Below are positions 1 to 64,000 of a stretch of 64,000 nt of DNA, in pieces. The translations under genes were made by a program, and so were the position numbers. The number at the start of each line of letters is the position of its first letter. The first letter of the stretch is position 1. Below the pieces are notes generated by a model. The model saw nothing but the letters and a program-made list of their open reading frames with translations, made no database searches and had not been told where the DNA came from. The stretch covers positions 22,593-86,592 of the forward strand of contig JAFCDZ010000002.1 of assembly GCA_017609405.1 (NCBI GenBank). The letters run 5' to 3'. This DNA is from Candidatus Pacearchaeota archaeon. Its GTDB lineage: Archaea > Nanobdellota > Nanobdellia > Pacearchaeales > GW2011-AR1.

Positions 1-2520
1 AGATTCTCCAAATGATTGAGCCGCAATTATTCCAACATCTTCGCCGGGAGTTATTTTTTTATTTTTATGCATCTCAGATACATCAATTCCATCACCACCG
101 TATTTGAATTGAATTATTATGTTATTGCTATCTCTTATAGTTTCATCATATTCTACTCTTAAGTCTTGTAGAGCACTAGCCAATCTTCTATACAAGTATC
201 CTGATTTTGGAGTTCTTAGTGCAGTATCCATTAATGAATCCCTACCAGTCATTGCACCAAAGAAGAATTCTATAGGATTTAATCCATCAATGAATGAATT
301 CCTTATGAAACCTCTTGCTTTTGGAGATAAATCTCCTTTTTTGAAGAAAGATAAACTTCTTCCAGTGTATCCAAAATCAATTCTTTTTCCATTTAATACC
401 TGTTGTCCTACACAAGCAGACATTTGTGTAATATGAAGGAGATTACCCTTTCCTCCAGATTTAATCATTTCTCCAACAGGATTATTTTCCGGGAATATAT
501 CTTTTAATACAGCTCCAGTTTTTGTTCTAACTTCATTTAATACTTGTATTATCTTTGTTTCACGAGATTCTTCAAGTGTTTTTCCAGGAAGTAGACTAAG
601 AGTTCCTTTATTATATTCTTCAATAATCTTTTCAACTTCCTCTTCTGCTGCTTTGATTATTTCTTCACTCTTTTCATCAGCTTTTTCACCAATATCAAAG
701 TCTTCTATTGATGCAGTTAATCCTCTTTGTGATAGATAATTTACTCCTAATGAAAATGCTTTTTTTATTGTTTCAATTGCTTTTTCTCTTCCTAAAATTA
801 TATCTATTTCCCTTACTAATTCTCCGTCTTCAACACCGAAAAGATTTTTGTCAAATTCACCAGAGATTAATTTTCCGTTTTTGATAACAACTTTATTGCC
901 TTTTTTCTCAAATTCGTAACTTAGTTCTTTTGGAAGTATCTCTGATATTATCTCTTTACCATCTACCTCTTTTTTTTGGAATTGTTTTGTAATTCCTATA
1001 TTATATAAAAGTTGTTCAGCTTCACTTTTACTTAACACACTTCTATTTAATAGATAGTTTCCAGTTGTTGCGTCTTGTATTGTTCCAATGAAATTTGTAT
1101 TGTTTTTAGGGGATAACATATTTGCTTTAATATCTAATAAAATCATAGCATCTGCTCTCGCTTCTTCAGTTTGTGGAACATGTATATTTGTTTCATCACC
1201 ATCATAGTCTGCTCCATAAGGGAATGCTGTTCCAGGGTGTATTCTAAATGTTCTTCCTGGAAGAACTTTTACTTTATGAGCCATTAAACTTCCCTTGTGA
1301 AGGCTTGGGTGTCTATTAAATAATACAACATCTCCATCAAGAAGGTGTCTTTCTACTTTATATCCTGGTTTAATTTCGTCTAAAATTTCTTGCTTTAATT
1401 CTTCAGTTATCTTTTTCTTTTTTCCATCAGGCCTAATGATATAATTTGCCCCAGGGTATTTGTTTGGACCATTTTCAATCATCTTTTTTAATCTTTCGAT
1501 ATTAAGGTCGTTTATTGTTTCAGCAAAAGTAACAATTTTTGCAATATCTTCTGGAACACCAACTTCATCAATGTTTATATTTGGATCAGGAGATAATACT
1601 GTTCTTGCAGAGTAATTAACTCTCTTTCCAGCAAGGTTTTTTCTTATTCTTCCCTCTTTACCCTTTATTCTTTCAGTTATTGTCTTTAATGGCTGTCCAC
1701 TTCTGTGCCTTGCAGGAGGAATTCCACTAATGTTGTTATCAAAGAATGTTGTAACATGAAATTGAAGCAATTCCCATAAATCATCAATTATTACTTCTGG
1801 AGCACCTGCATTTAGGTTCTCCCATAATCTTTGATTTGCTCTTATAATATCAGATAATTTATGTGTTAGATCATCTTCACTCATTTCACCACTCTCAAGA
1901 ATAATGCTCGGCCTTACTGTAACTGGTGGGACTAATAATGTTGTTAGAACAGCCCATTCTGGACGGGATGTCTCAGGGTTAATACCAATCTTTTTTAATT
2001 CTTCATCAGAGATTTTTTCTAATCTTTCCCTGATTTCAATAGGAGACATCTTTGTTTTTCCTTTATAAAAGGTAGTCGGCTTTTCAAACTTTATTTTTTC
2101 AACTTTTTCTCCACAATGAGGGCATACTTTTGCATCTTTTGCTTTTTTGATTCTTTGAGCAATAGAATATTCTTTTAATTTATCTTCAGATATTTTTAAT
2201 TTCCCACAGTGTTCGCAGAAACACCTTAGTCCAAGTTCAATTAAAGGAACATATTTAACATGTAAAACAGGTCGTGCTAAATCAATACTTCCTGGATGTC
2301 CTAAACATTCCTTTATCCTTCCACCGCAAGTTCTACATCTCACTCCTGGAGAAATCGCCCCCAATCTTAAATCCATTAACCCCCCAACAACAGGGTAACC
2401 ATCAATATCATAAAGTTCAGGAGTTACTATCTTTGCTACACTTAATTTTTTTATCTTTTCAGGACTAAACAAACTAAATCCAATACTTTTTATCTGTTTT
2501 CTGATTATTTGTTCATCCAT
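1..2520 (-). CDS. rpoA1: DNA-directed RNA polymerase subunit A' (Rpo1N); the 3' end runs off the window
   Basis: Absent from the ORF track because it is truncated. Manual reverse translation from the ATG at 2520-2518 gives MDEQIIRKQIKSIGFSLFSPEKIKKL... It has a zinc motif CRTCGG..CLGHPG and the catalytic loop FPYGADYDGDETNIHVPQ. It lies directly downstream of rpoH-rpoB, as in the archaeal operon. Confidence 0.93.
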   Translation of the reverse strand, partial: MDEQIIRKQIKSIGFSLFSPEKIKKLSVAKIVTPELYDIDGYPVVGGLMDLRLGAISPGVRCRTCGGRIKECLGHPGSIDLARPVLHVKYVPLIELGLRCFCEHCGKLKISEDKLKEYSIAQRIKKAKDAKVCPHCGEKVEKIKFEKPTTFYKGKTKMSPIEIRERLEKISDEELKKIGINPETSRPEWAVLTTLLVPPVTVRPSIILESGEMSEDDLTHKLSDIIRANQRLWENLNAGAPEVIIDDLWELLQFHVTTFFDNNISGIPPARHRSGQPLKTITERIKGKEGRIRKNLAGKRVNYSARTVLSPDPNINIDEVGVPEDIAKIVTFAETINDLNIERLKKMIENGPNKYPGANYIIRPDGKKKKITEELKQEILDEIKPGYKVERHLLDGDVVLFNRHPSLHKGSLMAHKVKVLPGRTFRIHPGTAFPYGADYDGDETNIHVPQTEEARADAMILLDIKANMLSPKNNTNFIGTIQDATTGNYLLNRSVLSKSEAEQLLYNIGITKQFQKKEVDGKEIISEILPKELSYEFEKKGNKVVIKNGKLISGEFDKNLFGVEDGELVREIDIILGREKAIETIKKAFSLGVNYLSQRGLTASIEDFDIGEKADEKSEEIIKAAEEEVEKIIEEYNKGTLSLLPGKTLEESRETKIIQVLNEVRTKTGAVLKDIFPENNPVGEMIKSGGKGNLLHITQMSACVGQQVLNGKRIDFGYTGRSLSFFKKGDLSPKARGFIRNSFIDGLNPIEFFFGAMTGRDSLMDTALRTPKSGYLYRRLASALQDLRVEYDETIRDSNNIIIQFKYGGDGIDVSEMHKNKKITPGEDVGIIAAQSFGES

Positions 2521-2521
2521 T

Positions 2522-5500
2522 TTAGTCCTCATCATATTTATTTTTTAATTCAAAAGTTGTATGTATATGAAGCCCTTGAAGTTCTTCTATCAATAGCTTG
2601 AATGCATAAGATACTTCTACAGGAGATACTTCTTCACTCTTACATATTGGACAATATTTTTTATGTTTTAGATGGTCTTCTATTGCTATTGCACCACATT
2701 TATCACAAACATGTATGACAACATTGTCTGAGCTATATCTTTCTTTTAGTAATAATGATGCTCCATGCGCGATTAATGCTTGCTGTTCCATTTCACCTAA
2801 TCTCAATGCACCTCCTCTTGCTCTTCCTTCAACCGGCTGTCTTGTTAATAGAGCAATCTTACCTGATGCCCTTCCATGTATTTTGTTCTTAACCATATAT
2901 TTAAGTTTTAAGTAATATATATTTCCAACAAATATTTTTATATCCATCTTCTTTCCTGTTATTCCATGATACATTGTTTCTTTTCCATCATATCTAAAGC
3001 CTATTTCTTCTAACATCTCTTCTAAATCTTCTTTTTTGACATGTGAGAAAGCAGTTCCATCAATAATTTGTCCAGTTAATGCAGCTACTTTTCCTGCAAT
3101 AGCATCTAATAAATAACCAGCAGTCATACGACTAGGGATACCATGAGGATTAAATAAAATATCTGGTTTAATTCCTTTTACTGTAAACGGTATATCTTGC
3201 TCAGGCATTAAGAAACCTATAACACCTTTCTGTCCATGAGGTGTAGCAAATTTGTCACCAATCTCAGGAACTCTTTGGTCTCTTGTTTTTACTTGAACAA
3301 TTTTATTACCTTCATCATCTACAGTTATAAATACACTATCAACAACACCCTCTTCTTCTTGTCTCATTGTCACACTTGATTCTTTCTTTGTTCTTATAGA
3401 GATTTCTCTTGATTCTGATAAGAACTTTGGAGGAGATTCTTTTCCAATTAATACCTCTCCTGGTTTTGCTTCTGATTCAGGAGATGCAATTCCATCTTCT
3501 TCTAATAATCTATAACTTTCTTCTGTTCTGTAACCTGTTACATCCTTATCAGGGATTTTTATTTCATCTTTTAATCCACCAGCATAATTCATTTCTACAG
3601 TATTGTATGGTCTAAAGAAGAAGCTTCTTCCAAGACCTCTATCTACGCTACCTTTATTCATAACAATAGCATCATCAATACTATAACCTTCTCCAGAAAC
3701 TATTGCGACAATTATATTCTGTCCAGCAGGATATATATTGAGGGAATCGTATACAAAACTTCTTACAATTGGTTTTTGAGGATACTCTAATATACCAACA
3801 TCAGTATCTAATCTACTATGATAATTTGCAGCATATAATCCAATTGATTGTTTCTGCGCTTTACTAACTCTTAATAATCTTGAGCTTTGGTCATGATTAC
3901 AAAAAGGAACAAGACTTGTTATCACACCCAATAAATCAATAGGGTCAATTTCAAGATGTGTGTGCTCAGGTGTTAATTCTTCAGGATATAATGCCACTAA
4001 TGCATTTTCTTCTTCAGAAGCATCAAGATATTCAATAACCCCTTCTTTTAGCAACCCATTCCAATCTAAAGAGCCTTCTTCAAGTTTTATCAAATGTTCT
4101 TCAGTTAGTTTTGGAACACCATTCTCTACAATTATTAAAGGTCTTAAAACTCTTCCTTCCCCTATTGAAATTCTTATAGTATCTAAATCAGAATTTTCAC
4201 TAATACTAATTTCATGAGGAATCTCTCCATTTCTTCTTTTTTCTCTGAACTCTTTCACAAATCCGCTCATATCATCTGTTGTTCCAACAAATACCCCATC
4301 AATAAACACATCACTTCCTTCAGAATAATCTTCTTCTTTTAATCCAATCTCTTTTAATATACTCAATAATTCCTCTTTTTCCATTTTGACTCTTGTAGAT
4401 ATTTTTCCGAGCAATGCAAGGTTTTTTCTTAGACCAATCTCAGTACCTTCAGGAGTCTCAATTGGACAGAATCTTCCATAGTGAGTGGGATGTAATGTTC
4501 TTGCCATAAAGTTTTCTTGCTCACTCGGAAGCATACTTGAAACCTTTTGAAGTTGCGAAATAACAGATAGCCTGTTTGTCTTGTCCATATTTTGAGTTAT
4601 ACCTTTTCTGTCTCCTATCCAGCTACCTGTTGCTATTGCAGATTCTATTTTACGAGAGAATAATGTTGATTTTGCAATTGTCTTTATAGAATATTGCTTA
4701 TTTCTCCTTGAAGCTTTTTGTAGAGAATATTTCATGTCTCTAACAAATGAACGAAGATTTACCCTGAATAAGTTTGTGAGAAGGTCTCCAGATAATCTTA
4801 TTCTCTTATTTGAGTAATGGTCTTTGTCAGTTCTTATCTCAGGATTTTCTTTTGCTTTCAAGAACTTCTTTATTAATTTACAGATTGTAACCGCTTTTTT
4901 CATTCTTACTTCTTTATCAACCCCTATATGTGGAAGTAAGTAAGAATCAATTCTTTCTTCAATTCTTCTCAATACTTCTTCTTCAGTCCCTTGAAGTTTT
5001 ACTTTGTCTGCAATTAATTTTAATGCTTCTTCTCTTGTTCCAATATGAGCAAATTCATAAAAATTAACAATTAAGCTATCTGATTCTTTTCCAATTAATT
5101 TTGATATCTCTGCTTCTTGTGTCATTCCAAGAGCTTTTAATATTACTATTGCAGGAATGTCCTTGAATCTTGTGAATGTTATATTTAGATTTCCTTTTTT
5201 ATCTTCAGATATTGTTACAGGAATTCTATAAGTTCCTCTTAATGAAAAAATTCTTAGTCTTAATTCATCATTGCTTCCTTCTATAAATGGTTGATTTTCT
5301 GCTAAATCTTCTGCAAGAACCATAACCCTCTCATTACCATTTATTATGAAATAACCTCCAGGGTCATTTGGGTCATCAAAGTATTCATTCATTATTTCTT
5401 CATTACTTAACCCATACAAATTACATGCCTTGCTTTTTACCATTACAGGTATCTTTCCAATTTCTACAACATCTGTTTCTATTTTATCATCTTTTTTTAT

Positions 5501-5794
5501 TGTTATTTCCAGCTTTATTGGTGCAGAATAAGTAAGATTTCTCAACCTTGCTTGGGTTGGGGTTAGGAGTGATTTTGAACCTTCTGCTTCAATGACAACA
5601 GGCTTTTCTACACTGATTTTTCCAAGAGTTATCTCAAAATCATCTTCTTCGTTTTGAATCTCTTTAGAAACCTCATCCACTATTTCTTGCATCCTTCTCT
5701 CTATAAAATCATTAAAAGATTTTATATTTGACTCTACAGGAGAGTGATTTTTTATATAATTCTTCACTAAGAGGTGTTTGTTGTCCTTTATCAT
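2522..5794 (-). CDS. rpoB: DNA-directed RNA polymerase subunit B (unsplit, 1090 aa)
   Basis: The ORF translation contains typical Rpo2 blocks (ATPHGQKGVIG, GEMEQQALIAHGA) and a C-terminal Cys4 ribbon (CDKCG..CPICK). Its stop lies 1 nt from the rpoA1 start. Confidence 0.97.
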   Translation of the reverse strand: MIKDNKHLLVKNYIKNHSPVESNIKSFNDFIERRMQEIVDEVSKEIQNEEDDFEITLGKISVEKPVVIEAEGSKSLLTPTQARLRNLTYSAPIKLEITIKKDDKIETDVVEIGKIPVMVKSKACNLYGLSNEEIMNEYFDDPNDPGGYFIINGNERVMVLAEDLAENQPFIEGSNDELRLRIFSLRGTYRIPVTISEDKKGNLNITFTRFKDIPAIVILKALGMTQEAEISKLIGKESDSLIVNFYEFAHIGTREEALKLIADKVKLQGTEEEVLRRIEERIDSYLLPHIGVDKEVRMKKAVTICKLIKKFLKAKENPEIRTDKDHYSNKRIRLSGDLLTNLFRVNLRSFVRDMKYSLQKASRRNKQYSIKTIAKSTLFSRKIESAIATGSWIGDRKGITQNMDKTNRLSVISQLQKVSSMLPSEQENFMARTLHPTHYGRFCPIETPEGTEIGLRKNLALLGKISTRVKMEKEELLSILKEIGLKEEDYSEGSDVFIDGVFVGTTDDMSGFVKEFREKRRNGEIPHEISISENSDLDTIRISIGEGRVLRPLIIVENGVPKLTEEHLIKLEEGSLDWNGLLKEGVIEYLDASEEENALVALYPEELTPEHTHLEIDPIDLLGVITSLVPFCNHDQSSRLLRVSKAQKQSIGLYAANYHSRLDTDVGILEYPQKPIVRSFVYDSLNIYPAGQNIIVAIVSGEGYSIDDAIVMNKGSVDRGLGRSFFFRPYNTVEMNYAGGLKDEIKIPDKDVTGYRTEESYRLLEEDGIASPESEAKPGEVLIGKESPPKFLSESREISIRTKKESSVTMRQEEEGVVDSVFITVDDEGNKIVQVKTRDQRVPEIGDKFATPHGQKGVIGFLMPEQDIPFTVKGIKPDILFNPHGIPSRMTAGYLLDAIAGKVAALTGQIIDGTAFSHVKKEDLEEMLEEIGFRYDGKETMYHGITGKKMDIKIFVGNIYYLKLKYMVKNKIHGRASGKIALLTRQPVEGRARGGALRLGEMEQQALIAHGASLLLKERYSSDNVVIHVCDKCGAIAIEDHLKHKKYCPICKSEEVSPVEVSYAFKLLIEELQGLHIHTTFELKNKYDED

Positions 5795-6003
5795 ACTACA
5801 ACTCTGTAATAAATTTCAATTTTATCTTTATTTTTTCTCTCAATTTTAATGATGTCTCCAACTTGACATCCTTCTGGGAGAGCAGGATCTGTTGATAATA
5901 TTTTTGGAAGCTGTGCTTTTGATATATTATATCTTTCAAGAAGTTCTTGGCTTTCTTTTTCGCTTAGTTTGGTGTGTTTGGGTTGTAGAACGTGCATTTT
6001 CAA
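5791..6003 (-). CDS. rpoH: RNA polymerase subunit H (Rpo5)
   Basis: 70 aa. It has the Rpb5 C-terminal-domain pattern (HVLQPKHTKLSE..LPKI..DP..GDIIKIER..YYRVV) and a 4-nt overlap with the rpoB start. Confidence 0.9.
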   Translation of the reverse strand: MKMHVLQPKHTKLSEKESQELLERYNISKAQLPKILSTDPALPEGCQVGDIIKIERKNKDKIEIYYRVVV

Positions 6004-6109
6004 TAGTTGCTAGGTAGTCTCAACACTTTGATTGGACTATAAAACAACTTATACAAGAATTACCAAAAATTGGTTTAAAAACCTTTTGGTTTTGGATTTA
6101 TCTGCTTAA

Positions 6110-7852
6110 TCATAAATCCCATGAATTATCTGAATTTTTCTTTATATTATATATCTCCTCGAGAATTTTTATCTCTTTTTGGCTTAATAAATCTTTATTT
6201 TCTATTGCTTTTTTATATTGGTCTTTTGTCATATCTGAATAAAGGTAGTTTTTATTTTTTAGCTGTCTCTCAAAGTTTACTCCCTTGACAGACATAGCTA
6301 CTTCCATACCCTCTACAGCCTCATCAATAGAAGAGTTTTCTGATTGTATGTTCTTTATTTTTCCTATTTTTTCACCCTCTCCATCAATTAAATATGAATT
6401 TGGCTTTAATTTTCCTGCTTCAACAGCCACGCCAAATATTGCTGGGTTGCTGTTTCTAAATACATATTTATGAAGTATCTTTATCTTGAAAATATCCGGC
6501 ATTCCTTCAAGCCTTCTTCTTTCAATCTCTCTTGCTTTTTCTTTCCTAAATTCAACTAAGTCTTCAATTAATTTATAAATAACATCATGGGTAATAACTT
6601 TTATTTTTTCATTTTTTGCAATTTCTTTTGCATCTTCTTCAAGTTTTACATTAAACCCTACAACAATTGCATTTAACTCATTTGTTTCCAAGCTTGCTTT
6701 TGCAGAAATTATGTCTTGTTTCTTTATATTTCCAATTCCAGCAGAAACAACGCTTATATTATTTTGTTTTAACAATAACAATAATGCTTCTAAACTTCCT
6801 AAAGAATCTGCTTTTGCAATTATTCCTTCTTTATCTAATTTAATATCTTTTTTCATCTCTCTCTTAAATTTCTCAGTTATCTCTTCTAAATTTCCATTAT
6901 AGATTTCAAAAGGCATTCCAGGAGGGATTTCTTCTTTTGTTATTAACTGCATTCTTATTCCTGTTGCTGCTCTGACCTTTTCTTTTGTTTTAAATTTAAA
7001 ACTTAATGGCTCAATTTCTTCAAGAATTCTTATTTTTGTGATTACAGGTTCTCCATCAAATTTTGAGATTGCAATTGTGTCTTTCAATGAAAGTTCTCCA
7101 TCATAAAGTATTGCTTCACAGTAATTGATTCCCTTTTCCTTTTTTATCTCAAGTACAACCCCTTTTGCCCCTTCACCAATTTTTAATTTTTCTTTTAAAT
7201 ATCTCTGGCTCAATCCACACAATACAAACAAGAGTTCTTCAATTCCAATTTTCATTTTTGCAGAAGTAGGGACCATTGCTATTTTCTTTGTAAAGTCATC
7301 TATTTTATAATATAAGTCAGCATTAAATCCATGGCTATTTAATGATCCAATTATTGTAAGGTATTTTTCATCAAACTCTTGTTTAACATTCATTGCTTGG
7401 GACTCAATTATTTTTTTCATGTTCGTTTCATTATCAGGGATTCTCCATCCAGAAATGTTATCTACTTTATTCAATGCAATTATAAAAGGAACTTTATTTG
7501 ATTTTAGTATTTGTATGACTTCCTCTGTTTGAGGTTTTATTCCTTCATTTATGTCAATAACCAATATTGCCAAGTCCGCAAGGCTTCCTCCCCTTTTTCT
7601 TAAATTAGTAAATGCAGCATGTCCTGGAGTATCAATAAACAAAAAACCAGGGATTTCTAAATTTATGTTATTCTTTTCAATAAGTGGGCAGGCTTTTTTT
7701 ATCTGCTCTAATGGATAAAGCGTGAATGATATCTTTTGAGTAATTCCTCCAGCCTCTTTTTCTTGAACAGAGCTTTCTCTAAAGCAATCTAATATTGATG
7801 TTTTTCCATGATCAACATGCCCTACGACTGTAACAATTGGCTGGCGAATCAT
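6110..7852 (-). CDS. infB: translation initiation factor aIF5B (IF2-type GTPase)
   Basis: Contains G1 GHVDHGKTS, G3 DTPGH and G4 NKVD, followed by the domain II-IV architecture. Length is 580 aa. Confidence 0.93.
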   Translation of the reverse strand: MIRQPIVTVVGHVDHGKTSILDCFRESSVQEKEAGGITQKISFTLYPLEQIKKACPLIEKNNINLEIPGFLFIDTPGHAAFTNLRKRGGSLADLAILVIDINEGIKPQTEEVIQILKSNKVPFIIALNKVDNISGWRIPDNETNMKKIIESQAMNVKQEFDEKYLTIIGSLNSHGFNADLYYKIDDFTKKIAMVPTSAKMKIGIEELLFVLCGLSQRYLKEKLKIGEGAKGVVLEIKKEKGINYCEAILYDGELSLKDTIAISKFDGEPVITKIRILEEIEPLSFKFKTKEKVRAATGIRMQLITKEEIPPGMPFEIYNGNLEEITEKFKREMKKDIKLDKEGIIAKADSLGSLEALLLLLKQNNISVVSAGIGNIKKQDIISAKASLETNELNAIVVGFNVKLEEDAKEIAKNEKIKVITHDVIYKLIEDLVEFRKEKAREIERRRLEGMPDIFKIKILHKYVFRNSNPAIFGVAVEAGKLKPNSYLIDGEGEKIGKIKNIQSENSSIDEAVEGMEVAMSVKGVNFERQLKNKNYLYSDMTKDQYKKAIENKDLLSQKEIKILEEIYNIKKNSDNSWDL

Positions 7853-8116
7853 AATAAATCCAATTACCCTTAATTTAAAAACCTGTTTATCAGATTCATT
7901 ATCTTTATTGAAAATATTTAGGTTTAATAAGATAAGGCCTTAGTAAGTGTTTAGCAAAATAAGATATCTTGCTTTACCTATTAATCAAAAACAGAAGCCT
8001 TGTTGAACCTAACGAAGAATATTACTAATTAATTTTTTTAATTCATATCATTTTAACTTTTTCAACAAATCCGACCTTATCAAAATCTTTAAAAATAATT
8101 TTAGAATATTAATTAA

Positions 8117-8773
8117 ATGAATGTTTGTTATTTTTTGGAGATTTATTCTTATATAGGTGTCTTTTTATTAACTCTTTTTGGAAATCTTGGGCTTCCTATT
8201 CCTGAGGAAGTAATTTTTATCACTGCGGGGTCTTTAGCAGCAGAAGGTTTTGTTTCATTTCTTGGAATTTTGTTTTTTTCCATGTTTTCTATTTTAATAA
8301 CTAATGATATGAGCTTTTTTATTGGGAAGTTCTTTGGAAGGCGACTATTCAAGCTCCTTTCAAGGGTAAAAACTTTTGAATTTTTTATATTTAAAACAGA
8401 AGAGCTTTTTGAGAAAAAAGGCAGGAAAGCTGTTTTTTTGTCAAGGTTCATATGGAATATAAGGAATTGGGTTCCTTTGATTGCAGGTGCTTCAAATATG
8501 AAATGGAGGGAATTCCAAAAATATGATTTTTTTGGGGTTTTAATCTATACACCAATCCTTGTGGGATTGGGATTTTTCTATTCTCACTCAATTAATGCAA
8601 TAGTTGGAAAGGTGCAAACAGTTAAGCAATTAATCTTTGTTATATTTATTTTATTTGTCTTGGTTTATATTTTTAGAAAAACATTAGTTTTCTTTTCTAA
8701 GACCCCCATAAGGCATTTAAATCCACAGATTATCTTAAAAAAATTAAAGGATTTGAAAAACAGGAGAAAATAA
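8117..8773 (+). CDS. DedA/VTT-domain membrane protein
   Basis: N-terminal FGNLGLPIPEEV motif, multiple hydrophobic helices, and the RFIWNIRNWVPLIAG block typical of the DedA family. Confidence 0.75.
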   Translation: MNVCYFLEIYSYIGVFLLTLFGNLGLPIPEEVIFITAGSLAAEGFVSFLGILFFSMFSILITNDMSFFIGKFFGRRLFKLLSRVKTFEFFIFKTEELFEKKGRKAVFLSRFIWNIRNWVPLIAGASNMKWREFQKYDFFGVLIYTPILVGLGFFYSHSINAIVGKVQTVKQLIFVIFILFVLVYIFRKTLVFFSKTPIRHLNPQIILKKLKDLKNRRK

Positions 8774-8775
8774 TT

Positions 8776-9813
8776 TTATGATAATTTCTTTTTATCTATG
8801 ATATCTCTAAGACCATCAATTCCTGAAGGATAAATAATTAGTTTTGGTCTCTTTTTTTCTATTTTTTTGATTATTTTCCATGTCAGAATTGAGTCCTCTA
8901 TTTTTGGGAAAACGCTTTTATTTCCTGAAAAGAAGTTTTCAAATACTGCGATATATGGATTTTTTTTAGTTTCAAGGTTTATTTTTTTATTATCAATTTT
9001 TATATAACTTATTTTTTTATTAAATGCTTTTCCTGTTTCAAAAATAATTTTTCTATTATCAGCTAAAAATTCTATGTAGACATAGGTTTCAGTTTTTGTT
9101 TTTTCCCCTAATTCTTTTTCATATTCTTTATATCGACCTTTCATAAATTTGAGGATCTTTACTTGCTTTATATTCTTTAATGAAGGCTCTAATTTAAACA
9201 GCATATTCAAAAAATGGCTCTGAACCATATCTTTCAAAGCACCAACAGAATCATAATAACTTATTCTTCCCTCTAGTTTAACTTTTTCTAATGATACTAT
9301 CTCTAATTTCTTGAAATCTTTTTTTCTTATTTTTAGAAATGGCTCTTTGAATAAATAGTGGTCTGAAAGAAATGTTTTATCATAGATTGAATATTTTTTT
9401 AGAATTTTTAATAATCTTTTAGCATGCCTTAGGTTTTTTCCAAAAGGTTTTTCAACAAGAATTCTAAGTTTGATTCCTTTTTTTGATAACTCTCCTAGTT
9501 CAATAAAAATTTTCTTTAGTAGGTTTGGAGGAAGTGCTATATAAAAATAATTTATTTCTCTTTTATCAAATAAATCAAAACAGGATTCACAGAAGTTATA
9601 GTTATTAAGAATTATCTTATGATAGTTTAACTTTTTTTTGAAACTTTTTTTACATTTGCCTGGCTGACAAACAAAATTTTGATAATCTTTTGAATTAAAA
9701 TCTCTTCTTCCTAAAGCAATTATTTCTACAGGTTCTTTTATTTGTTGAAGTGCAGAGATTATCTTTCGTCTTACTAAGTCTCCTGTTGAACCAAATATGA
9801 AAAGTTTTTTCAT
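8776..9813 (-). CDS. short glucose-6-phosphate dehydrogenase-like protein (345 aa)
   Basis: Carries the G6PD signatures FGSTGDLVRRKI (NADP-binding GxxGDLxxxK), VEKPFG and SDHYLFKE (compare the RIDHYLGKE active site). It is clearly shorter than canonical G6PD. Confidence 0.65.
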   Translation of the reverse strand: MKKLFIFGSTGDLVRRKIISALQQIKEPVEIIALGRRDFNSKDYQNFVCQPGKCKKSFKKKLNYHKIILNNYNFCESCFDLFDKREINYFYIALPPNLLKKIFIELGELSKKGIKLRILVEKPFGKNLRHAKRLLKILKKYSIYDKTFLSDHYLFKEPFLKIRKKDFKKLEIVSLEKVKLEGRISYYDSVGALKDMVQSHFLNMLFKLEPSLKNIKQVKILKFMKGRYKEYEKELGEKTKTETYVYIEFLADNRKIIFETGKAFNKKISYIKIDNKKINLETKKNPYIAVFENFFSGNKSVFPKIEDSILTWKIIKKIEKKRPKLIIYPSGIDGLRDIIDKKKLS

Positions 9814-9826
9814 TTTTTATATAGAA

Positions 9827-10726
9827 TCATTCACTCTTTTTTATCTCTTCATATGCTGATTGGGCAGCAATAGCTCCTTCACTGCATGCAGTTATTGCTT
9901 GTTTAAGAACATTATTTGTTGCATCTCCAGCAGCAAATACTCCCTTTATATTTGTTTTTTGCTCTTTGTTTGTGATTATATATCCATTTTCTGTTTCAAT
10001 TCCTAATTGTTTTGGTATTGCTTCATCAGGTTCAAAACCAATTTCAACGAAAACCCCATCTACTTTAATTTCCTTGCTATTATTTAATTTTATTTTTTCT
10101 ACTTTATCCTTTCCAATTATTTCCATTACTTCTGAATTAAATATAGGTGTTATTTTTTTACTTTCTTCAACTAATTTAATCCATGTTGGCTCTGCTCTGA
10201 AAAACTTTTCTCTTCTATAAATAATATAAACATTTGTAGCATATTCTTCTAAAAGTAGGGCAGCAGTTAGTGCAGCATTACTTCCTCCTACAACTGCCAC
10301 AATTTTATCCTTATAAAATGCTCCATCACAAGTAGCACAGTAGCTTACCCCTTTTCCCAAGAATTTGTCTTCACCAGGAACATTTAGTTTTCTTTTCTTT
10401 CTTCCAACTGCAAGGATTATTTTTTTTGCAGAATATTCTTCTGAATTTGTTTTTATAATAAAATTATCCTCTTTTTTTATTTCTTCTACTCTTTCTTGTT
10501 TAACTTCTACACCAAGGCTTTTTACTTGGTCTAACATTTTCATACTTAACTCAATACCAGTTATCTCTTTTTGAGAAGGAAAATTGCAAACTTTATGGGC
10601 CTCAGAAATTTCTCCACCAAGTAATTCACCAATAATTAATGTTTTAAGAAGATATCTTCCGCAGTAAATTCCTGCAGTTAAACCTGCTGGACCACTTCCA
10701 ATAATAATGACATCATATTCTTTCAT
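9827..10726 (-). CDS. trxB: thioredoxin-disulfide reductase
   Basis: FAD motif IIGSGPAG, redox-active CATCDG, NAD(P)H motif VVGGSNAA and C-terminal GVFAAGD. Confidence 0.92.
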   Translation of the reverse strand: MKEYDVIIIGSGPAGLTAGIYCGRYLLKTLIIGELLGGEISEAHKVCNFPSQKEITGIELSMKMLDQVKSLGVEVKQERVEEIKKEDNFIIKTNSEEYSAKKIILAVGRKKRKLNVPGEDKFLGKGVSYCATCDGAFYKDKIVAVVGGSNAALTAALLLEEYATNVYIIYRREKFFRAEPTWIKLVEESKKITPIFNSEVMEIIGKDKVEKIKLNNSKEIKVDGVFVEIGFEPDEAIPKQLGIETENGYIITNKEQKTNIKGVFAAGDATNNVLKQAITACSEGAIAAQSAYEEIKKSE

Positions 10727-10733
10727 TTTAGGA

Positions 10734-11063
10734 TTAGTTTATGTTTTCATTTATCCATTGACGAATAGCATCTTCTGGCATCAGTCCAACAAACTCGCTC
10801 ACAATTTTTCCATCTTTGAACATTTTTACATTTGGAATACTCATTATTCCATATTCTTGGCTTTTTAACGGATTTTCATCAACATTCATCTTTGCAAGAA
10901 CAACTTTTCCTTCATTTTCTTCAGCAACTTTTTCAATTAAAGGGCCGAGCATCACACAAGGAGCACACCATGGAGCCCAAAAATCAACAATTACTGGAAT
11001 TTCTTTTGATTTTTCAATTACTTCTTGCTCAAAATTTGAATCATTAACTTCTATTTTCGCCAT
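10734..11063 (-). CDS. trx: thioredoxin (CAPC active site)
   Basis: 109 aa with WAPWCAPC and a thioredoxin-fold pattern. It is adjacent to trxB. Confidence 0.9.
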   Translation of the reverse strand: MAKIEVNDSNFEQEVIEKSKEIPVIVDFWAPWCAPCVMLGPLIEKVAEENEGKVVLAKMNVDENPLKSQEYGIMSIPNVKMFKDGKIVSEFVGLMPEDAIRQWINENIN

Positions 11064-11133
11064 AGTATCATTTGACCTTAAAAGTATATAAATGCTTCGG
11101 AATACTTATGATAAACATATATTTTTAGAAGCA

Positions 11134-11487
11134 CTACCATTGCTTTAGATACTCTTTTATTTCTTTCAAAAGCTCATTGATTATTTCATTGATTATTTTG
11201 ATTAATTTTTCTTTTTCACTTATAGAATACTCATAGAAGTAACCTCCTTTTTCAAGGTTTTTTTGCCTCTGTGTAAGCAACCCAAGTTCTCTTAATTTTT
11301 TTGTAGTTTTCTGAACAGTTGATAATCCAAGACCAAGTTCTGAGGCTATTTTTCTCGTTGATACAAATTCTTTTTTCTTTAATAAACTTTTAAGTATCTT
11401 AAATTCAGTCTTAGTAAGATTTAGACTACACCTAACAACTTCATCAATATCAAATCTTTTGCAAGCAAATTTTATCATATTCTCCAA
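11134..11487 (-). CDS. winged-helix transcriptional regulator (TrmB/MarR-like)
   Basis: HTH segment VSTRKIASELGLGLSTVQKTTKKLRELGLL followed by a wing (EKGGYFYEY). Confidence 0.6.
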   Translation of the reverse strand: MENMIKFACKRFDIDEVVRCSLNLTKTEFKILKSLLKKKEFVSTRKIASELGLGLSTVQKTTKKLRELGLLTQRQKNLEKGGYFYEYSISEKEKLIKIINEIINELLKEIKEYLKQW

Positions 11488-11508
11488 AAAGAAATTTCTT
11501 TTAAATAT

Positions 11509-12201
11509 CTATTGCCCAAGAGATTCATACTTTGTTCTAAATTTTCCTAAGCTCCATCCTTCTGCTCTTGAAACAATTTCTTCAGCAATAGCAGATGTCT
11601 CTGTATACTCTCTTTCAGCATGATTAGTATATTGTCCATTAGATTTTTTTCTTAATATAATTCTTGCACTTGCAACTAATCTTTCTAAGGGAATCCCTCT
11701 TTCTTCAAAATCTTGTGTTGTAGGAAATCTTGCTTCTTCATCACTTTCAAAAAGCGATGCCCTCTCATTTAATCTTAAATCTGCATCTTTTTTATCTCTT
11801 ATTCTATCCTCAATTAAAACTCTTAAAGCATCATATACAGAAATTATTAATCCCCTATTTCTTCTATAAAAACTTTCTTCAAGAGCTTCTACACATGAAT
11901 TTGGAAATGGTCTTCTTGGGTTTCCATTTTCATCAACTCCATACCTATTTCTAAATTCTTTTTGCCCTTTTTGAATGGAGTTTTTTATCTCTTCCTGAAG
12001 CTCTCTTTTATCATCAAATATGTCTTTTAGCCATTTTTTAAAACAACTCTCAGAACGCGGGGCATGAGAGACACCTCTGCGAAGGAGATATTTTCCAATA
12101 TCTGATTTGGGATGATGATACTCTCCAGCTTCATCAATCACAACTCCACACATCATGCACGCATATAATACCTTTCTGTCACTACTTTTCATAGATAACA
12201 T
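11509..12201 (-). CDS. hypothetical protein
   Basis: Long ORF with a plausible composition. N-terminal CMMCG..HH motif. No family recognised. Confidence 0.5.
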   Translation of the reverse strand: MLSMKSSDRKVLYACMMCGVVIDEAGEYHHPKSDIGKYLLRRGVSHAPRSESCFKKWLKDIFDDKRELQEEIKNSIQKGQKEFRNRYGVDENGNPRRPFPNSCVEALEESFYRRNRGLIISVYDALRVLIEDRIRDKKDADLRLNERASLFESDEEARFPTTQDFEERGIPLERLVASARIILRKKSNGQYTNHAEREYTETSAIAEEIVSRAEGWSLGKFRTKYESLGQ

Positions 12202-12311
12202 ATTAAATAAGGGTTTATAAATGTTTTGATAACTCTTTTCTGATGAATTAAATGTTGATGAAATTCTTGTTAATTTAAAGAATTTAAAAGTATGGGAATA
12301 ATTAAAAGAAC

Positions 12312-12533
12312 ATGAATGAGATTAGTGAGTGGGAGAAAGTAAGACACTCTGGAAAAGAAAGAGAAGCAATAGACCAATTAAGTCAGAAAATAGTTTATTT
12401 GTCTAAGGTATTTGATAAGAATGCAGAAATATCAAACAAACTTCAAAGATGGCTTATATTCTGGACGATTGTAATGGCTATTGCTGTTTTCTCTCAAGCC
12501 GTTTTAATAGGAATACAACTATTTGGAAGTTAG
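12312..12533 (+). CDS. small hypothetical membrane-anchored protein
   Basis: 73-aa ORF in an otherwise empty spacer, with one C-terminal hydrophobic helix (LIFWTIVMAIAVFSQAVLIGIQLF). Confidence 0.35.
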   Translation: MNEISEWEKVRHSGKEREAIDQLSQKIVYLSKVFDKNAEISNKLQRWLIFWTIVMAIAVFSQAVLIGIQLFGS

Positions 12534-12809
12534 GTTCTTTTGCAGAATATATTTTATCTTTAAGTTTGCTTTTGAACAGACATTACTTATTAAACAAAGT
12601 AGATAAAAAAGCTTTGCTAAAAGTTTAATTTAGACTTAGATAGGGGTTAATATCGAATATTCTTGCGAGATTCAAATGACCTATTTATCTATGTCTAACA
12701 ATACTTTTATTTGCTTAATACTATCCTCAGAGATTATTTCATTAAACCTTTAATTTTTAATAAAGCCTCTTTTCTAATTATTTATAAATAATAAAACTTT
12801 CAAAACTAT

Positions 12810-13355
12810 ATGCTCTTAATAATTAAAACAAATAAGGAAAAACTTCATGACTTGGAATTTGTCAGGCCAATTGAAGAAATAGTTTCAAATTTTGGAGAGA
12901 GATTTGTTTCTAAACATTATAATGAGCTGTCAAAAAAAGAGATTGAAAAAGCTGATAAAGTAATTATTACAGGAACTTCTTTGCAAGATGACGAGTTTTT
13001 GAAAGCTCTTTCTCAATTTGAATGGTTAAAAACATTTAATAGGCCTGTTCTGGGAATTTGTGCAGGAATGCAGATTATTTCTCTTATTTTTGGAGCAAAA
13101 CTAAAGAAGAAGACAGAGATTGGATTTTATTTTGAATTTTTTAAAAAAGAGTTTCTTGGAGCAAAAGGAAAAAAAGAAGTTTATCACTTACATAATAATT
13201 ACGCAACTCTTCCAAAAGATTTTGAAAAATTCACTACCTCTAAAATTCCCCAAGCAATCAAGCACATTTCAAAACCAATTTATGGGGTTTTATTTCATCC
13301 TGAAGTCAGAAATCAAGAAATTATTTTGGAGTTTCTAATGGAAGATTCTCCGTAA
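12810..13355 (+). CDS. class I glutamine amidotransferase (GMP synthase subunit A-like)
   Basis: Nucleophile elbow PVLGICAGMQ and a C-terminal HPE triad motif (FHPEV). 181 aa. Confidence 0.75.
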   Translation: MLLIIKTNKEKLHDLEFVRPIEEIVSNFGERFVSKHYNELSKKEIEKADKVIITGTSLQDDEFLKALSQFEWLKTFNRPVLGICAGMQIISLIFGAKLKKKTEIGFYFEFFKKEFLGAKGKKEVYHLHNNYATLPKDFEKFTTSKIPQAIKHISKPIYGVLFHPEVRNQEIILEFLMEDSP

Positions 13356-13506
13356 AAATTTCTTGTATTGATAGATAATAAAATACTCAAAAGATTCTTT
13401 TATCTTATATTTGTTGAAGTTGATTTTATTGATTATTCCTTAATTCTTGTTGATGATAACTTTTTTCAGAATTTATATACAAAAACATAAAAATGCTTAA
13501 AAACAT

Positions 13507-14388
13507 TTGAATTTTTTTAAAAATATGATTGATTTGGAAAATAGATTTTTTCATGGTGTAGGTGAAGATTCTGAATTTGTTGTAGGGAATATTCAAAGGG
13601 CTGATGATAAGGGATTATATGTGGCAGAAAGAAGGGATATCCATTCTCCTTTCTTGGGAGGTCTTTCCTATGGTTATAAGTTAAAATTAAGAGTTAATGG
13701 GAATGAAGTTAGAGGTTATTCATTCTCCAATATGTTAGTGAATACTAGTGGAAAAATATCACGGGTTGATCCTCGTCAGTTTGCCTCTGCTTCATATCTT
13801 TTTCAAGGGTTTATTATGGGGGAGGGGGAGATTCTTAGGATTGAAGGTCTTGAACAATTAGCTAGTGAACTTACTGGTATAGATGGCCGTGTCTATCAAA
13901 AATTAGTTTATTTGAAATTAAAAGGGGACGATTCTTCTTATAGAGAACTAATTAATCAGCTGTCTTCTGGTGAAAATATTGAAATACCTGAAGAAGCAGC
14001 GAAATTAAATAGTGAATTAAAATCTATGGATAATCAAAGAAATGTTGAATCAGCTGAGATAGAAGTTTATGAAGAATTAGTTGATAGACTATTTGGTAGG
14101 GAATTCTTCAGTGTTGGAAATCCTTTAAGATGTATGATAGAGAAGAAATCCTCTATATGGGGTCTGCGTGAAGATGGGAGTAGTTATTCTCAGACTTGTC
14201 ATCCTAAGTTCGTTTCATTAGGAGAGATTCCTGAAGCTACTTCTTTTGACGATGTCCTTCATAAACCATCTGAAGAAGAGGTTATAAGAATTCGTTCTTT
14301 ATTACGACGAAAGAAGGGTCATGTAGTTAGTCTAAGGAATTATATAAACTATCCAGGAATAGATGACTTCAGGAGAAGTGTTCTTTAA
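13507..14388 (+). CDS. hypothetical protein
   Basis: 293-aa ORF. The start is uncertain (TTG at 13507 or ATG at 13525). No family recognised. Confidence 0.5.
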   Translation: MNFFKNMIDLENRFFHGVGEDSEFVVGNIQRADDKGLYVAERRDIHSPFLGGLSYGYKLKLRVNGNEVRGYSFSNMLVNTSGKISRVDPRQFASASYLFQGFIMGEGEILRIEGLEQLASELTGIDGRVYQKLVYLKLKGDDSSYRELINQLSSGENIEIPEEAAKLNSELKSMDNQRNVESAEIEVYEELVDRLFGREFFSVGNPLRCMIEKKSSIWGLREDGSSYSQTCHPKFVSLGEIPEATSFDDVLHKPSEEEVIRIRSLLRRKKGHVVSLRNYINYPGIDDFRRSVL

Positions 14389-14561
14389 TAGTTGAATTAG
14401 CTTTCTTCAGAGAATGCTCTAAACTTTTAAATTGGATGTCTAAGTTTGATTAATTCTTGCTTATTAGAATTATTCTCATAATTTAAATGTTCTTAATAGG
14501 AAGGTATTATTAGAAAAATCCTCTACGAACCATTTTTAAATCCTTTTCATTTTTTATTTTT

Positions 14562-15782
14562 ATGAATAGCAAAACAAAAAAGAAAAAATATGAGTTAATG
14601 GCTCCTGCAGGGGATTTCCCGACGCTTTATGCTGCAATTAATGCAGAAGCAGATGCAGTTTATTTTGGGCTAAAAGAATTTTCAATGAGAGCAAATGCAA
14701 AAAATTTTACTCTTAAGGAATTAGATAAAATAAATAAACTATGTAATGAAAAGGGAGTTAAAAAATACCTGACTCTTAACACAATTATTTATGATAATGA
14801 AATAAAAAAACTTGAGAAAATAATTAAGAAAATAAAAGGAAAAGTTGATGCAGTAATTTGCTGGGATTTAGCAGTAATAAACCTATGTAAAAAATATAAG
14901 ATTCCTTTTTTTATTTCAACCCAAGCATCTGTTTCAAATTCAGAAGCAGCTAAATTTTATAAAAAACTTGGAGCAAAAAGAATTGTCTTAGCAAGAGAGT
15001 TAAATTTAAAACAAATTAAAAAAATTTCAAAAATAAAAGGATTGGAAATTGAGTGCTTTGCTCATGGAGCAATGTGCGTTGCTGTTTCTGGAAGATGTTT
15101 CATGTCTCAATTTTTATTTAATCGCTCAGCAAATAGGGGGCAATGCATCCAGCCATGCAGAAGAGAATATATTATTAAAGATACTCAGCAAGGATATGAA
15201 CTAAAATTAGAGAATCACCATGTTTTGTCTGCAAAAGATTTATGCACTCTTCCTTTTATTGAAAAATTGAAAAAAGCAGGAATCACTTCTTTTAAAATTG
15301 AGGGAAGAAATAGAGACCCAAGATATGTAGATGTTGTAACAAGAGTTTATAGAAAAGCACTTGATAAAAAACTTTCAAAACAAGAAATCCAGGAATTAAT
15401 TGAAGAGCTTAAAAAAGTTTATAATAAGAAATTTTCTTCAGGATTTTATTTTGGAACCCCAACAGCAGATGATTTTTCTGATATACAGCACTCAGCAGCA
15501 ACAGAAAAAAAACATTTTGTTGGGAAAATAACTCATTATTATCCAAAAATAAGGGTGGCAAAAGTAAAAGTTTCTTCTGAAATAAAAGTAGGAGATAAAA
15601 TAGCTATAATAGGAAAAGATTTAGGTATAATAAACACTTCTGTAGAATCAATGCAAATAGAACATAAAAAAATAGAAAAAGCTGAAAAAGGGCAAGAGGT
15701 TGGGATAAAATTCAAGACAGACAAAAAACTAAAGAAAAATTACGAAATATATAAAATAATAAAAAATAAAAATATCTTTTAA
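14562..15782 (+). CDS. peptidase U32 family protein
   Basis: N-terminal ELMAPAGD..AAI.AEADAVYFG pattern, a central Cys cluster (CxxxxxGRC..C..PC) and a C-terminal beta-barrel-like domain, all typical of U32. Confidence 0.8.
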   Translation: MNSKTKKKKYELMAPAGDFPTLYAAINAEADAVYFGLKEFSMRANAKNFTLKELDKINKLCNEKGVKKYLTLNTIIYDNEIKKLEKIIKKIKGKVDAVICWDLAVINLCKKYKIPFFISTQASVSNSEAAKFYKKLGAKRIVLARELNLKQIKKISKIKGLEIECFAHGAMCVAVSGRCFMSQFLFNRSANRGQCIQPCRREYIIKDTQQGYELKLENHHVLSAKDLCTLPFIEKLKKAGITSFKIEGRNRDPRYVDVVTRVYRKALDKKLSKQEIQELIEELKKVYNKKFSSGFYFGTPTADDFSDIQHSAATEKKHFVGKITHYYPKIRVAKVKVSSEIKVGDKIAIIGKDLGIINTSVESMQIEHKKIEKAEKGQEVGIKFKTDKKLKKNYEIYKIIKNKNIF

Positions 15783-15820
15783 ACACAAAGATTTATAAGC
15801 TACTTTAGAGTGATAAAAAT

Positions 15821-16648
15821 ATGAAAAACCTCTTATCTAAGTTAAAAGTAGCAACTGGGGCATTTGCTTTAGGAGCGCTTCCAGTTATTGCCCAGCCACT
15901 TGATGAAAGTAATATTTCTAATGGAAGAATTTCTCCAAAGACCTCTTTAGAACTAAGAATCCCTTTTCAGAATTATGAAAGAGTTCCAAATTTTAAAGAG
16001 CAATTAGCCCAAACAGCAGTTAAAAATTTTTTAGATAATGAAGACCTCCTATCAGCAAAAGAATTTATGAGGTACTTGTCATCTATAGATGATCCTCAAA
16101 CCCTTGCTTTATGGGGGCAGTATTATTTTTTATCTGGAAGAAGCGGCCTTTCAAAAAAATATTTGTATGATTCTTTACAAAGAGATCCAAATAATCCAAA
16201 TACATTAAATCTTCTTGCAGTTTATCATCTTCATTTTGGCCCTGAAAATGGAGCAGAATTAGCATTAGATTATCTAAATCGCGCCATTAGGTTATCACCA
16301 GATGAGCCTGTTTATTATTTTAATAGGGCATTGACATTTGAGCTTTTTATGGAAGATTTCCAAAACGCCTTAAGTGATTTTAGGACTGCTTTCAATCTTT
16401 ATAGAGATAACAACAGAGAAAGAGCGAAAATGGCAGACCATATTGCAGGCCTTTATTTTGACTCAACTTATAATGAAAAAAGACTTAAAGACAGTGGGTT
16501 GACAAAACAAGAACTTTTAAGAGAATCTATTAAATGGTGGGAAACTGAGTTAAGATTATTGCCAAAAGACACTAAAGAAATGAAGATAAGAGCAATAAAA
16601 AATAGAATAAGAATTTCAAAGGAGCTTCTCAAGAAATTTAATCCCTAA
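15821..16648 (+). CDS. secreted TPR-repeat protein
   Basis: Signal-peptide-like N-terminus (LKVATGAFALGALPVIAQP) and several TPR-like helical repeats (ALDYLNRAIRLSPDEPVYYFNRAL...). Confidence 0.6.
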   Translation: MKNLLSKLKVATGAFALGALPVIAQPLDESNISNGRISPKTSLELRIPFQNYERVPNFKEQLAQTAVKNFLDNEDLLSAKEFMRYLSSIDDPQTLALWGQYYFLSGRSGLSKKYLYDSLQRDPNNPNTLNLLAVYHLHFGPENGAELALDYLNRAIRLSPDEPVYYFNRALTFELFMEDFQNALSDFRTAFNLYRDNNRERAKMADHIAGLYFDSTYNEKRLKDSGLTKQELLRESIKWWETELRLLPKDTKEMKIRAIKNRIRISKELLKKFNP

Positions 16649-17852
16649 ACCTATCCATTAACTCAAAAAAATCTTTTTTATCAATAACTTTGTCAACTTC
16701 TGAAAGTCCTCTTTGCTCTGCTATTTTCCAAAATACTTGTGGAGGATATTTTTTTGTTTTTCTCAAAGAAGCAATTGTTGGAAGTTTTTCATCATCCCAT
16801 CCAGAATATTTTCCATCAAGAACATCTTTTGTAATTTGAGATGAAGAAAGCTTTAAACCTTTAATGTGCCATCTTCCTAAAAATCCAGACCAAGGATATT
16901 TTTTTCCTAAACTCTCAAAAATCATTTTTTGCCTTTCAGCATTGTCTCTGTGGTCTTTTGCCCTGATAATATGAGTCATTTTCATTTCAATATCATCAAC
17001 AGAAACTGATAAATTCATCAATGGCCATACAGAATATTTTTCTCCAACTCTTGGGTGTTTTGCTTCATTTATTCTTGCCAATGGAAAATCTCTCATAGCA
17101 GGATTTTTATGATTCATCCCACCATATTTTTCTGGTGTCTTAAACCTGACAACTGCTTCTCCTTGCTTGAATTCTTTATTAAGCATTTTTTTCCATCTTT
17201 CTAAATTTTCTTTAACAGAAAGAGCTCTGCAAGGACAAGGCTTTTTTTCTTTGACATATTCTCTAAACTCCTCAGAACTGCAAGTGCAGACATAAGCAGA
17301 ATTTTTTTTAATTAACTCTTCTATATACTTATAATAAATTTCCATTCTATCAGATTGAATAACAATCTCGCAGTTTCCTTCACAAAGCCATTTTGAATCT
17401 TCTTCAATTAATTTATATGCTTTTGGATAAATATTCTCAGGGTTTGTGTCTTCAATTCTTATATACAATTTTCCCCCATATTTTTTTACATAATCATAAT
17501 TTAAAGCAAGTGTTAAAGCATGTCCAAAATGAAGCCCTCCAGAAGGAGAAGGAGCAAATCTCATTATTACTCCAGTTTTAGGAACATCAGGAAGTTCAGG
17601 CAACCCTTCTCTAACCTCTCTTTCTGAAATCAGCTCTTTTAATTCTTCAAATTCTTTTTTCTGCTCTTCAATATTTAATTTATTAACCTCTCCAACAATT
17701 TCAGAAATTTTCTTTCCATATTTTTTCATATCTTCTTTTTTTAATCCCTCAGCAAATAATGAAGAAACAACTGCTCCAACAATTGCTTTTCCTTTGTGAG
17801 CAATAGCATTTTTCAACGCATAAGCTTTCGCTTTTTTTTCAAACTCTTTCAT
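16638..17852 (-). CDS. glutamyl-tRNA synthetase-like class I catalytic core lacking the C-terminal anticodon-binding region (404 aa)
   Basis: HIGH motif in RFAPSPSGGLHFGHA, an archaeal/eukaryal Glx-RS core (IRIEDTNP, WPLMNLSVSVDD) and a KMSKS-like LKLSSS. The protein ends about 60 aa after that motif. Confidence 0.75.
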   Translation of the reverse strand: MKEFEKKAKAYALKNAIAHKGKAIVGAVVSSLFAEGLKKEDMKKYGKKISEIVGEVNKLNIEEQKKEFEELKELISEREVREGLPELPDVPKTGVIMRFAPSPSGGLHFGHALTLALNYDYVKKYGGKLYIRIEDTNPENIYPKAYKLIEEDSKWLCEGNCEIVIQSDRMEIYYKYIEELIKKNSAYVCTCSSEEFREYVKEKKPCPCRALSVKENLERWKKMLNKEFKQGEAVVRFKTPEKYGGMNHKNPAMRDFPLARINEAKHPRVGEKYSVWPLMNLSVSVDDIEMKMTHIIRAKDHRDNAERQKMIFESLGKKYPWSGFLGRWHIKGLKLSSSQITKDVLDGKYSGWDDEKLPTIASLRKTKKYPPQVFWKIAEQRGLSEVDKVIDKKDFFELMDRFRD

Positions 17853-17926
17853 ATAAAAATAATCTAAATTTAATTAATAAACTTAACTATATAAATCTTT
17901 AAAATATTAATAAACATAGTAAAAAC

Positions 17927-18277
17927 ATGACAAGATTATATGTTGCAAGTTTTCAAGAGGACCCTCATAGGAGGTCAATACAAACTTGGGATGGTGATTT
18001 AACAAGAAGGTTAAATAAGTTTCCACAAATACCTCTTTGCTTTATAGAACAAAATGAGATGTATATTCTCCCTTTAGTTGAGGGGCTTTTAATGAAAAGA
18101 GGACCACAACCAATATTTGTACCTCTTGATTCTTGGAATTATGAAAAAAATTTGATAAAATTCTACAAAGATGTAAGAGGTCAGGAGATTCTTCAGGTTC
18201 TTTTAACAGTATCTTATGATGATTTCAGCTCAAAATTGAGGGATAAAGGTTATCAAATTGAATTATTAGAATTTTAA
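17927..18277 (+). CDS. hypothetical protein
   Basis: 116-aa ORF with no recognised family. Confidence 0.45.
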   Translation: MTRLYVASFQEDPHRRSIQTWDGDLTRRLNKFPQIPLCFIEQNEMYILPLVEGLLMKRGPQPIFVPLDSWNYEKNLIKFYKDVRGQEILQVLLTVSYDDFSSKLRDKGYQIELLEF

Positions 18278-19011
18278 TTATAATCTCTTCTTTCTAAAAT
18301 CTTAATTATTTGTTTTCCTAAGTTTTTTCCAGACCTATGATCGCTTGGAGAACCAGATATGCCTAATGAATAGCCATCAGGAAAGATAAGTTTCACATGC
18401 CCTCTTTTTCCACCCTTACCTTTTGTTTCTCTTTGGACCCTTATAGAATATTTTCTTAATACCCTATTCTGATTTTTACTCAATACACCATGTCTTGGAT
18501 ATTCTCTAAATGCTTCTGTTATCTCTCTTTTTTCTTCTTGCGTTAATCTTTCTTTTCTTTCTTCTTGAGGAATTTCTTTACCAAAAATTCTTAAAAATTC
18601 TCTAACAGCTTCTTCAGAATTAGGATTCTTTTGAAGTATTCTCTCAAGTTCTGGCACATAGATATCTTTCATTAATTCATATATCCCAGGGTCTTCTATT
18701 TTTAATCTTTCTAAGTAATCCTTTAATTGTTTTGAATCAATTTCATTTTTTCTATTAAAATCAGGAACTCCTGTCCTTAAGAAATATCTTTTATTATCGC
18801 CTTCACCAGATGACCAAACCTTTAATTCCAAGGAATCAGACATCATTAAGCCAAGACCTATTGAAAAAAAGACCAAACCAATTAAACTAATCAAAAATCT
18901 TACAAGGGATAATTCTTCTTTTAGAGCAAGAAAATTTCCTGTTATTGTTAATTTATTCCCAATAAATATCGTTCCTATTAAAATAAGAATGATTCCAATT
19001 TCTCTTTTCAT
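18274..19011 (-). CDS. hypothetical membrane-anchored protein
   Basis: Two N-terminal hydrophobic helices followed by a charged soluble domain. No family recognised. Confidence 0.5.
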   Translation of the reverse strand: MKREIGIILILIGTIFIGNKLTITGNFLALKEELSLVRFLISLIGLVFFSIGLGLMMSDSLELKVWSSGEGDNKRYFLRTGVPDFNRKNEIDSKQLKDYLERLKIEDPGIYELMKDIYVPELERILQKNPNSEEAVREFLRIFGKEIPQEERKERLTQEEKREITEAFREYPRHGVLSKNQNRVLRKYSIRVQRETKGKGGKRGHVKLIFPDGYSLGISGSPSDHRSGKNLGKQIIKILERRDYN

Positions 19012-19168
19012 ATCTAAAGAACTATTTTTTTATTTTAAAATCTTATTCTTAAATTATCTTTTACATACTTAGCCAACATAGAAATATCTGATATTTGCTA
19101 AGCAATAAAATACAAACCACTAACTAAGCCATTTAAAATAAAATAAACAAAAAACAAAAAATCTTCTC

Positions 19169-19630
19169 TTATGAAACAGATTCTATATTTTCATAGAATC
19201 TCTCTTTTTCACAATATCTTTTTACTCCTGTGTTATCTTCGAAAAAAGCTATTGCACTAACTTTTTCAATAGTTGCATCACCTTTAACATTTATATTCAC
19301 CTTAATTTCATCAAGGGGTTTTATCTCTCCTTCATAGATAGTACTATTAATCTGCCCCTCTTGAGAATAGGCAATTACTTTAACCCCTGCAGGATTGTCT
19401 GCACTACTGTCTGTTCTCTTAATTCTTACTTCTACAATCCCGCTAGTGGTATTGTATTCTCCAGAAATTGGTTTTACCTCAACAAGGAGGCATTTATTGG
19501 TGATATCTATTTGAGAGGTTCCTTTTTCAATCATAGGGCCAACAACAACCCATATAGTTGCAATAGCCACTAACACAAGAAGCACAATTATCAATGTTGA
19601 TACAACAGCGGATAAACCTCTTCTTTTCAT
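19169..19630 (-). CDS. archaeal type IV pilin-like protein (class III signal peptide)
   Basis: N-terminus MKRRG/LSAVVSTLIIVLLVLVAIATIWVV: a basic residue then G, a cleavage-type junction, then a hydrophobic helix. Confidence 0.75.
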   Translation of the reverse strand: MKRRGLSAVVSTLIIVLLVLVAIATIWVVVGPMIEKGTSQIDITNKCLLVEVKPISGEYNTTSGIVEVRIKRTDSSADNPAGVKVIAYSQEGQINSTIYEGEIKPLDEIKVNINVKGDATIEKVSAIAFFEDNTGVKRYCEKERFYENIESVS

Positions 19631-19756
19631 CTCACACCTCCTTTCATATATTTACTTAAATTTTAAAAGAATCGTCTATTTAAAAACTTTTTTATGGCCT
19701 TTTTCTATTTTTAAAGTTTGCGCAGAGTTTAAAAAGCATGTAGGATTGGTATTTCT

Positions 19757-20947
19757 ATGAAAATATGTATGGTATGTCCATCATACCCTCCGCGTGAAGT
19801 TTCAGGTGCAACAAGATACTATACAGATGTGGCGAGAAAGTTCTCTGAGAGAGGGATTTCTGTTGATGTAATAACTTTTCTTGGAAATGATATGAAAAAA
19901 AGTGTAAAAAAAGATGGAAAAGTTACAGTACATAGATTGCCTTATATGGAGTGGGTTGATAAAAAGGACTTAGAGAATAAATCAAAGAAACTTTTTAGAT
20001 ATCTTGATAGGTTGATAAAGCGAAAAAATATTGATTTGATTTCATCACAGCATCTTTATTCTTGGGGTGCTCTCGGTCCAGGTTATTCTCTTGCTACAAA
20101 TCTTGCTTCAATACATCATAAGATTCCAAATATTTTAACAATACATACAGATTTATCTGATGATCCAGAAAATATAAATAACATACCCATAAAGCACTTG
20201 TTCTGGAACAAAATAATTGCAGTCAGTAAAAATAGTGCAGAAAAAGTTCATTCTCTTGGAGTTCCAATTAAAAAAATTGTAGATATCTATCCTGGAGTTG
20301 ATTTAGAGAAATTTAGGCCAGATCTTGGAAAGAAATGGTTAAGAAGTAGGATAGATGTTAAGGAAACAGATATCTTGGTTTTATTTGCTGGAAGAATTAC
20401 TGATGCTAAAGGTGTTCCAGAGTTATTAAAGGCATTTTCAGTGGTTGTTAGGGAAAATAAAAATGTTAAACTATTGCTTGCTGCTGGAAGAGCTCCATAT
20501 CTTGGAACAGAGGAAGAATTTCAACAATTAATTCAGAATACTTATGAAAAAGCAAAAATTTTAGGGATAAGGGATAATATAATTATTCAACCGTTTAGGT
20601 TGGAGGAAATGCCTTTTGTATATAATGGAGCAGATATTTTTGTTCTTCCTTCAAGAAGGGAGGGATTTGGTCTAGTTTATGTAGAAGCTATGGCTTGCGG
20701 ACTTCCTGTTATTGGAACAAGCACAGGAGGTGTTCCAGAAATTATTACTAATGAAAAAGATGGTTTTTTAGTCCCTCCTGAAGATGCAACAGAACTTGCA
20801 AAGAAAATTGAATTTCTCGTAAAAAATGAAAAGCGAAGAAAGCAAATGGGTTCAGCAGGGATTGAGAAAGTTAAACAGAACTTTGATTTGGACAAAAAAA
20901 TTGAAAAATTGATTGGTGTTTATAGTTCAACATTAAAAAAGAAATAA
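19757..20947 (+). CDS. GT4-family (GT-B fold) glycosyltransferase
   Basis: C-terminal block PSRREGFGLVYVEAMACGLPVIGTSTGGVPEII..DGFLV, the EX7E-type motif. Confidence 0.85.
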   Translation: MKICMVCPSYPPREVSGATRYYTDVARKFSERGISVDVITFLGNDMKKSVKKDGKVTVHRLPYMEWVDKKDLENKSKKLFRYLDRLIKRKNIDLISSQHLYSWGALGPGYSLATNLASIHHKIPNILTIHTDLSDDPENINNIPIKHLFWNKIIAVSKNSAEKVHSLGVPIKKIVDIYPGVDLEKFRPDLGKKWLRSRIDVKETDILVLFAGRITDAKGVPELLKAFSVVVRENKNVKLLLAAGRAPYLGTEEEFQQLIQNTYEKAKILGIRDNIIIQPFRLEEMPFVYNGADIFVLPSRREGFGLVYVEAMACGLPVIGTSTGGVPEIITNEKDGFLVPPEDATELAKKIEFLVKNEKRRKQMGSAGIEKVKQNFDLDKKIEKLIGVYSSTLKKK

Positions 20948-21003
20948 TTCTCTAATGAATAGAAAGATTTAAAAGAGAGGAATTGTTTCTCCGAATAGTT
21001 AAA

Positions 21004-21183
21004 ATGGACGAAGAAGAAACTCAACAAGAGGCTTCTGAAGAAGCAAACGAAGAAGCAACTGAGGCTGAAGAATCTCAGGAAGAAGCTTCTGAAGAAGCAA
21101 ACGAAGAAGCAACTGAGGCTGAAGAAGCTGAAGATGCTACAGAAGATGAATCTGATGCTGGAGAAGCAGAAGATTCAGAATAA
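21004..21183 (+). CDS. small, extremely acidic repeat protein
   Basis: The ATG at 21004 gives MDEEETQQEASEEANEEATEAEE... An internal 42-nt direct repeat is spaced 54 nt apart. The protein consists almost entirely of E/D/A/S/T. Confidence 0.4.
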   Translation: MDEEETQQEASEEANEEATEAEESQEEASEEANEEATEAEEAEDATEDESDAGEAEDSE

Positions 21184-21257
21184 ATAAGAAGATTTTTCTT
21201 CTTTTTCTTTTTTTATTTTTAAAAAAAGTTTATATAATATCTTTGTTAATTTTAATT

Positions 21258-22178
21258 ATGAACTATAAATCAATTTTAAAATCCCTTCTTGTATTAATTA
21301 TTATATCTTTTCTAATAGTTTATTGGATACTTCCATACCAAACCATTAAAAATAGAGTTCTTATAAAAGAAAACGAGAGAAATTATTATAATAATTCAAA
21401 TTTTAATCCTCAAAACAATTCCATGCAATTTTATCCAAATATGAGGTTTCCTAAGAGGATAATTTCCTATAAGATATCTTCTGCATGCTCAATACAAAAA
21501 AGAGAAGATATGATGAGGGCATTTGAGATTCTTTCAAGAAAAACTGTTCTTAGTTTTTTTCCTGTTAGCGAAAACGAAGAAATATCTATTTTTTGTGGGG
21601 AAAAAGATAAAAAAATTGGAGAAGGGCGATTTATTGCTGGTGAAGGTGGGCCTACAAATATAACTGTCTCTGGGAAATATAATGTAATAACTCATGGAAA
21701 TATACTTCTAATTCGTGAATCTAAATGCCCTCTTCCAACAGTTGCAATTCATGAACTTCTTCATGTTCTTGGATTCAAACATTCAAACAATTCAAAAAAT
21801 ATAATGTATCCAATAACAAACTGCGACCAAGAAATTGGCGAAGATGTTATTAATGAGATTAATAGGCTTTATAATGAGACAGGTTATCCAGATTTGTCTA
21901 TCTCAAAAGCAGAAGCAAGGATTAAAGATGGTTTCTTGTATCTTAATATTTTGGTACAAAACATAGGTCTTGAAGATGCTCCAACTTCAAAATTGATTGT
22001 CTATGTGAATGGAAGAAAATTAAATGAATTTAATTTATCTGATATTAAAATTGGCGTTAGCAAGGAGATTCGTCTAAGGAGCAGCAGGTTATATACAGAT
22101 ATTGATGAGATTGAAATAAAGATAGAAACACCTATAAAAGAGCTCAATAAAAGCAATAATGAAATGCTCTTGAAATAA
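21258..22178 (+). CDS. membrane-anchored metzincin-type zinc metalloprotease
   Basis: HELLHVLGFKH matches HExxHxxGxxH. There is an N-terminal TM helix and a C-terminal beta-rich, CARDB-like segment. Confidence 0.7.
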   Translation: MNYKSILKSLLVLIIISFLIVYWILPYQTIKNRVLIKENERNYYNNSNFNPQNNSMQFYPNMRFPKRIISYKISSACSIQKREDMMRAFEILSRKTVLSFFPVSENEEISIFCGEKDKKIGEGRFIAGEGGPTNITVSGKYNVITHGNILLIRESKCPLPTVAIHELLHVLGFKHSNNSKNIMYPITNCDQEIGEDVINEINRLYNETGYPDLSISKAEARIKDGFLYLNILVQNIGLEDAPTSKLIVYVNGRKLNEFNLSDIKIGVSKEIRLRSSRLYTDIDEIEIKIETPIKELNKSNNEMLLK

Positions 22179-22379
22179 TTAAAATTCTTCTAAAAGGTCT
22201 AATGCTTCATCAAGGGAATCCTCTTCTTCTCTTTCTTCGTCTTCTTCCATTTGATAGGCCCTCTTTTTAAATATCTTTATGATTCTCTTTTTAAACTTTT
22301 TGCTTCTTTTTTTATTTTATTTCATTTTAATAATCTTTTTAAATATGCTCAATTTTATTCTCTAACTGCGTCTATTAAA

Positions 22380-22736
22380 ATGGCAAAAGAAAATACTAAA
22401 GTCTCTCTTGATTATTGGTGGAAGAACAGAAACAATCCTGAAATGCACCCCTTTAGGGTGTTGGAGGAGTTTTTGGTTGATGTAAATAGCATTAAGGTTT
22501 TTGTGAATGGTGATGAAATTGGTGAAAGATTCTCAGTAAACAGGACAAATAAATTACGAAAAGCAGTAAGAAGGAGTTTTAGGAAAGCCCTTCCAGGTAT
22601 TAAGATATTTCCTGTTCTTGAAGAGGATGGTGTTCTCTATTACAGGTTAAAAATAAATAGTAGGAGAATTAGAAGGGAATACACTCGCCCAGAACAAGAA
22701 CTAATCTTTGGAATATATGAGAGATTTGGAATCTAA
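22380..22736 (+). CDS. hypothetical basic protein
   Basis: The ATG at 22380 (MAKENTK...) is preferred over the track start, because the upstream part translates AT-rich promoter-like sequence. Confidence 0.45.
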   Translation: MAKENTKVSLDYWWKNRNNPEMHPFRVLEEFLVDVNSIKVFVNGDEIGERFSVNRTNKLRKAVRRSFRKALPGIKIFPVLEEDGVLYYRLKINSRRIRREYTRPEQELIFGIYERFGI

Positions 22737-22816
22737 TTACTTTTTATTTACTAACCCTTATAGAGCAGGATGCAAAAAACAAAGTTTTTTAAAGGGATAT
22801 TTATATCTTTTTTAAA

Positions 22817-23125
22817 ATGTCAAAAGTAAGGATAAAATTAAATAGCATTGATATTGATGCTTTGAATGAAGTTTGTAATTATATAAAGGAAATTGCAAAA
22901 AAGGCAGGAGTAAATATAAGTGGGCCAGTTCCACTTCCAACAAAAAAACTAAAAGTAACAACGAGAAAAAGCCCTTGTGGGGATGGAACTGCTACTTTTG
23001 ATAGATTTGAAATGAGAATTCATAAGAGGTTAATTGATATTCCAGCAAATGAAAGAGTTCTTCATGCAATAATGAAATTGCAGATTCCCAAAAGCGTTAA
23101 TATAAAAATAGAGATGAAGGATTAA
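22817..23125 (+). CDS. rps10: 30S ribosomal protein S10 (uS10)
   Basis: 102 aa with [36 protein letters not shown]. Confidence 0.95.
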
Positions 23126-23188
23126 TTTAGTTTTTTAAGGACTTTTTGTCAAAGATAGTTTTTTATAATCTCTTTTGATAGAATTATA

Positions 23189-24058
23189 ATGGAAAAAGAG
23201 GTTGAAAAAGAATCAAAGCAAGAGCAGCTTCATAAGATACTTTTTGGAAGAGAGATAAGTTGGCAAGAAATAATTTATGATTTAATCAATTCAGAACAGC
23301 TTGACCCTTGGGATATTGATATTATTAAACTTAGCGATGCTTTTTTGGAGAGAATTAGAAAAATGGAAGAAGCAGATTTCTTTATCTCAAGCAAAGTCCT
23401 TCTTGCTGCTGCACTGTTGTTGAGGATAAAATCTGAGATAATATTGAATAATTATCTAAAGAGCATTGACGAAATCTTATTTGGAAAAAAAGAGGAGCAA
23501 AAAAAGCAATTAGAAAGGATTGAACTTGATGAGGATATACCCCTACTAATTCCAAAAACCCCCCTTCCAAGATTAAAGAAAGTAACTCTTGAAGAATTGA
23601 TGGAATCTTTAAATAAAGCAATAAAAACAGAAACAAGGAGGATTAAGAGGGTTATTCTCGATAAAAACGCATTAAGGGAAACTTCAATAACTCTTCCAAA
23701 AAAAACAAAAAGTATAAAGAATCTTGTTGTAGAGCTTTATCATAAGATAAGAAATCTTTTGGCAGATAGAAAAAAAATAACATATTCTAAATTAGTCGGA
23801 GAAGATAGGGAAGAGAGAATTATGTCTCTTTTACCCCTGATAAATTTAGAAGTACAGGAGAAAATCTGGCTTGAACAGGAATCAAGTTTTGAAGAAATCT
23901 ATGTATGGTTGAGGGAAATTTATTTTAAGCATAATCCAGATCCTTTTGCAGAACTTAGGGAAGAAATCGAAGAAGAGATAGACAAACTATCAAAAGAGGA
24001 TAAAACATTTAGAAAAAGAAAAGAAAAAATAGAAAAAGAGTTTAAAGAAATCATTTAA
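23189..24058 (+). CDS. scpA: segregation and condensation protein A (kleisin)
   Basis: N-terminal DPWDIDIIKLSDAFLERI...FISSKVLLAAALLLRIKSE pattern typical of ScpA. Confidence 0.75.
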   Translation: MEKEVEKESKQEQLHKILFGREISWQEIIYDLINSEQLDPWDIDIIKLSDAFLERIRKMEEADFFISSKVLLAAALLLRIKSEIILNNYLKSIDEILFGKKEEQKKQLERIELDEDIPLLIPKTPLPRLKKVTLEELMESLNKAIKTETRRIKRVILDKNALRETSITLPKKTKSIKNLVVELYHKIRNLLADRKKITYSKLVGEDREERIMSLLPLINLEVQEKIWLEQESSFEEIYVWLREIYFKHNPDPFAELREEIEEEIDKLSKEDKTFRKRKEKIEKEFKEII

Positions 24059-24119
24059 TCTTTTTAGAAGTGTTCGAACATAAGCTTTAAAAAGCAATTT
24101 TTTCTATATTCAATATAAA

Positions 24120-24698
24120 ATGTTCTATGTAACAGAGATTGAGGAGCATGTAAGAGTTAAGCCAGAGTTGTTTGGATTACCTACACTCGAGGCAGTTGAA
24201 AAACAATTAGAGGAAAGTTTCAAAGATTATTATAGTCAAGAGGTTGGAAAGGTCTTATCTATTTTGGAAGTCCTTGATGTTGGAGAAGGAACTATTATTC
24301 CTGGAGATGGTGCAGCATATTATAAAACAAAATTCAAAGTTCTTGCATGGAAACCTGAATTACAGGAATTAGTTTATGGAATTGTTGAAGAAATAACCTC
24401 TTTTGGAGCTTTCATTAATCTTGGAGCATTAGTAGGTATGATTCACATATCACAAACAATGGAAGATTATGTTAGTTTTAGTAAATCAAATGCCCTAATT
24501 GGAAAAGATACCAAGAGAACTCTAAAAAAAGGTGATTTATGCTTAGCAAGAATTGTCGCTATAAGTCACAAGGGTAAAGAGGTAAAAATAGGATTAACTA
24601 TGAGACAACCAGGGCTTGGAAAATTAGAGTGGATAAAAGAGGATAAAATTAAAAAAGAAAAAGCAAAATCAAAAAAAGCAGGAGAGGCTAAAAAATGA
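24120..24698 (+). CDS. rpoE1: RNA polymerase subunit E' (Rpo7)
   Basis: Rpb7-like N-terminal domain plus an S1 domain (GIVEEITSFGAFINLG). It sits in the conserved cluster with spt4, rps24e and rps27ae. Confidence 0.9.
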   Translation: MFYVTEIEEHVRVKPELFGLPTLEAVEKQLEESFKDYYSQEVGKVLSILEVLDVGEGTIIPGDGAAYYKTKFKVLAWKPELQELVYGIVEEITSFGAFINLGALVGMIHISQTMEDYVSFSKSNALIGKDTKRTLKKGDLCLARIVAISHKGKEVKIGLTMRQPGLGKLEWIKEDKIKKEKAKSKKAGEAKK

Positions 24699-24880
24699 AA
24701 AAACTAAAAGCATGCAAAAACTGTGGAATAATTCATGATAAGGAAAAATGTCCTAAATGCGGTTCTAAAGAATCTACAGATTCTTTTAGAGGAAGAATAA
24801 TAGTTTTTGATCCAGAAAAGTCAGAAATAGCTAAAAATCTTGGAATAAAAGATAAAGGAAACTTTGCAATAAAAACTTAA
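24695..24880 (+). CDS. spt4: transcription elongation factor Spt4 (RpoE'')
   Basis: 61 aa with the zinc ribbon CKNCG..CPKCGS and a 4-nt overlap with rpoE1. Confidence 0.88.
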   Translation: MKKLKACKNCGIIHDKEKCPKCGSKESTDSFRGRIIVFDPEKSEIAKNLGIKDKGNFAIKT

Positions 24881-24881
24881 A

Positions 24882-25262
24882 ATGGAATTTGAAATTATTC
24901 AAGAATTTAAGAATCCTTTGTTGAAAAGAACAGAATATTTAATTAGATTTGAGTCTGATGGAATTCCAAAAAAAGAAGATGTTTTAAAGAACTTTTGCGA
25001 TAAAACCTCAAGCAATCATGATAATTCTGTTGTTAAAAAAGTTCTTGGGAAGTTCGGAACAAAAGAAGTTACTGCAGAAATTTTTGTTTATGAGGACTTA
25101 GAAATTAAGAAAAAATTAGAAATAGATAATAAAACAGGTGAAAGTCCTGCTGAAGCTGAGCAACAAGGAGCTCAGGAAGGAGCAGAAGCACAAAGCGAGC
25201 AAGGTGAAGCAAAAGAAAATTCAGATGCTCAAGAAAAATCTGGAGAAGAGGTAAAAGAATAA
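24882..25262 (+). CDS. rps24e: 30S ribosomal protein S24e with an acidic C-terminal extension
   Basis: NPLLKRTEY...[17 protein letters not shown] pattern and cluster context. Confidence 0.88.
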
Positions 25263-25263
25263 A

Positions 25264-25476
25264 ATGGGTGTAAAAAAATCTGTTAAAAAAGGAAAAAAGC
25301 CACATAAAAATAACAAACCTAGTCAGAGATATAAAAAATACACCCTTGAAGATGGGAAACTAAAAAGAGCTCCTACATGCCCAAGATGTGGACCTGGAAT
25401 CTTTCTTATGGTAGCAAAAGACAGGGTTTATTGTGGAAAATGCCATTATACAGAATTCACACAAAATAATAATTAA
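25264..25476 (+). CDS. rps27ae: 30S ribosomal protein S27ae
   Basis: Basic N-terminus and the zinc ribbon CPRCG..CGKC. Confidence 0.88.
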
Positions 25477-25495
25477 TTCTATTAAATTTCCAAAA

Positions 25496-25555
25496 CCCTG
25501 GAAGCGGTTTCAAGTCCAAATCAAAAAAGAGATGGCTTGAAACCGTCTTCTGGGG
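25496..25555 (+). other. long imperfect hairpin immediately downstream of rps27ae (candidate structured RNA or terminator element)
   Basis: ccctggaagcggtttcaag pairs with cttgaaaccg-t-cttctgggg. That is about 19 bp with one bulge and two G-U pairs that exist only in the + strand transcript, around a 21-nt A-rich loop. Confidence 0.4.
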
Positions 25556-25747
25556 AAAAAGAGGTGATAATAATACTATGTGTTAAGGGTATTTAAATCT
25601 TTCGCTTTTGTTACTCTTATCTAATGACACCATAATTTTAGTTTTAAGTAGTAACTTTTTTGAATCACTTAAAAGTAAGCCTATTGAAATCTGATAATTT
25701 CTAAGTAGTAAACAAATTCTTAAAAGTATTTCTGTACTTAATCATTC

Positions 25748-27472
25748 ATGAAAGAAGAGCTAATTCAATTTATACAAGAGAATAATCTATCTCCTTTTAA
25801 TGAAAAGAGAGTCTTTTTAGAAGGAAATATAACCTTTTATAGAACAAGAAATGCTAAACAAGTACATAGAAGAGTAATATCTAAGTTATCTGAAGGGTTT
25901 GTTTTTCCAGACACAAGCAATCTATTTGATTTTTTTAAGTTTTCAACTTCTTCAGAAGAAATAAAGAAAAGACAAGATTTTTTTAAGAGAATAAAAGATT
26001 TTGGGGTAATTAATAATAGTTTTTTAAAAGAACTTAAAAAACCTCTTAAAACTTGGACTCCTGAATATAGTATAATTGTTGTAACTGAAAATTATGAGGT
26101 TTTTGAGAAACTAAGACAAAATAATTGTCCTGTCCAGATGATTGTTTCGGAGTCAGATATTTATCCTCTAAAAGATTATGATATTGTTCAGATTTTTGAT
26201 TGCCCAGAGCATCAATTTGCACTTGAGAATCTTCCAAATTCTGTATTAATAAACTCAATTGATGATGCTTATTTAGAAAGATATCTTGAAGAGCTTTCAG
26301 CTTGGAAGCAAAATCTTTTTGAATTAGCAGACAAAAATATTGGAAAAGAAGGAAAAGCTCTTGTTAAAGAATTAAATTCTTTGCTAAGCTTGCTTGAATA
26401 TAATGATTCTATATTAACTAAGGACTTTATTGAAAAAAAGGTGGAGGAAATAAATGAAAAAGTTTCTATGAAACTAAGAGAACTTACAATAAAAGGGGAA
26501 TCTCTTGTTCACATGATTGAGAAAGGGGAGCTTCCTGAGGAGCTCAAGAAAATTACAATGAATGCTATTAATGAAAGCTCTCTTCCAATTAATGTTCTTA
26601 ATATTGGTATTCCTGTAACAATTGATGAAATTGAACTTGATAAACTTATACAACAAGAAAGCTCAAGCAGCTTTATAAGAAAACAGGAGGAAATAAAGAA
26701 TCAAGCAGAAATCATCAAAAAAATACCTGAAAAACTATCAAGATTGTCATCACTTCTTCTCGTCTTTGATTTTATTTCTGGAATATCAAGATATTTAGTA
26801 GACAAGGAAAATTTTCCAGAAATTAAAGATTTCTTTGAAATAAACAATTCAAAAAACATCCTCTTAGAAGACCCTCAGCCAATTTCTTTCAGATTAATTG
26901 ACCACAGATGCTCTGTTTTAACTGGTGCAAATTCAGGGGGTAAAACAACATTATTAGAACATATTATCCAATTGTATTCTTTATTGCAGTTAGGGCTACC
27001 AGTATATGGAGAGTTTAATTCTCCTTTATTTGAGGATATTTATTATTTTGCTAAGAATAAAGGGAGTGCTACAAGAGGGGCTTTTGAAAATCTGTTGTCT
27101 CAACTATCAAGCATAAAACCAGGAAATAAGACTCTCATTCTTGCAGATGAAATCGAGGCTGTTACAGAACCTGGTGCAGCTGGAAAAATTATTTCTGCAA
27201 CTATTGAGTATTATGTGAAAAAGAATTGTTTTTTGATTATAGCAACACATCTTGGGCAAGAAATAAATGAAATGCTTCCTGAAAAAACACGGATTGACGG
27301 CATTGAAGCAAAAGGTCTCGATGACAACTTTGAATTAATTGTGGATCATAATCCAATTGAAAATCATCTTGCAAGCTCAACACCTGAATTAATTATTGAA
27401 AAGATGGCACGAAAAAAATATAATGATTATCTTAATTTTGTCAATTCTTTCATAAAATCAAGAAATATATAG
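25748..27472 (+). CDS. MutS domain V ATPase (archaeal MutS2-like protein)
   Basis: Walker A LTGANSGGKTTLL, Walker B LILADEIEAVTEP and ATHL, preceded by a long helical N-terminal region. Confidence 0.75.
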   Translation: MKEELIQFIQENNLSPFNEKRVFLEGNITFYRTRNAKQVHRRVISKLSEGFVFPDTSNLFDFFKFSTSSEEIKKRQDFFKRIKDFGVINNSFLKELKKPLKTWTPEYSIIVVTENYEVFEKLRQNNCPVQMIVSESDIYPLKDYDIVQIFDCPEHQFALENLPNSVLINSIDDAYLERYLEELSAWKQNLFELADKNIGKEGKALVKELNSLLSLLEYNDSILTKDFIEKKVEEINEKVSMKLRELTIKGESLVHMIEKGELPEELKKITMNAINESSLPINVLNIGIPVTIDEIELDKLIQQESSSSFIRKQEEIKNQAEIIKKIPEKLSRLSSLLLVFDFISGISRYLVDKENFPEIKDFFEINNSKNILLEDPQPISFRLIDHRCSVLTGANSGGKTTLLEHIIQLYSLLQLGLPVYGEFNSPLFEDIYYFAKNKGSATRGAFENLLSQLSSIKPGNKTLILADEIEAVTEPGAAGKIISATIEYYVKKNCFLIIATHLGQEINEMLPEKTRIDGIEAKGLDDNFELIVDHNPIENHLASSTPELIIEKMARKKYNDYLNFVNSFIKSRNI

Positions 27473-27494
27473 ATAAGTGGCTTCTACTAACCCT

Positions 27495-27518
27495 ATAACA
27501 TGGCCTCGACGGGATTTG
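27495..27518 (-). repeat. 24-nt direct duplicate of the tRNA-Lys 3' end (T-loop 3' part, acceptor 3' strand and 6 nt of trailer)
   Basis: ataacatggcctcgacgggatttg is identical to 27708-27731. Confidence 0.9.
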
Positions 27519-27707
27519 GGCCTCACAGAGTTCGACCTGATACGCTTACTCACTTCGTTCGTAATCAAATTAGGCCTCATTCCTGAAAGGCATTCGACCT
27601 GCTTCGCCCAAGCGTGGTGAGCAGGCCTCACCAAAGCACTGAAGCTCGACCTAATTCGTCTACTCCTTTCAGTCGTAGCCAAATTAAACCCAAAGGGTTC
27701 AAATCTG
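27519..27707 (-). other. GC-rich 189-nt insert between tRNA-Lys and its duplicated 3' end
   Basis: Contains three units of the form ggcctca-N(6-20)-tcgacct. The end next to the tRNA holds an 11-nt inverted copy of the tRNA T-arm (gggttcaaatc). The distal ~55 nt is homologous to the insert at the tRNA-Ile locus. Confidence 0.7.
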
Positions 27708-27713
27708 ATAACA

Positions 27714-27787
27714 TGGCCTCGACGGGATTTGAACCCGCGACACCTAGCTTAAAAGGCTAGTGCTCTACCAGGCTGAGCTACGAGGCC
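27714..27787 (-). tRNA. tRNA-Lys (anticodon UUU)
   Basis: Hand-folded cloverleaf: GGCCTCG/TA/GCTC-AGCCTGGTA-GAGC/A/CTAGC-CTTTTAA-GCTAG/GTGTC/GCGGG-TTCAAAT-CCCGT/CGAGGCC/A. 74 nt with no encoded CCA. Confidence 0.92.
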
Positions 27788-27844
27788 TTATACCAGAATT
27801 CTCTAATTCTGGATGATAATAATCGTAAAAATCAATATTTAAAA

Positions 27845-28552
27845 TTATTGTTTTTTAAGAAATCCTTCTTTTTTTGCTAAATCAAAAATAATAATCATTA
27901 TTGACCACATTATTCCCACCATGAGGCCTCCAACTACATCGCTAAACCAATGAACTTGTAAATATAATCTACTAAAACTAACAAGTAAGATGAGTGCTGC
28001 TGATGAAGCAATTAAAATTCTCTTTTTATATTCATTTTTCACATAGGATAATGTATAATACAATAATAAAGTAAAGAATATTGATGTTATAATAGCATGA
28101 CCACTTGGAAAACTAAAACCTTCTTCAACTATGGTATTACTAAGAGGCCTTATTCTATGAAAATAATGCTTTAAGATTATCTCAATAATCGCCCCCCCAA
28201 GAATTCCTACTGAAAAACCTATTTTGCTCCATTGTTTTTTTACTATAAATAGAATTGAAATAAGAATAGATAATAATATAAGATTTATTGGTTCTGCAAT
28301 ATTTGTTATAATAATGAACACTTTGGTAAGAACAGGATTTACTATATCTGACAGATAATTATAAATTATTTTATCTACAACAAGAATTTTTTTAGAACTA
28401 ACTAATTGGCTTATTTCTGAAAAGAGCCAAAAGAGAAATATTTCAAGAGAGATTAATAGAGAAATCCTTCTATTTATTTTAAATTTTCTTGATAAGTATA
28501 AAATAGAAACTATTGCAGTTAATACAATAAATAATGAAATTGCTATTTCCAT
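27845..28552 (-). CDS. PAP2-family lipid phosphatase
   Basis: PAP2 motifs KHYFHRIRP, SFPSGHA and SRLYLQVHWFSDV, in a polytopic membrane protein. Confidence 0.85.
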   Translation of the reverse strand: MEIAISLFIVLTAIVSILYLSRKFKINRRISLLISLEIFLFWLFSEISQLVSSKKILVVDKIIYNYLSDIVNPVLTKVFIIITNIAEPINLILLSILISILFIVKKQWSKIGFSVGILGGAIIEIILKHYFHRIRPLSNTIVEEGFSFPSGHAIITSIFFTLLLYYTLSYVKNEYKKRILIASSAALILLVSFSRLYLQVHWFSDVVGGLMVGIMWSIMIIIFDLAKKEGFLKKQ

Positions 28553-28799
28553 AATATAATAATCTTTTTTTATATTAAAAAACTATTGATAGAATCTGTT
28601 AATTTTAAAGTAAAAAGTGTTGGTGGAAAGTTCCTATAGGAAAAATTCAACATTCTCTGTTTGGATTAAAAGTTTTTGATTGTGTTGAACAATGCTCAAA
28701 TAATTCTCTCATTAACCTTTATGTGATTTAAACTTAAGAAAATCTTCGTTAACATTTAAACATAAGAAGATTTTTAAATAATCATAGCCTAATTAAAAC

Positions 28800-29234
28800 A
28801 TGAAACAAAAAGAGGTTATTAAATATTTTTTCAAGGTCACTTCAAATCCTTTTGAATGGTTACTTCTTATTATTCTTCTATTGTTTTTATGTATTGGTTT
28901 TTGGACACATAATATTGCTACAATAATAATCTCTCTTTTTTTGATTTTCATTGAGAAATCAATAATACCAAGATTGAGAAGGTCTCCAAAATGGGCAAAA
29001 GATTTCAAAAAAGAAGAGGAAAAGATTGTCAATAAAGTATTTGATTTTTCACAAGAAACACCCTATCTTTTTATCGGAGGATTTATTTCATTCTTGTTTG
29101 TTTTAGCAAGTTGCTGGAGGAATAGTTTTCATGGAATAATCTTTTTTGGTTTTTTTCTTATTTTTTTCTTCATAATATCTCTTAAGAAAGCATTCCAAAA
29201 ACTAGCAGAGGATTTAGATCTCTCTCTGAGCTAA
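28800..29234 (+). CDS. hypothetical membrane protein
   Basis: 144 aa with four hydrophobic segments. The overlapping minus-strand ORF 28793-29032 is judged spurious. Confidence 0.5.
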   Translation: MKQKEVIKYFFKVTSNPFEWLLLIILLLFLCIGFWTHNIATIIISLFLIFIEKSIIPRLRRSPKWAKDFKKEEEKIVNKVFDFSQETPYLFIGGFISFLFVLASCWRNSFHGIIFFGFFLIFFFIISLKKAFQKLAEDLDLSLS

Positions 29235-29239
29235 AAAAA

Positions 29240-29311
29240 ACGCCCACGCCGGGAGTCGAACCCGGATTACGACCGCGACAGGGTCGTGTCATAGCCGCTA
29301 GACCACGTAGG
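29240..29311 (-). tRNA. tRNA-Asp (anticodon GUC)
   Basis: Hand-folded: GCCTACG..anticodon arm CGACC-CTGTCGC-GGTCG..T-arm CCGGG-TTCGACT-CCCGG..CGTGGGC-G. 72 nt. Confidence 0.9.
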
Positions 29312-29560
29312 CATTTTACAATCAGTAATAATTCTTACTCAAAAATATTTTTAAAGGTTTTGCTTTGGTCGGTTTTGTTGAAAAGTTTGTTTAATATAAA
29401 CTAATATGAGGTTAATAGACAATCATCATAAGAAGGGTTCAACAAGTGCTTTTAGTTTTTAGTAATGTCAAGCAAAACTTTCATTCTGAATCTTTCGTTT
29501 CTATACTATTATAATTCTTTTCAAACTTCTAATGATTAATTGTTTTTTAACTAAACAGAT

Positions 29561-30847
29561 TTATTTCTTAATCTCAATTTTCTTTAATCCGCCTAAATAA
29601 GCTTGTAAAGCTTTTGGAATTTTAATTGAGCCGTCTTTTTGCTGGTGGTTTTCCATTAATGCAATTAATGCTCTTGGAGAAGCTAAAGCAGTATTATTTA
29701 AAGTATGAGCAAAATATCTTTTTCCTTTTCCTTCAATTCTAATTCCTAATCTTCTTGCTTGAGCATCTGTTAAATTTGAGCAACTTCCAACTTCAAAATA
29801 AGCTTTTCTTCTTGGACTCCATGCTTCAACATCAGCAGATTTTGCCTTTAAATCAGCTAAATCTCCTGAGCAACACTCCAAAACTCTTACTGGAATTTCT
29901 AATTGTCTGAATATGTCAATTGTGTATTTTAACATTTTTTCATACCACTCATAAGATTCTTCTGGCTCACAAATAACAATCATCTCTTGTTTCTCAAACT
30001 GGTGAAGCCTGTAAAGTCCTTTTTCTTCAATTCCGTGAGCACCAACTTCTTTTCTAAAACAAGGAGAATAACTTGTTAATTTTAAAGGAAGCTCTTTTGA
30101 ATTCAAGGTCTTTCCAATAAATCTTCCAATCATAGAGTGCTCTGAAGTTCCAATTAAATACAAATCCTCTCCTTCAATTTTATACATCATATTTTCCATT
30201 TCTTCAAAACTCATAACACCCTCAACAACTTTCTTGCGAATCATAAAAGGAGGAATAACATAAGTAAATCCTTGTTTAATCATATAATCTCTTGCAAAAG
30301 CAAGCAGAGCTGAATGCAATCTTGCTAAATCTCCCAATAAATAATAAAATCCTTTTCCTGAAGTTTCTTTTGCAGAATCAAAATCAGCTCCTCCAAGTTT
30401 TTCAGCTAATTCAGCGTGATTAAAAATTTCATAATCAGGTACTCTTGGCTCTCCAATCTTCTCGATTTCAACATTTTCAGAATCATCTTTTCCAATTGGA
30501 ACTGACTCATGAATAATATTTGGAATCTTCATCATAATCTCTTTTATTTTTTCTTCAAGCTCTTTTCTTTTATCTTCGAGTTTCTCAAGCTCTTTAGGAA
30601 TCTTTTTTGCTTCCTCCATTAATCTGCTAACTTCATTATCCTGCCCCTTTTTCTTTGCTTCTGAAATCTCTTTAGAAATCTTATTTCTTTTTGCTCTTAA
30701 ATTATCCTCTTCAAATTTTACCTTCCTCCATTTTTCATCAAGTTCTAAAACTTTATCAACAAGTGGAAGTTTCTCATCTTGAAATTTCTTTTTAATATTC
30801 TCCTTGACTAATTCTGGATTCTCTCTAATTAAGTTTATGTCAATCAT
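29561..30847 (-). CDS. serS: seryl-tRNA synthetase
   Basis: N-terminal coiled-coil arm followed by a class II core (FRKE..G..RLHQF.K.E, GSCSN, TLNNTALA). 428 aa. Confidence 0.95.
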   Translation of the reverse strand: MIDINLIRENPELVKENIKKKFQDEKLPLVDKVLELDEKWRKVKFEEDNLRAKRNKISKEISEAKKKGQDNEVSRLMEEAKKIPKELEKLEDKRKELEEKIKEIMMKIPNIIHESVPIGKDDSENVEIEKIGEPRVPDYEIFNHAELAEKLGGADFDSAKETSGKGFYYLLGDLARLHSALLAFARDYMIKQGFTYVIPPFMIRKKVVEGVMSFEEMENMMYKIEGEDLYLIGTSEHSMIGRFIGKTLNSKELPLKLTSYSPCFRKEVGAHGIEEKGLYRLHQFEKQEMIVICEPEESYEWYEKMLKYTIDIFRQLEIPVRVLECCSGDLADLKAKSADVEAWSPRRKAYFEVGSCSNLTDAQARRLGIRIEGKGKRYFAHTLNNTALASPRALIALMENHQQKDGSIKIPKALQAYLGGLKKIEIKK

Positions 30848-30894
30848 GCTCCAATAAATAAAAAAGCATATTTAAATGTTTTTGGAAACCCTCT

Positions 30895-31524
30895 ATGTCT
30901 TTTTATACTACAAAATATTTAAATAATTCGAGGATATCTAAACTTATGGAGCCCTTATTTTATTTTTTTGGAATTAGAAGAAAGGAAAAGATGTTTATAC
31001 TAAATGATCCAATAATAATTGATAACTCTCATTTATATGATTTAGATGTATATGCTTTAGGAGAATTATTTGAAGAAAAATCATTAAAATTGAAGGATTT
31101 GGTTGAAGAACTTGGTAAAGAGAGAGGAATTTTATTTGGGGTTGCAAAGAATTCTGAAAGAATAACAGAGTTTTTAAAATTTGGAAAATTTCTTTCTCCA
31201 GAGATTATAGAAGAGAATTTTAGTATCTATTTCCTAAAGGATGAAAAAAGTATATTGTTTAAGATTAATAAAATCTATCATAGTTGGAAAGAACTAAAAA
31301 AAGATATTTGGAAAATTTTAGAGCCATTAAATATTTTTTCAAAGGAAGAATTTAGAATATCTACAAAAGATTGGGAAGATTCTGAACATAATCCTGAAGC
31401 TTTCTCATTTGAAACTAAAAAGTTCAAACTGTGCATTGGAAAGTTTTATTACTCCTTCATATACATCAAACCTAAAAATTATAATCAATTAAAAAATAAA
31501 ATAAAAGGATTGTATAAAAAATAG
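30895..31524 (+). CDS. hypothetical protein
   Basis: 209-aa ORF with an uncertain start (alternative ATG at 30946). No family recognised. Confidence 0.45.
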   Translation: MSFYTTKYLNNSRISKLMEPLFYFFGIRRKEKMFILNDPIIIDNSHLYDLDVYALGELFEEKSLKLKDLVEELGKERGILFGVAKNSERITEFLKFGKFLSPEIIEENFSIYFLKDEKSILFKINKIYHSWKELKKDIWKILEPLNIFSKEEFRISTKDWEDSEHNPEAFSFETKKFKLCIGKFYYSFIYIKPKNYNQLKNKIKGLYKK

Positions 31525-31638
31525 TTTTAAAATTTATCTAAGCCTTCTCTTTGTCTATTTTATGAAACTCGACGCAACTAAATATATAAAACCCCCCCTA
31601 TTATACTAACTGTTGATTTCTGAGAGTAAAAAGAAATA

Positions 31639-31647
31639 TTTATAAAA
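31639..31647 (+). promoter_or_regulatory. TATA-box-like element upstream of the small ORF at 31668
   Basis: tttataaaa preceded by a purine-rich stretch (BRE-like). It is centred about 25 nt upstream of ATG 31668, which fits a leaderless or short-leader archaeal transcript. Confidence 0.35.
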
Positions 31648-31667
31648 AAGATAGACCATATACTTAA

Positions 31668-31766
31668 ATGGAAACAAATGAAAAATATGAAGAACCAGAA
31701 ATCGCAAAGTTCCCTGTATCAGGAGAAGAAGGGAAAATTGCAGAATTTTGGATTGAATCAGATTAA
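31668..31766 (+). CDS. candidate 32-aa precursor peptide METNEKYEEPEIAKFPVSGEEGKIAEFWIESD
   Basis: Not in the ORF track because it is under 60 aa. It lies directly upstream of the PqqD-like and rSAM/SPASM genes. The codon-position signal favours this frame: 26/32 codons end in A/T and 15/32 start with G, whereas in the overlapping track frame only 14/30 codons end in A/T. Confidence 0.45.
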   Translation: METNEKYEEPEIAKFPVSGEEGKIAEFWIESD

Positions 31767-31992
31767 AAGGCCAAAGAGGTTCTTTTTTAGAAAAGAAGAA
31801 CAGGGTTACATAGTTTTTGATAGCTTGAGTTCTCAGATTTTTTTTACAAATAAGACCGCAAAAGAAATAATATCTTTCTTTGATTCTGGATTAACAAAAA
31901 AAGAGATCATTGACAGTATTTCTAAAAAATATAAAATTTCTTCACAGAAAGCTTCAAAAGGGATAAATAAAATTTTAAGGGAAATAGAATGA
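31753..31992 (+). CDS. PqqD-family peptide-binding protein (RiPP recognition element-like)
   Basis: KRFFFRKEEQGYIVFDSLSSQIFFTNKTAKEIISFFDSGLTKKEIIDSISKKY matches the PqqD beta-strand plus winged-helix pattern. The start is uncertain: TTG 31753 is preferred here, the track start is ATG 31678. The gene overlaps the rSAM gene start by 4 nt. Confidence 0.65.
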   Translation: MNQIKRPKRFFFRKEEQGYIVFDSLSSQIFFTNKTAKEIISFFDSGLTKKEIIDSISKKYKISSQKASKGINKILREIE

Positions 31993-32999
31993 ATACTTTT
32001 TCTGCACCAATTTATATGGGGATTGATCTAACTGAACGATGCAATCTTAGATGCATTCATTGTCGCGTTTCAACATCTACAAAAAAGACTAACGAAATTT
32101 CACTTAAGAAATTAAGAGAATTAATAGATACTTTATCAAAAATGAAGGTTATCCAGATAATCTATTCTGGGGGAGAACCTTTTTTAAGGAAAGATATTTT
32201 TGAAATTTTATCTTACTCTGTAAAAAAAGGAATACCCGATCTAATTGTAGTTACAAATGGTCTATTACTGAATGACGAAAAGATATCTAAATTAAAGAAA
32301 ACGGGTATGAAGAAGATAACAATTAGTTTGGATGGTTTAGAAGAATCGCATGATATAATTAGGGGCAAGGGTACATTTAAAAGAACTTTGGATATAATTA
32401 AGAGGTTGGTAAAAGAAGGATTTGAAGTTAAAGTTACAATGACATTAAATAAACTAAACAAAAATGATGTTCTCCAATTATCTGTTTTATTAAATATGAT
32501 TGGTGTAAAAAGAATTAATGTTGGGAATTTAATGCCTTGTGGAAGAGGGAAAGACTTATGGGATCAATCGTTAGACTTTAAGGAGAAATATGAATTGTTC
32601 AATAAAATAAAAAAAGTTAATAATAAATATGGAGAGAATTTCATAAATTTTGAGTCTTCTTTTTTATCAGAACCGAGACTTTCTAAATCAGAACAAAAAA
32701 TTGCTTCCTTTTTAGGTTGTAGGGGAGGAAGAACTTATTGTGCGATTCTTGCTAATGGAGATGTTGTTGCCTGTAAAATGCTCCCCCATGTTGTTGCTGG
32801 GAATATTTACAAAACGAATTTTTCTAAGATTTGGAAAGATGATAAAAATTGGAAAATTTGGAGAGAGGGTAAATTACCCAAAAAATGCCGTCTTTGCAAA
32901 TATGGGGAGGCTTGTAGAGGGGGCTGTAAAGCTATTAGCTTTTACAAATATGGGAGATTTGATGTTCCAGATCCAAGATGTATCGGGCCCTTCACTTAA
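31989..32999 (+). CDS. radical SAM enzyme with a C-terminal SPASM domain
   Basis: CNLRCIHC (CxxxCxxC), GGEPFL, and a C-terminal auxiliary-cluster pattern GCRGG..C(x12)C ... CRLCKYGEACRGGC ... C. Confidence 0.85.
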   Translation: MNTFSAPIYMGIDLTERCNLRCIHCRVSTSTKKTNEISLKKLRELIDTLSKMKVIQIIYSGGEPFLRKDIFEILSYSVKKGIPDLIVVTNGLLLNDEKISKLKKTGMKKITISLDGLEESHDIIRGKGTFKRTLDIIKRLVKEGFEVKVTMTLNKLNKNDVLQLSVLLNMIGVKRINVGNLMPCGRGKDLWDQSLDFKEKYELFNKIKKVNNKYGENFINFESSFLSEPRLSKSEQKIASFLGCRGGRTYCAILANGDVVACKMLPHVVAGNIYKTNFSKIWKDDKNWKIWREGKLPKKCRLCKYGEACRGGCKAISFYKYGRFDVPDPRCIGPFT

Positions 33000-33855
33000 A
33001 CGGCTTCACAAAATTTTCATTAAAATATAAAGAGTAATACCTATGAAGACCTTGGCATTTTTCTCTCTTTTTACACTCCGAACATTTTTTTGGAAAATAT
33101 CGCCCTTCCAATCCGGTTAATATCTTTCCTTGTTTGATCAACCAAACATCCCAATTTACATTTTCAGCTCTTTTATCATTAATGATGCATAAGGGTATAT
33201 TTTCAAACAAGATTTTTTTATTATTACCAATTTTATTTATTGCTTTTTTTATTTTTCTTAACGAAACCAAATGCTTCTTGGAATAGTTTTTGTGTCCTTT
33301 AATGGGATAAAATCTCGGATAGGAAATTCTAATTTCCTCGATAAAAGGATATTTTTCTTCGAAGAAATTAATTGTTTTATACAGAGATCTATAATTATAT
33401 CTAGTAATCACCGTGTTTGTTGATATTTTAACCTTACTTCTATATTTTCTTAATAATTCCATATTTTTTAACAATTTCTCAAAATTTTTTGATTGTGTTA
33501 TTTTCTCATAAGAATTTTTATCATGCGAGTGAAATGATATTTTTAATTCATTTAACCCTACTTTAATAATCTTTCTAAGTAGTTTTTCATTTAAAAAAAT
33601 TAGGTTAGTCTCAATTAAAGTATACTTTTGATTTGCTTTTGCAAACTTTATAATCTCAGATATATCTTTCCTAAGTAAAACTTCCCCTCCTGAAAGAATC
33701 AATTTTCTGAAAGGTTTAGATAATTTTATGTCTTTTTTGATTTCATTTATGGTTGGATTTGGATGAGGGTGTTTTTTAACAGAACAAAAAACACAATTAT
33801 GGGGGCATTCAGTTGTAACGTGAATTTCTGCTTCTTTATTTATCATTTTCTTCAA
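32992..33855 (-). CDS. radical SAM enzyme (second, non-SPASM type)
   Basis: CPHNCVFC near the N-terminus, SGGEVLL, and a short C-terminal CSECKKREKC motif. 287 aa. Confidence 0.75.
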   Translation of the reverse strand: MKKMINKEAEIHVTTECPHNCVFCSVKKHPHPNPTINEIKKDIKLSKPFRKLILSGGEVLLRKDISEIIKFAKANQKYTLIETNLIFLNEKLLRKIIKVGLNELKISFHSHDKNSYEKITQSKNFEKLLKNMELLRKYRSKVKISTNTVITRYNYRSLYKTINFFEEKYPFIEEIRISYPRFYPIKGHKNYSKKHLVSLRKIKKAINKIGNNKKILFENIPLCIINDKRAENVNWDVWLIKQGKILTGLEGRYFPKKCSECKKREKCQGLHRYYSLYFNENFVKPFK

Positions 33856-34858
33856 ATATTCTTATATAACTCTCTACAGTGATTTTTTCAATTTCTTCTT
33901 TTGTGTGCATTTTTATAAATTTAATGATTTTATCTAAAGGTACTTTAAAATTTTCATGGTCTATTTTTAAAAACAATTCTTTTGGAATTTCTAACGGAAG
34001 ATTAAGTTCTTTTTTTAAAGAATCAAAGGAATGAAATAATCCCCGACTATATACCTTAAACCAATCTTTTCTGGAAAAATTCTTTGTTTTTAAGATAGTT
34101 TCATTTACTTTTTTTTCAATGATCTTATAGACTTTTTTCAATTCAATGTCTTTGATTAAACGACCATCAATTTCAACGTAAGAGGCTACTTTCTTAGGAG
34201 ATTGAAATAAATGATTAAAAAAATCTAAATCAATCTCTCCCCTAATCTCTTCAACGATTTTTATTTTTTTGAAAGGAAATTCTTCTGTTAAGTTAAGTGA
34301 AATAGGATTAAGATTAAAAAACTCTTTAATGAATATCCTCTTACTCCCTTTTTCATAAACCCCATGAAACTCATGCCCTAATCTCATCATTGTAGGGTAG
34401 AGTATCTCCAAATAAAACAATAACAATGCAGATAATTTGTTGCTTATTATTAGATTGTTCTCATTTGAGTTTAGTTTGTCAATTTCAAAAGAATATTTTT
34501 TTAGCCGATTATTTTCATCACAAAAAACATCTTCTCTATAATATCCTATACAGCTTATTAAATCCTTTGCAAGCTCTATTCTTTGATTAAACTTCAAAAC
34601 TTTTGCACTATGAAAGAGAGTAAAGTATTGTGCAATTTTCGAGGGATTTTCGAATAATCTTGCTATCTCTTCAATCGAGTAACCTTTGTCTTTTAATCTT
34701 TTAATTGAAGAATATAACTCTCTAATAAAAAAGCTTCCAACATAATATTCTGCTTCATTAGGGATGAATGGCCATAATGCACTCGCAGTGTCTCCCTTAT
34801 GCAACTTTGACAAATCTCTTCCAATTACTTTACACAACTTTTTAATAGATTTATTCAT
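33836..34858 (-). CDS. hypothetical protein, operon partner of the rSAM and PEP-swivel genes
   Basis: 340-aa ORF whose ends overlap both neighbours (translational coupling). No family recognised by eye. Confidence 0.5.
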   Translation of the reverse strand: MNKSIKKLCKVIGRDLSKLHKGDTASALWPFIPNEAEYYVGSFFIRELYSSIKRLKDKGYSIEEIARLFENPSKIAQYFTLFHSAKVLKFNQRIELAKDLISCIGYYREDVFCDENNRLKKYSFEIDKLNSNENNLIISNKLSALLLFYLEILYPTMMRLGHEFHGVYEKGSKRIFIKEFFNLNPISLNLTEEFPFKKIKIVEEIRGEIDLDFFNHLFQSPKKVASYVEIDGRLIKDIELKKVYKIIEKKVNETILKTKNFSRKDWFKVYSRGLFHSFDSLKKELNLPLEIPKELFLKIDHENFKVPLDKIIKFIKMHTKEEIEKITVESYIRIFEENDK

Positions 34859-35186
34859 TTTCTAAAATAGTTACTTTGTTGTTAGTAGCATCCACCTCAA
34901 CGAGCATCCCTTCTTTTAACTTTGATGAAATGCCTTCAACACCCAATATACAAGGTTTATTCATTTCTCTGCTGACAATAGCTAGATGACATAATGAACC
35001 CCCCCTCTCACTTATAATGGCAGATGCTTTTATAAATGCTAAGGAAAACAATGGAGAGTTATTTGTTGTTACAACTATATCCCCCTCTTTTACCCTTTCA
35101 ATATCTTCTACTGAATCCACTATTTTTATTTTTCCGATATATCTTCCTGGATTAGCTACAACCCCCCTAAATGATTTTAATTCCAT
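34851..35186 (-). CDS. stand-alone PEP-utilising-enzyme mobile (swivelling phosphohistidine) domain protein
   Basis: 111 aa. GVVANPGRYIGKIKIV..GDIVVTTNNSP......AIISERGGSLCHLAIVSREMNKPCILGV matches the PEP-utiliser mobile domain, including the phospho-acceptor His. Confidence 0.75.
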   Translation of the reverse strand: MELKSFRGVVANPGRYIGKIKIVDSVEDIERVKEGDIVVTTNNSPLFSLAFIKASAIISERGGSLCHLAIVSREMNKPCILGVEGISSKLKEGMLVEVDATNNKVTILENE

Positions 35187-36823
35187 TTTTCTTTAGCAAC
35201 CATTACTTCTATTAAAACAGGATGCTTTTCTTTAAGACTTTTTAATCCTTTATTAATTTGCTTTTTTATTTCACTTTTATTTGAAATCTTGTAATACCTT
35301 ATATTAAAACTTTCAGCTAATTTATCAAATGAGGGATTAGTAAACTCTGTCATAAATGATTTTCCGTACTTTTTTATCTGAGAATGGTATATTGGTCCAA
35401 GAATGCCGTTGTTAAGGACTATTGCCATTATTGGAATTTTATAATTAGATGCTGTCATTAATTCCATTGCAGTCATTTGAAATCCCCCATCCCCTTGGAT
35501 TGAAACTACGACTCTATCTTTATTTCCCATTTTACTTCCGATAGCCTCTCCTAGAGAACATCCTATTGGTGCAAAACCAGTACATACAATCTGCGTTCTC
35601 GGTTTGTAAATTTTGAAATATCTCTGAACCCATGCAATAGACTCTGTGCATACTATTGAATCTTTTGGTAATATTTTTCTTAATTCAGCAATAAAAGTTT
35701 GAGGTTTTAAAGGTGTAGAATTCGCTTTCATTTCAGGATAATTAAAATAACCTTTAGATCTATATTTCTTTATTAAACCAGAATAATCCTTCTTTTGTTT
35801 TTTAATTGTCAACTCTAATTTTGAAATAATCTCTGAAATATCTCCTTGAAGAAGATAATCTATCTTATAATTCTTAGTTATGTCCCTTGATTTTATATCT
35901 ATTCTAACAATTTTAGTGTTATGAAAATTAAAACTCCAATTATTGGTAGAAAATTGACTTAAACTAGAGCCAATGACAATTAAAAAATCCACACCAGATT
36001 TAATATACTCGTTTGCTGATTTTTGTCCTGTCAAACCAATTGTCCCAAGTGAAAGTTTATGGTCATCTGAAATTATACCCCTCCCTTTTAGAGTTGTTAA
36101 TACTGGAATTTTTGATTTATTAATAAATTTCAAGATAGCTTCTCGATGTTTAATAGCCCCTCCCCCAAGCAATATTGCCGGCTTTTTAGATTTTTGCAAT
36201 TCTAAAGAAATTTTTTTAATTTTTTCAATCGGAATCTCTCTTTTTAATCTAATCTTATTTTCTTTTTCAAATAATTCAAAAAGATTATCCTCAAAATCAA
36301 TTTCCTTTTGCATTACATCGGCGGGAATTTCTAAATATGCTGGACTAGGACGATGATCGTTTAAGGTAAAATAAACCTTCTTTAATATTTGGATAATCTT
36401 CTTTTCGTCTTCAATAACTTCAGCGTAACCGGTAATTTCCTTAAATATTTTTAATTGACTTATAGTTCTTCCAATCCCTGTTGACTCCTGAAAACTTGCC
36501 CTTCCTTTCAATGAACTCGAAACTTGGCCGGATAGAACTAATATTGGCTGAGAATCGTAATATGCTGCAGCTATACTTGTTACTAAATTTGTTGCGCCTG
36601 GACCGACACTCCCGAAACAGGAACACGGCAGTCCAGTAGACTTAGAATATCCACTAGCCATAAAGCCAGCACCCTCTTCATGTTTTGCTAAAATTAATTT
36701 TATCTTCTTACTTTTATTAATTTCATCTAAAAGACTCATGTTTGAACCCGGAACCCCAAAGCAATATTTTATTCCTAAAAATTTCATAAATTTGACAATA
36801 ATCTGATTAATTGTTTTTCTCAT
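35177..36823 (-). CDS. thiamine-diphosphate-dependent enzyme, acetolactate synthase large-subunit-like
   Basis: N-terminal Pyr domain (GVPGS..HEEGAGFMA..GPGATN), a central domain, and the C-terminal ThDP motif GDGGFQM...NNG. 548 aa. Confidence 0.8.
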   Translation of the reverse strand: MRKTINQIIVKFMKFLGIKYCFGVPGSNMSLLDEINKSKKIKLILAKHEEGAGFMASGYSKSTGLPCSCFGSVGPGATNLVTSIAAAYYDSQPILVLSGQVSSSLKGRASFQESTGIGRTISQLKIFKEITGYAEVIEDEKKIIQILKKVYFTLNDHRPSPAYLEIPADVMQKEIDFEDNLFELFEKENKIRLKREIPIEKIKKISLELQKSKKPAILLGGGAIKHREAILKFINKSKIPVLTTLKGRGIISDDHKLSLGTIGLTGQKSANEYIKSGVDFLIVIGSSLSQFSTNNWSFNFHNTKIVRIDIKSRDITKNYKIDYLLQGDISEIISKLELTIKKQKKDYSGLIKKYRSKGYFNYPEMKANSTPLKPQTFIAELRKILPKDSIVCTESIAWVQRYFKIYKPRTQIVCTGFAPIGCSLGEAIGSKMGNKDRVVVSIQGDGGFQMTAMELMTASNYKIPIMAIVLNNGILGPIYHSQIKKYGKSFMTEFTNPSFDKLAESFNIRYYKISNKSEIKKQINKGLKSLKEKHPVLIEVMVAKEKWN

Positions 36824-36948
36824 ATTAAATAAATATGATTCTACTTTTTAAATCTTCTCTCGCATTTTTAGCTTTTTAGAATTTATCTCATAATTTATAA
36901 CAATATGATAAACCCTAATTTTAAAAACCCCTACATCTTGTTTAAAAT

Positions 36949-37593
36949 ATGTTCATAAATGAGGTGCTTTTGAACATTGAAAAATATTATAATGCTTTGA
37001 CACTTCTTTTTCCACAAGAGCTCAAAGCTTTTTTAGAAATTTTCTTATGGTCTTTTCTAGTCTTTTTATATGTCCTCTTGATTTGGAAATTCTATCACTC
37101 TATCTCTTGTAGAGATATAATAACTCTTAATCTTCAGCAATACAATCGTTCCGAGCATCCAGTTATTGCAAAACTTTTTGGAGCATTGCTTTATTTTATT
37201 GAGTATATTTTAATTCTACCTTTTTTAGTTTTTATTTGGTTCTCGCTTTTTACTTTATTTTTGATTTTGCTTGGAGAAAATATGGAACTTTCATCAATCA
37301 TTTTTCTATCAATTATAATAATTGCATCAATAAGGATGTCTGCATACCATAATCAAGCTATGGCAAAAGAAATGGCAAAAATTCTTCCTTTTTCTTTGCT
37401 TGCAGTAATGGCAACAAACCCAAAAATATTTCTAAATTTCAACTCAGTAATAACTCAAATTTCAAAAATTCCTCTGTTTCTAAAAAATGTGTGGGTATAT
37501 TGGGTATTTATAATTTTATTAGAGTTACTATTAAGGGTTGTTTATACAATAAAAATAATTTCATTTAAGAGAGATTCTAATTCTCAACAATAG
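36949..37593 (+). CDS. hypothetical polytopic membrane protein
   Basis: 214 aa with about 5 hydrophobic helices. Confidence 0.5.
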   Translation: MFINEVLLNIEKYYNALTLLFPQELKAFLEIFLWSFLVFLYVLLIWKFYHSISCRDIITLNLQQYNRSEHPVIAKLFGALLYFIEYILILPFLVFIWFSLFTLFLILLGENMELSSIIFLSIIIIASIRMSAYHNQAMAKEMAKILPFSLLAVMATNPKIFLNFNSVITQISKIPLFLKNVWVYWVFIILLELLLRVVYTIKIISFKRDSNSQQ

Positions 37594-38041
37594 ATTCAAG
37601 GTTTTTCTTTTTTGTTACTCCCATAATTCTTGATATTGGTCCTGAAGCAAGCCATCTAACAGGATAAATTATCATGTCAGAATAAACTGAAGCATATTCA
37701 GGAGATATTCCTTTTTCTATCATTTTATTAGCAATATAACCTCTTAAAAATAAAAGTCCAGGAGTAACTAAGGAATATCCAACACTCATTTTTACTTGAT
37801 TTAATATAAATTTTTTAGAGTCAAAATTCTCACCCCCTCCATATAAATCTTTATTGTTTTTTGCATGTAATCTTAAGAATATTCCAACATCAGATAGATA
37901 ACTTGCTACTGTTGATACTGCTGAATTTAATCCACCAGCAACACCGTAATTGCTTAATAAATTTGCAGACGATGCTCCTGCTAAAAGACCACCCATCCCA
38001 GAGATAACTGAATCTCTAATAATTCCAAGTTCTTTTTTCAT
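37577..38041 (-). CDS. hypothetical protein (Gly/Ala-rich N-terminus)
   Basis: 154-aa ORF with no recognised family. Confidence 0.45.
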   Translation of the reverse strand: MKKELGIIRDSVISGMGGLLAGASSANLLSNYGVAGGLNSAVSTVASYLSDVGIFLRLHAKNNKDLYGGGENFDSKKFILNQVKMSVGYSLVTPGLLFLRGYIANKMIEKGISPEYASVYSDMIIYPVRWLASGPISRIMGVTKKKNLESIVEN

Positions 38042-38538
38042 GATTAATCAATAAAATCATTGTTTATAAATCTTTGTATTCTTTACCACCTTTTAGTGGT
38101 TATTTTTAAATTTGTTTATAACAAGAACAATTTAACTCGTTTTAACCTTGTTTGGGGAGGTTATATTAATGAAAAATTCAGATAATAATTATTGTTACAT
38201 TCGATTGTAAGATAGCACTAAAAGTTCTCTATTACATACAGAATGTTTAGAATTAATATCATCAATAACTTATGAATCCGCATAAAAGTTCTGAATAAGG
38301 CATTCCTAAATATTATCTGCTTCGCAGATTGTTAAGTAAAAACTATTCCCCCTCACCCCAAAAAGAAAAGAAATCATATAATTCTTCTTTTGGAATATGA
38401 CCTTCTTTTAATGCTTCAATTAAATCTTCTTGTGTAATTCTTAAATTTCTTCTTGTTTTTTTCAATCTTTTAAGATTTATATGTTGAGCTGGTTTATTAA
38501 AAAATTAGATTATTAATTATTATCTATTATTGTATCTC

Positions 38539-38871
38539 TCACAAATCCTCATCTATATCTGGAATATCATCATCTATAAACCTATATCTTTCTCTTTTCA
38601 TTCTAATTTTATTAAGTTCTTCAGGAGATTTAATTTCAACATATCCATTTTCCCCATTTGCTTGTTTCTTCTTCCACTCTGATATTGCTCTATTTCTAAG
38701 AATAGGACATTCTTCTTCTCCTTTCGAGCAGACAAAGATAACTGATATATTTCTCACTCTATCACCTCTATCTAGCCCTTCACTCTCAATTGTATATCTT
38801 CTAATATGACCATCACAAATAGGTGAACAACTATAGCTTCTTTCAAGATGAAAATTGCTTCTTCTTTCCAT
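38539..38871 (-). CDS. hypothetical protein
   Basis: 110-aa ORF with several Cys residues and an acidic C-terminus. Confidence 0.4.
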   Translation of the reverse strand: MERRSNFHLERSYSCSPICDGHIRRYTIESEGLDRGDRVRNISVIFVCSKGEEECPILRNRAISEWKKKQANGENGYVEIKSPEELNKIRMKRERYRFIDDDIPDIDEDL

Positions 38872-39071
38872 ATCTTTTTGATAGATATTCTGATATATAA
38901 ATTTTTTGCCAGTTTTTTTGGCGTTTTTGAGTTTTATTAAAAAGATAATTAAATTTATTTATAAAGGACATTAATTTTTTTGGCATTCTTGATTTGGATG
39001 AAGGGGATAATTCCTTCCAATTTATCAATATTATGTCCATCAACTTACCCTTAGAAAACCCAACACTTCAA

Positions 39072-40778
39072 CTAAGATTCATCATCTCCTAACTCTTTTC
39101 TTATAATCTCTTTAATAATCTTGATACTTCGATTCTTGTCGTTTTTATATTTTTCAGGATTTGTTTTATTCTTTTTTATCATTGTAGAGATATACTCTCC
39201 TCCAAGTATTTGAGGAATCATTACATAATTTGCTCCTTTTTTATAAAGAGATATTGCATCATTTACTGAACTTGCTCTTAATATAATAATTGCTTTTGGA
39301 TTATATAATTTTGAAACCATAAAAATTAATTCATTTGCTTCTGTATCAGGTATTGTAGAAATAATTATTTTAGCATCTTTTATAGGCAAATCTTCTAAGA
39401 AATCTGAATCTCCAGCATCACCATAAACACAAGGAATTTTTGCCTTAGAAAGAGCCCTTATTGTGTCAGGGTCAAAATCAACAACAAGATAGCTTTTACC
39501 CATATTTTTAAGTGTCCTTAAAATACTAAATCCTGTTCTATTGTATCCAAAAAGTATTACATCATATTTTCTTTTTATTCTCCTTCTTTCTCTCACACTC
39601 TTTCTTTCGAAAATAATTAAGATTCTTTTCAATCTGCTGAATAGTGTTTCAGAATATTTGAATAGATATGTTGATATAACAATTGTTAATATACTAACAA
39701 GGGTCATTATCCTACCGAGTTCCGAATCTAACTTTCCAGCAGCAATTCCAGTATTCATCAAAATTATTGAAAACTCAGATATTTGAGATAAAGAGATACT
39801 TGTCATAAAATTAGTCCTTTTTGTATATCCCACAATTGACATTAATATCATTATTATTAATGGTTTTAATACAAGAACTGATGTTGCAAGCACCCCTGCA
39901 AAGATTAAAGAATTCCTGCTTATTGGTGTCAGACCGAGGTTTAATCCAAGGATTATAAAAAAGATTATAATAAAGAAATCTCTGAGGGGTTTTATTTTAG
40001 AACTTATCTCTAAACTATAAGGAAATATGGATAACGTAACTCCTGCAACTAATGCCCCAATCTCTACAGAGAAGCCTAAGGCATTAAATAAAGCAGCAAT
40101 TGAGAAAGCCCATGTTAGAGAAAACAAAAAGAGCATTTCAGAAGATTTTGCTAAATTACTTATCCACCTTCCAAGGACAATGTAGCTAAATGTAAACAAG
40201 AGAACAATTAATCCCAAACCTCCAAAAACATTTCTTATTGCAAAAGAAAATAAATCTCTCCCAAGAGAAGGGGATGTTAGAAACATTAAAGCTCCAACAG
40301 CAACAAAATCCTGAACAATAAGAATACCGATTGAAATTTTACCATAAAGAGAATCTAATTGATCTTTATCTGATAACAGTTTAGTTACAATAATTGTACT
40401 GCTAAAAGATAAAGCAATTCCAATAAAAATAGAAGTAGTTAAATTAAAATTAAAAAAATAATAAGATAATAAAAATCCTCCAGAAGAAACAATAAGAATT
40501 TCTCCAATTGCAACAAATAATGATTTTGCCCCAATATCCTTGATTACTTTTGGATTAAGGTGCAGACCTACCATAAACAAAAGAAATGCAATACCAATTT
40601 CTGAAAATATTTTAATAGTATTCTCATCAAATTCACCAAAATAAACTAAGAGGGGGCTTATAACTATGCCTGCAACAATGTATCCGACAGTAATTGGTTG
40701 CTTCAAAATTTTTGCTATATATGAAACTACAAATGCAGTTATCAAAAGTACTGCTAATTGGATGAAGATTATTTCCAT
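39072..40778 (-). CDS. Kef-type monovalent cation:proton antiporter (CPA2) with a C-terminal TrkA-N/RCK domain
   Basis: About 12 TM helices followed by a Rossmann-like VILFGYNRTG domain. Confidence 0.85.
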   Translation of the reverse strand: MEIIFIQLAVLLITAFVVSYIAKILKQPITVGYIVAGIVISPLLVYFGEFDENTIKIFSEIGIAFLLFMVGLHLNPKVIKDIGAKSLFVAIGEILIVSSGGFLLSYYFFNFNLTTSIFIGIALSFSSTIIVTKLLSDKDQLDSLYGKISIGILIVQDFVAVGALMFLTSPSLGRDLFSFAIRNVFGGLGLIVLLFTFSYIVLGRWISNLAKSSEMLFLFSLTWAFSIAALFNALGFSVEIGALVAGVTLSIFPYSLEISSKIKPLRDFFIIIFFIILGLNLGLTPISRNSLIFAGVLATSVLVLKPLIIMILMSIVGYTKRTNFMTSISLSQISEFSIILMNTGIAAGKLDSELGRIMTLVSILTIVISTYLFKYSETLFSRLKRILIIFERKSVRERRRIKRKYDVILFGYNRTGFSILRTLKNMGKSYLVVDFDPDTIRALSKAKIPCVYGDAGDSDFLEDLPIKDAKIIISTIPDTEANELIFMVSKLYNPKAIIILRASSVNDAISLYKKGANYVMIPQILGGEYISTMIKKNKTNPEKYKNDKNRSIKIIKEIIRKELGDDES

Positions 40779-41212
40779 TTCAACCTCTTTTACTCTAATA
40801 ATAAAATACTATATAAAAAGTTTTGTTTTTATTGGGCTGGCTCTATTGAAAAATTTTGATTTATATAATTAAGTTAGAATTAATAGGCAATACCTTTTGG
40901 GGTTAAACATTTCTTCAAACAATATCTACCAGTGTTTCTGTTGCGTTAGGTTGAACAAAACAAGAAATCTTTGCTGAACACTGCCTCTTGAGAATTATTG
41001 TATTAATCATTTTTATTTACTGAATAAGTTCACATTAATATTTTAGCAATGTTCAACAAGTGCTTTTAGTTTTTAGTTAGTTAAGAAAGCCCTGATAATT
41101 CCTAATTTTTAAGATTTGCGAAGCCTTTATAAATAATTATCTTCTTTTTTAAATAAAAATCATTTTTATTAAGCGAAAAATTTAAAAACCTTTGAACTAT
41201 TATAGAAGTAAA

Positions 41213-43109
<1,897 letters not shown>

Positions 43110-43131
43110 ACCCTTTTATATTTTAATTTTT

Positions 43132-43635
43132 ATGAATATAGAATTTTATAAAGAAAAGTTAGAGAGTTCTAAAGAATATAAAAAATTCAAAGAAGAATAT
43201 CCTGATTCATTCATTACTTCTATTTTTATTGCAGTTGATTTTGTAAGTAATGATAATAAGCAACATATTGATTTTTATGTTCCATCAAAAAAACAAATTA
43301 TAAGTTTTCAGTTGGAAGATAACAATAAGCAAGTTGTTTTGCATGAAGTTGTAGAAGGTGAGGAAGAACCCTTAAGATTGGGAGATGTATTTAATTTAAG
43401 TCTAAATGAGAGTGAAGAAATTTTAATGAAAAAAATTGAAGAGGAAGGAATAAAAGACAAAGTACAGAAAATTCTATATTCTATACAAAGTCTTAATGGA
43501 GAAAATTATTGGCTTGCAACAGTTTTTTTATCCGGCTTTTCAATAATAAATGCTAAAATAGATGATTCAAAAAAACAAATAATTGATTTTAGAAAAAGTT
43601 CTTTTATGGATATGATAACTTTTGGAAAAAAGTAA
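43132..43635 (+). CDS. hypothetical protein
   Basis: 167-aa ORF with no recognised family. Confidence 0.45.
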   Translation: MNIEFYKEKLESSKEYKKFKEEYPDSFITSIFIAVDFVSNDNKQHIDFYVPSKKQIISFQLEDNNKQVVLHEVVEGEEEPLRLGDVFNLSLNESEEILMKKIEEEGIKDKVQKILYSIQSLNGENYWLATVFLSGFSIINAKIDDSKKQIIDFRKSSFMDMITFGKK

Positions 43636-43655
43636 TTTTTTACTTCTGTTACTAA

Positions 43656-44255
43656 TTATTTCTCAACAATAAAGTTAATCATCATTTCAGAATTTAGTGT
43701 TTGAGTTATTTTAAACCCTGCTTTCTGGAATTCTTCATGAATTTCTTCTTCATTATAAAGATAGTAGTATCTTTTTCCTTTATCTCTCCACGCAATATAT
43801 TTTTCTTTTGGCGCGTTCTTGAATCTTTTTGAGCAATGATTCCAAACTCCAATAAGAGCCTTTGCTTTTGGTTTCAAAACTCTATATAATTCTTTTATTG
43901 CTTTTTCTCTGTTTTCTTTTCCTTTAATACAGTGGATAGATGAAATTGAAATTGCATAATCAAAAAAATTGTCGTCAAATGGAAGAAATGTTAGCTCAGA
44001 ATTTATAAATTCTGCAGGAATATTTTTTTCTTTTGCTTTTTTCTTTGCTAATTCAAGCATTTTTTTAGAAAAATCTACTAAATACATTTTTCCATTTTTT
44101 ATTTTTGTTAAATGTCTTCCAGAACCAGAGCCATGGTCTAAAACTTTTCCATGCGTATTTTTCAAAAATTCCATTACATGCTTTGCAGGAGTTGTTTTAA
44201 ACTCATGCCATTCCGGAGCAATTTTATCCCATAATTTTTTTTGAGCTTCTTGCAT
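43656..44255 (-). CDS. class I SAM-dependent methyltransferase
   Basis: Motif I VLDHGSGSGRH and a post-I acidic residue. About 200 aa. Confidence 0.8.
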   Translation of the reverse strand: MQEAQKKLWDKIAPEWHEFKTTPAKHVMEFLKNTHGKVLDHGSGSGRHLTKIKNGKMYLVDFSKKMLELAKKKAKEKNIPAEFINSELTFLPFDDNFFDYAISISSIHCIKGKENREKAIKELYRVLKPKAKALIGVWNHCSKRFKNAPKEKYIAWRDKGKRYYYLYNEEEIHEEFQKAGFKITQTLNSEMMINFIVEK

Positions 44256-44305
44256 TTTCTTTTTAAGTGAATAAGATTTATAATACTATTTATTCTTTTC
44301 TTTTC

Positions 44306-44983
44306 ATGGAGAGTTTAAAGGAAAAAAGACGCAGAGCTGAAAAAATTATGAGACTTTTGCTTAAAGAATTTTTGGGATATAGAAAACCAACTGTTAGAAG
44401 AACATCTGAGTCTTCTGGAAGCTCGACTCCTTTCAAAGTTTTGATAAGCTGTCTGCTTTCTTTGAGAGCAAAAGATGAAAATACAGAAAAAGTTTCAAAA
44501 GCTCTTTTTAAAGTTGCAGATACTCCTGAGAAAATAGCAAAACTTCCTCTAAAAAAACTTGAAAAATTAATTTATAGCTCAGGATATTATAGGAATAAAG
44601 CAAGAACAATAAAAGAAGTTTCTAAAACTTTAATTAAGAAGTATAATGGGAAGGTTCCAGATACAAAAGAAGAGCTTTTGTCAATAAAAGGAATTGGACC
44701 AAAAACAGCAAACATTGTTCTTGGGTTTGCTTATGGCAAGGATGTAATTCCTGTTGATACACATGTTCATAGAATACCAAATAGACTTGGATTAGTAAAA
44801 ACTAAAACTCCAGAAGAAACTGAAATTGAATTAATGAAAATTTTTCCAAAAAAATATTGGAAAGAGATTAATACAATTTTTATTTTGTTTGGGAAAAATA
44901 TCTGTCTTCCAGTTTCTCCTTTTTGTAGCAAATGCCCGCTAAATAAATTATGCAAGAGAGTTGGAGTTAGAAAGGCGAGATAA
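44306..44983 (+). CDS. nth: endonuclease III (HhH-GPD DNA glycosylase with a 4Fe-4S cluster)
   Basis: The HhH motif LLSIKGIGPKTANIVL, VDTHVHRI, and the C-terminal CxxxxxxCxxCxxxxxC cluster. Confidence 0.9.
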   Translation: MESLKEKRRRAEKIMRLLLKEFLGYRKPTVRRTSESSGSSTPFKVLISCLLSLRAKDENTEKVSKALFKVADTPEKIAKLPLKKLEKLIYSSGYYRNKARTIKEVSKTLIKKYNGKVPDTKEELLSIKGIGPKTANIVLGFAYGKDVIPVDTHVHRIPNRLGLVKTKTPEETEIELMKIFPKKYWKEINTIFILFGKNICLPVSPFCSKCPLNKLCKRVGVRKAR

Positions 44984-45460
44984 AAATTCCAAAGCTTTTT
45001 TTAATTGGACTTCTCCGATTTTCCCCCATTTGCAATATTTAAGAAACTCTTCTGGAGCAATGAATTTTCTTTCATTAATTATTCCTTCAGCAATGTCTAT
45101 TGTTTGTTCTTTTATATTTTTTATTTTTCCAACTGCTCTTAATAAATAATGTTCTTTTTTGGTGCAGTTTTTAGATAGCGGGGTAACTTTTATTTGTCCT
45201 ATTAGTTTAATTGAATCTTCATATAATTCAATGTCTGCTTCTTCATCTGCTTCGCGAATCAATGCTTGTTTCCAGTCTTCTCCTTTTTCAATTCCTCCCC
45301 CCGGCAATCTCCAGCTTCTTTTTGGATTTACTATGCACAATTTGTTATCTGAAGTAAATAAAAATCCATATATTTGAGTGATGTTTTTTGAGGCAGTTTC
45401 TATTGAATTAATCCATTCTAATTCATATTCTTGGCCCCCCCAATTTGTTTTTTCTTTCAT
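44948..45460 (-). CDS. NUDIX hydrolase
   Basis: Nudix box GGGIEKGEDWKQALIREADEEADI. Confidence 0.85.
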   Translation of the reverse strand: MKEKTNWGGQEYELEWINSIETASKNITQIYGFLFTSDNKLCIVNPKRSWRLPGGGIEKGEDWKQALIREADEEADIELYEDSIKLIGQIKVTPLSKNCTKKEHYLLRAVGKIKNIKEQTIDIAEGIINERKFIAPEEFLKYCKWGKIGEVQLKKALEFLSRLSNSNSLA

Positions 45461-45600
45461 TTGAATTCAACCTCTTTGTAGGAATTCGAATGCTTTTTTC
45501 ATTTGAATTCAACCTCTTTGTAGGAATTCGAATGCTTTTTTCATTTGAATTCAACCTCTTTGTAGGAATTCGAATGCTTTTTTCATTTGAATTTTTTAAT
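45457..45600. repeat. 42-bp tandem repeat, 3 full copies plus a partial fourth; each unit is an imperfect palindrome
   Basis: The unit tcatttgaattcaacctctttgtaggaattcgaatgcttttt starts at 45457, 45499 and 45541, with a partial copy at 45583. The arms catttgaattc and gaattcgaatg are inverted. The first unit overlaps the NUDIX start codon. Confidence 0.95.
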
Positions 45601-45686
45601 TCGAATGATTGTGAATGTATAATTCTTATTTTATCTCTTCTAAAACCTACCAATATATTTAAATCCTCGCTTTTTCTTTTTTTATT

Positions 45687-47078
45687 ATGAAACTTCCAAA
45701 AAAAGGAGAGATTAGAAAACCAACAAAAACTATTTCAGGTGTTACTCCTGTTGCAGTCATGCTCCCTCCAAGACCTTGCTCACATGGAGCTTGTGTTTAT
45801 TGTCCAAATCTTAATGTTCCTCAAAGCTATACCCCAAAAAGCCCTGTTGTTATGAGAGCATCTGCATTAGGTTATGATTCCTTTAAACAAGTTAAAGCAA
45901 GATTAAAGGCATTTGAATTAATGAACCATCCTACTGATAAAATTGAAATTATTATAATGGGTGGAACTTTTTTAGAATATCCAAAAAAATTTCAATATGA
46001 TTTTGTAAAAGGAATTTATGATGGGTTAAATGGAAAAAAAGCAAAAACTCTCCAGGAAGCGAAAAGAATAAATGAAACTTCTAAGCACAGGTGTGTTGCA
46101 TTATGTATTGAAACGCGCCCAGATGTTTGTGTTGAATATATACAGAGATTAAGAGAGTTCGGATGCACAAGAGTTGAATTAGGAGTTCAGATAATTGATA
46201 ATCGAATTTATAAGTTAGTTAATAGAGGTCATAGTGTTCAAGATGTTGTTGAAGCTACAAGAGCATTAAGAAATGCAGGGTTTAAGATAGGATATCATAT
46301 AATGCCTGGTTTGCCTGGAAGCAATCCTAAAAAAGATTTGGAATTATTTAAAAAATTGTTTTCTGATGAAAGATTCAAGCCAGACCAGCTTAAAATTTAT
46401 CCTTGCCAAGTTATGCCTGGCTCAGTTTTGGAAGAATGGTATTGGGAAGGAAAATATAAGCCTTATGATGAAAAGCAAACTCTTGAACTGCTTATAAAAA
46501 TGTTCAAAATTATTCCTCGTTATTGCAGAGTTATGAGAGTTATGAGAGAGATTCCACCAGAATATATTATTGCGGGATTAAAAAGAATTGACTTAAGGCA
46601 GGAGTTAGATAAAGAGCTTAGGAATTCAAAAATTAAGGTCAAAGAAATAAGGTTTAGAGAAGTGGGCTTTGCTCTTCGCGATAAAAGAAAAATAAAGAAA
46701 AAAACAAAATTAAAAATTACAAAATACAAAGCTTTTGGAGGGGATGAATATTTCTTGGAAATAGTTAATGATGATGACATTTTATTTGGTTTATTGAGAT
46801 TAAGAATTTTCAGGGACAAAAATAAAAAAACAGCGATGATAAGGGAACTTCATGTTTATGGTCCTGAGCTTAAGATTGGAGAGCACTCTGGAGTTTCGCA
46901 GCACCATGGATATGGAAAAAAACTTGTTAAAAAAGCAGAGGAAATTGCTCTTAAAAACAAATGCGAAAAAATAAAAATAATCTCTGGAATTGGAGTTAGA
47001 AAATATTATGAAAAATTAGGATATTATTTAGATGAGATTGGTGGGGAATATATGGTAAAAGATTTCAACAAAATTTAA
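45687..47078 (+). CDS. elp3: Elp3-family radical SAM/GNAT tRNA modification enzyme
   Basis: The rSAM cluster region CSHGACVYC, an Elp3 core and a C-terminal GNAT domain (HHGYGKKLVKKAEEIA). Confidence 0.88.
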   Translation: MKLPKKGEIRKPTKTISGVTPVAVMLPPRPCSHGACVYCPNLNVPQSYTPKSPVVMRASALGYDSFKQVKARLKAFELMNHPTDKIEIIIMGGTFLEYPKKFQYDFVKGIYDGLNGKKAKTLQEAKRINETSKHRCVALCIETRPDVCVEYIQRLREFGCTRVELGVQIIDNRIYKLVNRGHSVQDVVEATRALRNAGFKIGYHIMPGLPGSNPKKDLELFKKLFSDERFKPDQLKIYPCQVMPGSVLEEWYWEGKYKPYDEKQTLELLIKMFKIIPRYCRVMRVMREIPPEYIIAGLKRIDLRQELDKELRNSKIKVKEIRFREVGFALRDKRKIKKKTKLKITKYKAFGGDEYFLEIVNDDDILFGLLRLRIFRDKNKKTAMIRELHVYGPELKIGEHSGVSQHHGYGKKLVKKAEEIALKNKCEKIKIISGIGVRKYYEKLGYYLDEIGGEYMVKDFNKI

Positions 47079-47190
47079 AAACCCTTTTTGTTTAATTTTG
47101 AGTATGCATATTGAGTTTCAGTTAAACTCTTGGTATTTTTTCTATTATTTTTTTAGCTGAGGCTCCAACTTCTTTTGTTTGGAGTATAAA

Positions 47191-47451
47191 ATGGCTTCTG
47201 ATGTTTCTAAGCTTGAGAGAGAATGTTGCGATGTTTTTGATAATTCTAAGAATAATAAAACTCAACGAGAACAAGAAGATATCAAAGAACCTTGTGGAGC
47301 TTATTTTGAATTAAAGGGTGTTGGTTATTGTAGAAGGAGAACTAAGGCAGGATATCCTATTTGTCCTTACAATGGAAAGGCAGATGAATGTTGTATTGTT
47401 CAAATGAATGAAAGATTTTTAAGAGAATATGTTCAAAGAGCAGGATTATAA
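47191..47451 (+). CDS. small Cys-rich hypothetical protein
   Basis: 86 aa from the ATG at 47191, with 7 Cys residues. Confidence 0.4.
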   Translation: MASDVSKLERECCDVFDNSKNNKTQREQEDIKEPCGAYFELKGVGYCRRRTKAGYPICPYNGKADECCIVQMNERFLREYVQRAGL

Positions 47452-48261
47452 TTTTATTTTTCCTTTTTGAATATCTTGAATTATTTTTCTTGCAGTTTTA
47501 TCTGTATCAACTTCTCCTTTTTTTCTTAAAAATTTCAATTTTAATCCTATCTCTTCAAGAGTCTCTTCAGGATCTTCTTTTTTTTCAACTCCATAAAATT
47601 TTTCAAGAACCCCGTCATGTTCTTGTATAAATCTTTCTACAAACATCTCTGGGTTTTTCACCTTGTCAACAGTTTTTACAGAGATTTTTATCTGTTTGAG
47701 TAGATTATCAAATCTTTTTTTCATTTCATCTTCTGGAATTATTCCAGGAGAATCCAACAAGACTATTTTTCTCGTCAATCTTATTTTTTGCATACCTTTT
47801 GTTATTCCGGCTTGCTGTCCTGTTTTTGCAGACGACCTTCCAATAAGTGCATTAATAATTGAACTCTTTCCTGTGTTTGGATATCCCACAACACCAACTA
47901 CAATTCTCTCATCTTTCTTTATTTTTTTTGCAATAATTTTAATTAATGTCCTCAATTTTGAAATATTCTTTCTCTCTCTAGCAGAAATCATGACAAAAGG
48001 AGACAATTTTTCAGCTCTTATTTTGCTTAAGGCCTCTTTTTCATTTACTAAATCGCTTTTATTAATAACATAGATTATCTTTTTTTCTTTTATTTTCTCT
48101 TCAATAATAGAATTCCTTGTTTCATTAATAAATCTTGAATCTAAAACATATAGAAGAATATCTGAAAAATTTATTACATCTTCAAGAACATTTAGAAATC
48201 TCTTTTTTTTTGTTTTTGGAGTTCTTTCTAATTTGCGACCCATTTTAAAATTTTCCGCCAA
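47446..48261 (-). CDS. circularly permuted GTPase (YlqF/RbgA-like ribosome biogenesis GTPase)
   Basis: G4 NKSDL comes before G1 GYPNTGKSS and G3 DSPG, which is the permuted order. Confidence 0.8.
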   Translation of the reverse strand: MAENFKMGRKLERTPKTKKKRFLNVLEDVINFSDILLYVLDSRFINETRNSIIEEKIKEKKIIYVINKSDLVNEKEALSKIRAEKLSPFVMISARERKNISKLRTLIKIIAKKIKKDERIVVGVVGYPNTGKSSIINALIGRSSAKTGQQAGITKGMQKIRLTRKIVLLDSPGIIPEDEMKKRFDNLLKQIKISVKTVDKVKNPEMFVERFIQEHDGVLEKFYGVEKKEDPEETLEEIGLKLKFLRKKGEVDTDKTARKIIQDIQKGKIKL

Positions 48262-48634
48262 GCCCCTCTATTTCTTCTTCAAGTTCTTTTATTTTCTCTT
48301 TTAACTCCTTAATTTTTTTTCTGTTTCTTAATTTATCTACAATATCATAAAAAGTGTTATTCTTTGATTCAATAACCTTTATTTTTTCAGGTTCCTTAAC
48401 CTCATTTATTTTCTTTTTTATATGTTTATTCTTCTCTTTCAGAATATCACTTAATTTTTTAACTTTGATTGGTTTTGTTTTTTCAATTTCTTCTTTTTTC
48501 TTTAGATATTTAATAAGAAGCAATATTGCAACTATGCAAATTATTCCAATTAATAATACCCAAAGCCTTATAGATACCTCATAATTCAACAAAGATGATA
48601 AAGTGTATCTTGCTTCTCCAGTTTTATTTATCAT
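48245..48634 (-). CDS. membrane-anchored coiled-coil protein
   Basis: One N-terminal TM helix followed by a K/E-rich helical region. Confidence 0.45.
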   Translation of the reverse strand: MINKTGEARYTLSSLLNYEVSIRLWVLLIGIICIVAILLLIKYLKKKEEIEKTKPIKVKKLSDILKEKNKHIKKKINEVKEPEKIKVIESKNNTFYDIVDKLRNRKKIKELKEKIKELEEEIEGLGGKF

Positions 48635-48668
48635 ATTTCAAAATATTTCTTAAGATATAAAAAACTTA

Positions 48669-49442
48669 CTATATGGATTCTTTAAGTTCGTTGAGATAAT
48701 ACTTTCCAGCGATTGTATCTATTTCTATTGTCTGTTTTTTGTTATTTTTTGAAGATATTTGTTTAAATAAAATTACAATTAAAATAATTAATCCACAAAA
48801 AATAAATGACAATAATAACCATTTTAAAAAACTAACAGAATTTTTAAAAAGTAGGGGGATATTTTTTAGAATTCTTGAAGAGTCTTTTTTTGGATATTCT
48901 TTTTTCTCAGTTAAATCTTGATAAACCTGAAGATTATATTTTTCAGAAGGACTAAAAGATAACACCGAACTATTTGTTCCTTCTAATTTTATAACATAAT
49001 CAGTTTCTTTTGTTGATACTTCTTGACCATTAAAAATAGAAGATATCTTTAAACTATAATTTCCCGGGAGGAATGCATTCTCATTAAAGAAAATTCTATA
49101 ATATTGCTTTTTCCAAAGACCTCCATAACCTGCTTTAAATATTGTTTGATTTCTTTTTTCTAATGCAATTCCGATACAACTCTCAGTTCTTATACCTTCT
49201 TTATCAAAAAAGCAAAGATATTTTTTTTTGTCATAAACAGGACCATTAAAATTAATAATTATTTTTTCAATATTCTCCAATCCCCCCTCCCCTGTTGAAA
49301 ATTTGATAAAAAAATCAACATAAACGAGGTTTTCTTCTTTCCCATAACTTACCTCTGGTGATGGAGAATAATCAATTTTTATAGCAAAAATACTGCTTAT
49401 TAAAAATAATGACATAATAAATAAAGCACACTCTTTTCTCAT
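48669..49442 (-). CDS. secreted/anchored hypothetical protein
   Basis: The ATG at 49442 gives a signal-peptide-like MRKECALFIMSLFLISSIFA. There is a C-terminal TM helix. Confidence 0.5.
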   Translation of the reverse strand: MRKECALFIMSLFLISSIFAIKIDYSPSPEVSYGKEENLVYVDFFIKFSTGEGGLENIEKIIINFNGPVYDKKKYLCFFDKEGIRTESCIGIALEKRNQTIFKAGYGGLWKKQYYRIFFNENAFLPGNYSLKISSIFNGQEVSTKETDYVIKLEGTNSSVLSFSPSEKYNLQVYQDLTEKKEYPKKDSSRILKNIPLLFKNSVSFLKWLLLSFIFCGLIILIVILFKQISSKNNKKQTIEIDTIAGKYYLNELKESI

Positions 49443-49591
49443 ATCAAATATTAGCACACAAGTTTTATAAAGTTTGTTGGTTGATTTATTCAGAATTATA
49501 AATTTGATAATAATGTTAAATACAAAATTTAAGGAAGCACTATTCAGCAAATAAAGGGCTTTTTTTACTCAAGACTTTTCAACAACACGAG

Positions 49592-51829
49592 CTATTCAAC
49601 AATTTTAAACGAGATTCCTGGATTTTCATTTACACCAAAGATATATATCTCTGTGTTATTGTATAAAAGAGTAAAATAATTTTCATTGAAAAATACATCT
49701 CTTAAATCTTCTTTTCTTATTACTATTACTGCCGAATCTATTCTACTTTCTCTTTCAATCCACTCTTTTGAGAATCTTTTTTCACAGATTCCTTTAATCC
49801 CTAAAACACAGGGTCCATAAAATTTTGTATACATTTCATTATTTAGTATATCTTTTATTTTTGAATAAGTTCTGAGAGAGTCCTCTTGTGAGAAAATAGA
49901 TGAAACAAGCCTGTTCATAAACTTCTTTTCTTCACTTTGCCCAACAGGTTTAATATATGGCATTATTTTTAATCCCGATATTGACGCTAATTGATAATAT
50001 GTTAAAATATCAATAGAAGATTTTGCAGGAGATATTATGATTGTATCTTTTGTTAAATGCTTACTCATCCAATTTCCAGCATTATAACAAGAAGGTTCAA
50101 CCGTACTATAATAACCATTTTCATTCTCCCACCACTTCATATAGGAAAAACTTGGAATAATACTAAACATAATGATTGTGGAAAACACCATAATTAAGGT
50201 TATCTTCTTAAAATAATCAAGATAACTTTTCTTTTTTGTAGGAAATAGGTAAAGAACTTCTATTGATTTTCCAATAAATAATGACATAAACACTATTAAA
50301 ATTCCAAAAGACCTATACACCCCAATATCTAATAAAAATAAACTTATTCCAGTTAAAACAATAAGAACCCCCAATAAAGGTCTAATCTCTCTTTTTGAAT
50401 CAATTAGATAATATAACAGACCAAAGAAAAAAAACAACCAGAAAAAAAGATTAATATAAACATTTCCAAAAGAATTATCCAAAACTCTTTTTTTTGTAAA
50501 AATACCAACAAGGTCTTTTATTCTTTCATTAAATGTTTGATAAAGAACAGAGTTAGTATTTGTATGAACTAAAAAATTAGTTATCTTTGCGATATTTAAG
50601 ATACCAAAAAATTGTAAAAATGCTAATAAGAATAATGTCATAAATAAAATAACAAGAAGAATGTCTCCTATTTTTGGAAATCTGTCTTCAAGAAATATAA
50701 AGAATAAATAAACTAAAAGGATAACACTAACTAAAAGACCCATTAAAATATGATTAAAGAATAAAATACTAATAATTAAAATTATAATAAAATAATACTC
50801 TTTCTTGTTTCCTTTTATAAAAAAAGTTGATATAAGAATTAAAAAAACAATAATTGAAACTATCAAATAATGAATCGGGCCAATTGAAAAAAGATTAAAA
50901 ATTTTGTTAGACATTATTCCAAAAAGTAAAAGAATAATTGTGCCAAAAACAGAGAAGGATTTAATAATATCTTCCCTATTTTCTTTTTCACATACTTCTT
51001 TTTTAAAATATCTATTTATCATACCAAATATAAATGGGGTTGAAATAAAGATTATTGATTTTGGAGCAACTAAGAATGGTGAACCAATCTCTCTTGTTGA
51101 AAGGATTATTAAGAAGCAAAAAGAGATAAGAAAAGATATCTCTCTTTTTATTCTAAAGCCATTTAAGAAATAAAAGATGCCTGTTAAAAAAAGAAATGGG
51201 AATAAAAAGTGAGCATAGAACCAGCCAAGGGAGAAAACATCAAGATTATATAAATAAGAATTAAGAGCAATAAAAATTGAAATACTATCAATATAAGCAA
51301 AACTTCTGAAAATCTGTGAATAATTTAAAACATAATTTGCTAAATGGGCGTGGGTGTATAAAAAATCCCAAGTTACCCACAACGGGAATTTATTAAATCT
51401 CAAAACAAATAACGAAACACCAAAGGATAGAATTAACAAAATAAAAAAAGTAATCAAAGAATTTCGCGATACCTCAATGAAATTTTCCTCTTTTTTCAAA
51501 AATTTATAAAAGTAATAAACAAAATAAAATCCAAAAATAATAACTGAAAGATTAAATAAATTAAACAGGTTAATAGAATACAAAGATATAGCAAGACCTA
51601 TTATTAATAAAAATCCGAGAGACCATGAAATAAAAAAATAACCAATAAAATCAATTTTCTTTTTGATTTTTCCGAGGTTCTCCAAAAAAATATTTCCCAT
51701 CAAATAGGGCAAGATAATAAAAAAGGGAATAGCAAAAATTGCTTTTAAAATAATTGAAGATAAGAAAAAACTAATCATAATACTTATCAGAGTATATAAA
51801 AAAAATATTTTCTCTAATTTTATTCTCAT
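49592..51829 (-). CDS. large polytopic membrane protein, GT-C-like (possible divergent oligosaccharyl/glycosyl transferase)
   Basis: At least 13 hydrophobic helices followed by a soluble C-terminal domain that begins KWWENENGYY. The gene lies inside a glycosyltransferase cluster. The family assignment is tentative. Confidence 0.4.
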   Translation of the reverse strand: MRIKLEKIFFLYTLISIMISFFLSSIILKAIFAIPFFIILPYLMGNIFLENLGKIKKKIDFIGYFFISWSLGFLLIIGLAISLYSINLFNLFNLSVIIFGFYFVYYFYKFLKKEENFIEVSRNSLITFFILLILSFGVSLFVLRFNKFPLWVTWDFLYTHAHLANYVLNYSQIFRSFAYIDSISIFIALNSYLYNLDVFSLGWFYAHFLFPFLFLTGIFYFLNGFRIKREISFLISFCFLIILSTREIGSPFLVAPKSIIFISTPFIFGMINRYFKKEVCEKENREDIIKSFSVFGTIILLLFGIMSNKIFNLFSIGPIHYLIVSIIVFLILISTFFIKGNKKEYYFIIILIISILFFNHILMGLLVSVILLVYLFFIFLEDRFPKIGDILLVILFMTLFLLAFLQFFGILNIAKITNFLVHTNTNSVLYQTFNERIKDLVGIFTKKRVLDNSFGNVYINLFFWLFFFFGLLYYLIDSKREIRPLLGVLIVLTGISLFLLDIGVYRSFGILIVFMSLFIGKSIEVLYLFPTKKKSYLDYFKKITLIMVFSTIIMFSIIPSFSYMKWWENENGYYSTVEPSCYNAGNWMSKHLTKDTIIISPAKSSIDILTYYQLASISGLKIMPYIKPVGQSEEKKFMNRLVSSIFSQEDSLRTYSKIKDILNNEMYTKFYGPCVLGIKGICEKRFSKEWIERESRIDSAVIVIRKEDLRDVFFNENYFTLLYNNTEIYIFGVNENPGISFKIVE

Positions 51830-51830
51830 T

Positions 51831-53066
51831 TTATTTCCCCTCTTTTTTGTTATGTAATGATAATTTTTTATAAATCTTTTCAATTTTTTCAATTATCTTT
51901 TTTTCATTAAACTTTTTTACAAAATCCCTATAAGCATTTTTTCCCATTTTTTTTAGAATTTTTTTATTTTTCATGAGCTTATTTAATATCTCCTTTAATT
52001 GTCTTTTATCTCCAACATTAAATAAATATCCATTATAACCCTCTTTTATTAATTCTGGATTCCCTCCAATATTTGTTGCAACTACAGGGATTTCGCTTCT
52101 AAAATTCTCTAAAATTGACATCGAGCAGTTTTCAAAATAAATTGAAGGGACAATTCCAACATCCATTTCTTTTCTAAATTCTTCTAATTTTTCATTTTTT
52201 ATATTTCCGTAAAAAATTATTCTTTTGTCATTTTCAGCAATTTTTTTAAAATAATCTTTTATCTTCTTTCGCCCTTCTCCAAAAAAATGTATTCTTATGT
52301 TATTATCTTTTATTTCTTTGACTGCTCTTATTATGGTTTGTCCACCTTTGTGTAATTGATATCCTCCTGTAAAAATAATATCAAAAGTTTTTTTCTTCTC
52401 ATCACTTTTTTTATTTTTTTTATCCTCTAAAAAATTATATATGACTTCTTTTTTTGAATTTTTGAAAAACCCTTCTTTTTCATAAATATCCTTTATTGCT
52501 TTTGTAGGAAAAATAACCACTTCTGGTTTTGCTATCATCTTGTTTATTTTTGAATATGCTTTTGATATCATCTTGTAAACAAAACTATTCATTAAGGGAT
52601 ATCTTATTCCAGCAATTTCATCTAATTCAGGTAAATTATTCATTGGGAAAATCAGGTTTATGCTATGTATTGTTACAATAATTGGTATATGTGCTCTTTT
52701 CACTGCAGAATAAACAGAGAGAGATAAATAAGGAATTTCATGTATATGGACCACATCTGGTTTTTCTTTTTCTAATATCTTTTTTATTTTAAAATAGGAG
52801 TCCGGATTCCAAAAATTTAAAACAAAGGTTCTTAATCTTCCCATTAAAGAAATCTTATTTCTTCTTAAAAAAGGAATCCATACGCCAAAAGGATAAATGC
52901 GATATATTTTTATTCCTTGGCTATCTTTAAAAAAGCTTTTTCCAGTTGTTATTATTATAACCTCATGCCCCCTTCTTTTTAGAGACTCTGCAAGTATCTT
53001 AGTATATATAGTTGAGCCACCAATTTCATAAGGAGGATATGCAAAATTAATCAGGCAGATTTTCAT
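51831..53066 (-). CDS. GT4-family glycosyltransferase
   Basis: The N-terminal MKICLINFAYPPYEIGGS pattern and a C-terminal GT-B block (PSIYFENCSMSILENFRSEIPVVATNIGGNPELI). Confidence 0.8.
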   Translation of the reverse strand: MKICLINFAYPPYEIGGSTIYTKILAESLKRRGHEVIIITTGKSFFKDSQGIKIYRIYPFGVWIPFLRRNKISLMGRLRTFVLNFWNPDSYFKIKKILEKEKPDVVHIHEIPYLSLSVYSAVKRAHIPIIVTIHSINLIFPMNNLPELDEIAGIRYPLMNSFVYKMISKAYSKINKMIAKPEVVIFPTKAIKDIYEKEGFFKNSKKEVIYNFLEDKKNKKSDEKKKTFDIIFTGGYQLHKGGQTIIRAVKEIKDNNIRIHFFGEGRKKIKDYFKKIAENDKRIIFYGNIKNEKLEEFRKEMDVGIVPSIYFENCSMSILENFRSEIPVVATNIGGNPELIKEGYNGYLFNVGDKRQLKEILNKLMKNKKILKKMGKNAYRDFVKKFNEKKIIEKIEKIYKKLSLHNKKEGK

Positions 53067-53067
53067 T

Positions 53068-53526
53068 TTAAAATATCTCTCCAAAATAAATCCTTCTTTT
53101 TTTATCTAATTTCTCTAATTCATAAAAAAGAGAGAGTATTAAAACAAATAATATAACAAAAAAAAGGATTATCTCAATTGAAAAAGAAATTTTATAAATT
53201 AAGCAAGAAGTTATAATCACTGCTAAAGTAATTATGCTTATAATTAAAACTTTTAATTTTTCTTCTCTTGTTAGGATAATTCTTTTTATATCAAAATAAT
53301 CAAAATCTTCATCAAAATAATCTAATTCTCTTTTTTTAATTTTTCTTTTTTCTAAAAAAAGCGAGAAAATAAATAAACTTAAACTTGTGATAAACAACAA
53401 GACAGGATTAAAATAATTCCTCATTGAAGGGAAAAATAAAGATATAAAAAAAAGAAATATAAAAAAACTAATCAAATATGCTGAGAGGTCTTTTATTAGA
53501 TATTCAATAAATTTTATCTTTTTCAT
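53068..53526 (-). CDS. hypothetical membrane protein
   Basis: Four hydrophobic helices. The ATG at 53526 abuts the upstream stop. Confidence 0.45.
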   Translation of the reverse strand: MKKIKFIEYLIKDLSAYLISFFIFLFFISLFFPSMRNYFNPVLLFITSLSLFIFSLFLEKRKIKKRELDYFDEDFDYFDIKRIILTREEKLKVLIISIITLAVIITSCLIYKISFSIEIILFFVILFVLILSLFYELEKLDKKRRIYFGEIF

Positions 53527-53527
53527 T

Positions 53528-54931
53528 TTAAAAAGATATCTTCGATGGCCCCTTATTATCATATATTCTTAGAATATCATACTTAAAGAATTCTTCAATC
53601 TTACCTATATTTCCAATAAGTTTTAAATTCTTTTCAGAACTATTTATCTGTTTGACAAATTTGATCTCTTTTATTATCTTGCATTTATTATTTTCACACT
53701 CTTCTATCTTTTTATATTGATCTTTTTTTACACTATCTACTTTTGTTTTATTATCTTCATAGATAAAAATAATGTATTTATAATTTTCAAAAAATTTAAT
53801 TCCACAAGCAATAGGTTTTATTGTTTTTGATTCATCCTGTTTATGATAAAAAGGGAATATCTCTATGAATCTTTTATTTTTATAGACTTTTACAGAAACC
53901 CCTGCTTTAATAGATAAATCATCTTTATTTGTCCAAGAAACAATCATTTCATAACCTTTATTTTTGTTATCTTCTGTTAGTTCTGAGATTATTATGTCTT
54001 TTCTTGCATTCTTATAATCTAACCAACTTTCGTTATGTTCCTTTTTAGTATCTTCAGACAATACTCTTTTCCATTTACCATCAATATTAAAAATCAATTC
54101 CCACGGAGAAATATAAAAAATTTCTCTGTTTTCATTGAATATATGTATTCCATCAGTATTTTTTCTTGATGTTGCTATCTCAAAAAAATAATCTTCATCA
54201 TCTTTTTTTTCATCTATCTTTATGAAGATTTTTTTTGTTTTGTTGTATAATCCATAAACTCTTGTTAGATAAATTAATGAATTTGAATCTGTATATATTT
54301 TATTAAAGGAGCCAAAGATATCTGCAGAGTAGTTATCTGATTCTAATGAGATATAATCTCTTGTGTTTTGAGGTATTTTTATCCTATCTAAATTTATAAA
54401 TCCTTTTCTATCATTCAAGTTTATTATTCTTCCATTTTGAAGAACTAATTTATCAAATTTCTCTGGCCAGTTCTTTTTGTTTACCAAACCTAAGCTATGC
54501 TCTTCTATTTTTTCTGGTCTTGAAAAATTTCCATCAATTTCATAGGTTATTAAACTTCCTTCTAATGAATAAACTTCTCTTACAAATGAGGGGTCTTTTG
54601 TTTTATTTGAGTATTCAATTATTAATTTATTCATTTCAACATTTATTTTTTTGTTATCTTCACCACTAAACCAAGATTTTTTTCCAGAAGGGCTATAAAT
54701 TAATTTTTCCACCCCATTGTATTTTAACAAGGATTGCCATGGGCTTATTACAAACAATTTTTGATTATTAACATAGACATTAATGTATGGCTCCTTAGTA
54801 ATTTTATCAACTTCAATAACCATATCTCTATTTTTTATAACATAAGGAGTATTCCTTGGACTGAGAGCAAATAAAATAACTAAAATCAGAAACAATACAA
54901 AACTCACCTCTCTTATTTTATTTTTATTCAT
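53528..54931 (-). CDS. hypothetical secreted/anchored protein
   Basis: 467 aa with an N-terminal hydrophobic anchor. No family recognised. Confidence 0.5.
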   Translation of the reverse strand: MNKNKIREVSFVLFLILVILFALSPRNTPYVIKNRDMVIEVDKITKEPYINVYVNNQKLFVISPWQSLLKYNGVEKLIYSPSGKKSWFSGEDNKKINVEMNKLIIEYSNKTKDPSFVREVYSLEGSLITYEIDGNFSRPEKIEEHSLGLVNKKNWPEKFDKLVLQNGRIINLNDRKGFINLDRIKIPQNTRDYISLESDNYSADIFGSFNKIYTDSNSLIYLTRVYGLYNKTKKIFIKIDEKKDDEDYFFEIATSRKNTDGIHIFNENREIFYISPWELIFNIDGKWKRVLSEDTKKEHNESWLDYKNARKDIIISELTEDNKNKGYEMIVSWTNKDDLSIKAGVSVKVYKNKRFIEIFPFYHKQDESKTIKPIACGIKFFENYKYIIFIYEDNKTKVDSVKKDQYKKIEECENNKCKIIKEIKFVKQINSSEKNLKLIGNIGKIEEFFKYDILRIYDNKGPSKISF

Positions 54932-55228
54932 ATCTTAATAAGTTTCTTCTTGTTTTTAAGTTTAACTTTTAGCTAAGTTCTATTGAAAATTTTCGTGTTA
55001 ATTGTATAAATATTCTAAGGTAGGCTCAGTACTTAGAGTTATCCCAATAATCTTTATGACTACAGTGTTCAGTGGGCATAGTTTGGATAACAATTTTAAG
55101 AGAATTTTTTATAGTGTTTCTTATTCTGTTCAACCTAACACTAAAACATCTATAAACCAAACCAGAAATGTTGAATTTATCTTTTTAGGCCTAATTAAAT
55201 ATTTAAATAACTTAATTTTTTTTAAGTA

Positions 55229-56047
55229 ATGGAAGAATGTAAAACAATTGTTATACTTGGATATGGAAGATCTGGAACATCTCTTGTTGCAGGAATCTTG
55301 AATAGTCTTGGAATAAATATGGGTGAAAGATTATATGAAAAAGATTCTTTTAATCCTTTGGGTTATTTTGAAGATGTTGATTTTATGTGGTTGAATAACG
55401 AGATTCTTGAAAGAGTATTACAAAAGAATTCAATTTACGATGGATTTAATAATCTTCCACCAAAAAGGGAAGAAATCTTGAAACAGAATAAAAAATTCTC
55501 TAAAAAAATAAGGAAACTAATAAAAAAGAAGAACAAATCAAAAGTCTGGGGATGGAAGCATCCTCTAACAGCTTTAACAATAGACCTTTTTTTACCTTAT
55601 TTAAGGAATCCCTATTTTATTGTTTGTAAAAGGAGAAAGACAGATATCATAAAATCTGTTCTTAAAATTAAAAAAAACAATATAAACCACATATCAAAAG
55701 TAATAGATGCTTATAATGAAAGGATAAATAATTTTTTTACAAGGCATAAACACCTTAAAAAATTAGAGGTAAAATATGAGAATCTTATCAAAACACCTCA
55801 AAAAGAAATTAGAAAAATAATTGATTTTCTTGAAATTTCTCCAACAAAAGAAGAGTTTGAAAAAGCAGTTAGGATGGTCTTACCTAAGAAAAGAATTAAA
55901 AGATTCTCAAATAAACTAAAAAATGATAAAAAAATAAAATTAAAGAGGTTAATTTATTATTTCAGATGGTGTGTTAATTATCCTAATAAATTTTTAAGAA
56001 TTCCAAGAGTGCTTTATAGAAGAATATTTAATATTTCCAATACTTAA
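55229..56047 (+). CDS. sulfotransferase-family protein
   Basis: The N-terminal VILGYGRSGTSLVAGIL resembles the PAPS 5'-phosphosulfate-binding loop of bacterial sulfotransferases. Size and basic composition are consistent with that family. Confidence 0.5.
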   Translation: MEECKTIVILGYGRSGTSLVAGILNSLGINMGERLYEKDSFNPLGYFEDVDFMWLNNEILERVLQKNSIYDGFNNLPPKREEILKQNKKFSKKIRKLIKKKNKSKVWGWKHPLTALTIDLFLPYLRNPYFIVCKRRKTDIIKSVLKIKKNNINHISKVIDAYNERINNFFTRHKHLKKLEVKYENLIKTPQKEIRKIIDFLEISPTKEEFEKAVRMVLPKKRIKRFSNKLKNDKKIKLKRLIYYFRWCVNYPNKFLRIPRVLYRRIFNISNT

Positions 56048-57011
56048 CTTCTTTTTTAATTCCTTCTATAAGCGAGATGAATAATTTTTTTTGAAAAAGG
56101 TCTTTGTCTTTTATTTTTCTTCTTTTTTGTATCCATTTCCTTTTTTTGATTATTTTTTTTAAGTTCTTTAATACAAATATATTTGCATGAATAATTTTTT
56201 TAACTGATTTAAAATCAAGATGAATTGTGTATCTTAACATTTCTAAGGCATTATAAAGAGTAGTTATTATGAGAGAGATAACAAGATTATGGCCTTCAAA
56301 ATTTTTTATAGCAGTTTGTAATTGATTTTTTATTATATGAAATAAGAATTTTCTCCTCTTTTCTTCATCGTCATCCTTGTTTCTAAAAACAACTGCTTCT
56401 TCTGCCAAAACAACTTTGTGACCCATTAACCAAGCCCTCCAACAAAAGTCTACTTCTTCATTATACATGAAATATTCTTCATCAAAACCACCCAATTCTT
56501 CAAATAGCTTTTTTTCAATCAAGATAGAAGAACCACAAGCATATCCTAATTCCACCCCCTTAAGGTTCTTTTCCACTGTCCCTCCGCCTGTGAGGGTAAA
56601 GTATCCGCCTATAGTGTTTATATCATTTGTTTTTTTATCAACATTTTTTGAGCCAACAACTTTTATCTCTTTTTTAGATAATGCCTTTTTCATTAGTTCT
56701 TTTAACCAGTTTTTATCTACAATGATATCTTGATTTAAGAATACAATATAATCTCCTTTACAATATTTTACAACAAGGTTATTTCCTTTTGCATAACCAT
56801 AATTCTTATACAATTCTATTATCTTTATCTTTGGAAATTTTTTTCTTATCTCTTTGATAGAGTTATCTTCTGAATTATTATCTGCAACAATTATTTCATA
56901 TTTATTTTTTGGATATTCTATCTTTTTTAAAGATTCAATACACTTTGGTGTGAGATCCTTTCCATTATAATTTAAAACGACAATACTAACAAAAGGCATT
57001 ATCTGTTTCAT
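56028..57011 (-). CDS. GT2-family glycosyltransferase
   Basis: VSIVVLNYNGKDLT..IIVADNNSEDNS and a DxD-like region. The ATG at 57011 overlaps the upstream stop by 4 nt. Confidence 0.85.
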   Translation of the reverse strand: MKQIMPFVSIVVLNYNGKDLTPKCIESLKKIEYPKNKYEIIVADNNSEDNSIKEIRKKFPKIKIIELYKNYGYAKGNNLVVKYCKGDYIVFLNQDIIVDKNWLKELMKKALSKKEIKVVGSKNVDKKTNDINTIGGYFTLTGGGTVEKNLKGVELGYACGSSILIEKKLFEELGGFDEEYFMYNEEVDFCWRAWLMGHKVVLAEEAVVFRNKDDDEEKRRKFLFHIIKNQLQTAIKNFEGHNLVISLIITTLYNALEMLRYTIHLDFKSVKKIIHANIFVLKNLKKIIKKRKWIQKRRKIKDKDLFQKKLFISLIEGIKKEVKYWKY

Positions 57012-58192
57012 TTTATTGCTCGAGCACTTTCTGCGGTTTTCCATTTGATATATTCTTTTCCTTTGAAATATTCCTTCCATGAAATTAGGATTATTACTTC
57101 AATTAAAGTTAAAAATTCAATGATTGAGATAATTTTATTTTTCTTCTTTTTTGTTTCTAAATATAAAATGAATATAAGAGATAACAACAAGAATTCAAAT
57201 AAGATTATTAATAAGAATATTTTATTTAATAAAATAATAATCCCGATTCCTGAGAAGATTATTCCAAGAACTAAAAAAGGAGATAGTAAGGGAATAATCT
57301 TAATTGAAAAGATTGAAAGAAAGACTAATGGATATTTTAGAATATTCATAAGTCTAATATTTTTTCTAATGATCTTTATTGTTTCAACAAGAGTTCTTTT
57401 CTTTTGTAAAATAAAATCCTCCTTGTTTTTAACAGAGTATTTCTCAGCTTTTATTGAAGTTTCATAGAAATTTTTATAGCCTTTTTTTATTATTAGTAAA
57501 CCAAACTCCCAGTCAGATAATGAGAAATATCCTTCTTTTCTTGCAATTAATTTCTTCCTAAACGCTTGAAACCACCCATAAGAATTTGTAAAACAACCAA
57601 TTTTACTTTCATTTTTATAGATAAATTGAAGATAATCTTGATGAATTTTTGAGCCAAAACTTTCTGGTGTTTTTTCGTTTGTTATATATGAATATCTTGA
57701 ACCTACACCCCCAATTTTTTTATCTTTAAAGTGTCTAAGAGAAGCTTTTAATATGTTCTTTTCTAAAAAAGCATTTGCATCAGTAATAACAATTATATCA
57801 TATCTTGAATTTTTTATTCCACTTTTTATTGCCTTACTCTTTCCTTCTCTTTCTTGTCTTATTATTTTTAAGTTCTTCAACTTATTTTTTTCTTTGATTT
57901 TTCTTACTGTTTCATAAGTTTTATCCTCTGAGCCATCATCAACAATGATTATCTCATATTTTGTTTTTGGATAATCTAACTGTAATGTATTTTCTATTTT
58001 TTTCTTAATGACTTTCTCCTCATTATAGCAAGGAATTATAATTGAAACCTCGGGTTGATAATTATCATCATATTCATATTTTTCCTTTATTATTTTTGAT
58101 AAAACCCATATAAAGAGGGGGTAACCTATAATTGACCATAACAACAAAGAAATACACATAACAAATATAATTAATAAAATTTGGAGTATCAT
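57008..58192 (-). CDS. membrane-embedded GT2 glycosyltransferase (processive-synthase-like topology)
   Basis: N-terminal TM helices, VSIIIPCYNEEKVI..IIIVDDGSEDKT, and C-terminal TM helices. Confidence 0.8.
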   Translation of the reverse strand: MILQILLIIFVMCISLLLWSIIGYPLFIWVLSKIIKEKYEYDDNYQPEVSIIIPCYNEEKVIKKKIENTLQLDYPKTKYEIIIVDDGSEDKTYETVRKIKEKNKLKNLKIIRQEREGKSKAIKSGIKNSRYDIIVITDANAFLEKNILKASLRHFKDKKIGGVGSRYSYITNEKTPESFGSKIHQDYLQFIYKNESKIGCFTNSYGWFQAFRKKLIARKEGYFSLSDWEFGLLIIKKGYKNFYETSIKAEKYSVKNKEDFILQKKRTLVETIKIIRKNIRLMNILKYPLVFLSIFSIKIIPLLSPFLVLGIIFSGIGIIILLNKIFLLIILFEFLLLSLIFILYLETKKKKNKIISIIEFLTLIEVIILISWKEYFKGKEYIKWKTAESARAIK

Positions 58193-59313
58193 TCTAATCC
58201 CATTATTCCTATCATCCACGATGAAAATATTATCTGTAATCCAGAGGTAATTAAGGTCATACTGACTATCATAAGTCTTACATGGTGCAGTTCCCCCTTT
58301 ATCCAAAAATTATATAAAATTGAAAGAAGCATGAAACCATTTAAAAAAATCAGGAATCCAATTAAACTCCCAATTTCTACAACACCTTTTTTCTTTAAAA
58401 TTCTTATTGTGAAATTTTCTTCTATTATTTGTTTTGAATATAAATATGCCTTTGAAAAGATCCAAAAAAAGAGGATTTGTAATCCAAGGATAAAGAGAAA
58501 TGAGCCAATGATAAGAGGATGAATATCAAGTGGCATTGAAAATAAAAAGACTTCTTTTCTAACTAATAAAAGCATTAAGAATAATCCAAATAACAGGAAA
58601 AAAGTTCCTGGTAAAAGAAATAACCAATCTGGAGCAAGTAAAAGCATAAATCTTAGATGTCTCCATCCATCGCGAAAAGTTCTTAATTTTGATTCAGAAT
58701 CCTTATGTCTCGGATTATATCTTACTGGGATTTCTTTTATTTTGATTTTTTCTTTTGATACTTTTGCCATAATTTCAGAAGCAAATTCCATTCCACCAGA
58801 ATTCAAATTTATTTTTTTTAAAGCATTTCTTGATATTGCTTTAAATCCACAATGAACATCAGAGAATTTTGTTTTGAAAAAAAGGTTAAATAAAAAGGTG
58901 AGTATTGGATTTCCAATGTATCTATGTAAAAAGGACATCTTTTTAGAAGAGGTTTTATCCTTGAATCTGCTTCCATTCACAAACTCATAACCTTTGTTAA
59001 TCATTTGTTCTAGGAACTTTGGAATATCTCGTGGATCATGCTGTCCGTCAGCATCCATCATTATGATATACTTACCTTTTGCATCTCTTAAGCCCCTTAA
59101 AAGAGCATTACCATATCCTCTTTTCTCTTCAAAAATGACCTTTGCTCCTGCTTTTTTTGCCTCTTTCTCAGAATTATCAGTTGAATTATTATTAACAACA
59201 ATTATCTCATAACTTAAACCTTCTTTTTCAAGAATTTTTTTTGTGTCTTTTATAAGATTTCTTATAGTTTTTTCTTCATTTAGACAAGGTATTACAATAG
59301 ACACTTCAACCAT
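58189..59313 (-). CDS. GT2 polyprenyl/dolichyl-phosphate glycosyltransferase-like protein with a C-terminal membrane domain
   Basis: VSIVIPCLNEEKTI..IIVVNNNSTDNS..MMDADGQHDP, followed by 4 TM helices. Confidence 0.8.
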   Translation of the reverse strand: MVEVSIVIPCLNEEKTIRNLIKDTKKILEKEGLSYEIIVVNNNSTDNSEKEAKKAGAKVIFEEKRGYGNALLRGLRDAKGKYIIMMDADGQHDPRDIPKFLEQMINKGYEFVNGSRFKDKTSSKKMSFLHRYIGNPILTFLFNLFFKTKFSDVHCGFKAISRNALKKINLNSGGMEFASEIMAKVSKEKIKIKEIPVRYNPRHKDSESKLRTFRDGWRHLRFMLLLAPDWLFLLPGTFFLLFGLFLMLLLVRKEVFLFSMPLDIHPLIIGSFLFILGLQILFFWIFSKAYLYSKQIIEENFTIRILKKKGVVEIGSLIGFLIFLNGFMLLSILYNFWIKGELHHVRLMIVSMTLITSGLQIIFSSWMIGIMGLE

Positions 59314-59789
59314 AATTTATGGTATTTATTTCTCTATTAAACATTTTCTATGTTGCTCTATATGTTTCTTAATCCCTTTTTAATGAACGCCGCGGTCTTT
59401 AGTAGTCTTAATTCTTGCTTCAACATTACAATTATGCACTTCAATTTTATTATTTACCCTTTGAACCTTCTACCCAGTTTGTTATTAAAAAATAAATCAA
59501 GGGCTTAAAGTCATTTAACCTTATTGCAGAATAGATGATGACATAAAGATTTCCAACAACAAATAAAACAAATAGAACTCTAAAGATTTGATGTAAGGAT
59601 ATAAACGCATAAAATAAAATTCCAACTATTAAATCAATAGCAATTCTCTTAAGTGTTTCTCATCCTTATAGAAATTAAAAAAATTTCATTTTCTCGCAAG
59701 CCCGCACATTCGAACTCTCCTCCTTCGAATCTCAATGGATATGACTAAATAAACTAATATTCATTTGTCCGTGGCTAAGAATTCCATGA

Positions 59790-59801
59790 AACGCCCCGGC
59801 C
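59790..59801 (-). repeat. 12-nt duplicate of the tRNA-Glu 3' end
   Basis: aacgccccggcc is identical to 59949-59960 (acceptor 3' strand, discriminator and 2 nt of trailer). The GC-rich match is short, so this is weaker evidence than at the Lys and Ile loci. Confidence 0.5.
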
Positions 59802-59950
59802 TACTCAAGCCTGCACTCGTATTGATATTCTTTTATTTTTAAATTGTCTCGTGCAAACTTTCGGATTCGAATTATATAATCCTTGAGTATAATCCAAAAC
59901 TCTGCAGGGAAATAATATCCATCTTCTTCTCTTCTTCCTGGATATTATAA

Positions 59951-60023
59951 CGCCCCGGCCGAGATTCGAACTCGGGTCACAGCCTCGAAAGGGCTGTATA
60001 CTTGGCCTCTGTACTACCGGGGC
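59951..60023 (-). tRNA. tRNA-Glu (anticodon UUC)
   Basis: Hand-folded: GCCCCGG..anticodon arm CAGCC-CTTTCGA-GGCTG..T-arm CCGAG-TTCGAAT-CTCGG..CCGGGGC-G. 73 nt. Confidence 0.9.
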
Positions 60024-60178
60024 TTAATAAAACTTTAATTAGAAGATAGTTTTTAAAAGTAACTGTTCTCACTTTTCAAATAATTTTCTCCATAGCCCTT
60101 TTGGTGATTGTTTAAGAAGGCCTTTATAATATAATTTTTTTGCTTCATGAAGAGTAATCTCTAAGGGTTTAGACTCCT

Positions 60179-60370
60179 TTATTTTCCTTCATTTAATGAA
60201 ACTATTTTAGTGATTTCATGACATACTTCATGACAGTATATCTCTCCACTCATCCAATCATACAAAACAGGACCCTCCCTAATTGGCATTCTACATTTTG
60301 GATTATCGCAATAAAGGACGATTTCTCTATAATCTCTCACCAATAATTCAAATATTTTCTTCAAGAACAT
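60179..60370 (-). CDS. small hypothetical Cys/His-containing protein
   Basis: 63-aa ORF containing CDNPKC...CHEVCH. Confidence 0.35.
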   Translation of the reverse strand: MFLKKIFELLVRDYREIVLYCDNPKCRMPIREGPVLYDWMSGEIYCHEVCHEITKIVSLNEGK

Positions 60371-60426
60371 AGATTTTTCTTAAATTAATAAACTTAAAAA
60401 ATCTCAAAAAAATAAAAGAGGGGGAA

Positions 60427-60846
60427 TTATTTTTCCCCCCATGCAACAATACCTAATACAATTAGATAAAAAATTACCCCAATTAATCCAACATAAGGGA
60501 ACCAACTTATTAACTGAGCTAATGCCCACCATCCAGGATAGTTTAAAGATTCAAAAACTTTCCAATTAGCAATAATTAAGAGGACCTGTAAAGGAATCCA
60601 ACCTAATAAAGGTATTAAAATTAAAAATACCCATGCCCAATGAAATCCCCCTAATTGTAATAATAAGCTAATATTTGCTACAGGTATCCAAGCTAACCAG
60701 GGATATGGATGGTTCTTTTTCTTTGCAATTTTCATCCATGCAAGTGAGGAATAAACATATAAACCTATTGCAATTGTTGCAGCAATTATCCCAAATAAAA
60801 TAATCATTGGTCCTGCTATATTTTCATTAATCATTTGTTGAAACAT
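60427..60846 (-). CDS. hypothetical membrane protein
   Basis: 139 aa with four hydrophobic helices and many Trp residues. Confidence 0.5.
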   Translation of the reverse strand: MFQQMINENIAGPMIILFGIIAATIAIGLYVYSSLAWMKIAKKKNHPYPWLAWIPVANISLLLQLGGFHWAWVFLILIPLLGWIPLQVLLIIANWKVFESLNYPGWWALAQLISWFPYVGLIGVIFYLIVLGIVAWGEK

Positions 60847-60931
60847 TTTATTTCACCTCCTTTCACTTTTTTACAAGGCAGTTTTTTCAAATCCCTGCTG
60901 GATTAATAATCCTATGGGACCTGCCTTAGGT

Positions 60932-60953
60932 TAAATGAGCCTGCGCGGATTTG
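60932..60953 (-). repeat. 22-nt direct duplicate of the tRNA-Ile 3' end
   Basis: taaatgagcctgcgcggatttg is identical to 61036-61057. Confidence 0.9.
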
Positions 60954-61035
60954 GGCCTCACAGTTACTCTGTTGCTCGACCTGATACGCTTGCTCGTTAC
61001 ACTCGCAATCATATCAAACCGCGAGCGGTTCAAAG
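60954..61035 (-). other. 82-nt GC-rich insert between tRNA-Ile and its duplicated 3' end
   Basis: Starts with ggcctcacag...tcgacctgatacgctt, which it shares with the Lys-locus insert. Ends with ccgcgagcggttcaaag, an inverted copy of the tRNA-Ile T-arm. Confidence 0.7.
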
Positions 61036-61039
61036 TAAA

Positions 61040-61114
61040 TGAGCCTGCGCGGATTTGAACCGCGGACCCCTACCTTATCAGAGTAGTGCTCTAACCTGGC
61101 TGAGCTACAGGCTC
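61040..61114 (-). tRNA. tRNA-Ile (anticodon GAU)
   Basis: Hand-folded: GAGCCTG/TA/GCTC-AGCCAGGTTA-GAGC/A/CTACT-CTGATAA-GGTAG/GGGTC/CGCGG-TTCAAAT-CCGCG/CAGGCTC/A. 75 nt. Confidence 0.9.
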
Positions 61115-61161
61115 ATGGTTTTAGTAGCCAGACGGGTTTTAGCGGAATCTTTGATTCCAGC

Positions 61162-61187
61162 CTAACCTGGCTGAGCTACAGGCTCAT
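61162..61187 (-). repeat. 26-nt direct duplicate of the tRNA-Ile 5' end (2 nt of leader plus positions 1 to about 22)
   Basis: ctaacctggctgagctacaggctcat is identical to 61091-61116. The two copies are separated by a 45-nt spacer (61117-61161). Confidence 0.9.
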
Positions 61188-61300
61188 TTTTATATAATTA
61201 TGATATCTAAAAACATTTAAAAAATTATGGTTTTTGAGTTTTAGAATATTTAAGGATAATAATTGATTTTTAATTCTTACTATCCAAATAAACAAGAGGC

Positions 61301-61964
61301 TCATACAGGAAGGTGATAACTTATATTCCTCTCTGGAACTAAAATTCTTAGAGAATGAGTTGTTCTAATTTTTGAAAAGCCATGATCCGATTGGCGATAG
61401 AGGTAAGGTTTTTTTGCAGGAGTATAACCATGAAGGAAAATTTCATGGTCTTTTGTCATTTCAACTATCAAATCTCCTAACTTTTTTTCAAATCTTTCTA
61501 AATTACCTCTATTTAATGTAGTCTGTTCTCGAATTCTCCTGGCAGTTTTCCATTCTTCGTGTTCTGTCTGTGGATATTCTACTAATAATGCATGTGTGTG
61601 ATATTCTAAACCAATTTTTTGGTTTCTAGACAATAACTGTCTTTCGAGATCTCTAAGCCAGGAGGAATTTAGGATATCTAAAAAATGAACATGTTCTAAT
61701 TCTTTAAATTTATCTAGAGCAATATATAAACCCGTAGCAATTGCTTTACTACCCCTTCTTTTAACTGTTATAAAACCCCCATCCTCTAATGAATTCCTTA
61801 ATCCCCCACGTTAATCTATTAATTAATTGTCCATATATCTGTTCAGGAAGAATAAGTTCTTCAACTCCTGTCATATCTTCATAAGGCTCTCCTTGAAATC
61901 TTTTTAATAGGGGTATCATGCTTTCAAAGAATACTCTAATGCTTATAAGATTTCCTATCAGCAT
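61301..61964 (-). pseudogene. hypothetical gene split by a frameshift (ORFs 61761-61964 and 61301-61633 plus a startless in-frame extension)
   Basis: The frame of the downstream ORF stays open upstream to about 61795 with no start codon, and it overlaps the end of the upstream ORF in another frame. The junction lies at two C5/G5 homopolymer runs (about 61775-61790). Confidence 0.5.
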
Positions 61965-62490
61965 CCAAAAACTCTTTTAACTTATTCAATGCAATTCTTC
62001 TCATACTAATTGAATTTTTTTCTTCTTGTGTCATTTCTGCAAAAGTTTTTGTAGAGCCTTCTGGTTTAAAAATAGGGTCCCATCCAAAACCATTCCCAGA
62101 GCTTGGGGCAACAATCTTCCCTTTTATTGAGCCTTCAAAAAAATAAATATTGTCTTTAAAATAACCAATTATTGTTTTTGCTTCTGCATTATAATTTCCA
62201 AAAGTTTCTGCAATTTTATACAGCCCCTCATTGCCGATTGTTTTCATAAACCATTTAATTAAAGGACCTGGAAGACCATTTAGGCAATCAAAGTATAATG
62301 AAGTATCTTCAACAATAAATTCTGCTTTTTTATGTTTCAAGGCTTCAAGAAGTTTTGAGCGAATAATTTCTTTTGCATCAATGCTTTGGATTTCTGGCAA
62401 ATCAATATCTAATTGCTCAAGCTCAGGAATTATGGATTTAGCTTCTCTGAACTTATTTTTGTTTCCTGTTATGAAAAATATTCTTTTCAT
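61936..62490 (-). CDS. non-canonical purine NTP pyrophosphatase (HAM1/RdgB family)
   Basis: FITGNKNKFREA, EDTSL and GFGWDPIF motifs. 184 aa. Confidence 0.9.
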   Translation of the reverse strand: MKRIFFITGNKNKFREAKSIIPELEQLDIDLPEIQSIDAKEIIRSKLLEALKHKKAEFIVEDTSLYFDCLNGLPGPLIKWFMKTIGNEGLYKIAETFGNYNAEAKTIIGYFKDNIYFFEGSIKGKIVAPSSGNGFGWDPIFKPEGSTKTFAEMTQEEKNSISMRRIALNKLKEFLDADRKSYKH

Positions 62491-62491
62491 C

Positions 62492-63688
62492 TTAATGAGT
62501 TACAATTTCTAAAGCATCTCTGTGCTTCAAAACATAATCTTTTCCAAGTGCTTTTTTTGTTCTGGCGTCAATTGCTTTAATGAAATTTTTTCCAAAATCA
62601 GTATGAAGAAAGTAAGCAAAGTCAAGTGCAGTAGAGCCTGGAGGCAATAAAAAACAATCTGGAAGAATATTTCCTTTTGAATCTGAGAGTTTGGTTGCAG
62701 AAGCAGGAAAAACAGCAACATAACCAAGAAGCTCAAATACAGCAGAGTTTAAAACATCCTGAACACCTGTGCTTCCATAGATTTTTAGGACATTTTCTCG
62801 AATCTTCTCTAATGCTTGTTTTTGTTTATCATTTAACTCTCCGATTATCTTGAAATCACTCTCTCCAGGAATATACTCAATTAATCCTGCTTTTGCTGCT
62901 TCTCTTAATGCTAATTCAGAATCTGCAGAGCAAGGGATAATTTTGATGTCTGGAAATTCCTTTTTCATTTTTTCAATATTTTCTTTTGCTTGGGGGTGGT
63001 CACACTTATTTGCAGCAATAATCATTGGCTTTGATTCTTTTCTTAATTCAGAAGCGAACTCAAAAATTTGCTCTTCACTCCAATTACTCGGAGATTCTGG
63101 AAGTGATAATTTTAATAAAACTTTCTTAACTTGCTCTTCATTAACTTTTAATCCAGAAAACTGAGTTGCAACTGCTTGAGAAAAACTTGGACCTCCTTGC
63201 TGTTTGCTTTCTAATTCTGCTTTTCTTGCAAAAGTTTTCCAAACTTTCATAAAAATATTATAATACCATTTATCTAATTCTTCGTTCAAAAACCTAATAT
63301 CTTCGCAAGGGTTATGGCCTTCTGTTTGTTTTCCTTCAATGTCTGTTGTTCCAGATGCATCAACTATGTGAATAAAAACATCTGCTTGTCTTAAATCATC
63401 TAAAAATTGATTTCCTAACCCTTTTCCTTCAGAAGCTCCAGGAACTAAACCAGCAACATCCATTAATTCAATTGGAACAAACCTTTTATGATTAATGCAA
63501 AATCCATGAGATGGGTTGCATTGAACACCGAATTCTTTGTCTATGCAATCAACTTTAACATAACCAACTCCATGATTTGGCTTGATTGTAGTAAAAGGAT
63601 AAGACGCGATTTCAACTTCTGCAAGAGTCGCTGCTTTAAAAAAAGTGGATTTTCCAACACTTGGCTTTCCAACTAATCCTAAAAGCAT
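62492..63688 (-). CDS. ychF: Obg-like ATPase/GTPase of the YchF/OLA1 family with a C-terminal TGS domain
   Basis: G1 [20 protein letters not shown] and NKCD, plus a C-terminal TGS-like beta-grasp domain. Confidence 0.85.
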
Positions 63689-64000
63689 ATTTTGAATAAT
63701 TTAAAAGGATTTATAAGGTTTTGTTTGAGGGTTTGGGCATTTAAAAAAAGTGGTTTGACCTTACTATAAAAAACCAACGATAGATTTAAATAATCATCAA
63801 TTTATCTTTATATATGTTAAATAATAAACCAAAAAGTGTTTTAATAGCTTTAACTTTGCTTTGGATAGGTCTATTATAGATGTTTTGAATAGCATAATAA
63901 TTAATTTTTTAGACCCTATTAATTTCATTAATTTTATACAAACTACTAACTCCTTTAAATATGCTTTTTATATCTTTATATCTATTTTTTATTTAATCCT

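Follow-up and report, generated by a model that had tools for sequence, protein, structure and literature searches.

Two tRNA genes of an archaeal genome, tRNA-Lys(UUU) and tRNA-Ile(GAU), are each followed by a short GC-rich insert and a perfect second copy of their own 3' end. In both cases homologous hairpin modules lie exactly between U55 and C56 of this spare copy. We interpret the two loci, with a probability of about one half, as DNA-level scars at a hotspot of integration or rearrangement in the T-loop, holding a tiny non-coding hairpin element that would probably be co-transcribed with the tRNA. The anatomy, the second locus, the covariation of the hairpin, the lack of a bulge-helix-bulge motif and the recurrence in other genomes are observed; the mobility of the module, the enzyme involved, the order of events and the transcription are what we infer from these arrangements.

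Host genome and related loci

The window, i.e. the whole 64-kb stretch of DNA that was analysed, has a GC content of 29.5% and carries an archaeal gene set (RNA polymerase subunit B, aIF5B, S10, S24e, S27ae, RpoE, Spt4 and SerRS). A MutS2-like protein encoded next to the tRNA-Lys locus is at most 57% identical to any other among 5.8 billion proteins, and its relatives are labelled Pacearchaeota, Woesearchaeota or Nanoarchaeota. Because of this low identity, the labels of the relatives and the archaeal gene set, the host is, on sequence grounds, a DPANN archaeon without a close sequenced relative, and comparative tests are therefore limited. A total of 79 loci were fetched by using MutS2 synteny to seek orthologous tRNA-Lys loci, and the tRNA is not syntenic in them. 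One additional look-up yielded a region free of tRNAs, and exact look-ups with four proteins of the window had no counterpart on record. No pair of empty and occupied sites was found in a close relative, the nearest MutS2 being 57% identical and the synteny lost. One related genome (L041) possesses a non-syntenic tRNA-Lys(UUU) whose T-arm is the same; it lacks an insert, and a T5 terminator follows it at once.

Organization of the tRNA-Lys locus

The features of the tRNA-Lys locus, in tRNA-sense order, are as follows.

27793..27812, minus strand: leader hairpin of 8 perfect bp, ccagaatt-agag-aattctgg, 5 nt upstream of the tRNA (read directly)
27714..27787, minus strand: intact tRNA-Lys(UUU), CCA not encoded (ARAGORN; Rfam tRNA, 73.5 bits)
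27708..27731, minus strand: proximal 24-nt repeat copy, C56 to A73 plus the trailer tgttat (repeat comparison)
27695..27705, minus strand: "anti-T" gatttgaaccc, an 11-nt inverted copy of the gene's own T-stem 5' strand and T-loop, forming the 5' arm of hairpin H0
27687..27691, minus strand: gggtt, direct copy of T-stem/T-loop positions 51-55, parallel to cgcggtt at tRNA-Ile
27624..27686, minus strand: module U1, P1 hairpin plus GGTCGA...TGAGGCC (cmsearch, 84.7 bits; alignment and pair counts)
27573..27623, minus strand: module U2, divergent, with shortened P1 (motif match and alignment; 8.9 bits with model R1)
27519..27572, minus strand: module U3, directly abutting C56 of the distal copy (cmsearch, 69.1 bits)
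27495..27518, minus strand: distal 24-nt repeat copy, separated by 22 nt from the stop codon of the convergent MutS2-like gene

Exactly two occurrences of the 24-mer CAAATCCCGTCGAGGCCATGTTAT exist, at 27708-27731 and 27495-27518, and no match appeared in any of 100 shuffles, even with three mismatches allowed. An intact tRNA-Lys with a 189-nt insert and a perfect 24-nt copy of its 3' end, as described in the earlier note, is thereby confirmed by ARAGORN, Rfam and the shuffles. The sequence between the copies (27519-27707, 189 nt) has 49% GC against 29.5% in the window, in agreement with the GC enrichment noticed before, and is composite, consisting of the H0 piece and then the three head-to-tail modules U1, U2 and U3. 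The anti-T at 27695-27705, already seen as an 11-nt inverted T-arm copy beside the tRNA, is 100% complementary to positions 27726-27736 of the tRNA, and a match of this length was found in none of 200 shuffles. The gggtt piece (27687..27691) serves twice, as 3' arm of H0 and as the 5' portion of the Lys pseudo T-arm. The leader hairpin that had been reported 5 nt upstream of the gene is present as well. The earlier description of the insert was thus correct as far as it went; it missed the longer pseudo T-arm, the placement at U55/C56, the palindromic junction and the tRNA-Ile locus. The convergent MutS2-like gene occupies 25748-27472. A 74-aa ORF spans the insert (27458-27682), gives no family match and is not conserved at the Ile locus.

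A second locus at tRNA-Ile

A scan for GC islands led to tRNA-Ile(GAU), 33 kb from tRNA-Lys, which displays the same architecture. Its features are given in the same order.

61162..61187, minus strand: outer 26-nt copy of the tRNA-Ile 5' end
61117..61161, minus strand: 45-nt insert between the two 5' copies, with the hairpin ggaatc-aaa-gattcc inside, 47% GC
61040..61114, minus strand: intact tRNA-Ile(GAU) (ARAGORN and Rfam)
61036..61057, minus strand: proximal 22-nt repeat, C56 to A73 plus ttta (100% identity)
61025..61034, minus strand: anti-T tttgaaccgc, an inverted copy of the T-arm of this tRNA (repeat comparison and shuffles)
61017..61023, minus strand: cgcggtt, which repeats the 5' strand of the T-stem and U54 U55 in direct orientation
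60954..61016, minus strand: module U4 (63 nt), between U55 and C56 of the pseudo T-arm (cmsearch, 85.9 bits)
60932..60953, minus strand: distal 22-nt repeat of the tRNA-Ile 3' end (22/22 identical)
60877..60931, minus strand: GC-richer hairpin region before the ribosome-binding site of ORF 60427-60846

This gene is duplicated at both ends. The 26-nt copy of the 5' end is perfect and comprises a 2-nt leader, the acceptor 5' strand, and D-stem plus D-loop up to G22; it lies at a spacing of 71 nt upstream and encloses the 45-nt insert. Downstream of the distal 3' repeat, a degenerate inverted copy of the T-loop and 3' end is found at 60886-60917.

Architecture common to both loci

After the tRNA and its trailer, both loci continue in the same order, with an inverted copy of the gene's T-arm, a piece of the T-stem in direct orientation, the module or modules, and the rest of the 3' end. 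The spare copy corresponds to tRNA positions from about 49/51 to 73 plus trailer (6 nt at Lys, 4 nt at Ile), and a palindromic junction with an axis of 0-3 nt links it to the gene. H0 has the inverted T-arm as its 5' arm; its 3' arm is formed by the T-stem 5' strand, copied directly, together with U54 and U55. These flanks are specific to the tRNA, each matching its own gene, and the module is homologous between the loci. The inserts between the 3' repeats are 82-189 nt long, non-coding, and have 49-51% GC.

The three duplicated tRNA pieces are identical in 72 of 72 nt, against a divergence of 16-27% among the modules. It follows that the modules diverged before their arrival or that the copies are young. 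Accordingly, the contrast admits either of two accounts, a recent insertion that was small from the beginning, or copies that are kept identical by selection or conversion.

Structure of the hairpin module

The module has a length of 51-63 nt and is present in three tandem copies at Lys and one at Ile. An alignment of the four copies displays two helices. P1 is an imperfect hairpin of 12 bp with an 11-nt loop that opens and closes with GA, and five of its pairs show changes on both sides (compensatory). P2, with GA and UGA on its flanks, is a closing helix of 4 bp, GGUC/GGCC; its GGTC/GGCC pairing is found in 4/4 copies, and its loop varies from 6 to 15 nt. The invariant halves GGUCGA and UGAGGCC take the form stem-GA...UGA-stem, which is also visible in the P1 loop. 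Each helix contains one invariant U.G, and a purine-purine mismatch is also conserved. Standard pairs occupy 96% of the cells, compared with 22-45% when the partners are slid; with only four sequences these statistics are modest, and the observed values were reached by 6 of 500 shuffles. Wobble pairs occur solely on the tRNA-sense strand, and the constrained molecule would therefore be RNA or single-stranded DNA of that strand. Folding z-scores range from -1.9 to -2.8.

At its edges, each module is preceded by GGTT or GGCC (GGYY in 4/4, a small sample) and ends in GGCC, with no flanking duplication. The hairpin at the right end is variable among the modules and absent in U3, and the left one, P1, is strongly supported. 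The three units of the form ggcctca-N-tcgacct pointed out previously at tRNA-Lys are real, and AGGTCGA-N-TGAGGCC has a fourth occurrence at 60954-60982, with a chance expectation of 0. U3 and U4 were supposed to be clearly more similar to each other than to U1; the values of 83% vs 80% did not confirm this.

A covariance model, R1, was built from U1, U3 and U4. A scan of the window with R1 recovered U1, U3, U4 and, weakly, U2, and nothing else, so that no dispersed copies of the module were found in the window beyond the two tRNA loci. R1 also gave no match in 540 kb across 66 related archaeal loci. In Rfam 15 only the tRNAs were matched, and nothing over either insert even at E<=10. The module core had 16 matches in metagenomes, all attributable to chance and located in high-GC coding DNA. 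Scans of viral sequences with the core, the junction and the Lys T-arm plus anti-T gave random matches or none, and blastn comparison of the insert with phage and plasmid sequences yielded nothing. The module core is thus missing from the metagenome, viral, phage and plasmid collections at the sensitivity that these searches had. The 64-kb window contains 62 non-overlapping ORFs of at least 90 aa, and none of them was recognised as an integrase, Y1 transposase, Cas1 or reverse transcriptase.

Several known classes of element were considered by eye and dropped. A box C/D sRNA lacks the canonical boxes, and its would-be guides pair with each other. The segment AAGCGUAU resembles the 5' strand of group II domain V (D5) in the wrong structural context. 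The repeats of a CRISPR-like array would not vary internally as these do, and a retroelement primer-binding site would be on the wrong strand and in the wrong register. H/ACA RNA, hammerhead and other small ribozymes, RNase P and SRP RNA were dropped likewise.

Transcription and the tRNA precursor

Oligo-T has an established role in archaeal termination. The window's tRNA-Asp and the relative's tRNA-Lys have oligo-T directly after the gene, the first run of at least four T being at +1 at tRNA-Asp; the first such run is at +257 at Lys and +240 at Ile, beyond the distal copies. Because there is no oligo-T before the distal copy, transcription probably extends through the entire insert, which would then form a long tRNA trailer that normal 3' processing removes. 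In the minimum-free-energy fold of the full Lys precursor, the module ends UGAGGCC pair with the acceptor 5' strand. Since the module ends can pair in this manner, the long Lys trailer might interfere with folding of the tRNA, or be selected not to.

Recurrence in other genomes

The sample for comparison consisted of 23 tRNAs from the window and from the archaeal MAG loci fetched through MutS2. Exact or near-exact partial tRNA copies flank six of them. An inverted copy of the tRNA's own T-arm was found +5 to +16 nt past the 3' end at Lys and Ile of the window, at tRNA-Ser of L006, at tRNA-Gln of L064 and in L044, whose tRNA has a canonical intron; in L030 it is perhaps present. None of seven control tRNAs from unrelated loci is followed by an inverted T-arm. 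Both 5' and 3' duplications are found in L006 and a 5' duplication in L011, and the three 5' inserts (window Ile, L006 and L011) are all 42-45 nt long. The inserts in the spare T-arms of the relatives are unrelated to the window module, and in L006 the insert is AT-rich.

When viral contigs were scanned with a generic pattern, two bacterial prophage ends came up, situated beside tail-fibre and lysin genes. Both display a 3' copy, an inverted T-arm of 14-22 nt and then a second copy, and at one of them (L232) a GC hairpin of 20 nt interrupts the T-loop of the second copy. Since the architecture recurs in archaea and at prophage ends, it is not specific to this host and occurs where integrating elements are active.

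A proposed two-layer scar at the T-loop

tRNA genes are the main landing sites of mobile DNA, and partial tRNA copies delimit islands and prophages. The scar that we favour would have two layers. In the first, the 3' part of the gene, which begins at the T-stem and reaches 4-6 nt beyond the end, would have been duplicated downstream of the intact tRNA. Either recombinases with their crossover in the T-loop, or repair at the T-arm hairpin (of a break or by template switching), would have left this duplication. The palindromic junction may have arisen when synthesis snapped back or switched template at a T-arm hairpin that was broken or stalled. The tRNA stays functional because the proximal copy completes the gene. 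In the second layer, a module of 51-63 nt would have been inserted at U55/C56 of the redundant copy. The module would be a small non-autonomous mobile element, specific to the T-loop and mobilised in trans, with its strand-specific hairpins as cis-acting sites.

The scar is supported by exact repeats that run from C56 through the 3' end and trailer at two different tRNAs, and by homologous modules that occupy the same U55/C56 site in both tRNA contexts, at a distance of 33 kb. An insertion that is new and was tiny from the start suits the contrast of 72/72 identity with 16-27% divergence better than slow decay. The partial copies at 6/23 tRNAs and the same type of scar at two prophage ends point in the same direction. 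There is evidence against it as well. The window holds no recombinase, and the module is seen nowhere else, so that multi-copy mobility rests on two loci. The overlap sequence that a tyrosine recombinase is expected to leave on both sides of the module is absent, and double-stranded recombination would have to excise a circle of 104-213 bp, a very small size for it. The perfect distal copies and the covariation could equally reflect selection on RNA.

Among the readings put forward in the earlier note, the footprint or miniature derivative of an element integrating into tRNA 3' ends fits best, considering the start of the repeat in the T-loop, the D-loop duplication at Ile and the prophage ends. 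It falls short in the lack of a recombinase, the tiny insert and the repeated structured core at two tRNAs, which decay of a large element leaves unexplained. Simple decay does not fit, as it fails to predict the tiny size, the palindromic junction and a covarying module common to two tRNAs.

Alternative explanations

A functional structured RNA, co-transcribed with the tRNA and with its modules freed from the long trailer, is a rather improbable explanation of the insert. The RNase Z site would then set the 5' end, processing or folding would be signalled by the distal tRNA-like 3' end and the anti-T hairpin, and the modules might possibly be protein-binding, K-loop-like GA.GA motifs; a mobile origin would be compatible with such a role. 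The GC enrichment over the window (49-51% vs 29.5%), the covariation of P1, the wobbles restricted to the tRNA sense, the negative folding z-scores (-1.9 to -2.8) and the absence of a terminator before the distal copy are all in its favour, as are the distal copies that are 100% identical despite diverged modules and the invariant GGUCGA/UGAGGCC halves. However, there is no Rfam match at E<=10, the corresponding inserts of the relatives are unrelated and AT-rich, the copy number is 3 at one locus vs 1 at the other, and the P2 loop has 6-15 nt. The ends of single-strand DNA transposons are just as typically made of strand-specific hairpins with conserved mismatches. The co-transcribed structured RNA suggested earlier has some support from the covariation, the tRNA-sense G.U pairs and the lack of early oligo-T.

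It is likewise a speculative and rather improbable view that the module represents an undescribed T-loop-specific mobile unit of DPANN archaea, acting at the DNA or the RNA level, and that the architecture is a general signature without a name so far. Such a unit may move as single-stranded DNA by means of an HUH-type enzyme nicking the T-loop of an extruded T-arm hairpin, or it may be an RNA-level module riding on tRNA transcripts. The inverted T-arm and the duplicated 3' end would then be the signature of the event at archaeal and bacterial tRNA/tmRNA genes.

We regard as unlikely an origin without any mobile element, through template switching or break repair at the T-arm hairpin, giving a direct-inverted-direct micro-rearrangement with templated filler, followed by spread of the module between the two pseudo T-loops by ectopic gene conversion. 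The succession of copy, inverted T-arm and copy with an axis of 0-3 nt is the pattern of snap-back or template-switch synthesis, it is found in unrelated genomes with unrelated filler, and a recombinase is absent nearby. On the other hand, Lys and Ile have only 11 nt of flank in common (GGTTCAAATCC), less than ordinary conversion needs, and the modules are 16-27% diverged next to duplicated tRNA pieces that are identical. Moreover, covariation implies selection on the module, the junction falls exactly at U55/C56 at both loci, and the scars are associated with sites used by prophages.

The long non-canonical T-loop intron proposed in the earlier note, with U55 joined to the distal C56, is very improbable. 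Splicing at any equivalent point of the repeats would lead to the same mature tRNA, and canonical introns exist in DPANN relatives, as in the tRNA of L044. However, the tRNA is contiguous, canonical and complete without splicing. Bulge-helix-bulge motifs, the archaeal splice signal, which the earlier note proposed to look for at the repeat boundaries, do not join the two copies at either locus: an exhaustive scan for hBHBh' (the motif with flanking helices) at Ile gave no candidate with the 104-nt (3') or 71-nt (5') spacing, the scan at Lys gave only a 2+2-bp chance motif in the trailer, and in manual tests the module boundaries cannot form a bulge-helix-bulge. An assembly artefact, i.e. a chimeric join at a short repeat, is the least probable of all, in spite of the metagenome-derived contig and of a related contig (L044) that stops inside its own distal copy, because the 22-24-nt repeats are shorter than typical assembly k-mers, two independent loci of the window have a common architecture with a diverged module, and comparable structures are present in SPAdes and MEGAHIT assemblies.

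Relation to known systems

Partial tRNA copies that flank integrated elements are established att remnants (10.1101/2020.12.28.424599). Integrase subfamilies have defined sublocations: for the T-loop sublocation, attB extends from the T-loop to the tRNA 3' end; for the D-loop sublocation, integration is upstream and the repeat consists of the acceptor 5' strand, D-stem and D-loop (10.1101/2020.11.02.365908). Both duplications at Ile and that at Lys fit these sublocations. Like the att repeats of tyrosine integrases in islands, prophages and tycheposons, the scars have a direct repeat from the T-loop to the 3' end with the gene regenerated on one side; the acceptor/D-loop duplication at the Ile 5' end and the recurrence at several tRNAs and prophage ends are further likenesses. 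Unlike att-flanked elements, they enclose only 82-189 nt with no integrase or cargo, have an inverted T-arm at the junction, and carry at two tRNAs a structured module without overlap duplication. CIMEs and site-specific accretion resemble them in the att-type flanking repeats, the lack of recombination genes and the tandem accumulation at one tRNA. Known CIMEs are kilobases long, whereas the unit here is about 60 nt and its tandem copies are not separated by att copies.

The guide and cleavage tetranucleotides of IS200/IS605 elements were compared by the rules of IS608 (PMC3201880). With IS200/IS605 elements, PATEs and REP/BIME sequences the module shares the absence of terminal inverted repeats and of target duplication. 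As in the IS200/IS605 relatives, the hairpins are strand-specific and imperfect with conserved mismatches, the insertion is 3' of a fixed tetranucleotide (GGYY, 4/4), the terminal GGCC is complementary to an internal GGTC, and the copies form head-to-tail intergenic clusters. The differences lie in a right-end hairpin that is not conserved, the lack of a left guide, a geometry that departs from IS608, the absence of a Y1 transposase from the window and the confinement of the copies to pseudo T-loops. As neither a right-end hairpin nor a left guide, a transposase or dispersed copies could be found, the module was not filed under IS200/IS605.

The archaeal non-canonical introns and split tRNAs of Thermoproteales and Nanoarchaeum also have GC-rich extra sequence, a T-loop position and duplicated tRNA pieces, but here there is no bulge-helix-bulge, the gene is complete, and no complementary leader/trailer pair exists. 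Template-switch rearrangements at quasi-palindromes likewise give two direct copies and a short inverted copy, centred here on the T-arm, yet they leave unexplained a common covarying module at the identical position of two loci.

Implications

Scars at tRNA genes may thus be reduced to about 100-200 nt while keeping a fixed anatomy, consisting of a 3' duplicate, an inverted T-arm and a T-loop insertion in the spare copy. This anatomy recurs in distant genomes and hence would be searchable as a footprint of recombinase activity. Annotators should be warned that such structures are not to be called introns or split tRNAs. If the module is mobile, it would rank with the smallest known site-specific elements, and none would have been described before it in these ultra-small archaea; if it acts as RNA, it would be a new tRNA-linked non-coding RNA.

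Sequences flanking tRNA-Ile

The intact tRNA-Ile(GAU) gene of the window is accompanied by repeats and hairpins on both of its sides:

61091-61187, minus strand: perfect 26-nt duplication of the tRNA-Ile 5' end, 71 nt upstream
60932-60953, minus strand: distal 22-nt copy of the tRNA-Ile 3' end
60877-60931, minus strand: GC-richer nested hairpin, aaggcag...ctgcctt
60427-60846: DUF5684-like membrane ORF

The 5' duplicate spans the leader, the acceptor strand and both D-stem and D-loop. The 45-nt insert separating the two 5' copies holds a hairpin, ggaatc-aaa-gattcc, which is near-identical to the hairpin core gcaatc-aaa-gattgc of the tRNA-Gln 3' insert in the archaeal MAG locus L064. The nested hairpin downstream contains a degenerate inverted copy of the T-loop/3' end and is bordered by the distal tRNA-Ile copy on one side and the ribosome-binding site of the membrane ORF on the other. 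With this placement, tRNA-Ile and the membrane ORF may share a transcript.

Related arrangements on other contigs

The arrangement seen at the window tRNAs was also found at the tail/lysin end of two bacterial prophage contigs (L232 8277-8416 and L228 13632-13737), where a 3' copy that is tRNA/tmRNA-like comes first, then an inverted T-arm and then another copy, which in L232 is split in the T-loop by a 20-nt GC hairpin. One contig of a Pacearchaeota MAG (L044 1-90, minus strand) stops exactly within the distal pseudo-3' copy that lies downstream of a tRNA with an intron. Repeats of this kind may interrupt assembly; alternatively, the sequence past this point may hold a larger element.

Other gene groups in the window

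Four further features were observed:

31678-33855: PqqD-like small protein, then two radical-SAM ORFs on opposite strands
41192-43109, plus strand: Cpn10 ORF directly upstream of a Cpn60_TCP1-family ORF
45470-45595, minus strand: 42-nt unit in three tandem copies
48000-58000: 24-26% GC, with many glycosyltransferases and ORFs without family match

The first layout is that of a putative peptide-modification (RiPP-like) cluster. The chaperonin ORFs resemble a GroES/GroEL pair of bacterial type, set among genes that are otherwise archaeal, but the Cpn60_TCP1 Pfam match on its own fits an archaeal thermosome subunit as well as GroEL. The low-GC stretch may be a variable cell-surface island. In each 42-nt unit, AGAGGTTGA, which resembles a ribosome-binding site, is accompanied by a mini-ORF of 11 codons (MKKAFEFLQRG*). 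The copies sit immediately upstream of the ORF for a NUDIX hydrolase (44948-45460) and could represent a leader peptide that was triplicated or a gene start that was duplicated.

Follow-up and report, generated by a model that had tools for sequence, protein, structure and literature searches.

The window, i.e., the whole 64,000-nt stretch of DNA that was analyzed, has a GC content of ~30% and encodes archaeal housekeeping proteins that include RNA polymerase subunit E', Spt4, S24e/S27ae-like ORFs, SerRS, aIF5B, and thermosome, among others. A MutS2-like gene adjoins the tRNA-Lys locus; besides one identical entry, its closest homologues are at most 57% identical and belong to bins named 'Pacearchaeota/Nanoarchaeota archaeon'. 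From these homologues and the archaeal housekeeping set, the organism is a DPANN-type archaeon. In the one relative examined, no tRNA adjoins the MutS2-like homologue. Four tRNA genes are found in the window, all on the minus strand (Table 1), and a search of the whole window against Rfam 15 at gathering thresholds yielded only these four tRNAs.

At two of the four tRNA genes, those for tRNA-Lys(UUU) and tRNA-Ile(GAU), the intact gene is followed by an insert and then by a second copy of its own 3' end. The repeat is 24 nt at the Lys locus (27495-27518 = 27708-27731) and 22 nt at the Ile locus (60932-60953 = 61036-61057). The inserts contain no genes, the sole frame being a spurious 74-aa ORF, and neither locus has an adjoining gene for a transposase, integrase, or reverse transcriptase. 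A domain scan that covered 20 of the window's 47 ORFs of 150 aa or more also found none of these enzymes. With an Rfam E-value of up to 10, no family other than tRNA covers the insert at either locus, and no C/D family is among the matches.

Two blocks of sequence that the first-pass annotation had described as identical at these loci, GGCCTCACAG and TCGACCTGATACGCTT, are present exactly and are non-random: each has just two occurrences, one next to the duplicated 3' end of tRNA-Lys and one next to that of tRNA-Ile, against ~0 expected by chance. Even with three mismatches allowed, TCGACCTGATACGCTT is found only at 27532-27547 and 60976-60991 (0.07 expected in the window). The pattern GGCCTC-N(1-30)-TCGACC matches five times in the window, corresponding to four structural units and one overlapping match, all confined to 27502-27651 and 60954-60981, and has no match in 100 shuffles. 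The blocks had been placed immediately after the duplicated 3' end. This holds on the plus strand, where the motif block directly follows the distal copy at both loci, but the minus strand carries both the tRNAs and the structure, and when read along the tRNA the motif is downstream of the intact gene and upstream of the distal partial copy.

Table 1. Features of the tRNA-Lys and tRNA-Ile loci and the remaining tRNA genes of the window (positions as numbered in the window).
Feature	Position	Strand	Basis
tRNA-Lys(UUU), intact, no encoded CCA	27714-27787	-	ARAGORN; Rfam tRNA model, 73.5 bits
Lys anti-T segment, GATTTGAACCC, reverse complement of T-arm positions 51-61	27695-27705	-	Sequence
Lys GGGTT, copy of T-stem end and U54-U55; can pair with AACCC of the anti-T segment (mini hairpin a)	27687-27691	-	Sequence
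Lys unit A: hairpin b (27652-27686) and hairpin c, GGTCGA...TGAGGCC (27624-27651)	27624-27686	-	Pattern search, parse
Lys unit B: short hairpin b (27600-27623) and hairpin c (27573-27599)	27573-27623	-	Pattern search, parse
Lys unit C: hairpin b with two mismatches (27538-27572) and hairpin c (27519-27537)	27519-27572	-	Motif first noticed here
Lys distal repeat, C56 through A73 and 6 nt of trailer (CAAATCCCGTCGAGGCCATGTTAT)	27495-27518	-	Sequence
tRNA-Asp	29240-29313	-	tRNA search of window
tRNA-Glu	59951-60023	-	tRNA search of window
Ile 5' counterpart module	61117-61187	-	Sequence; like architecture in L154, L147, L170, L141, L135
tRNA-Ile(GAU), intact	61039-61115	-	ARAGORN; Rfam tRNA model, 68.3 bits
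Ile anti-T segment, TTTGAACCGC (61025-61034), loop TC, and GCGGTT (61017-61022)	61017-61034	-	Sequence
Ile single unit: hairpin b (60982-61016) and hairpin c (60954-60981)	60954-61016	-	Pattern search, parse, fold
Ile distal repeat, C56 through A73 and 4 nt (CAAATCCGCGCAGGCTCATTTA)	60932-60953	-	Sequence

On the tRNA (minus) strand, the order of parts is intact tRNA, short trailer, anti-T segment, 2-5 nt, (G)GGUU, hairpin b, hairpin c, and tRNA repeat. The anti-T segment is an antisense copy of the T-loop, GAUUYGAAC(C), and (G)GGUU is a second copy of the end of the T-stem together with U54-U55. Hairpin b is variable in sequence with a closing pair that is always U-A, and hairpin c has the conserved sequence GGUC-GA-[loop or small stem-loop]-(U)GA-GGCC. 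The distal repeat is fused directly to this GGCC; it starts at C56 and stops 1-4 nt beyond the local tRNA, or 6 nt beyond it at Lys. The motif that was originally noticed thus comprises the 3' strand of hairpin b and both strands of hairpin c, the 16-mer being the 3' strand of b with the 5' strand of c (GGTCGA) and the 10-mer the 3' strand of c (CTGTGAGGCC on the tRNA strand). There are three tandem b + c units at tRNA-Lys and one at tRNA-Ile. The Lys coordinates first assigned to the motif are those of unit C, but the same insert holds two further tandem units, A and B. At tRNA-Ile, hairpin b has 12 stacked positions, including one AxG mismatch, and a loop of the form GA-N7-GA.

The blocks had also been thought to resemble, and to derive from, the acceptor end of tRNA-Lys. 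This origin is not supported, as GGUCGA...UGAGGCC also stands behind tRNAs with unrelated acceptor stems. Parts resembling a tRNA are clear only in the GG of GAGGCC, which aligns to T-stem G52-G53, and in the anti-T segment, which the first-pass annotation had missed. One copy, the second unit of metagenome locus L137, keeps GAGGTT.

The tRNA-Ile gene is also flanked on its 5' side, by a module made up of an outer copy of tRNA nucleotides -2 to 24 (61162-61187), a small hairpin (61144-61158), an antisense D arm (61124-61142), and a spacer. With this mirror-image arrangement at tRNA-Ile and at related loci, the phenomenon probably extends beyond the 3' motif.

Beyond the window, the near-exact motif pattern returned nothing real from 185,579 species-representative genomes, with only five bacterial chance matches, and the exact 16-mer is specific to the genome of the window. 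Metagenomes were scanned with the pattern AGGTCGA-N(3-20)-TGAGGCC-CRAATCC, in which seven T-loop bases are required, so that copies away from tRNAs would be missed. This generic pattern matched 46 loci, of which 28 are low in GC (27-37%) and 18 are GC-rich. The GC-rich matches lie in coding-like sequence and were set aside as chance. The architecture is complete at every low-GC locus (28, of which 22 are distinct), and the repeat there reaches far past the seven bases demanded by the pattern. Among the three contigs checked, archaeal proteins are encoded on those of L170 (RpoB) and L129 (RecJ/GAN and SRP54), and the contig of L146 offers only a non-diagnostic ABC-transporter permease.

The hosts of the module are tRNAs for Lys (UUU and CUU), Leu (up to four anticodons, including AAG, CAA, and UAG), Gln, Thr, Ile, Gly, an intron-bearing Met, and one uncertain case. 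Over the 22 metagenome loci, at least 10 different tRNA species carry the core, which bears out the earlier view that the flanks are locus-specific and the motif belongs to one element family. Units are invariably located downstream of a tRNA, on its strand and at a distance of 44-125 nt, or else at the edge of a contig where the 3' end of a tRNA is visible. When 312 kb around the loci, which had themselves been fetched by the T-loop pattern, were scanned again in relaxed form and without the T-loop requirement, 33 tRNA-linked units and one chance match were obtained. Among the loci fetched by this pattern, the tie of the module to the 3' side and to the strand of the tRNA is exclusive. At all 24 junctions, the insert is ~60-190 nt long and lacks an ORF. 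Strong T runs are frequent between the tRNA and the module, and several of the tRNAs at the related loci contain introns.

To assess pairing in the module, 27 non-identical units were aligned by anchors and their pairs were counted. In the outer seven positions of hairpin b, 94% of cells are paired in register; displacing the partner strand by 1-3 nt lowers this to 32-48%. With eight positions counted, 0.89 of cells are paired, and 2,000 shuffles give a mean of 0.53 and a maximum of 0.62. Pairs 2-4, 6, and 7 each occur as 3-6 different standard pair types. The compensatory variation of hairpin b is strong, its sequence being free and its structure constrained, and the check for compensatory changes that had been called for is clearly positive here. 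Among the cells of hairpin b, 24 are G.U and 3 are A.C, an excess that places the structure on the tRNA-sense strand, either as RNA or as a single strand of DNA. Hairpin c is fixed by the search pattern and hence stands outside the covariation test. Its inner part is G-Y-[GNAY]-G-U or a longer stem-loop, and it carries an opposed GA/UGA internal loop. A kink-turn reading of this hairpin holds only in part, since its short forms could be K-loops and its long forms have no 3-nt bulge.

The anti-T segment precedes the first unit in 24 of 24 cases and pairs with T-loop positions 56-60 in 19-23 of 24 units. Past position 61, its pairing with the local tRNA is no better than that of shuffles, indicating that it complements the universal T-loop and not a particular tRNA; a locus-specific antisense segment is ruled out on the same ground. 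The Y of the segment matches R57 of the local T-loop (A:U 11, G:C 7, G:U 2, and A:C 0, counted by eye). Since it can pair both with GGUU and with the distal CRAAUC, the anti-T segment is predicted to be able to form, together with hairpins b and c, a four-way junction. Folding of single sequences recovered the closing stem with b and c in two of eight cases (L132 and L141) and hairpin b in all eight.

The module is joined to the repeat exactly at C56 of the T-loop (GGCC/C56, the slash marking the junction). Measured from C56, the repeat is 19-24 nt long at 19 of 24 junctions, with a median of 21, and the exceptions are tandem duplications or truncated cases. At most loci, the anti-T segment lies 0-10 nt after the repeat region. 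The repeat always copies the local tRNA, while the cores are common to different tRNAs. Nearest-relative units across tRNAs include a Lys-Gln pair (0.85) and a Leu(TAG)-Gln pair (0.78), a Leu(CAA) and a Leu(AAG) unit on one contig are 0.90 alike, and the Ile unit of the window groups with Lys unit C. Because the nearest relatives often stand at different tRNAs and the repeat is always local, a target-derived duplication fits better than a shared att core, as had been argued from the two window loci, and we infer that the repeat is not borne by the element. Copies of the family do not share one att core, as would be expected if the element carried it: closely related cores flank differing repeats.

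Comparison of related loci indicates both turnover and conservation. In a syntenic cluster of tRNA genes, Leu(AAG)-Arg(CCT)-Gly(UCC), the module lies behind Leu(AAG) in L150 and not in L146 or L155; the canonical module lies behind Gly in L146 and L155, and L150 has a different insert there. Thus, orthologous Leu-AAG genes differ in the presence or absence of the module, and orthologous Gly-TCC genes carry either the canonical or a variant module. Tandem arrays are found at the Lys locus of the window, L137, and L146c, decayed older layers at L150, L133, L174, and L132, and outermost pieces whose acceptor strand is at odds with the present tRNA at two loci (L137 and L146c). Where modules are orthologous (L146 vs. 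L155; L154, L170, L147, and L144), stems b and c are unchanged while loops and trailers have diverged, and the distal copy tracks T-stem changes of its own tRNA (ccctt in L154 vs. cccat in L170). This conservation of stems and the tracking by the distal copy can mean a function in place, or else separate insertion events by an element which is under selection in its own right.

In our best reading, the shared motif is the conserved core of a candidate insertion element with a stackable unit of about 60-80 nt. More specifically, a non-autonomous and gene-less element may insert at T55/C56 of DPANN-type tRNA genes and generate a target-derived duplication of ~20 bp, a proposal for which we judge the chances to be evenly balanced. 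Such an element would consist of a short and variable left end, the anti-T segment with GGUU, hairpin b, and hairpin c; its conserved right end would be joined to C56, and its left end would lie a few bases beyond the end of the tRNA. If the target were cut in a staggered fashion and then filled in, ~20 bp, from C56 to 1-4 nt past the discriminator, would be left on both sides of the insert, and this duplication would preserve an intact tRNA gene upstream. Arrays, such as the three Lys units, and nested remnants could then arise when insertion is repeated or exchange is unequal. The anti-T segment may help to recognize GGTT/CRAATC, and it probably has a part in site recognition or folding. An enzyme acting in trans, either a DNA transposase or recombinase or a reverse transcriptase working on the sense-strand RNA, would presumably move the element. 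If the module is indeed mobile, the tRNA T-loop, the most conserved 10-mer in biology, serves as the landing site of a tiny gene-less element that spares its host by duplicating the end of the tRNA, and the enzyme responsible for a staggered insertion of ~20 bp would be worth identifying for its mechanism and perhaps as a tool.

Several observations weigh against an insertion element. The 20 window ORFs scanned include no transposase, integrase, or reverse transcriptase. The length of the repeat is inseparable from the distance between C56 and the end of the tRNA, so that an att-type repeat borne by the element is compatible with it as well. The retention of stems in orthologous modules with diverged loops and trailers is equally expected of a host function in place. 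Moreover, a target duplication of 19-24 bp is, to our knowledge, longer than that of any transposase family, Cas1-type integrases being closest in scale. Integration by the Cas1 family produces long target duplications (14-37 bp) set by staggered attacks at a fixed distance, and casposons are often located at the 3' ends of tRNA genes. The long duplication is shared with casposons and CRISPR, but the module has neither terminal inverted repeats nor genes for Cas1 or a polymerase, its structure is single-stranded and based on hairpins, and casposons are more than 100-fold larger. A MITE or classical DNA transposon was rejected, given that the ends (..GATTYGAACC and ..TGAGGCC) are not inverted repeats and the duplication is 19-24 nt rather than 2-10 bp. 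Hammerhead and hairpin ribozymes and integron attC sites were dismissed by inspection. A guide similar to a TnpB omega-RNA would target the restored tRNA gene itself, and a primer-binding site of the retroviral type is inconsistent with a repeat that includes trailer bases missing from the mature tRNA.

SINEs and derivatives of IS200/IS605 (PATEs) are similar to the module in being small, gene-less, and multicopy, in forming sub-families, in having one precise and one variable end, and in their selected strand-specific hairpins and short conserved target (GGTT/C). The module combines the strand-specific hairpins and GGTT/ target of IS200/IS605 with a duplication of ~20 nt that always starts at C56, whereas IS200/IS605 elements make no target duplication. 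Its SINE-like features are the precise right end (GGCC/C56), the variable left end, the flanking repeat, and the structure of the sense strand. SINEs are not known from archaea, and among the 20 window ORFs scanned none encodes a reverse transcriptase.

The main rival to an insertion element is a small RNA of the host that is linked to the tRNA, with the module and the distal tRNA 3' piece forming a four-way junction that acts in tRNA maturation, folding, or modification. We regard this as rather unlikely, if worth serious attention. Such an RNA would be transcribed with the tRNA or from the AT-rich trailer, would have tRNA-derived flanks by design, and would rarely spread between tRNAs; it could, for example, recruit a protein through the GA/GA motif in hairpin c or sequester the partial tRNA copy. 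The conserved sequence of hairpin c and the compensatory changes of hairpin b on the sense strand argue for a host RNA, as do the stems kept in orthologous modules despite their diverged loops and trailers, the distal copy that follows T-stem changes, and the constant orientation with respect to the tRNA. The folds of L132 and L141, which give the closing stem with b and c, and the 5' module, whose antisense D arm mirrors the 3' module, point in the same direction. On the other hand, the module is missing at orthologous tRNAs in related genomes and at two of the four tRNAs in the window, strong T runs often separate it from the tRNA, and the arrays, decayed remnants, and outer pieces with foreign acceptors resemble a history of insertions rather than a design. 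If the module is a host RNA after all, the tRNA genes of DPANN archaea, a group in which little is known of RNA processing, gain a conserved structured RNA.

The tRNA-elbow sites G18 and C56 are methylated via guide RNAs in some archaea (PMC7912444), a system of which the antisense T-loop and D-loop segments are reminiscent. The module resembles archaeal box C/D guides (for Gm18 and Cm56, and the tRNA-Trp intron guide) in having cis antisense segments that cover C56 and G18-G19, and the tandem GA/GA of hairpin c resembles the type bound by L7Ae. However, inspection found no C or D boxes at the needed spacing from the antisense segments, the complements are short (5-10 bp) and can pair inside the module, and there is no Rfam C/D match. 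A box C/D sRNA was rejected: in the 3' module, the GAACC of the anti-T segment is followed by UUGG, CUUG, or GCUC and not by CUGA, and in the 5' module, by inspection, CUGA is the complement of the D stem and would set G19, not G18, at the fifth position.

An insertion element and a host RNA are not mutually exclusive. One could envision a new class of archaeal mobile element, a structured RNA or single-stranded DNA of ~70 nt that finds the T-loop sequence GGTT/CRAATC by means of its own antisense segment and inserts with a target duplication of ~20 bp, in a SINE-like or guide-directed manner, with a sister family at the D-loop; or, alternatively, paired 5' and 3' cis-antisense RNAs directed at the two elbow loops, as a further layer of tRNA maturation in DPANN archaea. 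Both versions taken together, this idea strikes us as doubtful.

That the inserts are scars of att integration we consider improbable. In this scenario, a plasmid or virus with an integrase and its own tRNA 3' end entered the T-loop and was then deleted down to its ends, or left behind a miniature that is mobilized in trans. An intact tRNA followed by an insert and a partial 3' copy is classically the mark of integration into a tRNA gene, one boundary being sharp and within the loop and the other just past the gene, and partial tRNA genes of archaea are generally ascribed to integration events (PMC9897764; PMC3293823). Nested remnants are also seen. As in an att duplication, a 3' repeat flanks the insert and the tRNA is restored (24 nt at Lys and 22 nt at Ile, and likewise at 24 junctions). 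The module shares with the integrative elements of tyrosine-integrase plasmids and viruses this order of tRNA, insert, and 3' repeat, the sharp boundary in the loop, and the nested remnants. It differs from them in its gene-less insert of 60-190 nt with no integrase nearby, in its local repeat alongside cores common to different tRNAs, and in its core, two hairpins that have evolved with compensatory changes on one strand, accompanied by a 5' mirror module. For near-identical cores to stand behind tRNAs with different 3' ends, each move would need a swap of the att site, and covariation that preserves structure with G.U pairs is not expected of arm sites in duplex DNA. In IMG/VR, the loose pattern gave chance matches only, among the matches listed, and the specific pattern gave zero; BLAST of the Lys insert against plasmids and phages gave no match. 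A recognizable remnant of an integrase element was rejected on these searches, on the gene-less insert at 24 of 24 junctions, and on the integrase-free set of 20 (of 47) ORFs.

An intron in the T-loop with an alternative 3' exon, by which U55 would be spliced to the distal C56, or a distal piece that serves as the 3' fragment of a split tRNA, appears very improbable. Many non-canonical tRNA introns, along with splicing endonucleases of broad specificity, are described in DPANN archaea (PMC5829648). Introns in several of the related tRNAs and a distal copy that stays identical to the proximal one are in keeping with such a reading. Nonetheless, a complete and high-scoring tRNA lies upstream in every case (68-74 bits in the window, and the same in related loci), the spliced product would equal the unspliced tRNA, and outer pieces with a mismatched acceptor strand exist. 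By inspection, both junctions begin with CAAAUCC, which is not self-complementary, so that the central 4-bp helix of a bulge-helix-bulge cannot form, and on these grounds an intron or split tRNA of this type was rejected. Hairpin c does not supply the motif either, its opposed GA/UGA internal loop not being a pair of staggered bulges.

Chance similarity or a single local gene conversion between the Lys and Ile loci, the alternative named in the first-pass annotation, might be suspected from the exact 16-mer being seen only in the window and from the five bacterial chance matches in the species-representative scan, but this hardly credible explanation is already refuted, since the architecture recurs at 22 independent loci of metagenomes, where GGUCGA...UGAGGCC is conserved and the hairpins covary. 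Shuffles, too, lead one to expect no matches.

Partial tRNA genes that result from integration are a known phenomenon; the small mobile or tRNA-linked RNA module itself looks undescribed, and a full-text literature search did not find it. Whether the modules are mobile or act as host RNAs, they and the partial tRNA copies will confuse the annotation of tRNAs in DPANN genomes. They are also a concrete, datable record of tRNA gene fragmentation, which bears on the origin of the split and intron-bearing tRNA genes of archaea.

The insert that lies 3' of the tRNA has a mirror-image counterpart upstream, the 5' module. At tRNA-Ile this consists of an outer copy of tRNA-Ile nucleotides -2 to 24, followed by a small hairpin, an antisense D arm, a spacer and then the intact tRNA. 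The same counterpart was also found at five metagenomic loci that share the architecture (L154, L147, L170, L141, and L135), and in these related loci its junction always reads GGTTA|AAGT. In L170 the 5' module occurs in two to three tandem copies, and it is present in L147 while being absent from its relative L144.

In the tRNA-Lys array of three tandem units (A to C), read on the (-) strand, the 5' strand of hairpin b in unit C (27538-27572) is like that of unit A (27652-27686), beginning UAAUUUG; the 3' strand and hairpin c of unit C, by contrast, agree with those of the single Ile unit (hairpin b, 60982-61016). Because the two strands resemble different units, the hairpin b stem of unit C carries two mismatches. 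Unit C looks chimeric, which suggests recombination between units as its source. Within the same array, the hairpin b loop of unit A (CUGAAAG, ~27663-27669) is complementary to the hairpin c loop of unit B (CUUUCAG, ~27583-27589) on the (-) strand; this could reflect a kissing-loop contact or chance complementarity. The ORF that overlies the array is almost certainly spurious.

Inserts with the same logic as the main one but of other types are found at two further metagenomic loci. At tRNA-Leu(CAA) of L146, a block comprising GAACCTAAC..GACAT and the T arm to the 3' end is present as two tandem copies, with a different acceptor strand in the outermost 3' end, and at tRNA-Gly(UCC) of L150, GAGAACCCAAGGGTT and about 75 nt precede a copy that begins at the T-stem 3' strand. 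Downstream of tRNA-Glu (59951-60023) in the window, the non-coding stretch extends for 640 nt and the motif formed by hairpins b and c was not found in it; the tRNA-like fragments there may be debris of an older or different insertion.

Features at tRNA genes of the window and of related metagenomic loci
Feature	Location	Strand	Remark
5' module, tRNA-Ile	window 61117-61187	(-)	
Its small hairpin	61144-61158	(-)	
Its antisense D-arm copy	61124-61142	(-)	2-3 mismatches opposite C16-C17
Region 3' of tRNA-Glu	window 59700-59950	(-)	
Copy of tRNA-Glu 3' end	59790-59801	(-)	GGCCGGGGCGTT, 12 nt
T-loop-like fragment, downstream of tRNA-Glu	near 59860	(-)	TTCGAATCC
T-loop-like fragment, downstream of tRNA-Glu	near 59710	(-)	GAGTTCGAATG
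Perfect hairpin	window 27793-27812	(-)	CCAGAATTAGAGAATTCTGG, just upstream of tRNA-Lys
ORF over Lys array	window 27458-27682	(-)	74 aa
tRNA-Leu(CAA), different insert type	L146 1897-1983	minus	
tRNA-Gly(UCC), different insert type	L150 4560-4630		
17-mer copy	L145, 3' of tRNA at 10848-10938		CTACAATGGTAGAAAAG
17-mer copy	L147, upstream of tRNA-Lys 5' module		CTACAATGGTAGAAAAG

One 17-mer, CTACAATGGTAGAAAAG, is common to the tRNA flanks of L145 and L147, loci of two different metagenomic archaea; within it lies the small hairpin CUAC-AAUG-GUAG. Introns also occur in many module-bearing tRNAs, including those of L135 (6475-6602), L133, L141, L143, L146, and L155, with apparently two in the tRNA of L143. 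The intron of the L135 tRNA-Lys features two box-C-like strings, GAUGAUGA at its start and GUGAGGA within.

Follow-up and report, generated by a model that had tools for sequence, protein, structure and literature searches.

Seven genes that span about 5.2 kb of the window (the whole stretch of 64,000 nucleotides that we analysed) are probably a conserved and so far undescribed archaeal system for a radical-SAM-modified ribosomal peptide. The most likely reading is a new pathway in which a radical SAM (rSAM) enzyme modifies the peptide, with a predicted Trp-centred cross-link and further tailoring. The genes themselves, their conservation, their linkage and the families to which they belong are direct observations from the loci compared. 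The preliminary description of this DNA had proposed a three-gene maturation cassette, and the cassette is there: a small ORF, a gene of the PqqD/RRE type and the rSAM gene follow each other on the forward strand. The proposal was nevertheless incomplete, since the seven genes are one conserved unit and the genes for the peptide, the PqqD-family protein and the first rSAM enzyme are one arm of it.

Organisation of the locus

The forward-strand arm begins with the precursor peptide gene (31668-31766), a 32-codon ORF conserved upstream of PqqD and rSAM genes. It is followed by the gene of a PqqD-family RiPP recognition element (RRE; 31753-31992, about 79 aa, with an uncertain start; the longest ORF begins at 31678) and by rSAM1 (31989-32999, 336 aa), a predicted radical SAM/SPASM peptide maturase according to its Pfam matches and Cys motifs. 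The 4-nt overlap of the last two genes reported earlier is the ATGA at 31989-31992, in which the PqqD stop and the rSAM1 start overlap. On the reverse strand lies a convergent operon, the first gene of which encodes a ThDP enzyme of the acetolactate synthase/pyruvate oxidase superfamily (35177-36823, 548 aa, three TPP_enzyme domains). The genes that follow encode a swivel protein, i.e., a stand-alone PEP-utilizers phospho-histidine domain (34851-35186, 111 aa, PF00391), the orphan protein unk340 (33836-34858, 340 aa, no family match) and rSAM2, a second radical SAM enzyme (32992-33846, 284 aa, Pfam Radical_SAM). The gene of unk340 is translationally coupled to the swivel gene upstream and to rSAM2 downstream, and the 3' end of rSAM2 overlaps rSAM1 convergently by 8 nt. 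No protease, exporter or immunity gene was found within the seven-gene block. The window has a GC content of 29.5% and encodes archaeal RpoB, aIF5B, thermosome and Elp3. Recent horizontal transfer of the cluster was rejected, its GC content being that of its surroundings.

A TATA-like box (TTTATAAA, 31639-31646, forward strand) lies about 25-30 nt 5' of the peptide ATG. Most clade-A loci have a T/A-rich box of the TTTAWA or TTTTAAA type at about -31 to -23, and their upstream DNA outside this box does not align between loci. The position of the box would imply a leaderless or near-leaderless transcript beginning at the peptide gene. In a genome this rich in AT, the box is only suggestive of a promoter of the peptide gene.

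Conservation of the seven genes as a unit

The seven-gene block is kept between unrelated flanks in the window and in loci L001, L003, L004, L006, L012 and L016. The identities of the seven proteins drop together, locus by locus, and the families of rSAM2, unk340 and rSAM1 are similarly small (22, 25 and about 20 proteins). The two halves of the block are on opposite strands in most loci. The ThDP gene and rSAM1 share a strand in L014, where the former overlaps the stop of the latter and is translationally coupled to it. In L025, which belongs to a distant sister clade (identities of 37% for rSAM1, 45% for rSAM2, 35% for the ThDP enzyme and 30% for unk340), all seven genes are co-directional in a single operon, with the peptide gene between the rSAM2 and PqqD genes and the ThDP gene directly 3' of rSAM1 on the same strand.

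These patterns bear on whether the three-gene cassette could be a self-contained RiPP system (e.g., of the cyclophane type), with the convergent operon as a separate metabolic module alongside, an explanation that we regard as unlikely. Such independence would fit the opposite strands of the two halves at most loci and the resemblance of rSAM2 to the nucleotide-acting viperin and MoaA, and sets of a precursor, an rSAM enzyme and a putative RRE have indeed been studied as units (WgkABC, WprABC; PMC11851443). It would also fit L022 and L023, where the swivel/unk340 pair stands alone beside ribosomal-protein genes and is not within 9 kb of any peptide, rSAM or ThDP gene, so that at least this module exists independently. 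The single operon of L025, in which the peptide gene is embedded, argues against a separate cassette, as do the coupling of the ThDP gene to rSAM1 in L014, the conservation of the block between variable flanks and the like sizes of the orphan families of rSAM2, unk340 and rSAM1.

The small ORF and its peptide

Short ORFs are frequent in this AT-rich DNA: the 7 kb examined contain 56 ORFs that are 25 aa or longer, so a 32-codon ORF by itself is not beyond chance. We judged the small ORF to be real because of its conservation and of a synonymous bias restricted to its frame. An ORF precedes the PqqD gene in all 12 recovered loci, and the 12 peptide variants, which come from independent contigs (11 loci of clade A and one of clade B) and are all encoded 5' of PqqD and rSAM genes, share an invariant C-terminal motif. 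In the peptide frame, 329 of the codon pairs that differ are synonymous and 341 non-synonymous; the corresponding counts for the remaining frames are 111/606 and 39/651. The core motif occurs once in the window, for a chance expectation of 0. On this comparative reading of the codons, the small ORF is a genuine gene. Among 1.84 billion representatives, phmmer with the peptide as query found two true peptides and a chance match (P0173, a tail-fibre-like repeat protein), and the back-translated core gave six matches among metagenome contigs, five of them true and one by chance (L017).

We consider it highly improbable that the small ORF arose by chance, that the PqqD protein has a longer N-terminus (104 aa) and that rSAM1 acts on a non-peptide substrate, as do the tetrapyrrole enzymes AhbD and NirJ. 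Apart from the frequency of short ORFs here, this view could appeal to the 104-aa frame, open from 31678, and to the scores of AhbD (184 bits) and NirJ2 (178 bits), which nearly equal that of MftC (191 bits). It is contradicted by L004, where the alternative frame does not stay open as far as the PqqD start, and by the substitution pattern, which picks the peptide frame; in L012 and L013, the PqqD gene begins past the peptide stop. The cut-offs of AhbD and NirJ (at least 500) are also widely missed, and tetrapyrrole chemistry does not involve a PqqD partner, which is conserved here.

The peptide of 32 aa (METNEKYEEPEIAKFPVSGEEGKIAEFWIESD) lacks Cys, as the preliminary description had stated, and its homologues are very acidic precursors of 28-41 aa. 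The leader comprises approximately residues 1-17, with the motif Y7-E-E-P10-E-I, and the core approximately S18-D32, with the invariant K23-I-A-E26-F-W28-I-E30. The residues earlier listed for the segment GKIAEFWIESD are there with the exception of Tyr, the only one being in the N-terminal half. No other element of the locus is as conserved as the core consensus [KR]-[IV]-x-E-x-W-[IVT]-E, which is invariant among clade-A loci whose PqqD proteins are 30-63% and rSAM1 proteins 45-76% identical. Its W-[IVT]-E part, an aromatic-X2-X3 motif, is present in 12/12 peptides. In L025, Arg takes the place of Lys, and other variants have Met or Ala at the position of Phe. These substitutions eliminate some of the potential cross-link partners but do not discriminate between those that are left. 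C-terminal tails are between 1 and 17 residues long, that of L025 having 16. Clade-A leaders carry a lasso-like YExPx[IVA]; a YxxP motif is not evident in the leader of the clade-B peptide.

A PqqD-type protein predicted to bind the leader

The PqqD-like region covers the C-terminal 75 aa or so of the ORF ending at 31992. The protein of the window scores 20.9-22.2 bits against Pfam PqqD (PF05402), just below the cut-off of 23.4, and the profile is matched by 9 of the 11 orthologues at E <= 0.01 (best 9.3e-10), those of L003 and L013 having a precomputed match at E <= 1e-5. Among NCBIfam models, WgkC is the best for the window protein (33.7 bits); the lasso PqqD model scores 25.3 and PqqD 13.8. 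When the family profile was compared with the PDB, the best matches were TbiB1 (5v1u, E 0.006) and TfuB1 (6jx3, E 0.008), with alignments covering 47-63 residues. Both are lasso leader-binding proteins. Judging from these profile matches, which bear out the earlier assignment, the middle gene is probably of the RRE/PqqD type and its product a predicted leader binder. In lasso and related RiPPs, YxxP-type leader motifs govern RRE binding (PMC10368454), in line with the section headings of PMC13381572.

The orthologues begin just before an RFFFRKE motif. A 104-aa protein read from 31678 would thus probably be too long, and the gene likely starts at TTG 31753, within the I-E codons of the peptide. 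In L004, the peptide stop at 5773 is followed by a separate PqqD ATG at 5777, and L012 and L013 likewise have a PqqD ATG after the peptide stop.

The lasso B1 RREs TbiB1 and TfuB1 are the best solved relatives of this PqqD profile, and the clade-A leader resembles the lasso leader motif YxxPxL (PMC10368454). In contrast to lasso systems, the cluster has no B2 protease and no lasso cyclase, and an rSAM/SPASM enzyme lies downstream.

The rSAM/SPASM enzyme and known maturases

rSAM1 scores above the Pfam cut-offs for Radical_SAM (PF04055; 106.1 bits, cut-off 29.5) and SPASM (PF13186; 39.4 bits, cut-off 21.5). It has a CX3CX2C motif at Cys18/22/25 and, for a SPASM pattern of the PF13186/TIGR04085 type (CX9-15GX4C ... 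CX2CX5CX3C ... C), the residues C244-X12-G257-X4-C262, C300-X2-C303-X5-C309-X3-C313 and C331; the CxxxCxxC and full SPASM motifs had been correctly recognised at the outset. Cys18/22/25 are conserved throughout 17 homologues, and all ten Cys (18, 22, 25, 244, 262, 300, 303, 309, 313 and 331) are invariant in both clades and the outgroup. In the SPASM subfamily, the seven Cys of this pattern ligate two auxiliary [4Fe-4S] clusters. By sequence, rSAM1 thus belongs to the radical SAM superfamily and the SPASM subfamily, and it is predicted to bind the corresponding clusters.

The best NCBIfam models for rSAM1 are MftC (191.4 bits), AhbD and NirJ2, all below their cut-offs; AhbC scores 157 bits, WgkB 156.8, NirJ1 145, NirJ 137 and PqqE 109, and no curated cut-off is reached among MftC, PqqE, WgkB, AhbD and NirJ. 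Membership of the heme-pathway SPASM enzymes (AhbD, AhbC, NirJ) was rejected on scores of 137-184 bits for cut-offs of 500-650. rSAM1 lies in a tight clade of 18 proteins, after which the next score falls to 203 bits, and several further matches have a fused PqqD domain (including P0047, P0058, P0088 and P0092). It does not group with housekeeping maturases, a possibility that the preliminary description had left open: AhbD and NirJ are far below cut-off, and the outgroup is itself in a peptide cluster. This outgroup, an uncharacterised Methanofastidiosia locus (L015, 34% identity), also has a leader of the KYExPx[LI] type (KYERPTLE), a discrete PqqD protein and an rSAM/SPASM enzyme with the 10 invariant Cys. 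Its core, however, is Cys-rich (GNGCCSGPD), its cluster includes another SPASM enzyme as well as an ABC transporter, and the ThDP enzyme, swivel protein, unk340 and rSAM2 are missing from it.

On the model of QhpC/QhpD in quinohemoprotein amine dehydrogenase, the peptide might never be set free and might act as a small subunit or scaffold bearing a Trp-based protein-derived cofactor for a partner enzyme, although we find this very unlikely. SPASM maturases of enzyme subunits are known (QhpD, anSME), the invariant Trp of the core is flanked by invariant Glu, and the block is without a protease or exporter, all of which such a role would accommodate. It is hard to reconcile with a precursor of classical leader/core appearance (28-41 aa, a lasso-like leader and a discrete RRE), with a C-terminal tail of 1 to 17 residues and with the lack of a dehydrogenase-type partner.

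Among systems that yield modified peptides, mycofactocin (MftA/MftB/MftC) has the same kinds of genes: its short precursor is accompanied by a discrete chaperone of the PqqD family and by an rSAM/SPASM enzyme. The best model, MftC, aligns with rSAM1 over its full length, and the mycofactocin cluster also includes extra enzymes that do not look RiPP-related and lacks an exporter. However, MftD, MftE and MftF are absent here, and their places are taken by the ThDP enzyme, the swivel protein, unk340 and rSAM2. MftC acts on the C-terminal Gly-Val-Tyr of MftA, whereas the peptide of the window ends in WIESD and the tails vary. Mycofactocin membership was rejected on the MftC score (cut-off 265), the peptide C-terminus and the neighbour genes, and MftC-type C-terminal chemistry was ruled out because the peptide C-terminus is not fixed.

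The PQQ system (PqqA/PqqD/PqqE) shares the succession of peptide, PqqD and rSAM/SPASM enzyme. The invariant Glu near an invariant aromatic residue recalls the Glu-Tyr cross-link made by PqqE, as indicated in the reference list of PMC11851443, but the aromatic residue is Trp here and Tyr in PqqA, and the spacing is E-x-W or W-x-E against E-x3-Y. PQQ membership was rejected: PqqE scores far below its cut-off of 381 and PqqD below its cut-off of 46, the core is without Tyr and the block has no PqqB or PqqC.

Cyclophane rSAM RiPPs (triceptides/3-CyFEs, WgkABC, WprABC, StrABC) also combine a precursor, an rSAM enzyme and a small putative recognition protein. Trp-to-aliphatic cross-links are established for the rSAM enzymes StrB, WgkB and WprB, each encoded beside a precursor and a putative RRE (WgkC is of the PqqD family, WprC is not), and Trp-Lys and Trp-Arg cross-links are known (PMC11851443). 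In triceptides, the aromatic residue is linked to a Cbeta within an aromatic-X2-X3 motif, the kind of motif that W-[IVT]-E represents (PMC11499958). The cluster differs from these systems in its single motif without repeats, its archaeal host and its four extra enzymes. To our knowledge, Glu at X3 is not a characterised triceptide case. WGK/streptide-type membership was rejected on the scores of WgkB (cut-off 650) and WgkC (cut-off 110) and on the K-x4-W spacing, which is not KxxxW; a streptide-type KxxxW link was down-weighted for this spacing and for the replacement of Lys by Arg in L025.

The convergent operon

rSAM2 matches Pfam Radical_SAM (80 bits), with a CX3CX2C at Cys17/21/24 of the 287-aa ORF starting at TTG (32992-33855), i.e., at 14/18/21 of the 284-aa protein starting at ATG. 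Its C-terminal Cys, including a CX2CX5C, make one auxiliary cluster likely. The family comprises about 22 proteins that co-occur with rSAM1 in the loci examined. Weak NCBIfam matches below cut-off were found to the archaeal MoaA (76 bits) and HxsC (74.4 bits). Assignment to HxsC of the His-Xaa-Ser system (HxsB/HxsC) was rejected, since 268 bits are needed and the peptide has no HXS repeats; the alignment is full-length (25-289 of 292). The AF2 model (pLDDT 91) has viperin (TM 0.65) and MoaA (0.63) as nearest PDB folds, and also resembles SuiB and SkfB. Viperin and MoaA act on nucleotides, not on peptides. Viperin-type defence (pVip) was rejected, the PADLOC matches being confined to the rSAM core, with rSAM1 (83 bits) ahead of rSAM2 (62 bits), and the score against viperin_w_prok of NCBIfam being 59 bits for a cut-off of 180. 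Membership of an anti-phage defence system, suggested by the viperin-like rSAM2 and by defence-like flanks at some loci, was rejected because the PADLOC matches are generic to the rSAM core.

The orphan unk340 has no sequence match in Pfam, NCBIfam, PADLOC or the PDB, and a search of 5.8 billion clusters yielded only about 25 homologues. Its AF2 model is of high quality (pLDDT 92.4, pTM 0.91), and Foldseek found no match below E 0.08 in the PDB or BFVD. A diverged PPDK_N ATP-grasp or rifampin-phosphotransferase-like domain, which we considered, is unsupported by sequence matches or by folds in the PDB and BFVD. The swivel gene is invariably paired with unk340, including in L022 and L023; its product scores 71.7 bits against PF00391, and the catalytic-His motif GGSLCHLAIVSRE can be read from its sequence.

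The ThDP enzyme matches Pfam TPP_enzyme_N, _M and _C and has the GDG-X26-NN and catalytic-Glu HE(E)GAG motifs. Its best PDB match is BbmA (8x3x, 281 bits), followed by acetohydroxyacid synthases. It was not accepted as the large subunit of a biosynthetic acetolactate synthase (acolac_lg, 357 bits, cut-off 538). Given the domains and motifs and the missed cut-off, we placed it in the superfamily only.

A proposed pathway

We infer leader binding, a cross-link, its site and roles for the four neighbouring enzymes as follows. The acidic precursor (28-41 aa) would be transcribed from its own promoter, and the discrete PqqD/RRE protein would bind its N-terminal leader (through YExPx[IVA] in clade A) and present rSAM1, the rSAM/SPASM enzyme, with the core [KR]-[IV]-x-E-x-W-[IVT]-E. 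rSAM1 would take a hydrogen atom and most likely cross-link Trp through a carbon-carbon bond, preferably within the three-residue motif W-x-E. E-x-W and [KR]...W are alternative sites, and this choice is a guess among three invariant partners. rSAM2, the ThDP enzyme, the swivel protein and unk340 would tailor the modified peptide or turn it into a smaller product.

It is also conceivable, if rather doubtful, that the seven genes follow the logic of PQQ and mycofactocin and produce a new small molecule or cofactor derived from the peptide. The invariant Glu and Trp of the E-x-W-x-E core would be cross-linked, and these residues would be excised and reworked. The reworking might then involve rSAM2, decarboxylation or carboligation of a keto-acid by the ThDP enzyme and a phospho-His relay with unk340. 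This would be a Trp/Glu-derived cofactor from small-genome archaea of the DPANN type.

Cassettes of a precursor, an RRE and an rSAM/SPASM enzyme are of a known kind, thousands being uncharacterised, and one more of them alone would be modest news. What is unusual here is the Cys-free and exceptionally invariant E-x-W-x-E core, the residence of the cassette in low-GC, DPANN-like archaea (such archaea are thought to lose biosynthetic capacity) and its fixed inheritance together with the orphan unk340, the swivel protein, the ThDP enzyme and rSAM2, which resembles viperin and MoaA. None of the RiPP and peptide-cofactor pathways that we compared has a similar set of enzymes. Should the seven genes cooperate, they would yield either a cross-link of a new class, with tailoring that has no precedent, or a third cofactor derived from a peptide, and seven genes in so short a stretch are small enough for direct testing by heterologous expression.

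Occurrence and literature

The peptide sequence was absent from the literature searched, in which we found no paper combining Pacearchaeota or Woesearchaeota with RiPP and radical SAM terms. The only paper there to bring together DPANN, RiPP, radical SAM and SPASM is a graspetide survey in which DPANN occurs once. Scanning of viral contigs gave no match above 30% identity at full length, identities reaching 35% at most over short N-terminal segments. Scanning genome contigs with rSAM1 gave a single close locus (L008), binned in a Planctomycetaceae MAG and probably misbinned. One of the homologues of unk340 is labelled Pacearchaeota.

A conserved small gene ahead of the PqqD-like and radical SAM genes

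The cassette consists of three plus-strand ORFs: a precursor peptide ORF of 32 codons (31668-31766; METNEKYEEPEIAKFPVSGEEGKIAEFWIESD), a PqqD-like ORF ending at 31992, which resembles PqqD over its last ~75 residues, and a 336-codon ORF (31989-32999) encoding the radical SAM/SPASM enzyme rSAM1. This architecture, proposed in the preliminary description, was borne out, as was the 4-nt overlap of the last two genes, which have an ATGA in common at 31989-31992. rSAM1 scores above the Pfam cut-offs for Radical_SAM (106 bits) and SPASM (39 bits). Its CX3CX2C motif is formed by Cys18/22/25, the SPASM motif is complete (C244-X12-G-X4-C262, C300-X2-C-X5-C-X3-C313, C331), and all ten cysteines are invariant among 17 homologues, outgroup included. 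The window carries archaeal markers (single-subunit RpoB, aIF5B, thermosome, Elp3) and has a GC content of 29.5%; the cluster has the GC content of its surroundings, and one of its proteins has a homologue with the label Pacearchaeota. The host is thus plausibly of the DPANN type.

A 32-codon ORF is not significant by itself, since 56 ORFs of at least 25 aa occur within these 7 kb. The case for a real gene thus comes from comparison with other loci, not from ORF length. We used the DNA around many members of the rSAM1 clade and a metagenome scan with the back-translated core. The clade comprises 18 proteins (45-100% identity, >330 bits), and the next match reaches just 203 bits. In 11/11 distinct loci of clade A (the window and its close relatives), an ORF of 28-37 aa is followed by the PqqD-like gene and then by rSAM1. 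The peptides have the consensus Y-E-x-P-x-[IVA]-x-[KR]-[FL]-P-x-x-G-E-x-[GK]-K-[IV]-[AS]-E-[FM]-W-[IVT]-E-x(1-3). Over 23 aligned codons, the substitutions favour the peptide frame, with 329 synonymous and 341 non-synonymous differing codon pairs, against 111/606 and 39/651 in the two other frames.

The same comparison bears on the start of the PqqD gene. A 104-aa reading that overlaps the peptide gene is open in the window. In locus L004, the peptide stop (5773) is followed by a separate PqqD ATG (5777), and the alternative frame is closed by a stop at 5780; in L012 and L013, the PqqD start likewise lies downstream of the peptide stop. The 104-aa reading is thus artefactual, arising because an overlapping frame happens to be open, and the start in the window is likely TTG 31753. 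The start in L014 is ambiguous: there is an in-frame ATG after the peptide stop, yet the start as called (372) falls within the peptide gene, which ends at 385. Upstream DNA cannot be aligned between loci, apart from a TATA-like box (31639-31646, plus strand, about -31 to -23 from the peptide ATG) found at that distance in most clade-A loci. It would fit a leaderless archaeal transcript, which in such AT-rich DNA is only suggestive.

The PqqD-like protein of the window scores 20.9-22.2 bits on PF05402 (cut-off 23.4), and its best NCBIfam matches (WgkC, 33.7 bits; lasso PqqD, 25.3; HPr-rel-A PqqD, 22.2) are also below cut-off. Nevertheless, 9 of the 11 orthologues match PF05402 (best 9e-10), and a profile of all 11 has as top PDB matches TbiB1 (5v1u) and TfuB1 (6jx3), the leader-binding proteins of lasso peptides. 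The assignment of the middle gene to PqqD is thus firm at the family level. The clade-A leaders have YExPx[IVA]; the motif of lasso leaders is YxxPxL (PMC10368454).

The cassette is half of a seven-gene unit

Converging with rSAM1 is a minus-strand operon of overlapping genes encoding, in transcription order, an acetolactate-synthase-like ThDP enzyme (35177-36823), a PEP-utilizers swivel protein (34851-35186), the orphan 340-aa protein unk340 (33836-34858) and a second radical SAM enzyme, rSAM2 (32992-33846). The rSAM1 and rSAM2 genes overlap by 8 nt at their 3' ends (32992-32999), which leaves no space for terminators between them. Convergent overlaps of 4-8 nt recur in L001 (7007-7014), L004 (7008-7011), L006 (7019-7026) and L013 (1399-1402).

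This block is found amid unrelated flanks in L001, L003, L004, L006, L012 and L016, and is present in L008, whose 5.7-kb contig stops inside the ThDP gene. In L014, rSAM1 and the ThDP gene are on one strand, the ThDP gene lying directly downstream and overlapping rSAM1 by 4 nt. In L025, of the distant sister clade B (identity: rSAM1 37%, rSAM2 45%, ThDP 35%, unk340 30%), the seven genes are all co-directional, in the order rSAM2, peptide, PqqD, rSAM1, ThDP, swivel, unk340. Because the block is kept between varied flanks, and given the L014 overlap and the L025 order, we link cassette and operon. The orphan families are similar in size to the rSAM1 clade (rSAM2 ~22 proteins, unk340 ~25). However, two other archaeal genomes (L022 8682-10020, L023 8679-10038) have the swivel and unk340 genes as a pair on their own, next to ribosomal-protein genes. 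The three genes described initially stand, and are half of a larger conserved unit of seven genes and about 5.2 kb. An SDR gene and a gene for a 394-aa protein without family match are optional accessories; the latter lies after the ThDP gene on the minus strand (L001 11664-12848, L003 10854-12038, L004 10843-12024, L016 5687-6847); the window, L006 and L012 lack it.

rSAM1 groups with peptide maturases

We found no grouping of rSAM1 with housekeeping maturases. Models of tetrapyrrole enzymes give 137-184 bits against cut-offs of 500-650, and its nearest outgroup (L015, Methanofastidiosia, 34% identity) lies in a peptide/PqqD/SPASM cluster; these two observations place it among peptide maturases. 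In L015, a small ORF (2154-2240; M(IY)MKYERPTLEDTEGRVSGNGCCSGPD), whose leader carries KYERPTLE and whose core is GNGCCSGPD, precedes genes for PqqD, two SPASM radical SAM enzymes, a 446-aa unknown protein and an ABC transporter (2330-4660). The leader style is common to the window peptide, but the core differs and contains Cys; the cluster looks like an archaeal RiPP family of its own, as yet uncharacterised.

With a conserved precursor, an RRE-type protein and a peptide-maturase-like rSAM1, the evidence supports the initial interpretation as a putative radical SAM RiPP or peptide-cofactor cluster, conserved as seven genes. No NCBIfam or Pfam model of a named system reaches its cut-off. Of 1.84 billion proteins, two are true representatives of the peptide, and it has no close relative in IMG/VR. 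A 785-aa tail-fibre-like protein (P0173) with repeated ASKIPIAGVSGKLALGWLS units matches it at E 8e-7; we consider this a chance look-alike, which calls for caution in motif searches with this peptide. We found neither the peptide sequence in the literature nor work joining Pacearchaeota or Woesearchaeota with radical SAM RiPPs; the terms DPANN, RiPP, radical SAM and SPASM came together only in a graspetide survey, which mentions DPANN once.

Core motif and candidate chemistry

When the clade-B peptide (MTDYDKLYIKDLPITDNSKSRIYEAWIESDDSDDEIIEINK) is added, the invariant core is [KR]-[IV]-x-E-x-W-[IVT]-E. Met or Ala can stand in for Phe, and Arg for Lys, so that a Trp, two Glu and a basic position stay constant across loci. 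The C-terminus of the peptide varies, which speaks against C-terminal chemistry of the MftC type. StrB, WgkB and WprB, whose genes adjoin their own precursor and putative RRE genes, form bonds between Trp and aliphatic carbons of Lys or Arg (PMC11851443), and triceptide synthases join an aromatic ring to Cbeta of the second residue after it (PMC11499958). Our first-ranked candidate would be a W-x-E cyclophane, followed by a PqqE-like Glu-to-aromatic link on E-x-W and, third, by a possible [KR]-to-W macrocycle. The seven-gene block lacks protease, exporter and immunity genes, yet has cofactor-type enzymes, and we thus lean weakly towards a metabolite derived from the peptide over a toxin for secretion.

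In the ThDP enzyme, all three domains are present, along with the GDG-X26-NN and catalytic-Glu motifs. The protein reaches 357 bits on the acetolactate-synthase model, short of the cut-off of 538, and BbmA (8x3x) is its best match among solved structures. The swivel protein retains the phospho-His motif GGSLCHLAIVSRE, and the gene for this stand-alone protein precedes and overlaps unk340 in every locus read. The predicted structure of unk340 (pLDDT 92, pTM 0.91) has no structural neighbour by Foldseek in PDB or BFVD. The pair may be a new phospho-His-dependent two-protein enzyme. For rSAM2, the predicted structure (pLDDT 91) is nearest to viperin (TM 0.65) and MoaA (0.63), with SuiB and SkfB close behind; at the sequence level, rSAM2 shows a weak but full-length alignment with HxsC, which is the non-SPASM member of a paired radical SAM peptide system.

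Genomic surroundings

The ORFs directly flanking the cluster (30895-31524 and 36949-37593, plus strand; 37577-38041, minus strand) match nothing in Pfam, NCBIfam or PADLOC, and their place beside it is not conserved elsewhere. Other loci have neighbours resembling defence islands or toxin-antitoxin systems (L025 5451-10040, L001 4648-5600, L004 122-718, L006 11028-12061), including MazG-like proteins, an SLFN-type helicase, a DNA methylase and Polbeta/NTP_transf_2 nucleotidyltransferases, which hints that the cluster is located in variable genome regions. L008 (CAZBZG010000295.1, 5.7 kb; rSAM1 76% identical), a contig with the archaeal cluster, sits in a MAG labelled uncultured Planctomycetaceae, probably through a binning error. 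Elsewhere in the window, a 345-aa G6PD-like ORF (8776-9813, minus strand) matches the N-terminal NAD domain but just a 40-residue piece of the C-terminal one, and is a glucose-6-phosphate dehydrogenase that is either truncated or strongly diverged. A minus-strand run of GT4 and GT2 glycosyltransferases (49592-59313), interspersed with 766-aa and 467-aa ORFs without family match, is probably a cell-surface glycan locus.

Follow-up and report, generated by a model that had tools for sequence, protein, structure and literature searches.

A conserved small-peptide gene ahead of PqqD-like and radical SAM/SPASM genes in a DPANN archaeon, the likely precursor of a modified peptide

Described precursor peptide systems and the archaeal cassette

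In lasso systems with a discrete B1 protein (e.g., TbiA-TbiB1 and FusA/TfuA-B1), the RiPP recognition element (RRE) is a small stand-alone winged-helix protein of the PqqD family, and such discrete lasso-type RREs bind a [Y/W]xxPx[L/V/I/F/A] motif in the leader of the precursor (PMC13381572; PMC6784204). The PQQ system (pqqA-pqqD-pqqE) has a tiny, well-conserved precursor beside a discrete PqqD and a radical SAM/SPASM enzyme, and the mycofactocin system (mftA-mftB-mftC) shows the gene order peptide, PqqD-like RRE, radical SAM/SPASM enzyme. The Trp-cross-linking radical SAM RiPPs (streptide StrA/B/C, tryglysin WgkA/B/C, darobactin, WprB and the triceptides) combine a short precursor that has an invariant core Trp with a radical SAM/SPASM maturase and a separate PqqD-like chaperone; the known systems of this kind come from bacteria, frequently with a link to quorum sensing. 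To our knowledge, radical SAM-modified ribosomal peptides have hardly been characterised in archaea.

The window (i.e., the whole 64,000-nt stretch of a Candidatus Pacearchaeota contig analysed here) contains a putative cassette of three genes, encoding a precursor peptide, a PqqD-family RRE and a radical SAM/SPASM enzyme, which meets a convergent operon at its 3' end. The features of the region are:

31639..31647, + strand: TATA-like box (tttataaaa), 29 nt before ATG 31668
31668..31766, + strand: precursor peptide gene, 32 aa plus TAA (METNEKYEEPEIAKFPVSGEEGKIAEFWIESD), drawn from the coding model, conservation, dN/dS and profile search
31686..31703, + strand: leader motif Y7-E-E-P10-E-I12 (consensus YxxPx[I/V/A]), proposed RRE-binding element, Y7 and P10 invariant
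31721..31726, + strand: SD-like AGGAGA inside the peptide ORF (codons S-G-E), 16-17 nt before TTG 31738
31734..31757, + strand: proposed core K23-I-A-E26-F-W28-I-E30, with E26, W28 and E30 invariant in all family members
31753..31992, + strand: PqqD-like RRE gene, re-drawn to start at TTG 31753 (79 aa) or TTG 31738 (84 aa), not at ATG 31678
31989..32999, + strand: radical SAM/SPASM enzyme of 336 aa, presumed maturase (Pfam Radical_SAM and SPASM), overlapping the PqqD stop by 4 nt
32992..36823, - strand: convergent operon of a second radical SAM protein (287 aa), a 340-aa protein, a PEP-utiliser swivel domain (111 aa) and a ThDP enzyme (548 aa)

The cassette shares with the lasso systems the small stand-alone PqqD-family protein, for whose confidently modelled part the best Foldseek matches were the lasso B1 RREs TbiB1 5v1u and 6jx3, both crystallised with leader (approximately 70 aligned columns), followed by the CteB RRE and PqqD (5sxy). 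A PDB sequence search with the short form of the protein gave no match, and only the fold search succeeded. The NCBIfam model lasso_PqqD_Strm also matches the cassette RRE (E = 1e-5), and the YxxPx[I/V/A] motif, which is invariant in the peptide family, agrees with the published lasso leader motif. The cassette differs from the lasso systems, however, in its radical SAM/SPASM partner and archaeal host, and the peptide has neither a Thr at the penultimate leader position nor an obvious macrolactam acceptor spacing. As the conserved block, compared over 9 loci, contains no Asn-synthetase-like cyclase (C) and no transglutaminase-like B2 protease, we did not assign the cassette to the lasso systems.

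Likewise, the PQQ system is matched in general layout, and its PqqD is matched both by Pfam (PF05402; E = 4.6e-4, 20.9 bits, under the gathering score of 23.4) and by fold. The radical SAM enzyme, however, scores only 109 bits against the PqqE cut-off of 381, no E-x-x-x-Y pair is present in the peptide alignment (A3), and the cluster lacks pqqB, pqqC and pqqF; membership in the PQQ system thus fails on the PqqE score, the Glu-x3-Tyr pair and pqqB/pqqC. Mycofactocin is the system with the same gene order, and MftC is the best NCBIfam match of the radical SAM enzyme. This match (191 bits) stays under the cut-off of 265 and the peptide does not end in Val-Tyr, which together set the cassette apart from mycofactocin; MftD, MftE and MftF are also absent. 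Streptide and tryglysin were excluded on similar grounds, as WgkC, which is the best NCBIfam match of the cassette RRE, reaches 33.7 bits (cut-off 110), WgkB reaches 157 bits on the radical SAM enzyme (cut-off 650), and the Lys-Trp pair is not conserved, Lys23 not being invariant in the peptide family. Aromatic-X-X is the pattern of three-residue cyclophanes, which W-x-E fits; W28-x-E30 is invariant but present in a single copy in the peptide.

The SPASM domain of the radical SAM enzyme is complete (Pfam), and the solved structures nearest to it by sequence are those of SkfB, CteB and PqqE. As the enzyme falls under the cut-off of every curated family that it matches (AhbD, NirJ2 and WgkB in addition to MftC), its chemistry can not be read from homology. 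Judged by its sequences, the system would belong to the RRE-plus-radical-SAM peptide maturation systems as a member not described before, and the combination of a lasso-type YxxP leader with a radical SAM enzyme suggests that the leader/RRE code may not be confined to lasso and LPP peptides and may be used in archaea as well. As the peptide family has clear leader and core parts, this uncharacterised radical SAM system is directly testable.

The 32-codon gene and its peptide family

In the frame starting at ATG 31668, 26 of 32 codons end in A/T and 15 of 32 start with G, while in the overlapping frame that starts at ATG 31678 (hereafter the track frame, which belongs to a 104-aa ORF) the corresponding numbers are 14 of 30 and 3 of 30. 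The first-pass annotation had based its preference for the small ORF on three of these counts (26/32, 15/32 and 14/30), each of which was reproduced exactly. It had also reported that the track frame regains its A/T third-position bias after the overlap, and past position 31768 we found that 56 of 74 codons in this frame end in A/T and 15 of 74 start with G. For comparison, the 40 long ORFs of the window have an A/T fraction at the third position of 0.80 and a G fraction at the first position of 0.27 when read in frame, as compared to 0.62-0.70 and 0.12-0.13, respectively, when read off frame. Given the off-frame composition, the G-starting codons of the peptide frame would hardly be expected by chance (P = 5e-6; binomial tail), nor would the few A/T-ending codons of the track frame be expected if it were the true coding frame (P = 5e-5; binomial tail).

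A frame-specific codon model, which had been proposed as a check, took its codon tables from 538 long ORFs across the entire 740-kb assembly and favoured the peptide frame over the track frame by 25.9 bits across the same 31 codons; true in-frame segments of 31 codons score 17.3 +/- 6.5 bits. Against background, the track frame scored approximately 0 bits within the overlap and +28 bits beyond it. Among gene segments of this genome, moreover, 7-16% have a +1 frame that runs through 20-30 codons without a stop just by chance, so that the existence of the long track ORF is unremarkable. Neither Pfam nor NCBIfam contained a match for the peptide.

For comparison across related loci, we used the contigs of 8 database homologues of the PqqD-like ORF, to which a motif scan added the "Candidatus Woesearchaeota archaeon" MAG contig L033 and L037. 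A search with the radical SAM enzyme gave 17 orthologue clusters at 45-83% identity, with the next match down at 36%, and four orthologues from among the most divergent ones were added to the comparison. Each of the 15 related loci (radical SAM enzymes 45-83% identical) keeps the peptide frame open and conserved, as an ORF of 28-39 codons directly 5' of, and co-directional with, the PqqD gene. The locus thus shows what is expected of a generic RRE-dependent RiPP precursor, i.e., a conserved short ORF adjoining RRE and enzyme genes.

Among the nine closest loci, the mean identity was 0.90 for the peptide as compared to 0.62 for the PqqD domain, and the variable sites were distributed over peptide codon positions 1, 2 and 3 as 8, 4 and 18 (P = 0.0055; chi-square test). 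As the third position of the peptide codons is the second position of the track frame, the commonest changes strike the latter at position 2. Over ten loci, the peptide frame had a dN/dS (Nei-Gojobori) of 0.075 as compared to 0.56 in the track frame, so that the alignment of orthologues suggested by the first-pass annotation identifies the peptide frame as the one conserved at the amino acid level. The reading frame is kept even where the peptide identity is only approximately 60% and the DNA differs. The claim that the upstream region encodes a short peptide is therefore borne out by the coding model, the 15 open frames and dN/dS alike. By these sequence measures, the 32-codon ORF at 31668-31766 is a genuine and strongly conserved small-peptide gene.

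The alignment of the family (A3) has ten invariant residues, i.e., M1, Y7, E8, P10, P16, G19, K23, E26, W28 and E30, with a leader consensus of YxxPx[I/V/A] and a core consensus of ...[I/V]-[A/S]-E-[F/M]-W-x-E. The C-termini of the family read ES(D), EHD, EQN, ENG or ESA. Outside this alignment, P0073, which lies on a 510-bp contig, has Glu in place of Lys23 and keeps EFWxE; a streptide-like Lys23-Trp28 cross-link was thus dropped as a family-wide feature. We propose that YxxPx[I/V/A] is the element bound by the neighbouring RRE, and we infer that E26-W28-E30 in the core is likely the site of radical SAM modification. An AlphaFold2 (AF2) model was made from L033, where the peptide, its stop codon and the RRE lie naturally in frame, with the TAA read as Gly to give an artificial read-through in a single chain. 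In this fusion, the leader was predicted with a pLDDT of approximately 80 and formed a beta strand (V11-L14) just past the motif, and the core was flexible (pLDDT approximately 63). When 1.84 billion representative proteins were searched with a profile, only four clusters of such peptides (31-37 aa) came up, P0073 being one of them, and none of those looked up was named by any source; one further hit, in a protein of 1317 aa, was a spurious match.

A translated ORF at this place could also be just a regulatory or coupling uORF for the PqqD-like and radical SAM genes, with the true substrate either encoded elsewhere or not a peptide at all. The start of the PqqD-like gene within or beside the end of the small ORF would fit translational coupling, and the best family matches of the radical SAM enzyme include the non-peptide enzymes AhbD and NirJ2. 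We nevertheless consider this improbable, since coupling needs neither 90% amino acid identity nor ten invariant residues nor a dN/dS as low as the one observed. Moreover, the ORF carries the lasso-RRE motif beside a protein with the fold of such RREs, the presence of an RRE implies that the substrate is a peptide, and there is neither a paralogue of the peptide elsewhere in its own genome nor another intergenic space or small conserved ORF in the cluster.

Translation starts and the PqqD-like gene

The positions of TATA-like hexamers and SD-like motifs were determined ahead of 641 long ORFs of the genome. TATA-like hexamers peak sharply at -30..-27 from the ATG (approximately 400 of the 641 ORFs), which indicates that most genes of this genome are leaderless, and for the remaining genes SD-like motifs peak at -16..-9. 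With the help of these two peaks, start codons could be re-called throughout the assembly. The TATA-like box at 31639-31647, which the first-pass annotation had placed upstream of ATG 31668, is present and has the spacing of the leaderless genes, as it lies at -29 from ATG 31668 and at -39 from ATG 31678. Nine relatives have an equivalent box at -28/-27, and in L041 a GGAGG is found 6 nt before the peptide ATG instead of a TATA box. Both the TATA spacing and the GGAGG of L041 point to translation of the small ORF, the former implying a leaderless transcript that would begin at or near the peptide ATG.

For the PqqD-like gene, the first-pass annotation had put the probable start at "TTG 31753 or nearby" instead of ATG 31678. 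A start past ATG 31678 holds up, and the choice of codon is to be refined, as TTG 31738 is an equally good candidate with AGGAGA upstream of it; most likely, judging from the loci compared, the gene starts at one of these two TTG codons. TTG 31753 shares the frame of the PqqD ORF, no ATG occurs in the window near the start of the fold, and all ten loci with overlapping frames retain this TTG, W-[I/V]-E being always encoded there by TGG-RTT-GAA. Among the overlapping loci, the peptide occurs in two length variants that are exactly 3 nt apart, so that the TTG codons stay in frame with RFFF. No SD-like site precedes TTG 31753. For TTG 31738, GGTGA or GGAGA is found at the place equivalent to the SD-like site in eight relatives, and this TTG is lost together with its SD-like site in L021, which has an ATG further down and keeps the equivalent of TTG 31753.

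Six relatives (L033, L040, L041, L042, L043 and L021) have a PqqD ATG 1-2 codons before the RFFFRKE strand. L033 has ATC at the position of TTG 31753 and uses its own ATG, which follows 3 nt after the peptide TAA (MTRYFIRKEKKGF...; MTRYFIRKE...), and in the other five the ATG stands before a [RN][FLY][FI][FI]R strand, 3-25 nt past the peptide stop.

Family models match the 104-aa ORF from residues 29-44 onwards. AF2, run with 15 sequences, gave pLDDT values of 51-57 for residues 1-30 and of 93-98 for residues 31-104, with three strands (35-40, 43-48 and 53-57) followed by three helices (59-69, 74-85 and 89-103). This beta3-alpha3 arrangement is that of the PqqD/RRE winged-helix fold (approximately 70-85 residues, three strands and three helices). 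The fold had been claimed to begin after the overlap, and both the family models and AF2 place its beginning at residues 31-35 of the ORF.

It is very improbable, in our view, that the sequence is dual coding, i.e., that the 32-aa peptide and a 104-aa PqqD with a functional MKNMKNQ... extension are both made. The ten closest loci do have an ATG and no stop in the extension frame, with 74% identity at the protein level, and gene callers picked the extended form in 7 of 9 database entries for PqqD homologues. Such conservation of the extension frame is, however, what the constraint on the peptide itself would give, and the callers also stretched PqqD in an arbitrary manner to lengths of 127 and 137 aa. 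Five loci (L033, L040, L041, L042 and L043) lack the extension, and in L033 its frame is closed by a stop and has no ATG. The pattern that the first-pass annotation had named as speaking against its own reading, i.e., relatives that conserve the extension while breaking the METNEKYEEPE... frame, was thus found in reverse, with the peptide frame open in 15 of 15 loci and the extension absent or closed in five. Dual coding is further opposed by the clustering of substitutions on the second codon position of the extension, its higher dN/dS, its coding score near 0 bits and the low pLDDT of residues 1-30, as well as by the position of ATG 31678, which lies off the leaderless peak and lacks an SD. 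Overall, the PqqD-like gene has been drawn with a long N-terminus that is an artefact of annotation. Two gene models are corrected here (one gene was missing and one start was over-extended), and the same errors recur in public databases.

As an explanation of the conservation, a non-coding element (promoter, 5' UTR structure or small RNA) has negligible probability; the region does lie just past a promoter and ahead of the first annotated gene, but its third-position substitutions and 3-nt indels fit a coding frame that persists at approximately 60% peptide identity despite different DNA, its start codon stands at leaderless distance, and a Rfam scan of 31400-32100 found nothing significant.

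Proposed maturation, neighbouring genes and distribution

We consider it very probable that the peptide is a real gene and the precursor of the cassette, that it is the first cistron behind the TATA box at 31639 and that the PqqD-like gene starts at TTG 31753 or TTG 31738. The peptide would most likely be the precursor of an undescribed modified peptide whose maturation depends on an RRE and a radical SAM/SPASM enzyme. For leader binding, modification site, chemistry and biological role we propose the following model. Transcription from the TATA box at 31639-31647 would give a leaderless mRNA with the 32-codon ORF as its first cistron, and translation of this ORF would supply the substrate peptide of the three-gene cassette. 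The overlap of the PqqD-like gene with the end of the peptide gene, only 14-29 nt, would allow translational coupling. The lasso-type leader motif, located in the N-terminal half of the peptide, would dock as a further beta strand onto the small winged-helix RRE, and the RRE would hand the C-terminal core to the radical SAM enzyme, which would most likely install a C-C or C-O cross-link involving Trp28. Further tailoring by the convergent operon, with its second radical SAM protein, split phosphotransfer module and ThDP enzyme, is possible.

The convergent operon occurs in the same gene order in nine loci (L021, L023, L025, L027, L029, L030, L033, L037 and L042); its PEP-utiliser swivel domain is free-standing and its ThDP enzyme is ALS-like. 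The left flank of the cassette, on the other hand, differs from locus to locus. Neither Pfam nor NCBIfam gave a match for an ORF of 209 aa (30895-31524) that lies just 5' of the cassette; this ORF was ruled out as a member of the cluster, since it is not syntenic and the left flanks of the relatives all differ. The 3' ends of the two convergent radical SAM genes share 8 nt (32992-32999), which leaves no room for terminators between the operons. The genome encodes two more radical SAM/SPASM-like proteins (G000:C12:40309-41310 and G000:C3:5511-6275), which are 29-30% identical to the cassette enzyme.

It is tempting to speculate that the cassette makes a peptide-derived cofactor or signal, comparable to PQQ or mycofactocin, rather than an antibiotic-type RiPP; a new Trp cross-link in E-[F/M]-W-x-E might then be followed by processing through the second radical SAM protein, a split His-phosphotransfer module and the ThDP enzyme. 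This reading is favoured by the better conservation of the peptide than of the enzymes (0.90 vs 0.62-0.8 identity) and by the lack of any transporter, protease or immunity gene in the conserved block. It is disfavoured by the rarity of the peptide motif, which was present in just one of the 401 genomes sampled from the phylum and so fits an accessory trait better, and we regard it as doubtful. The organism, an ultra-small archaeon that depends on a host, has a 0.74-Mb DPANN genome that keeps few dispensable genes, which raises the question of a role of the peptide in a symbiotic lifestyle.

The peptide family is rare, with approximately 15 loci found, and belongs to Woesearchaeota-type archaea. 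Among approximately 185,000 species genomes, the motif was present in 2, and a motif scan of viral contigs found nothing. One of these two occurrences is a 5.7-kb archaeal contig (L025/L032; CAZBZG010000295.1, 5738 bp) in a 4.6-Mb MAG labelled uncultured Planctomycetaceae. This contig encodes an archaeal proteasome alpha subunit and SBDS in addition to the cassette, and it is probably mis-binned. Two other matches to EEGKIAEFW were rejected as chance occurrences in unrelated sequences, i.e., one in a GC-rich ORF of approximately 160 residues (L034, 1497-1523) and one in a protein of more than 1000 aa (L039, 3878-3904).

Two loci from genomes of the same family and the same order, respectively, whose radical SAM enzymes are 34-36% identical to that of the cassette (L002 and L003), were set aside as a different radical SAM/PqqD system with another gene order and without such a peptide. 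At these loci (L002, G006:C26, 1209-3898; L003, G060:C3, 305-2788), a protein of 349-367 aa is followed by a radical SAM/SPASM enzyme of 374 aa and then, downstream, by a PqqD-like protein of 89 aa. A Cys-rich ORF of 76 aa near the first of them (…PCERPCVCVCVCKHG…) could be the precursor of the L002 cassette.
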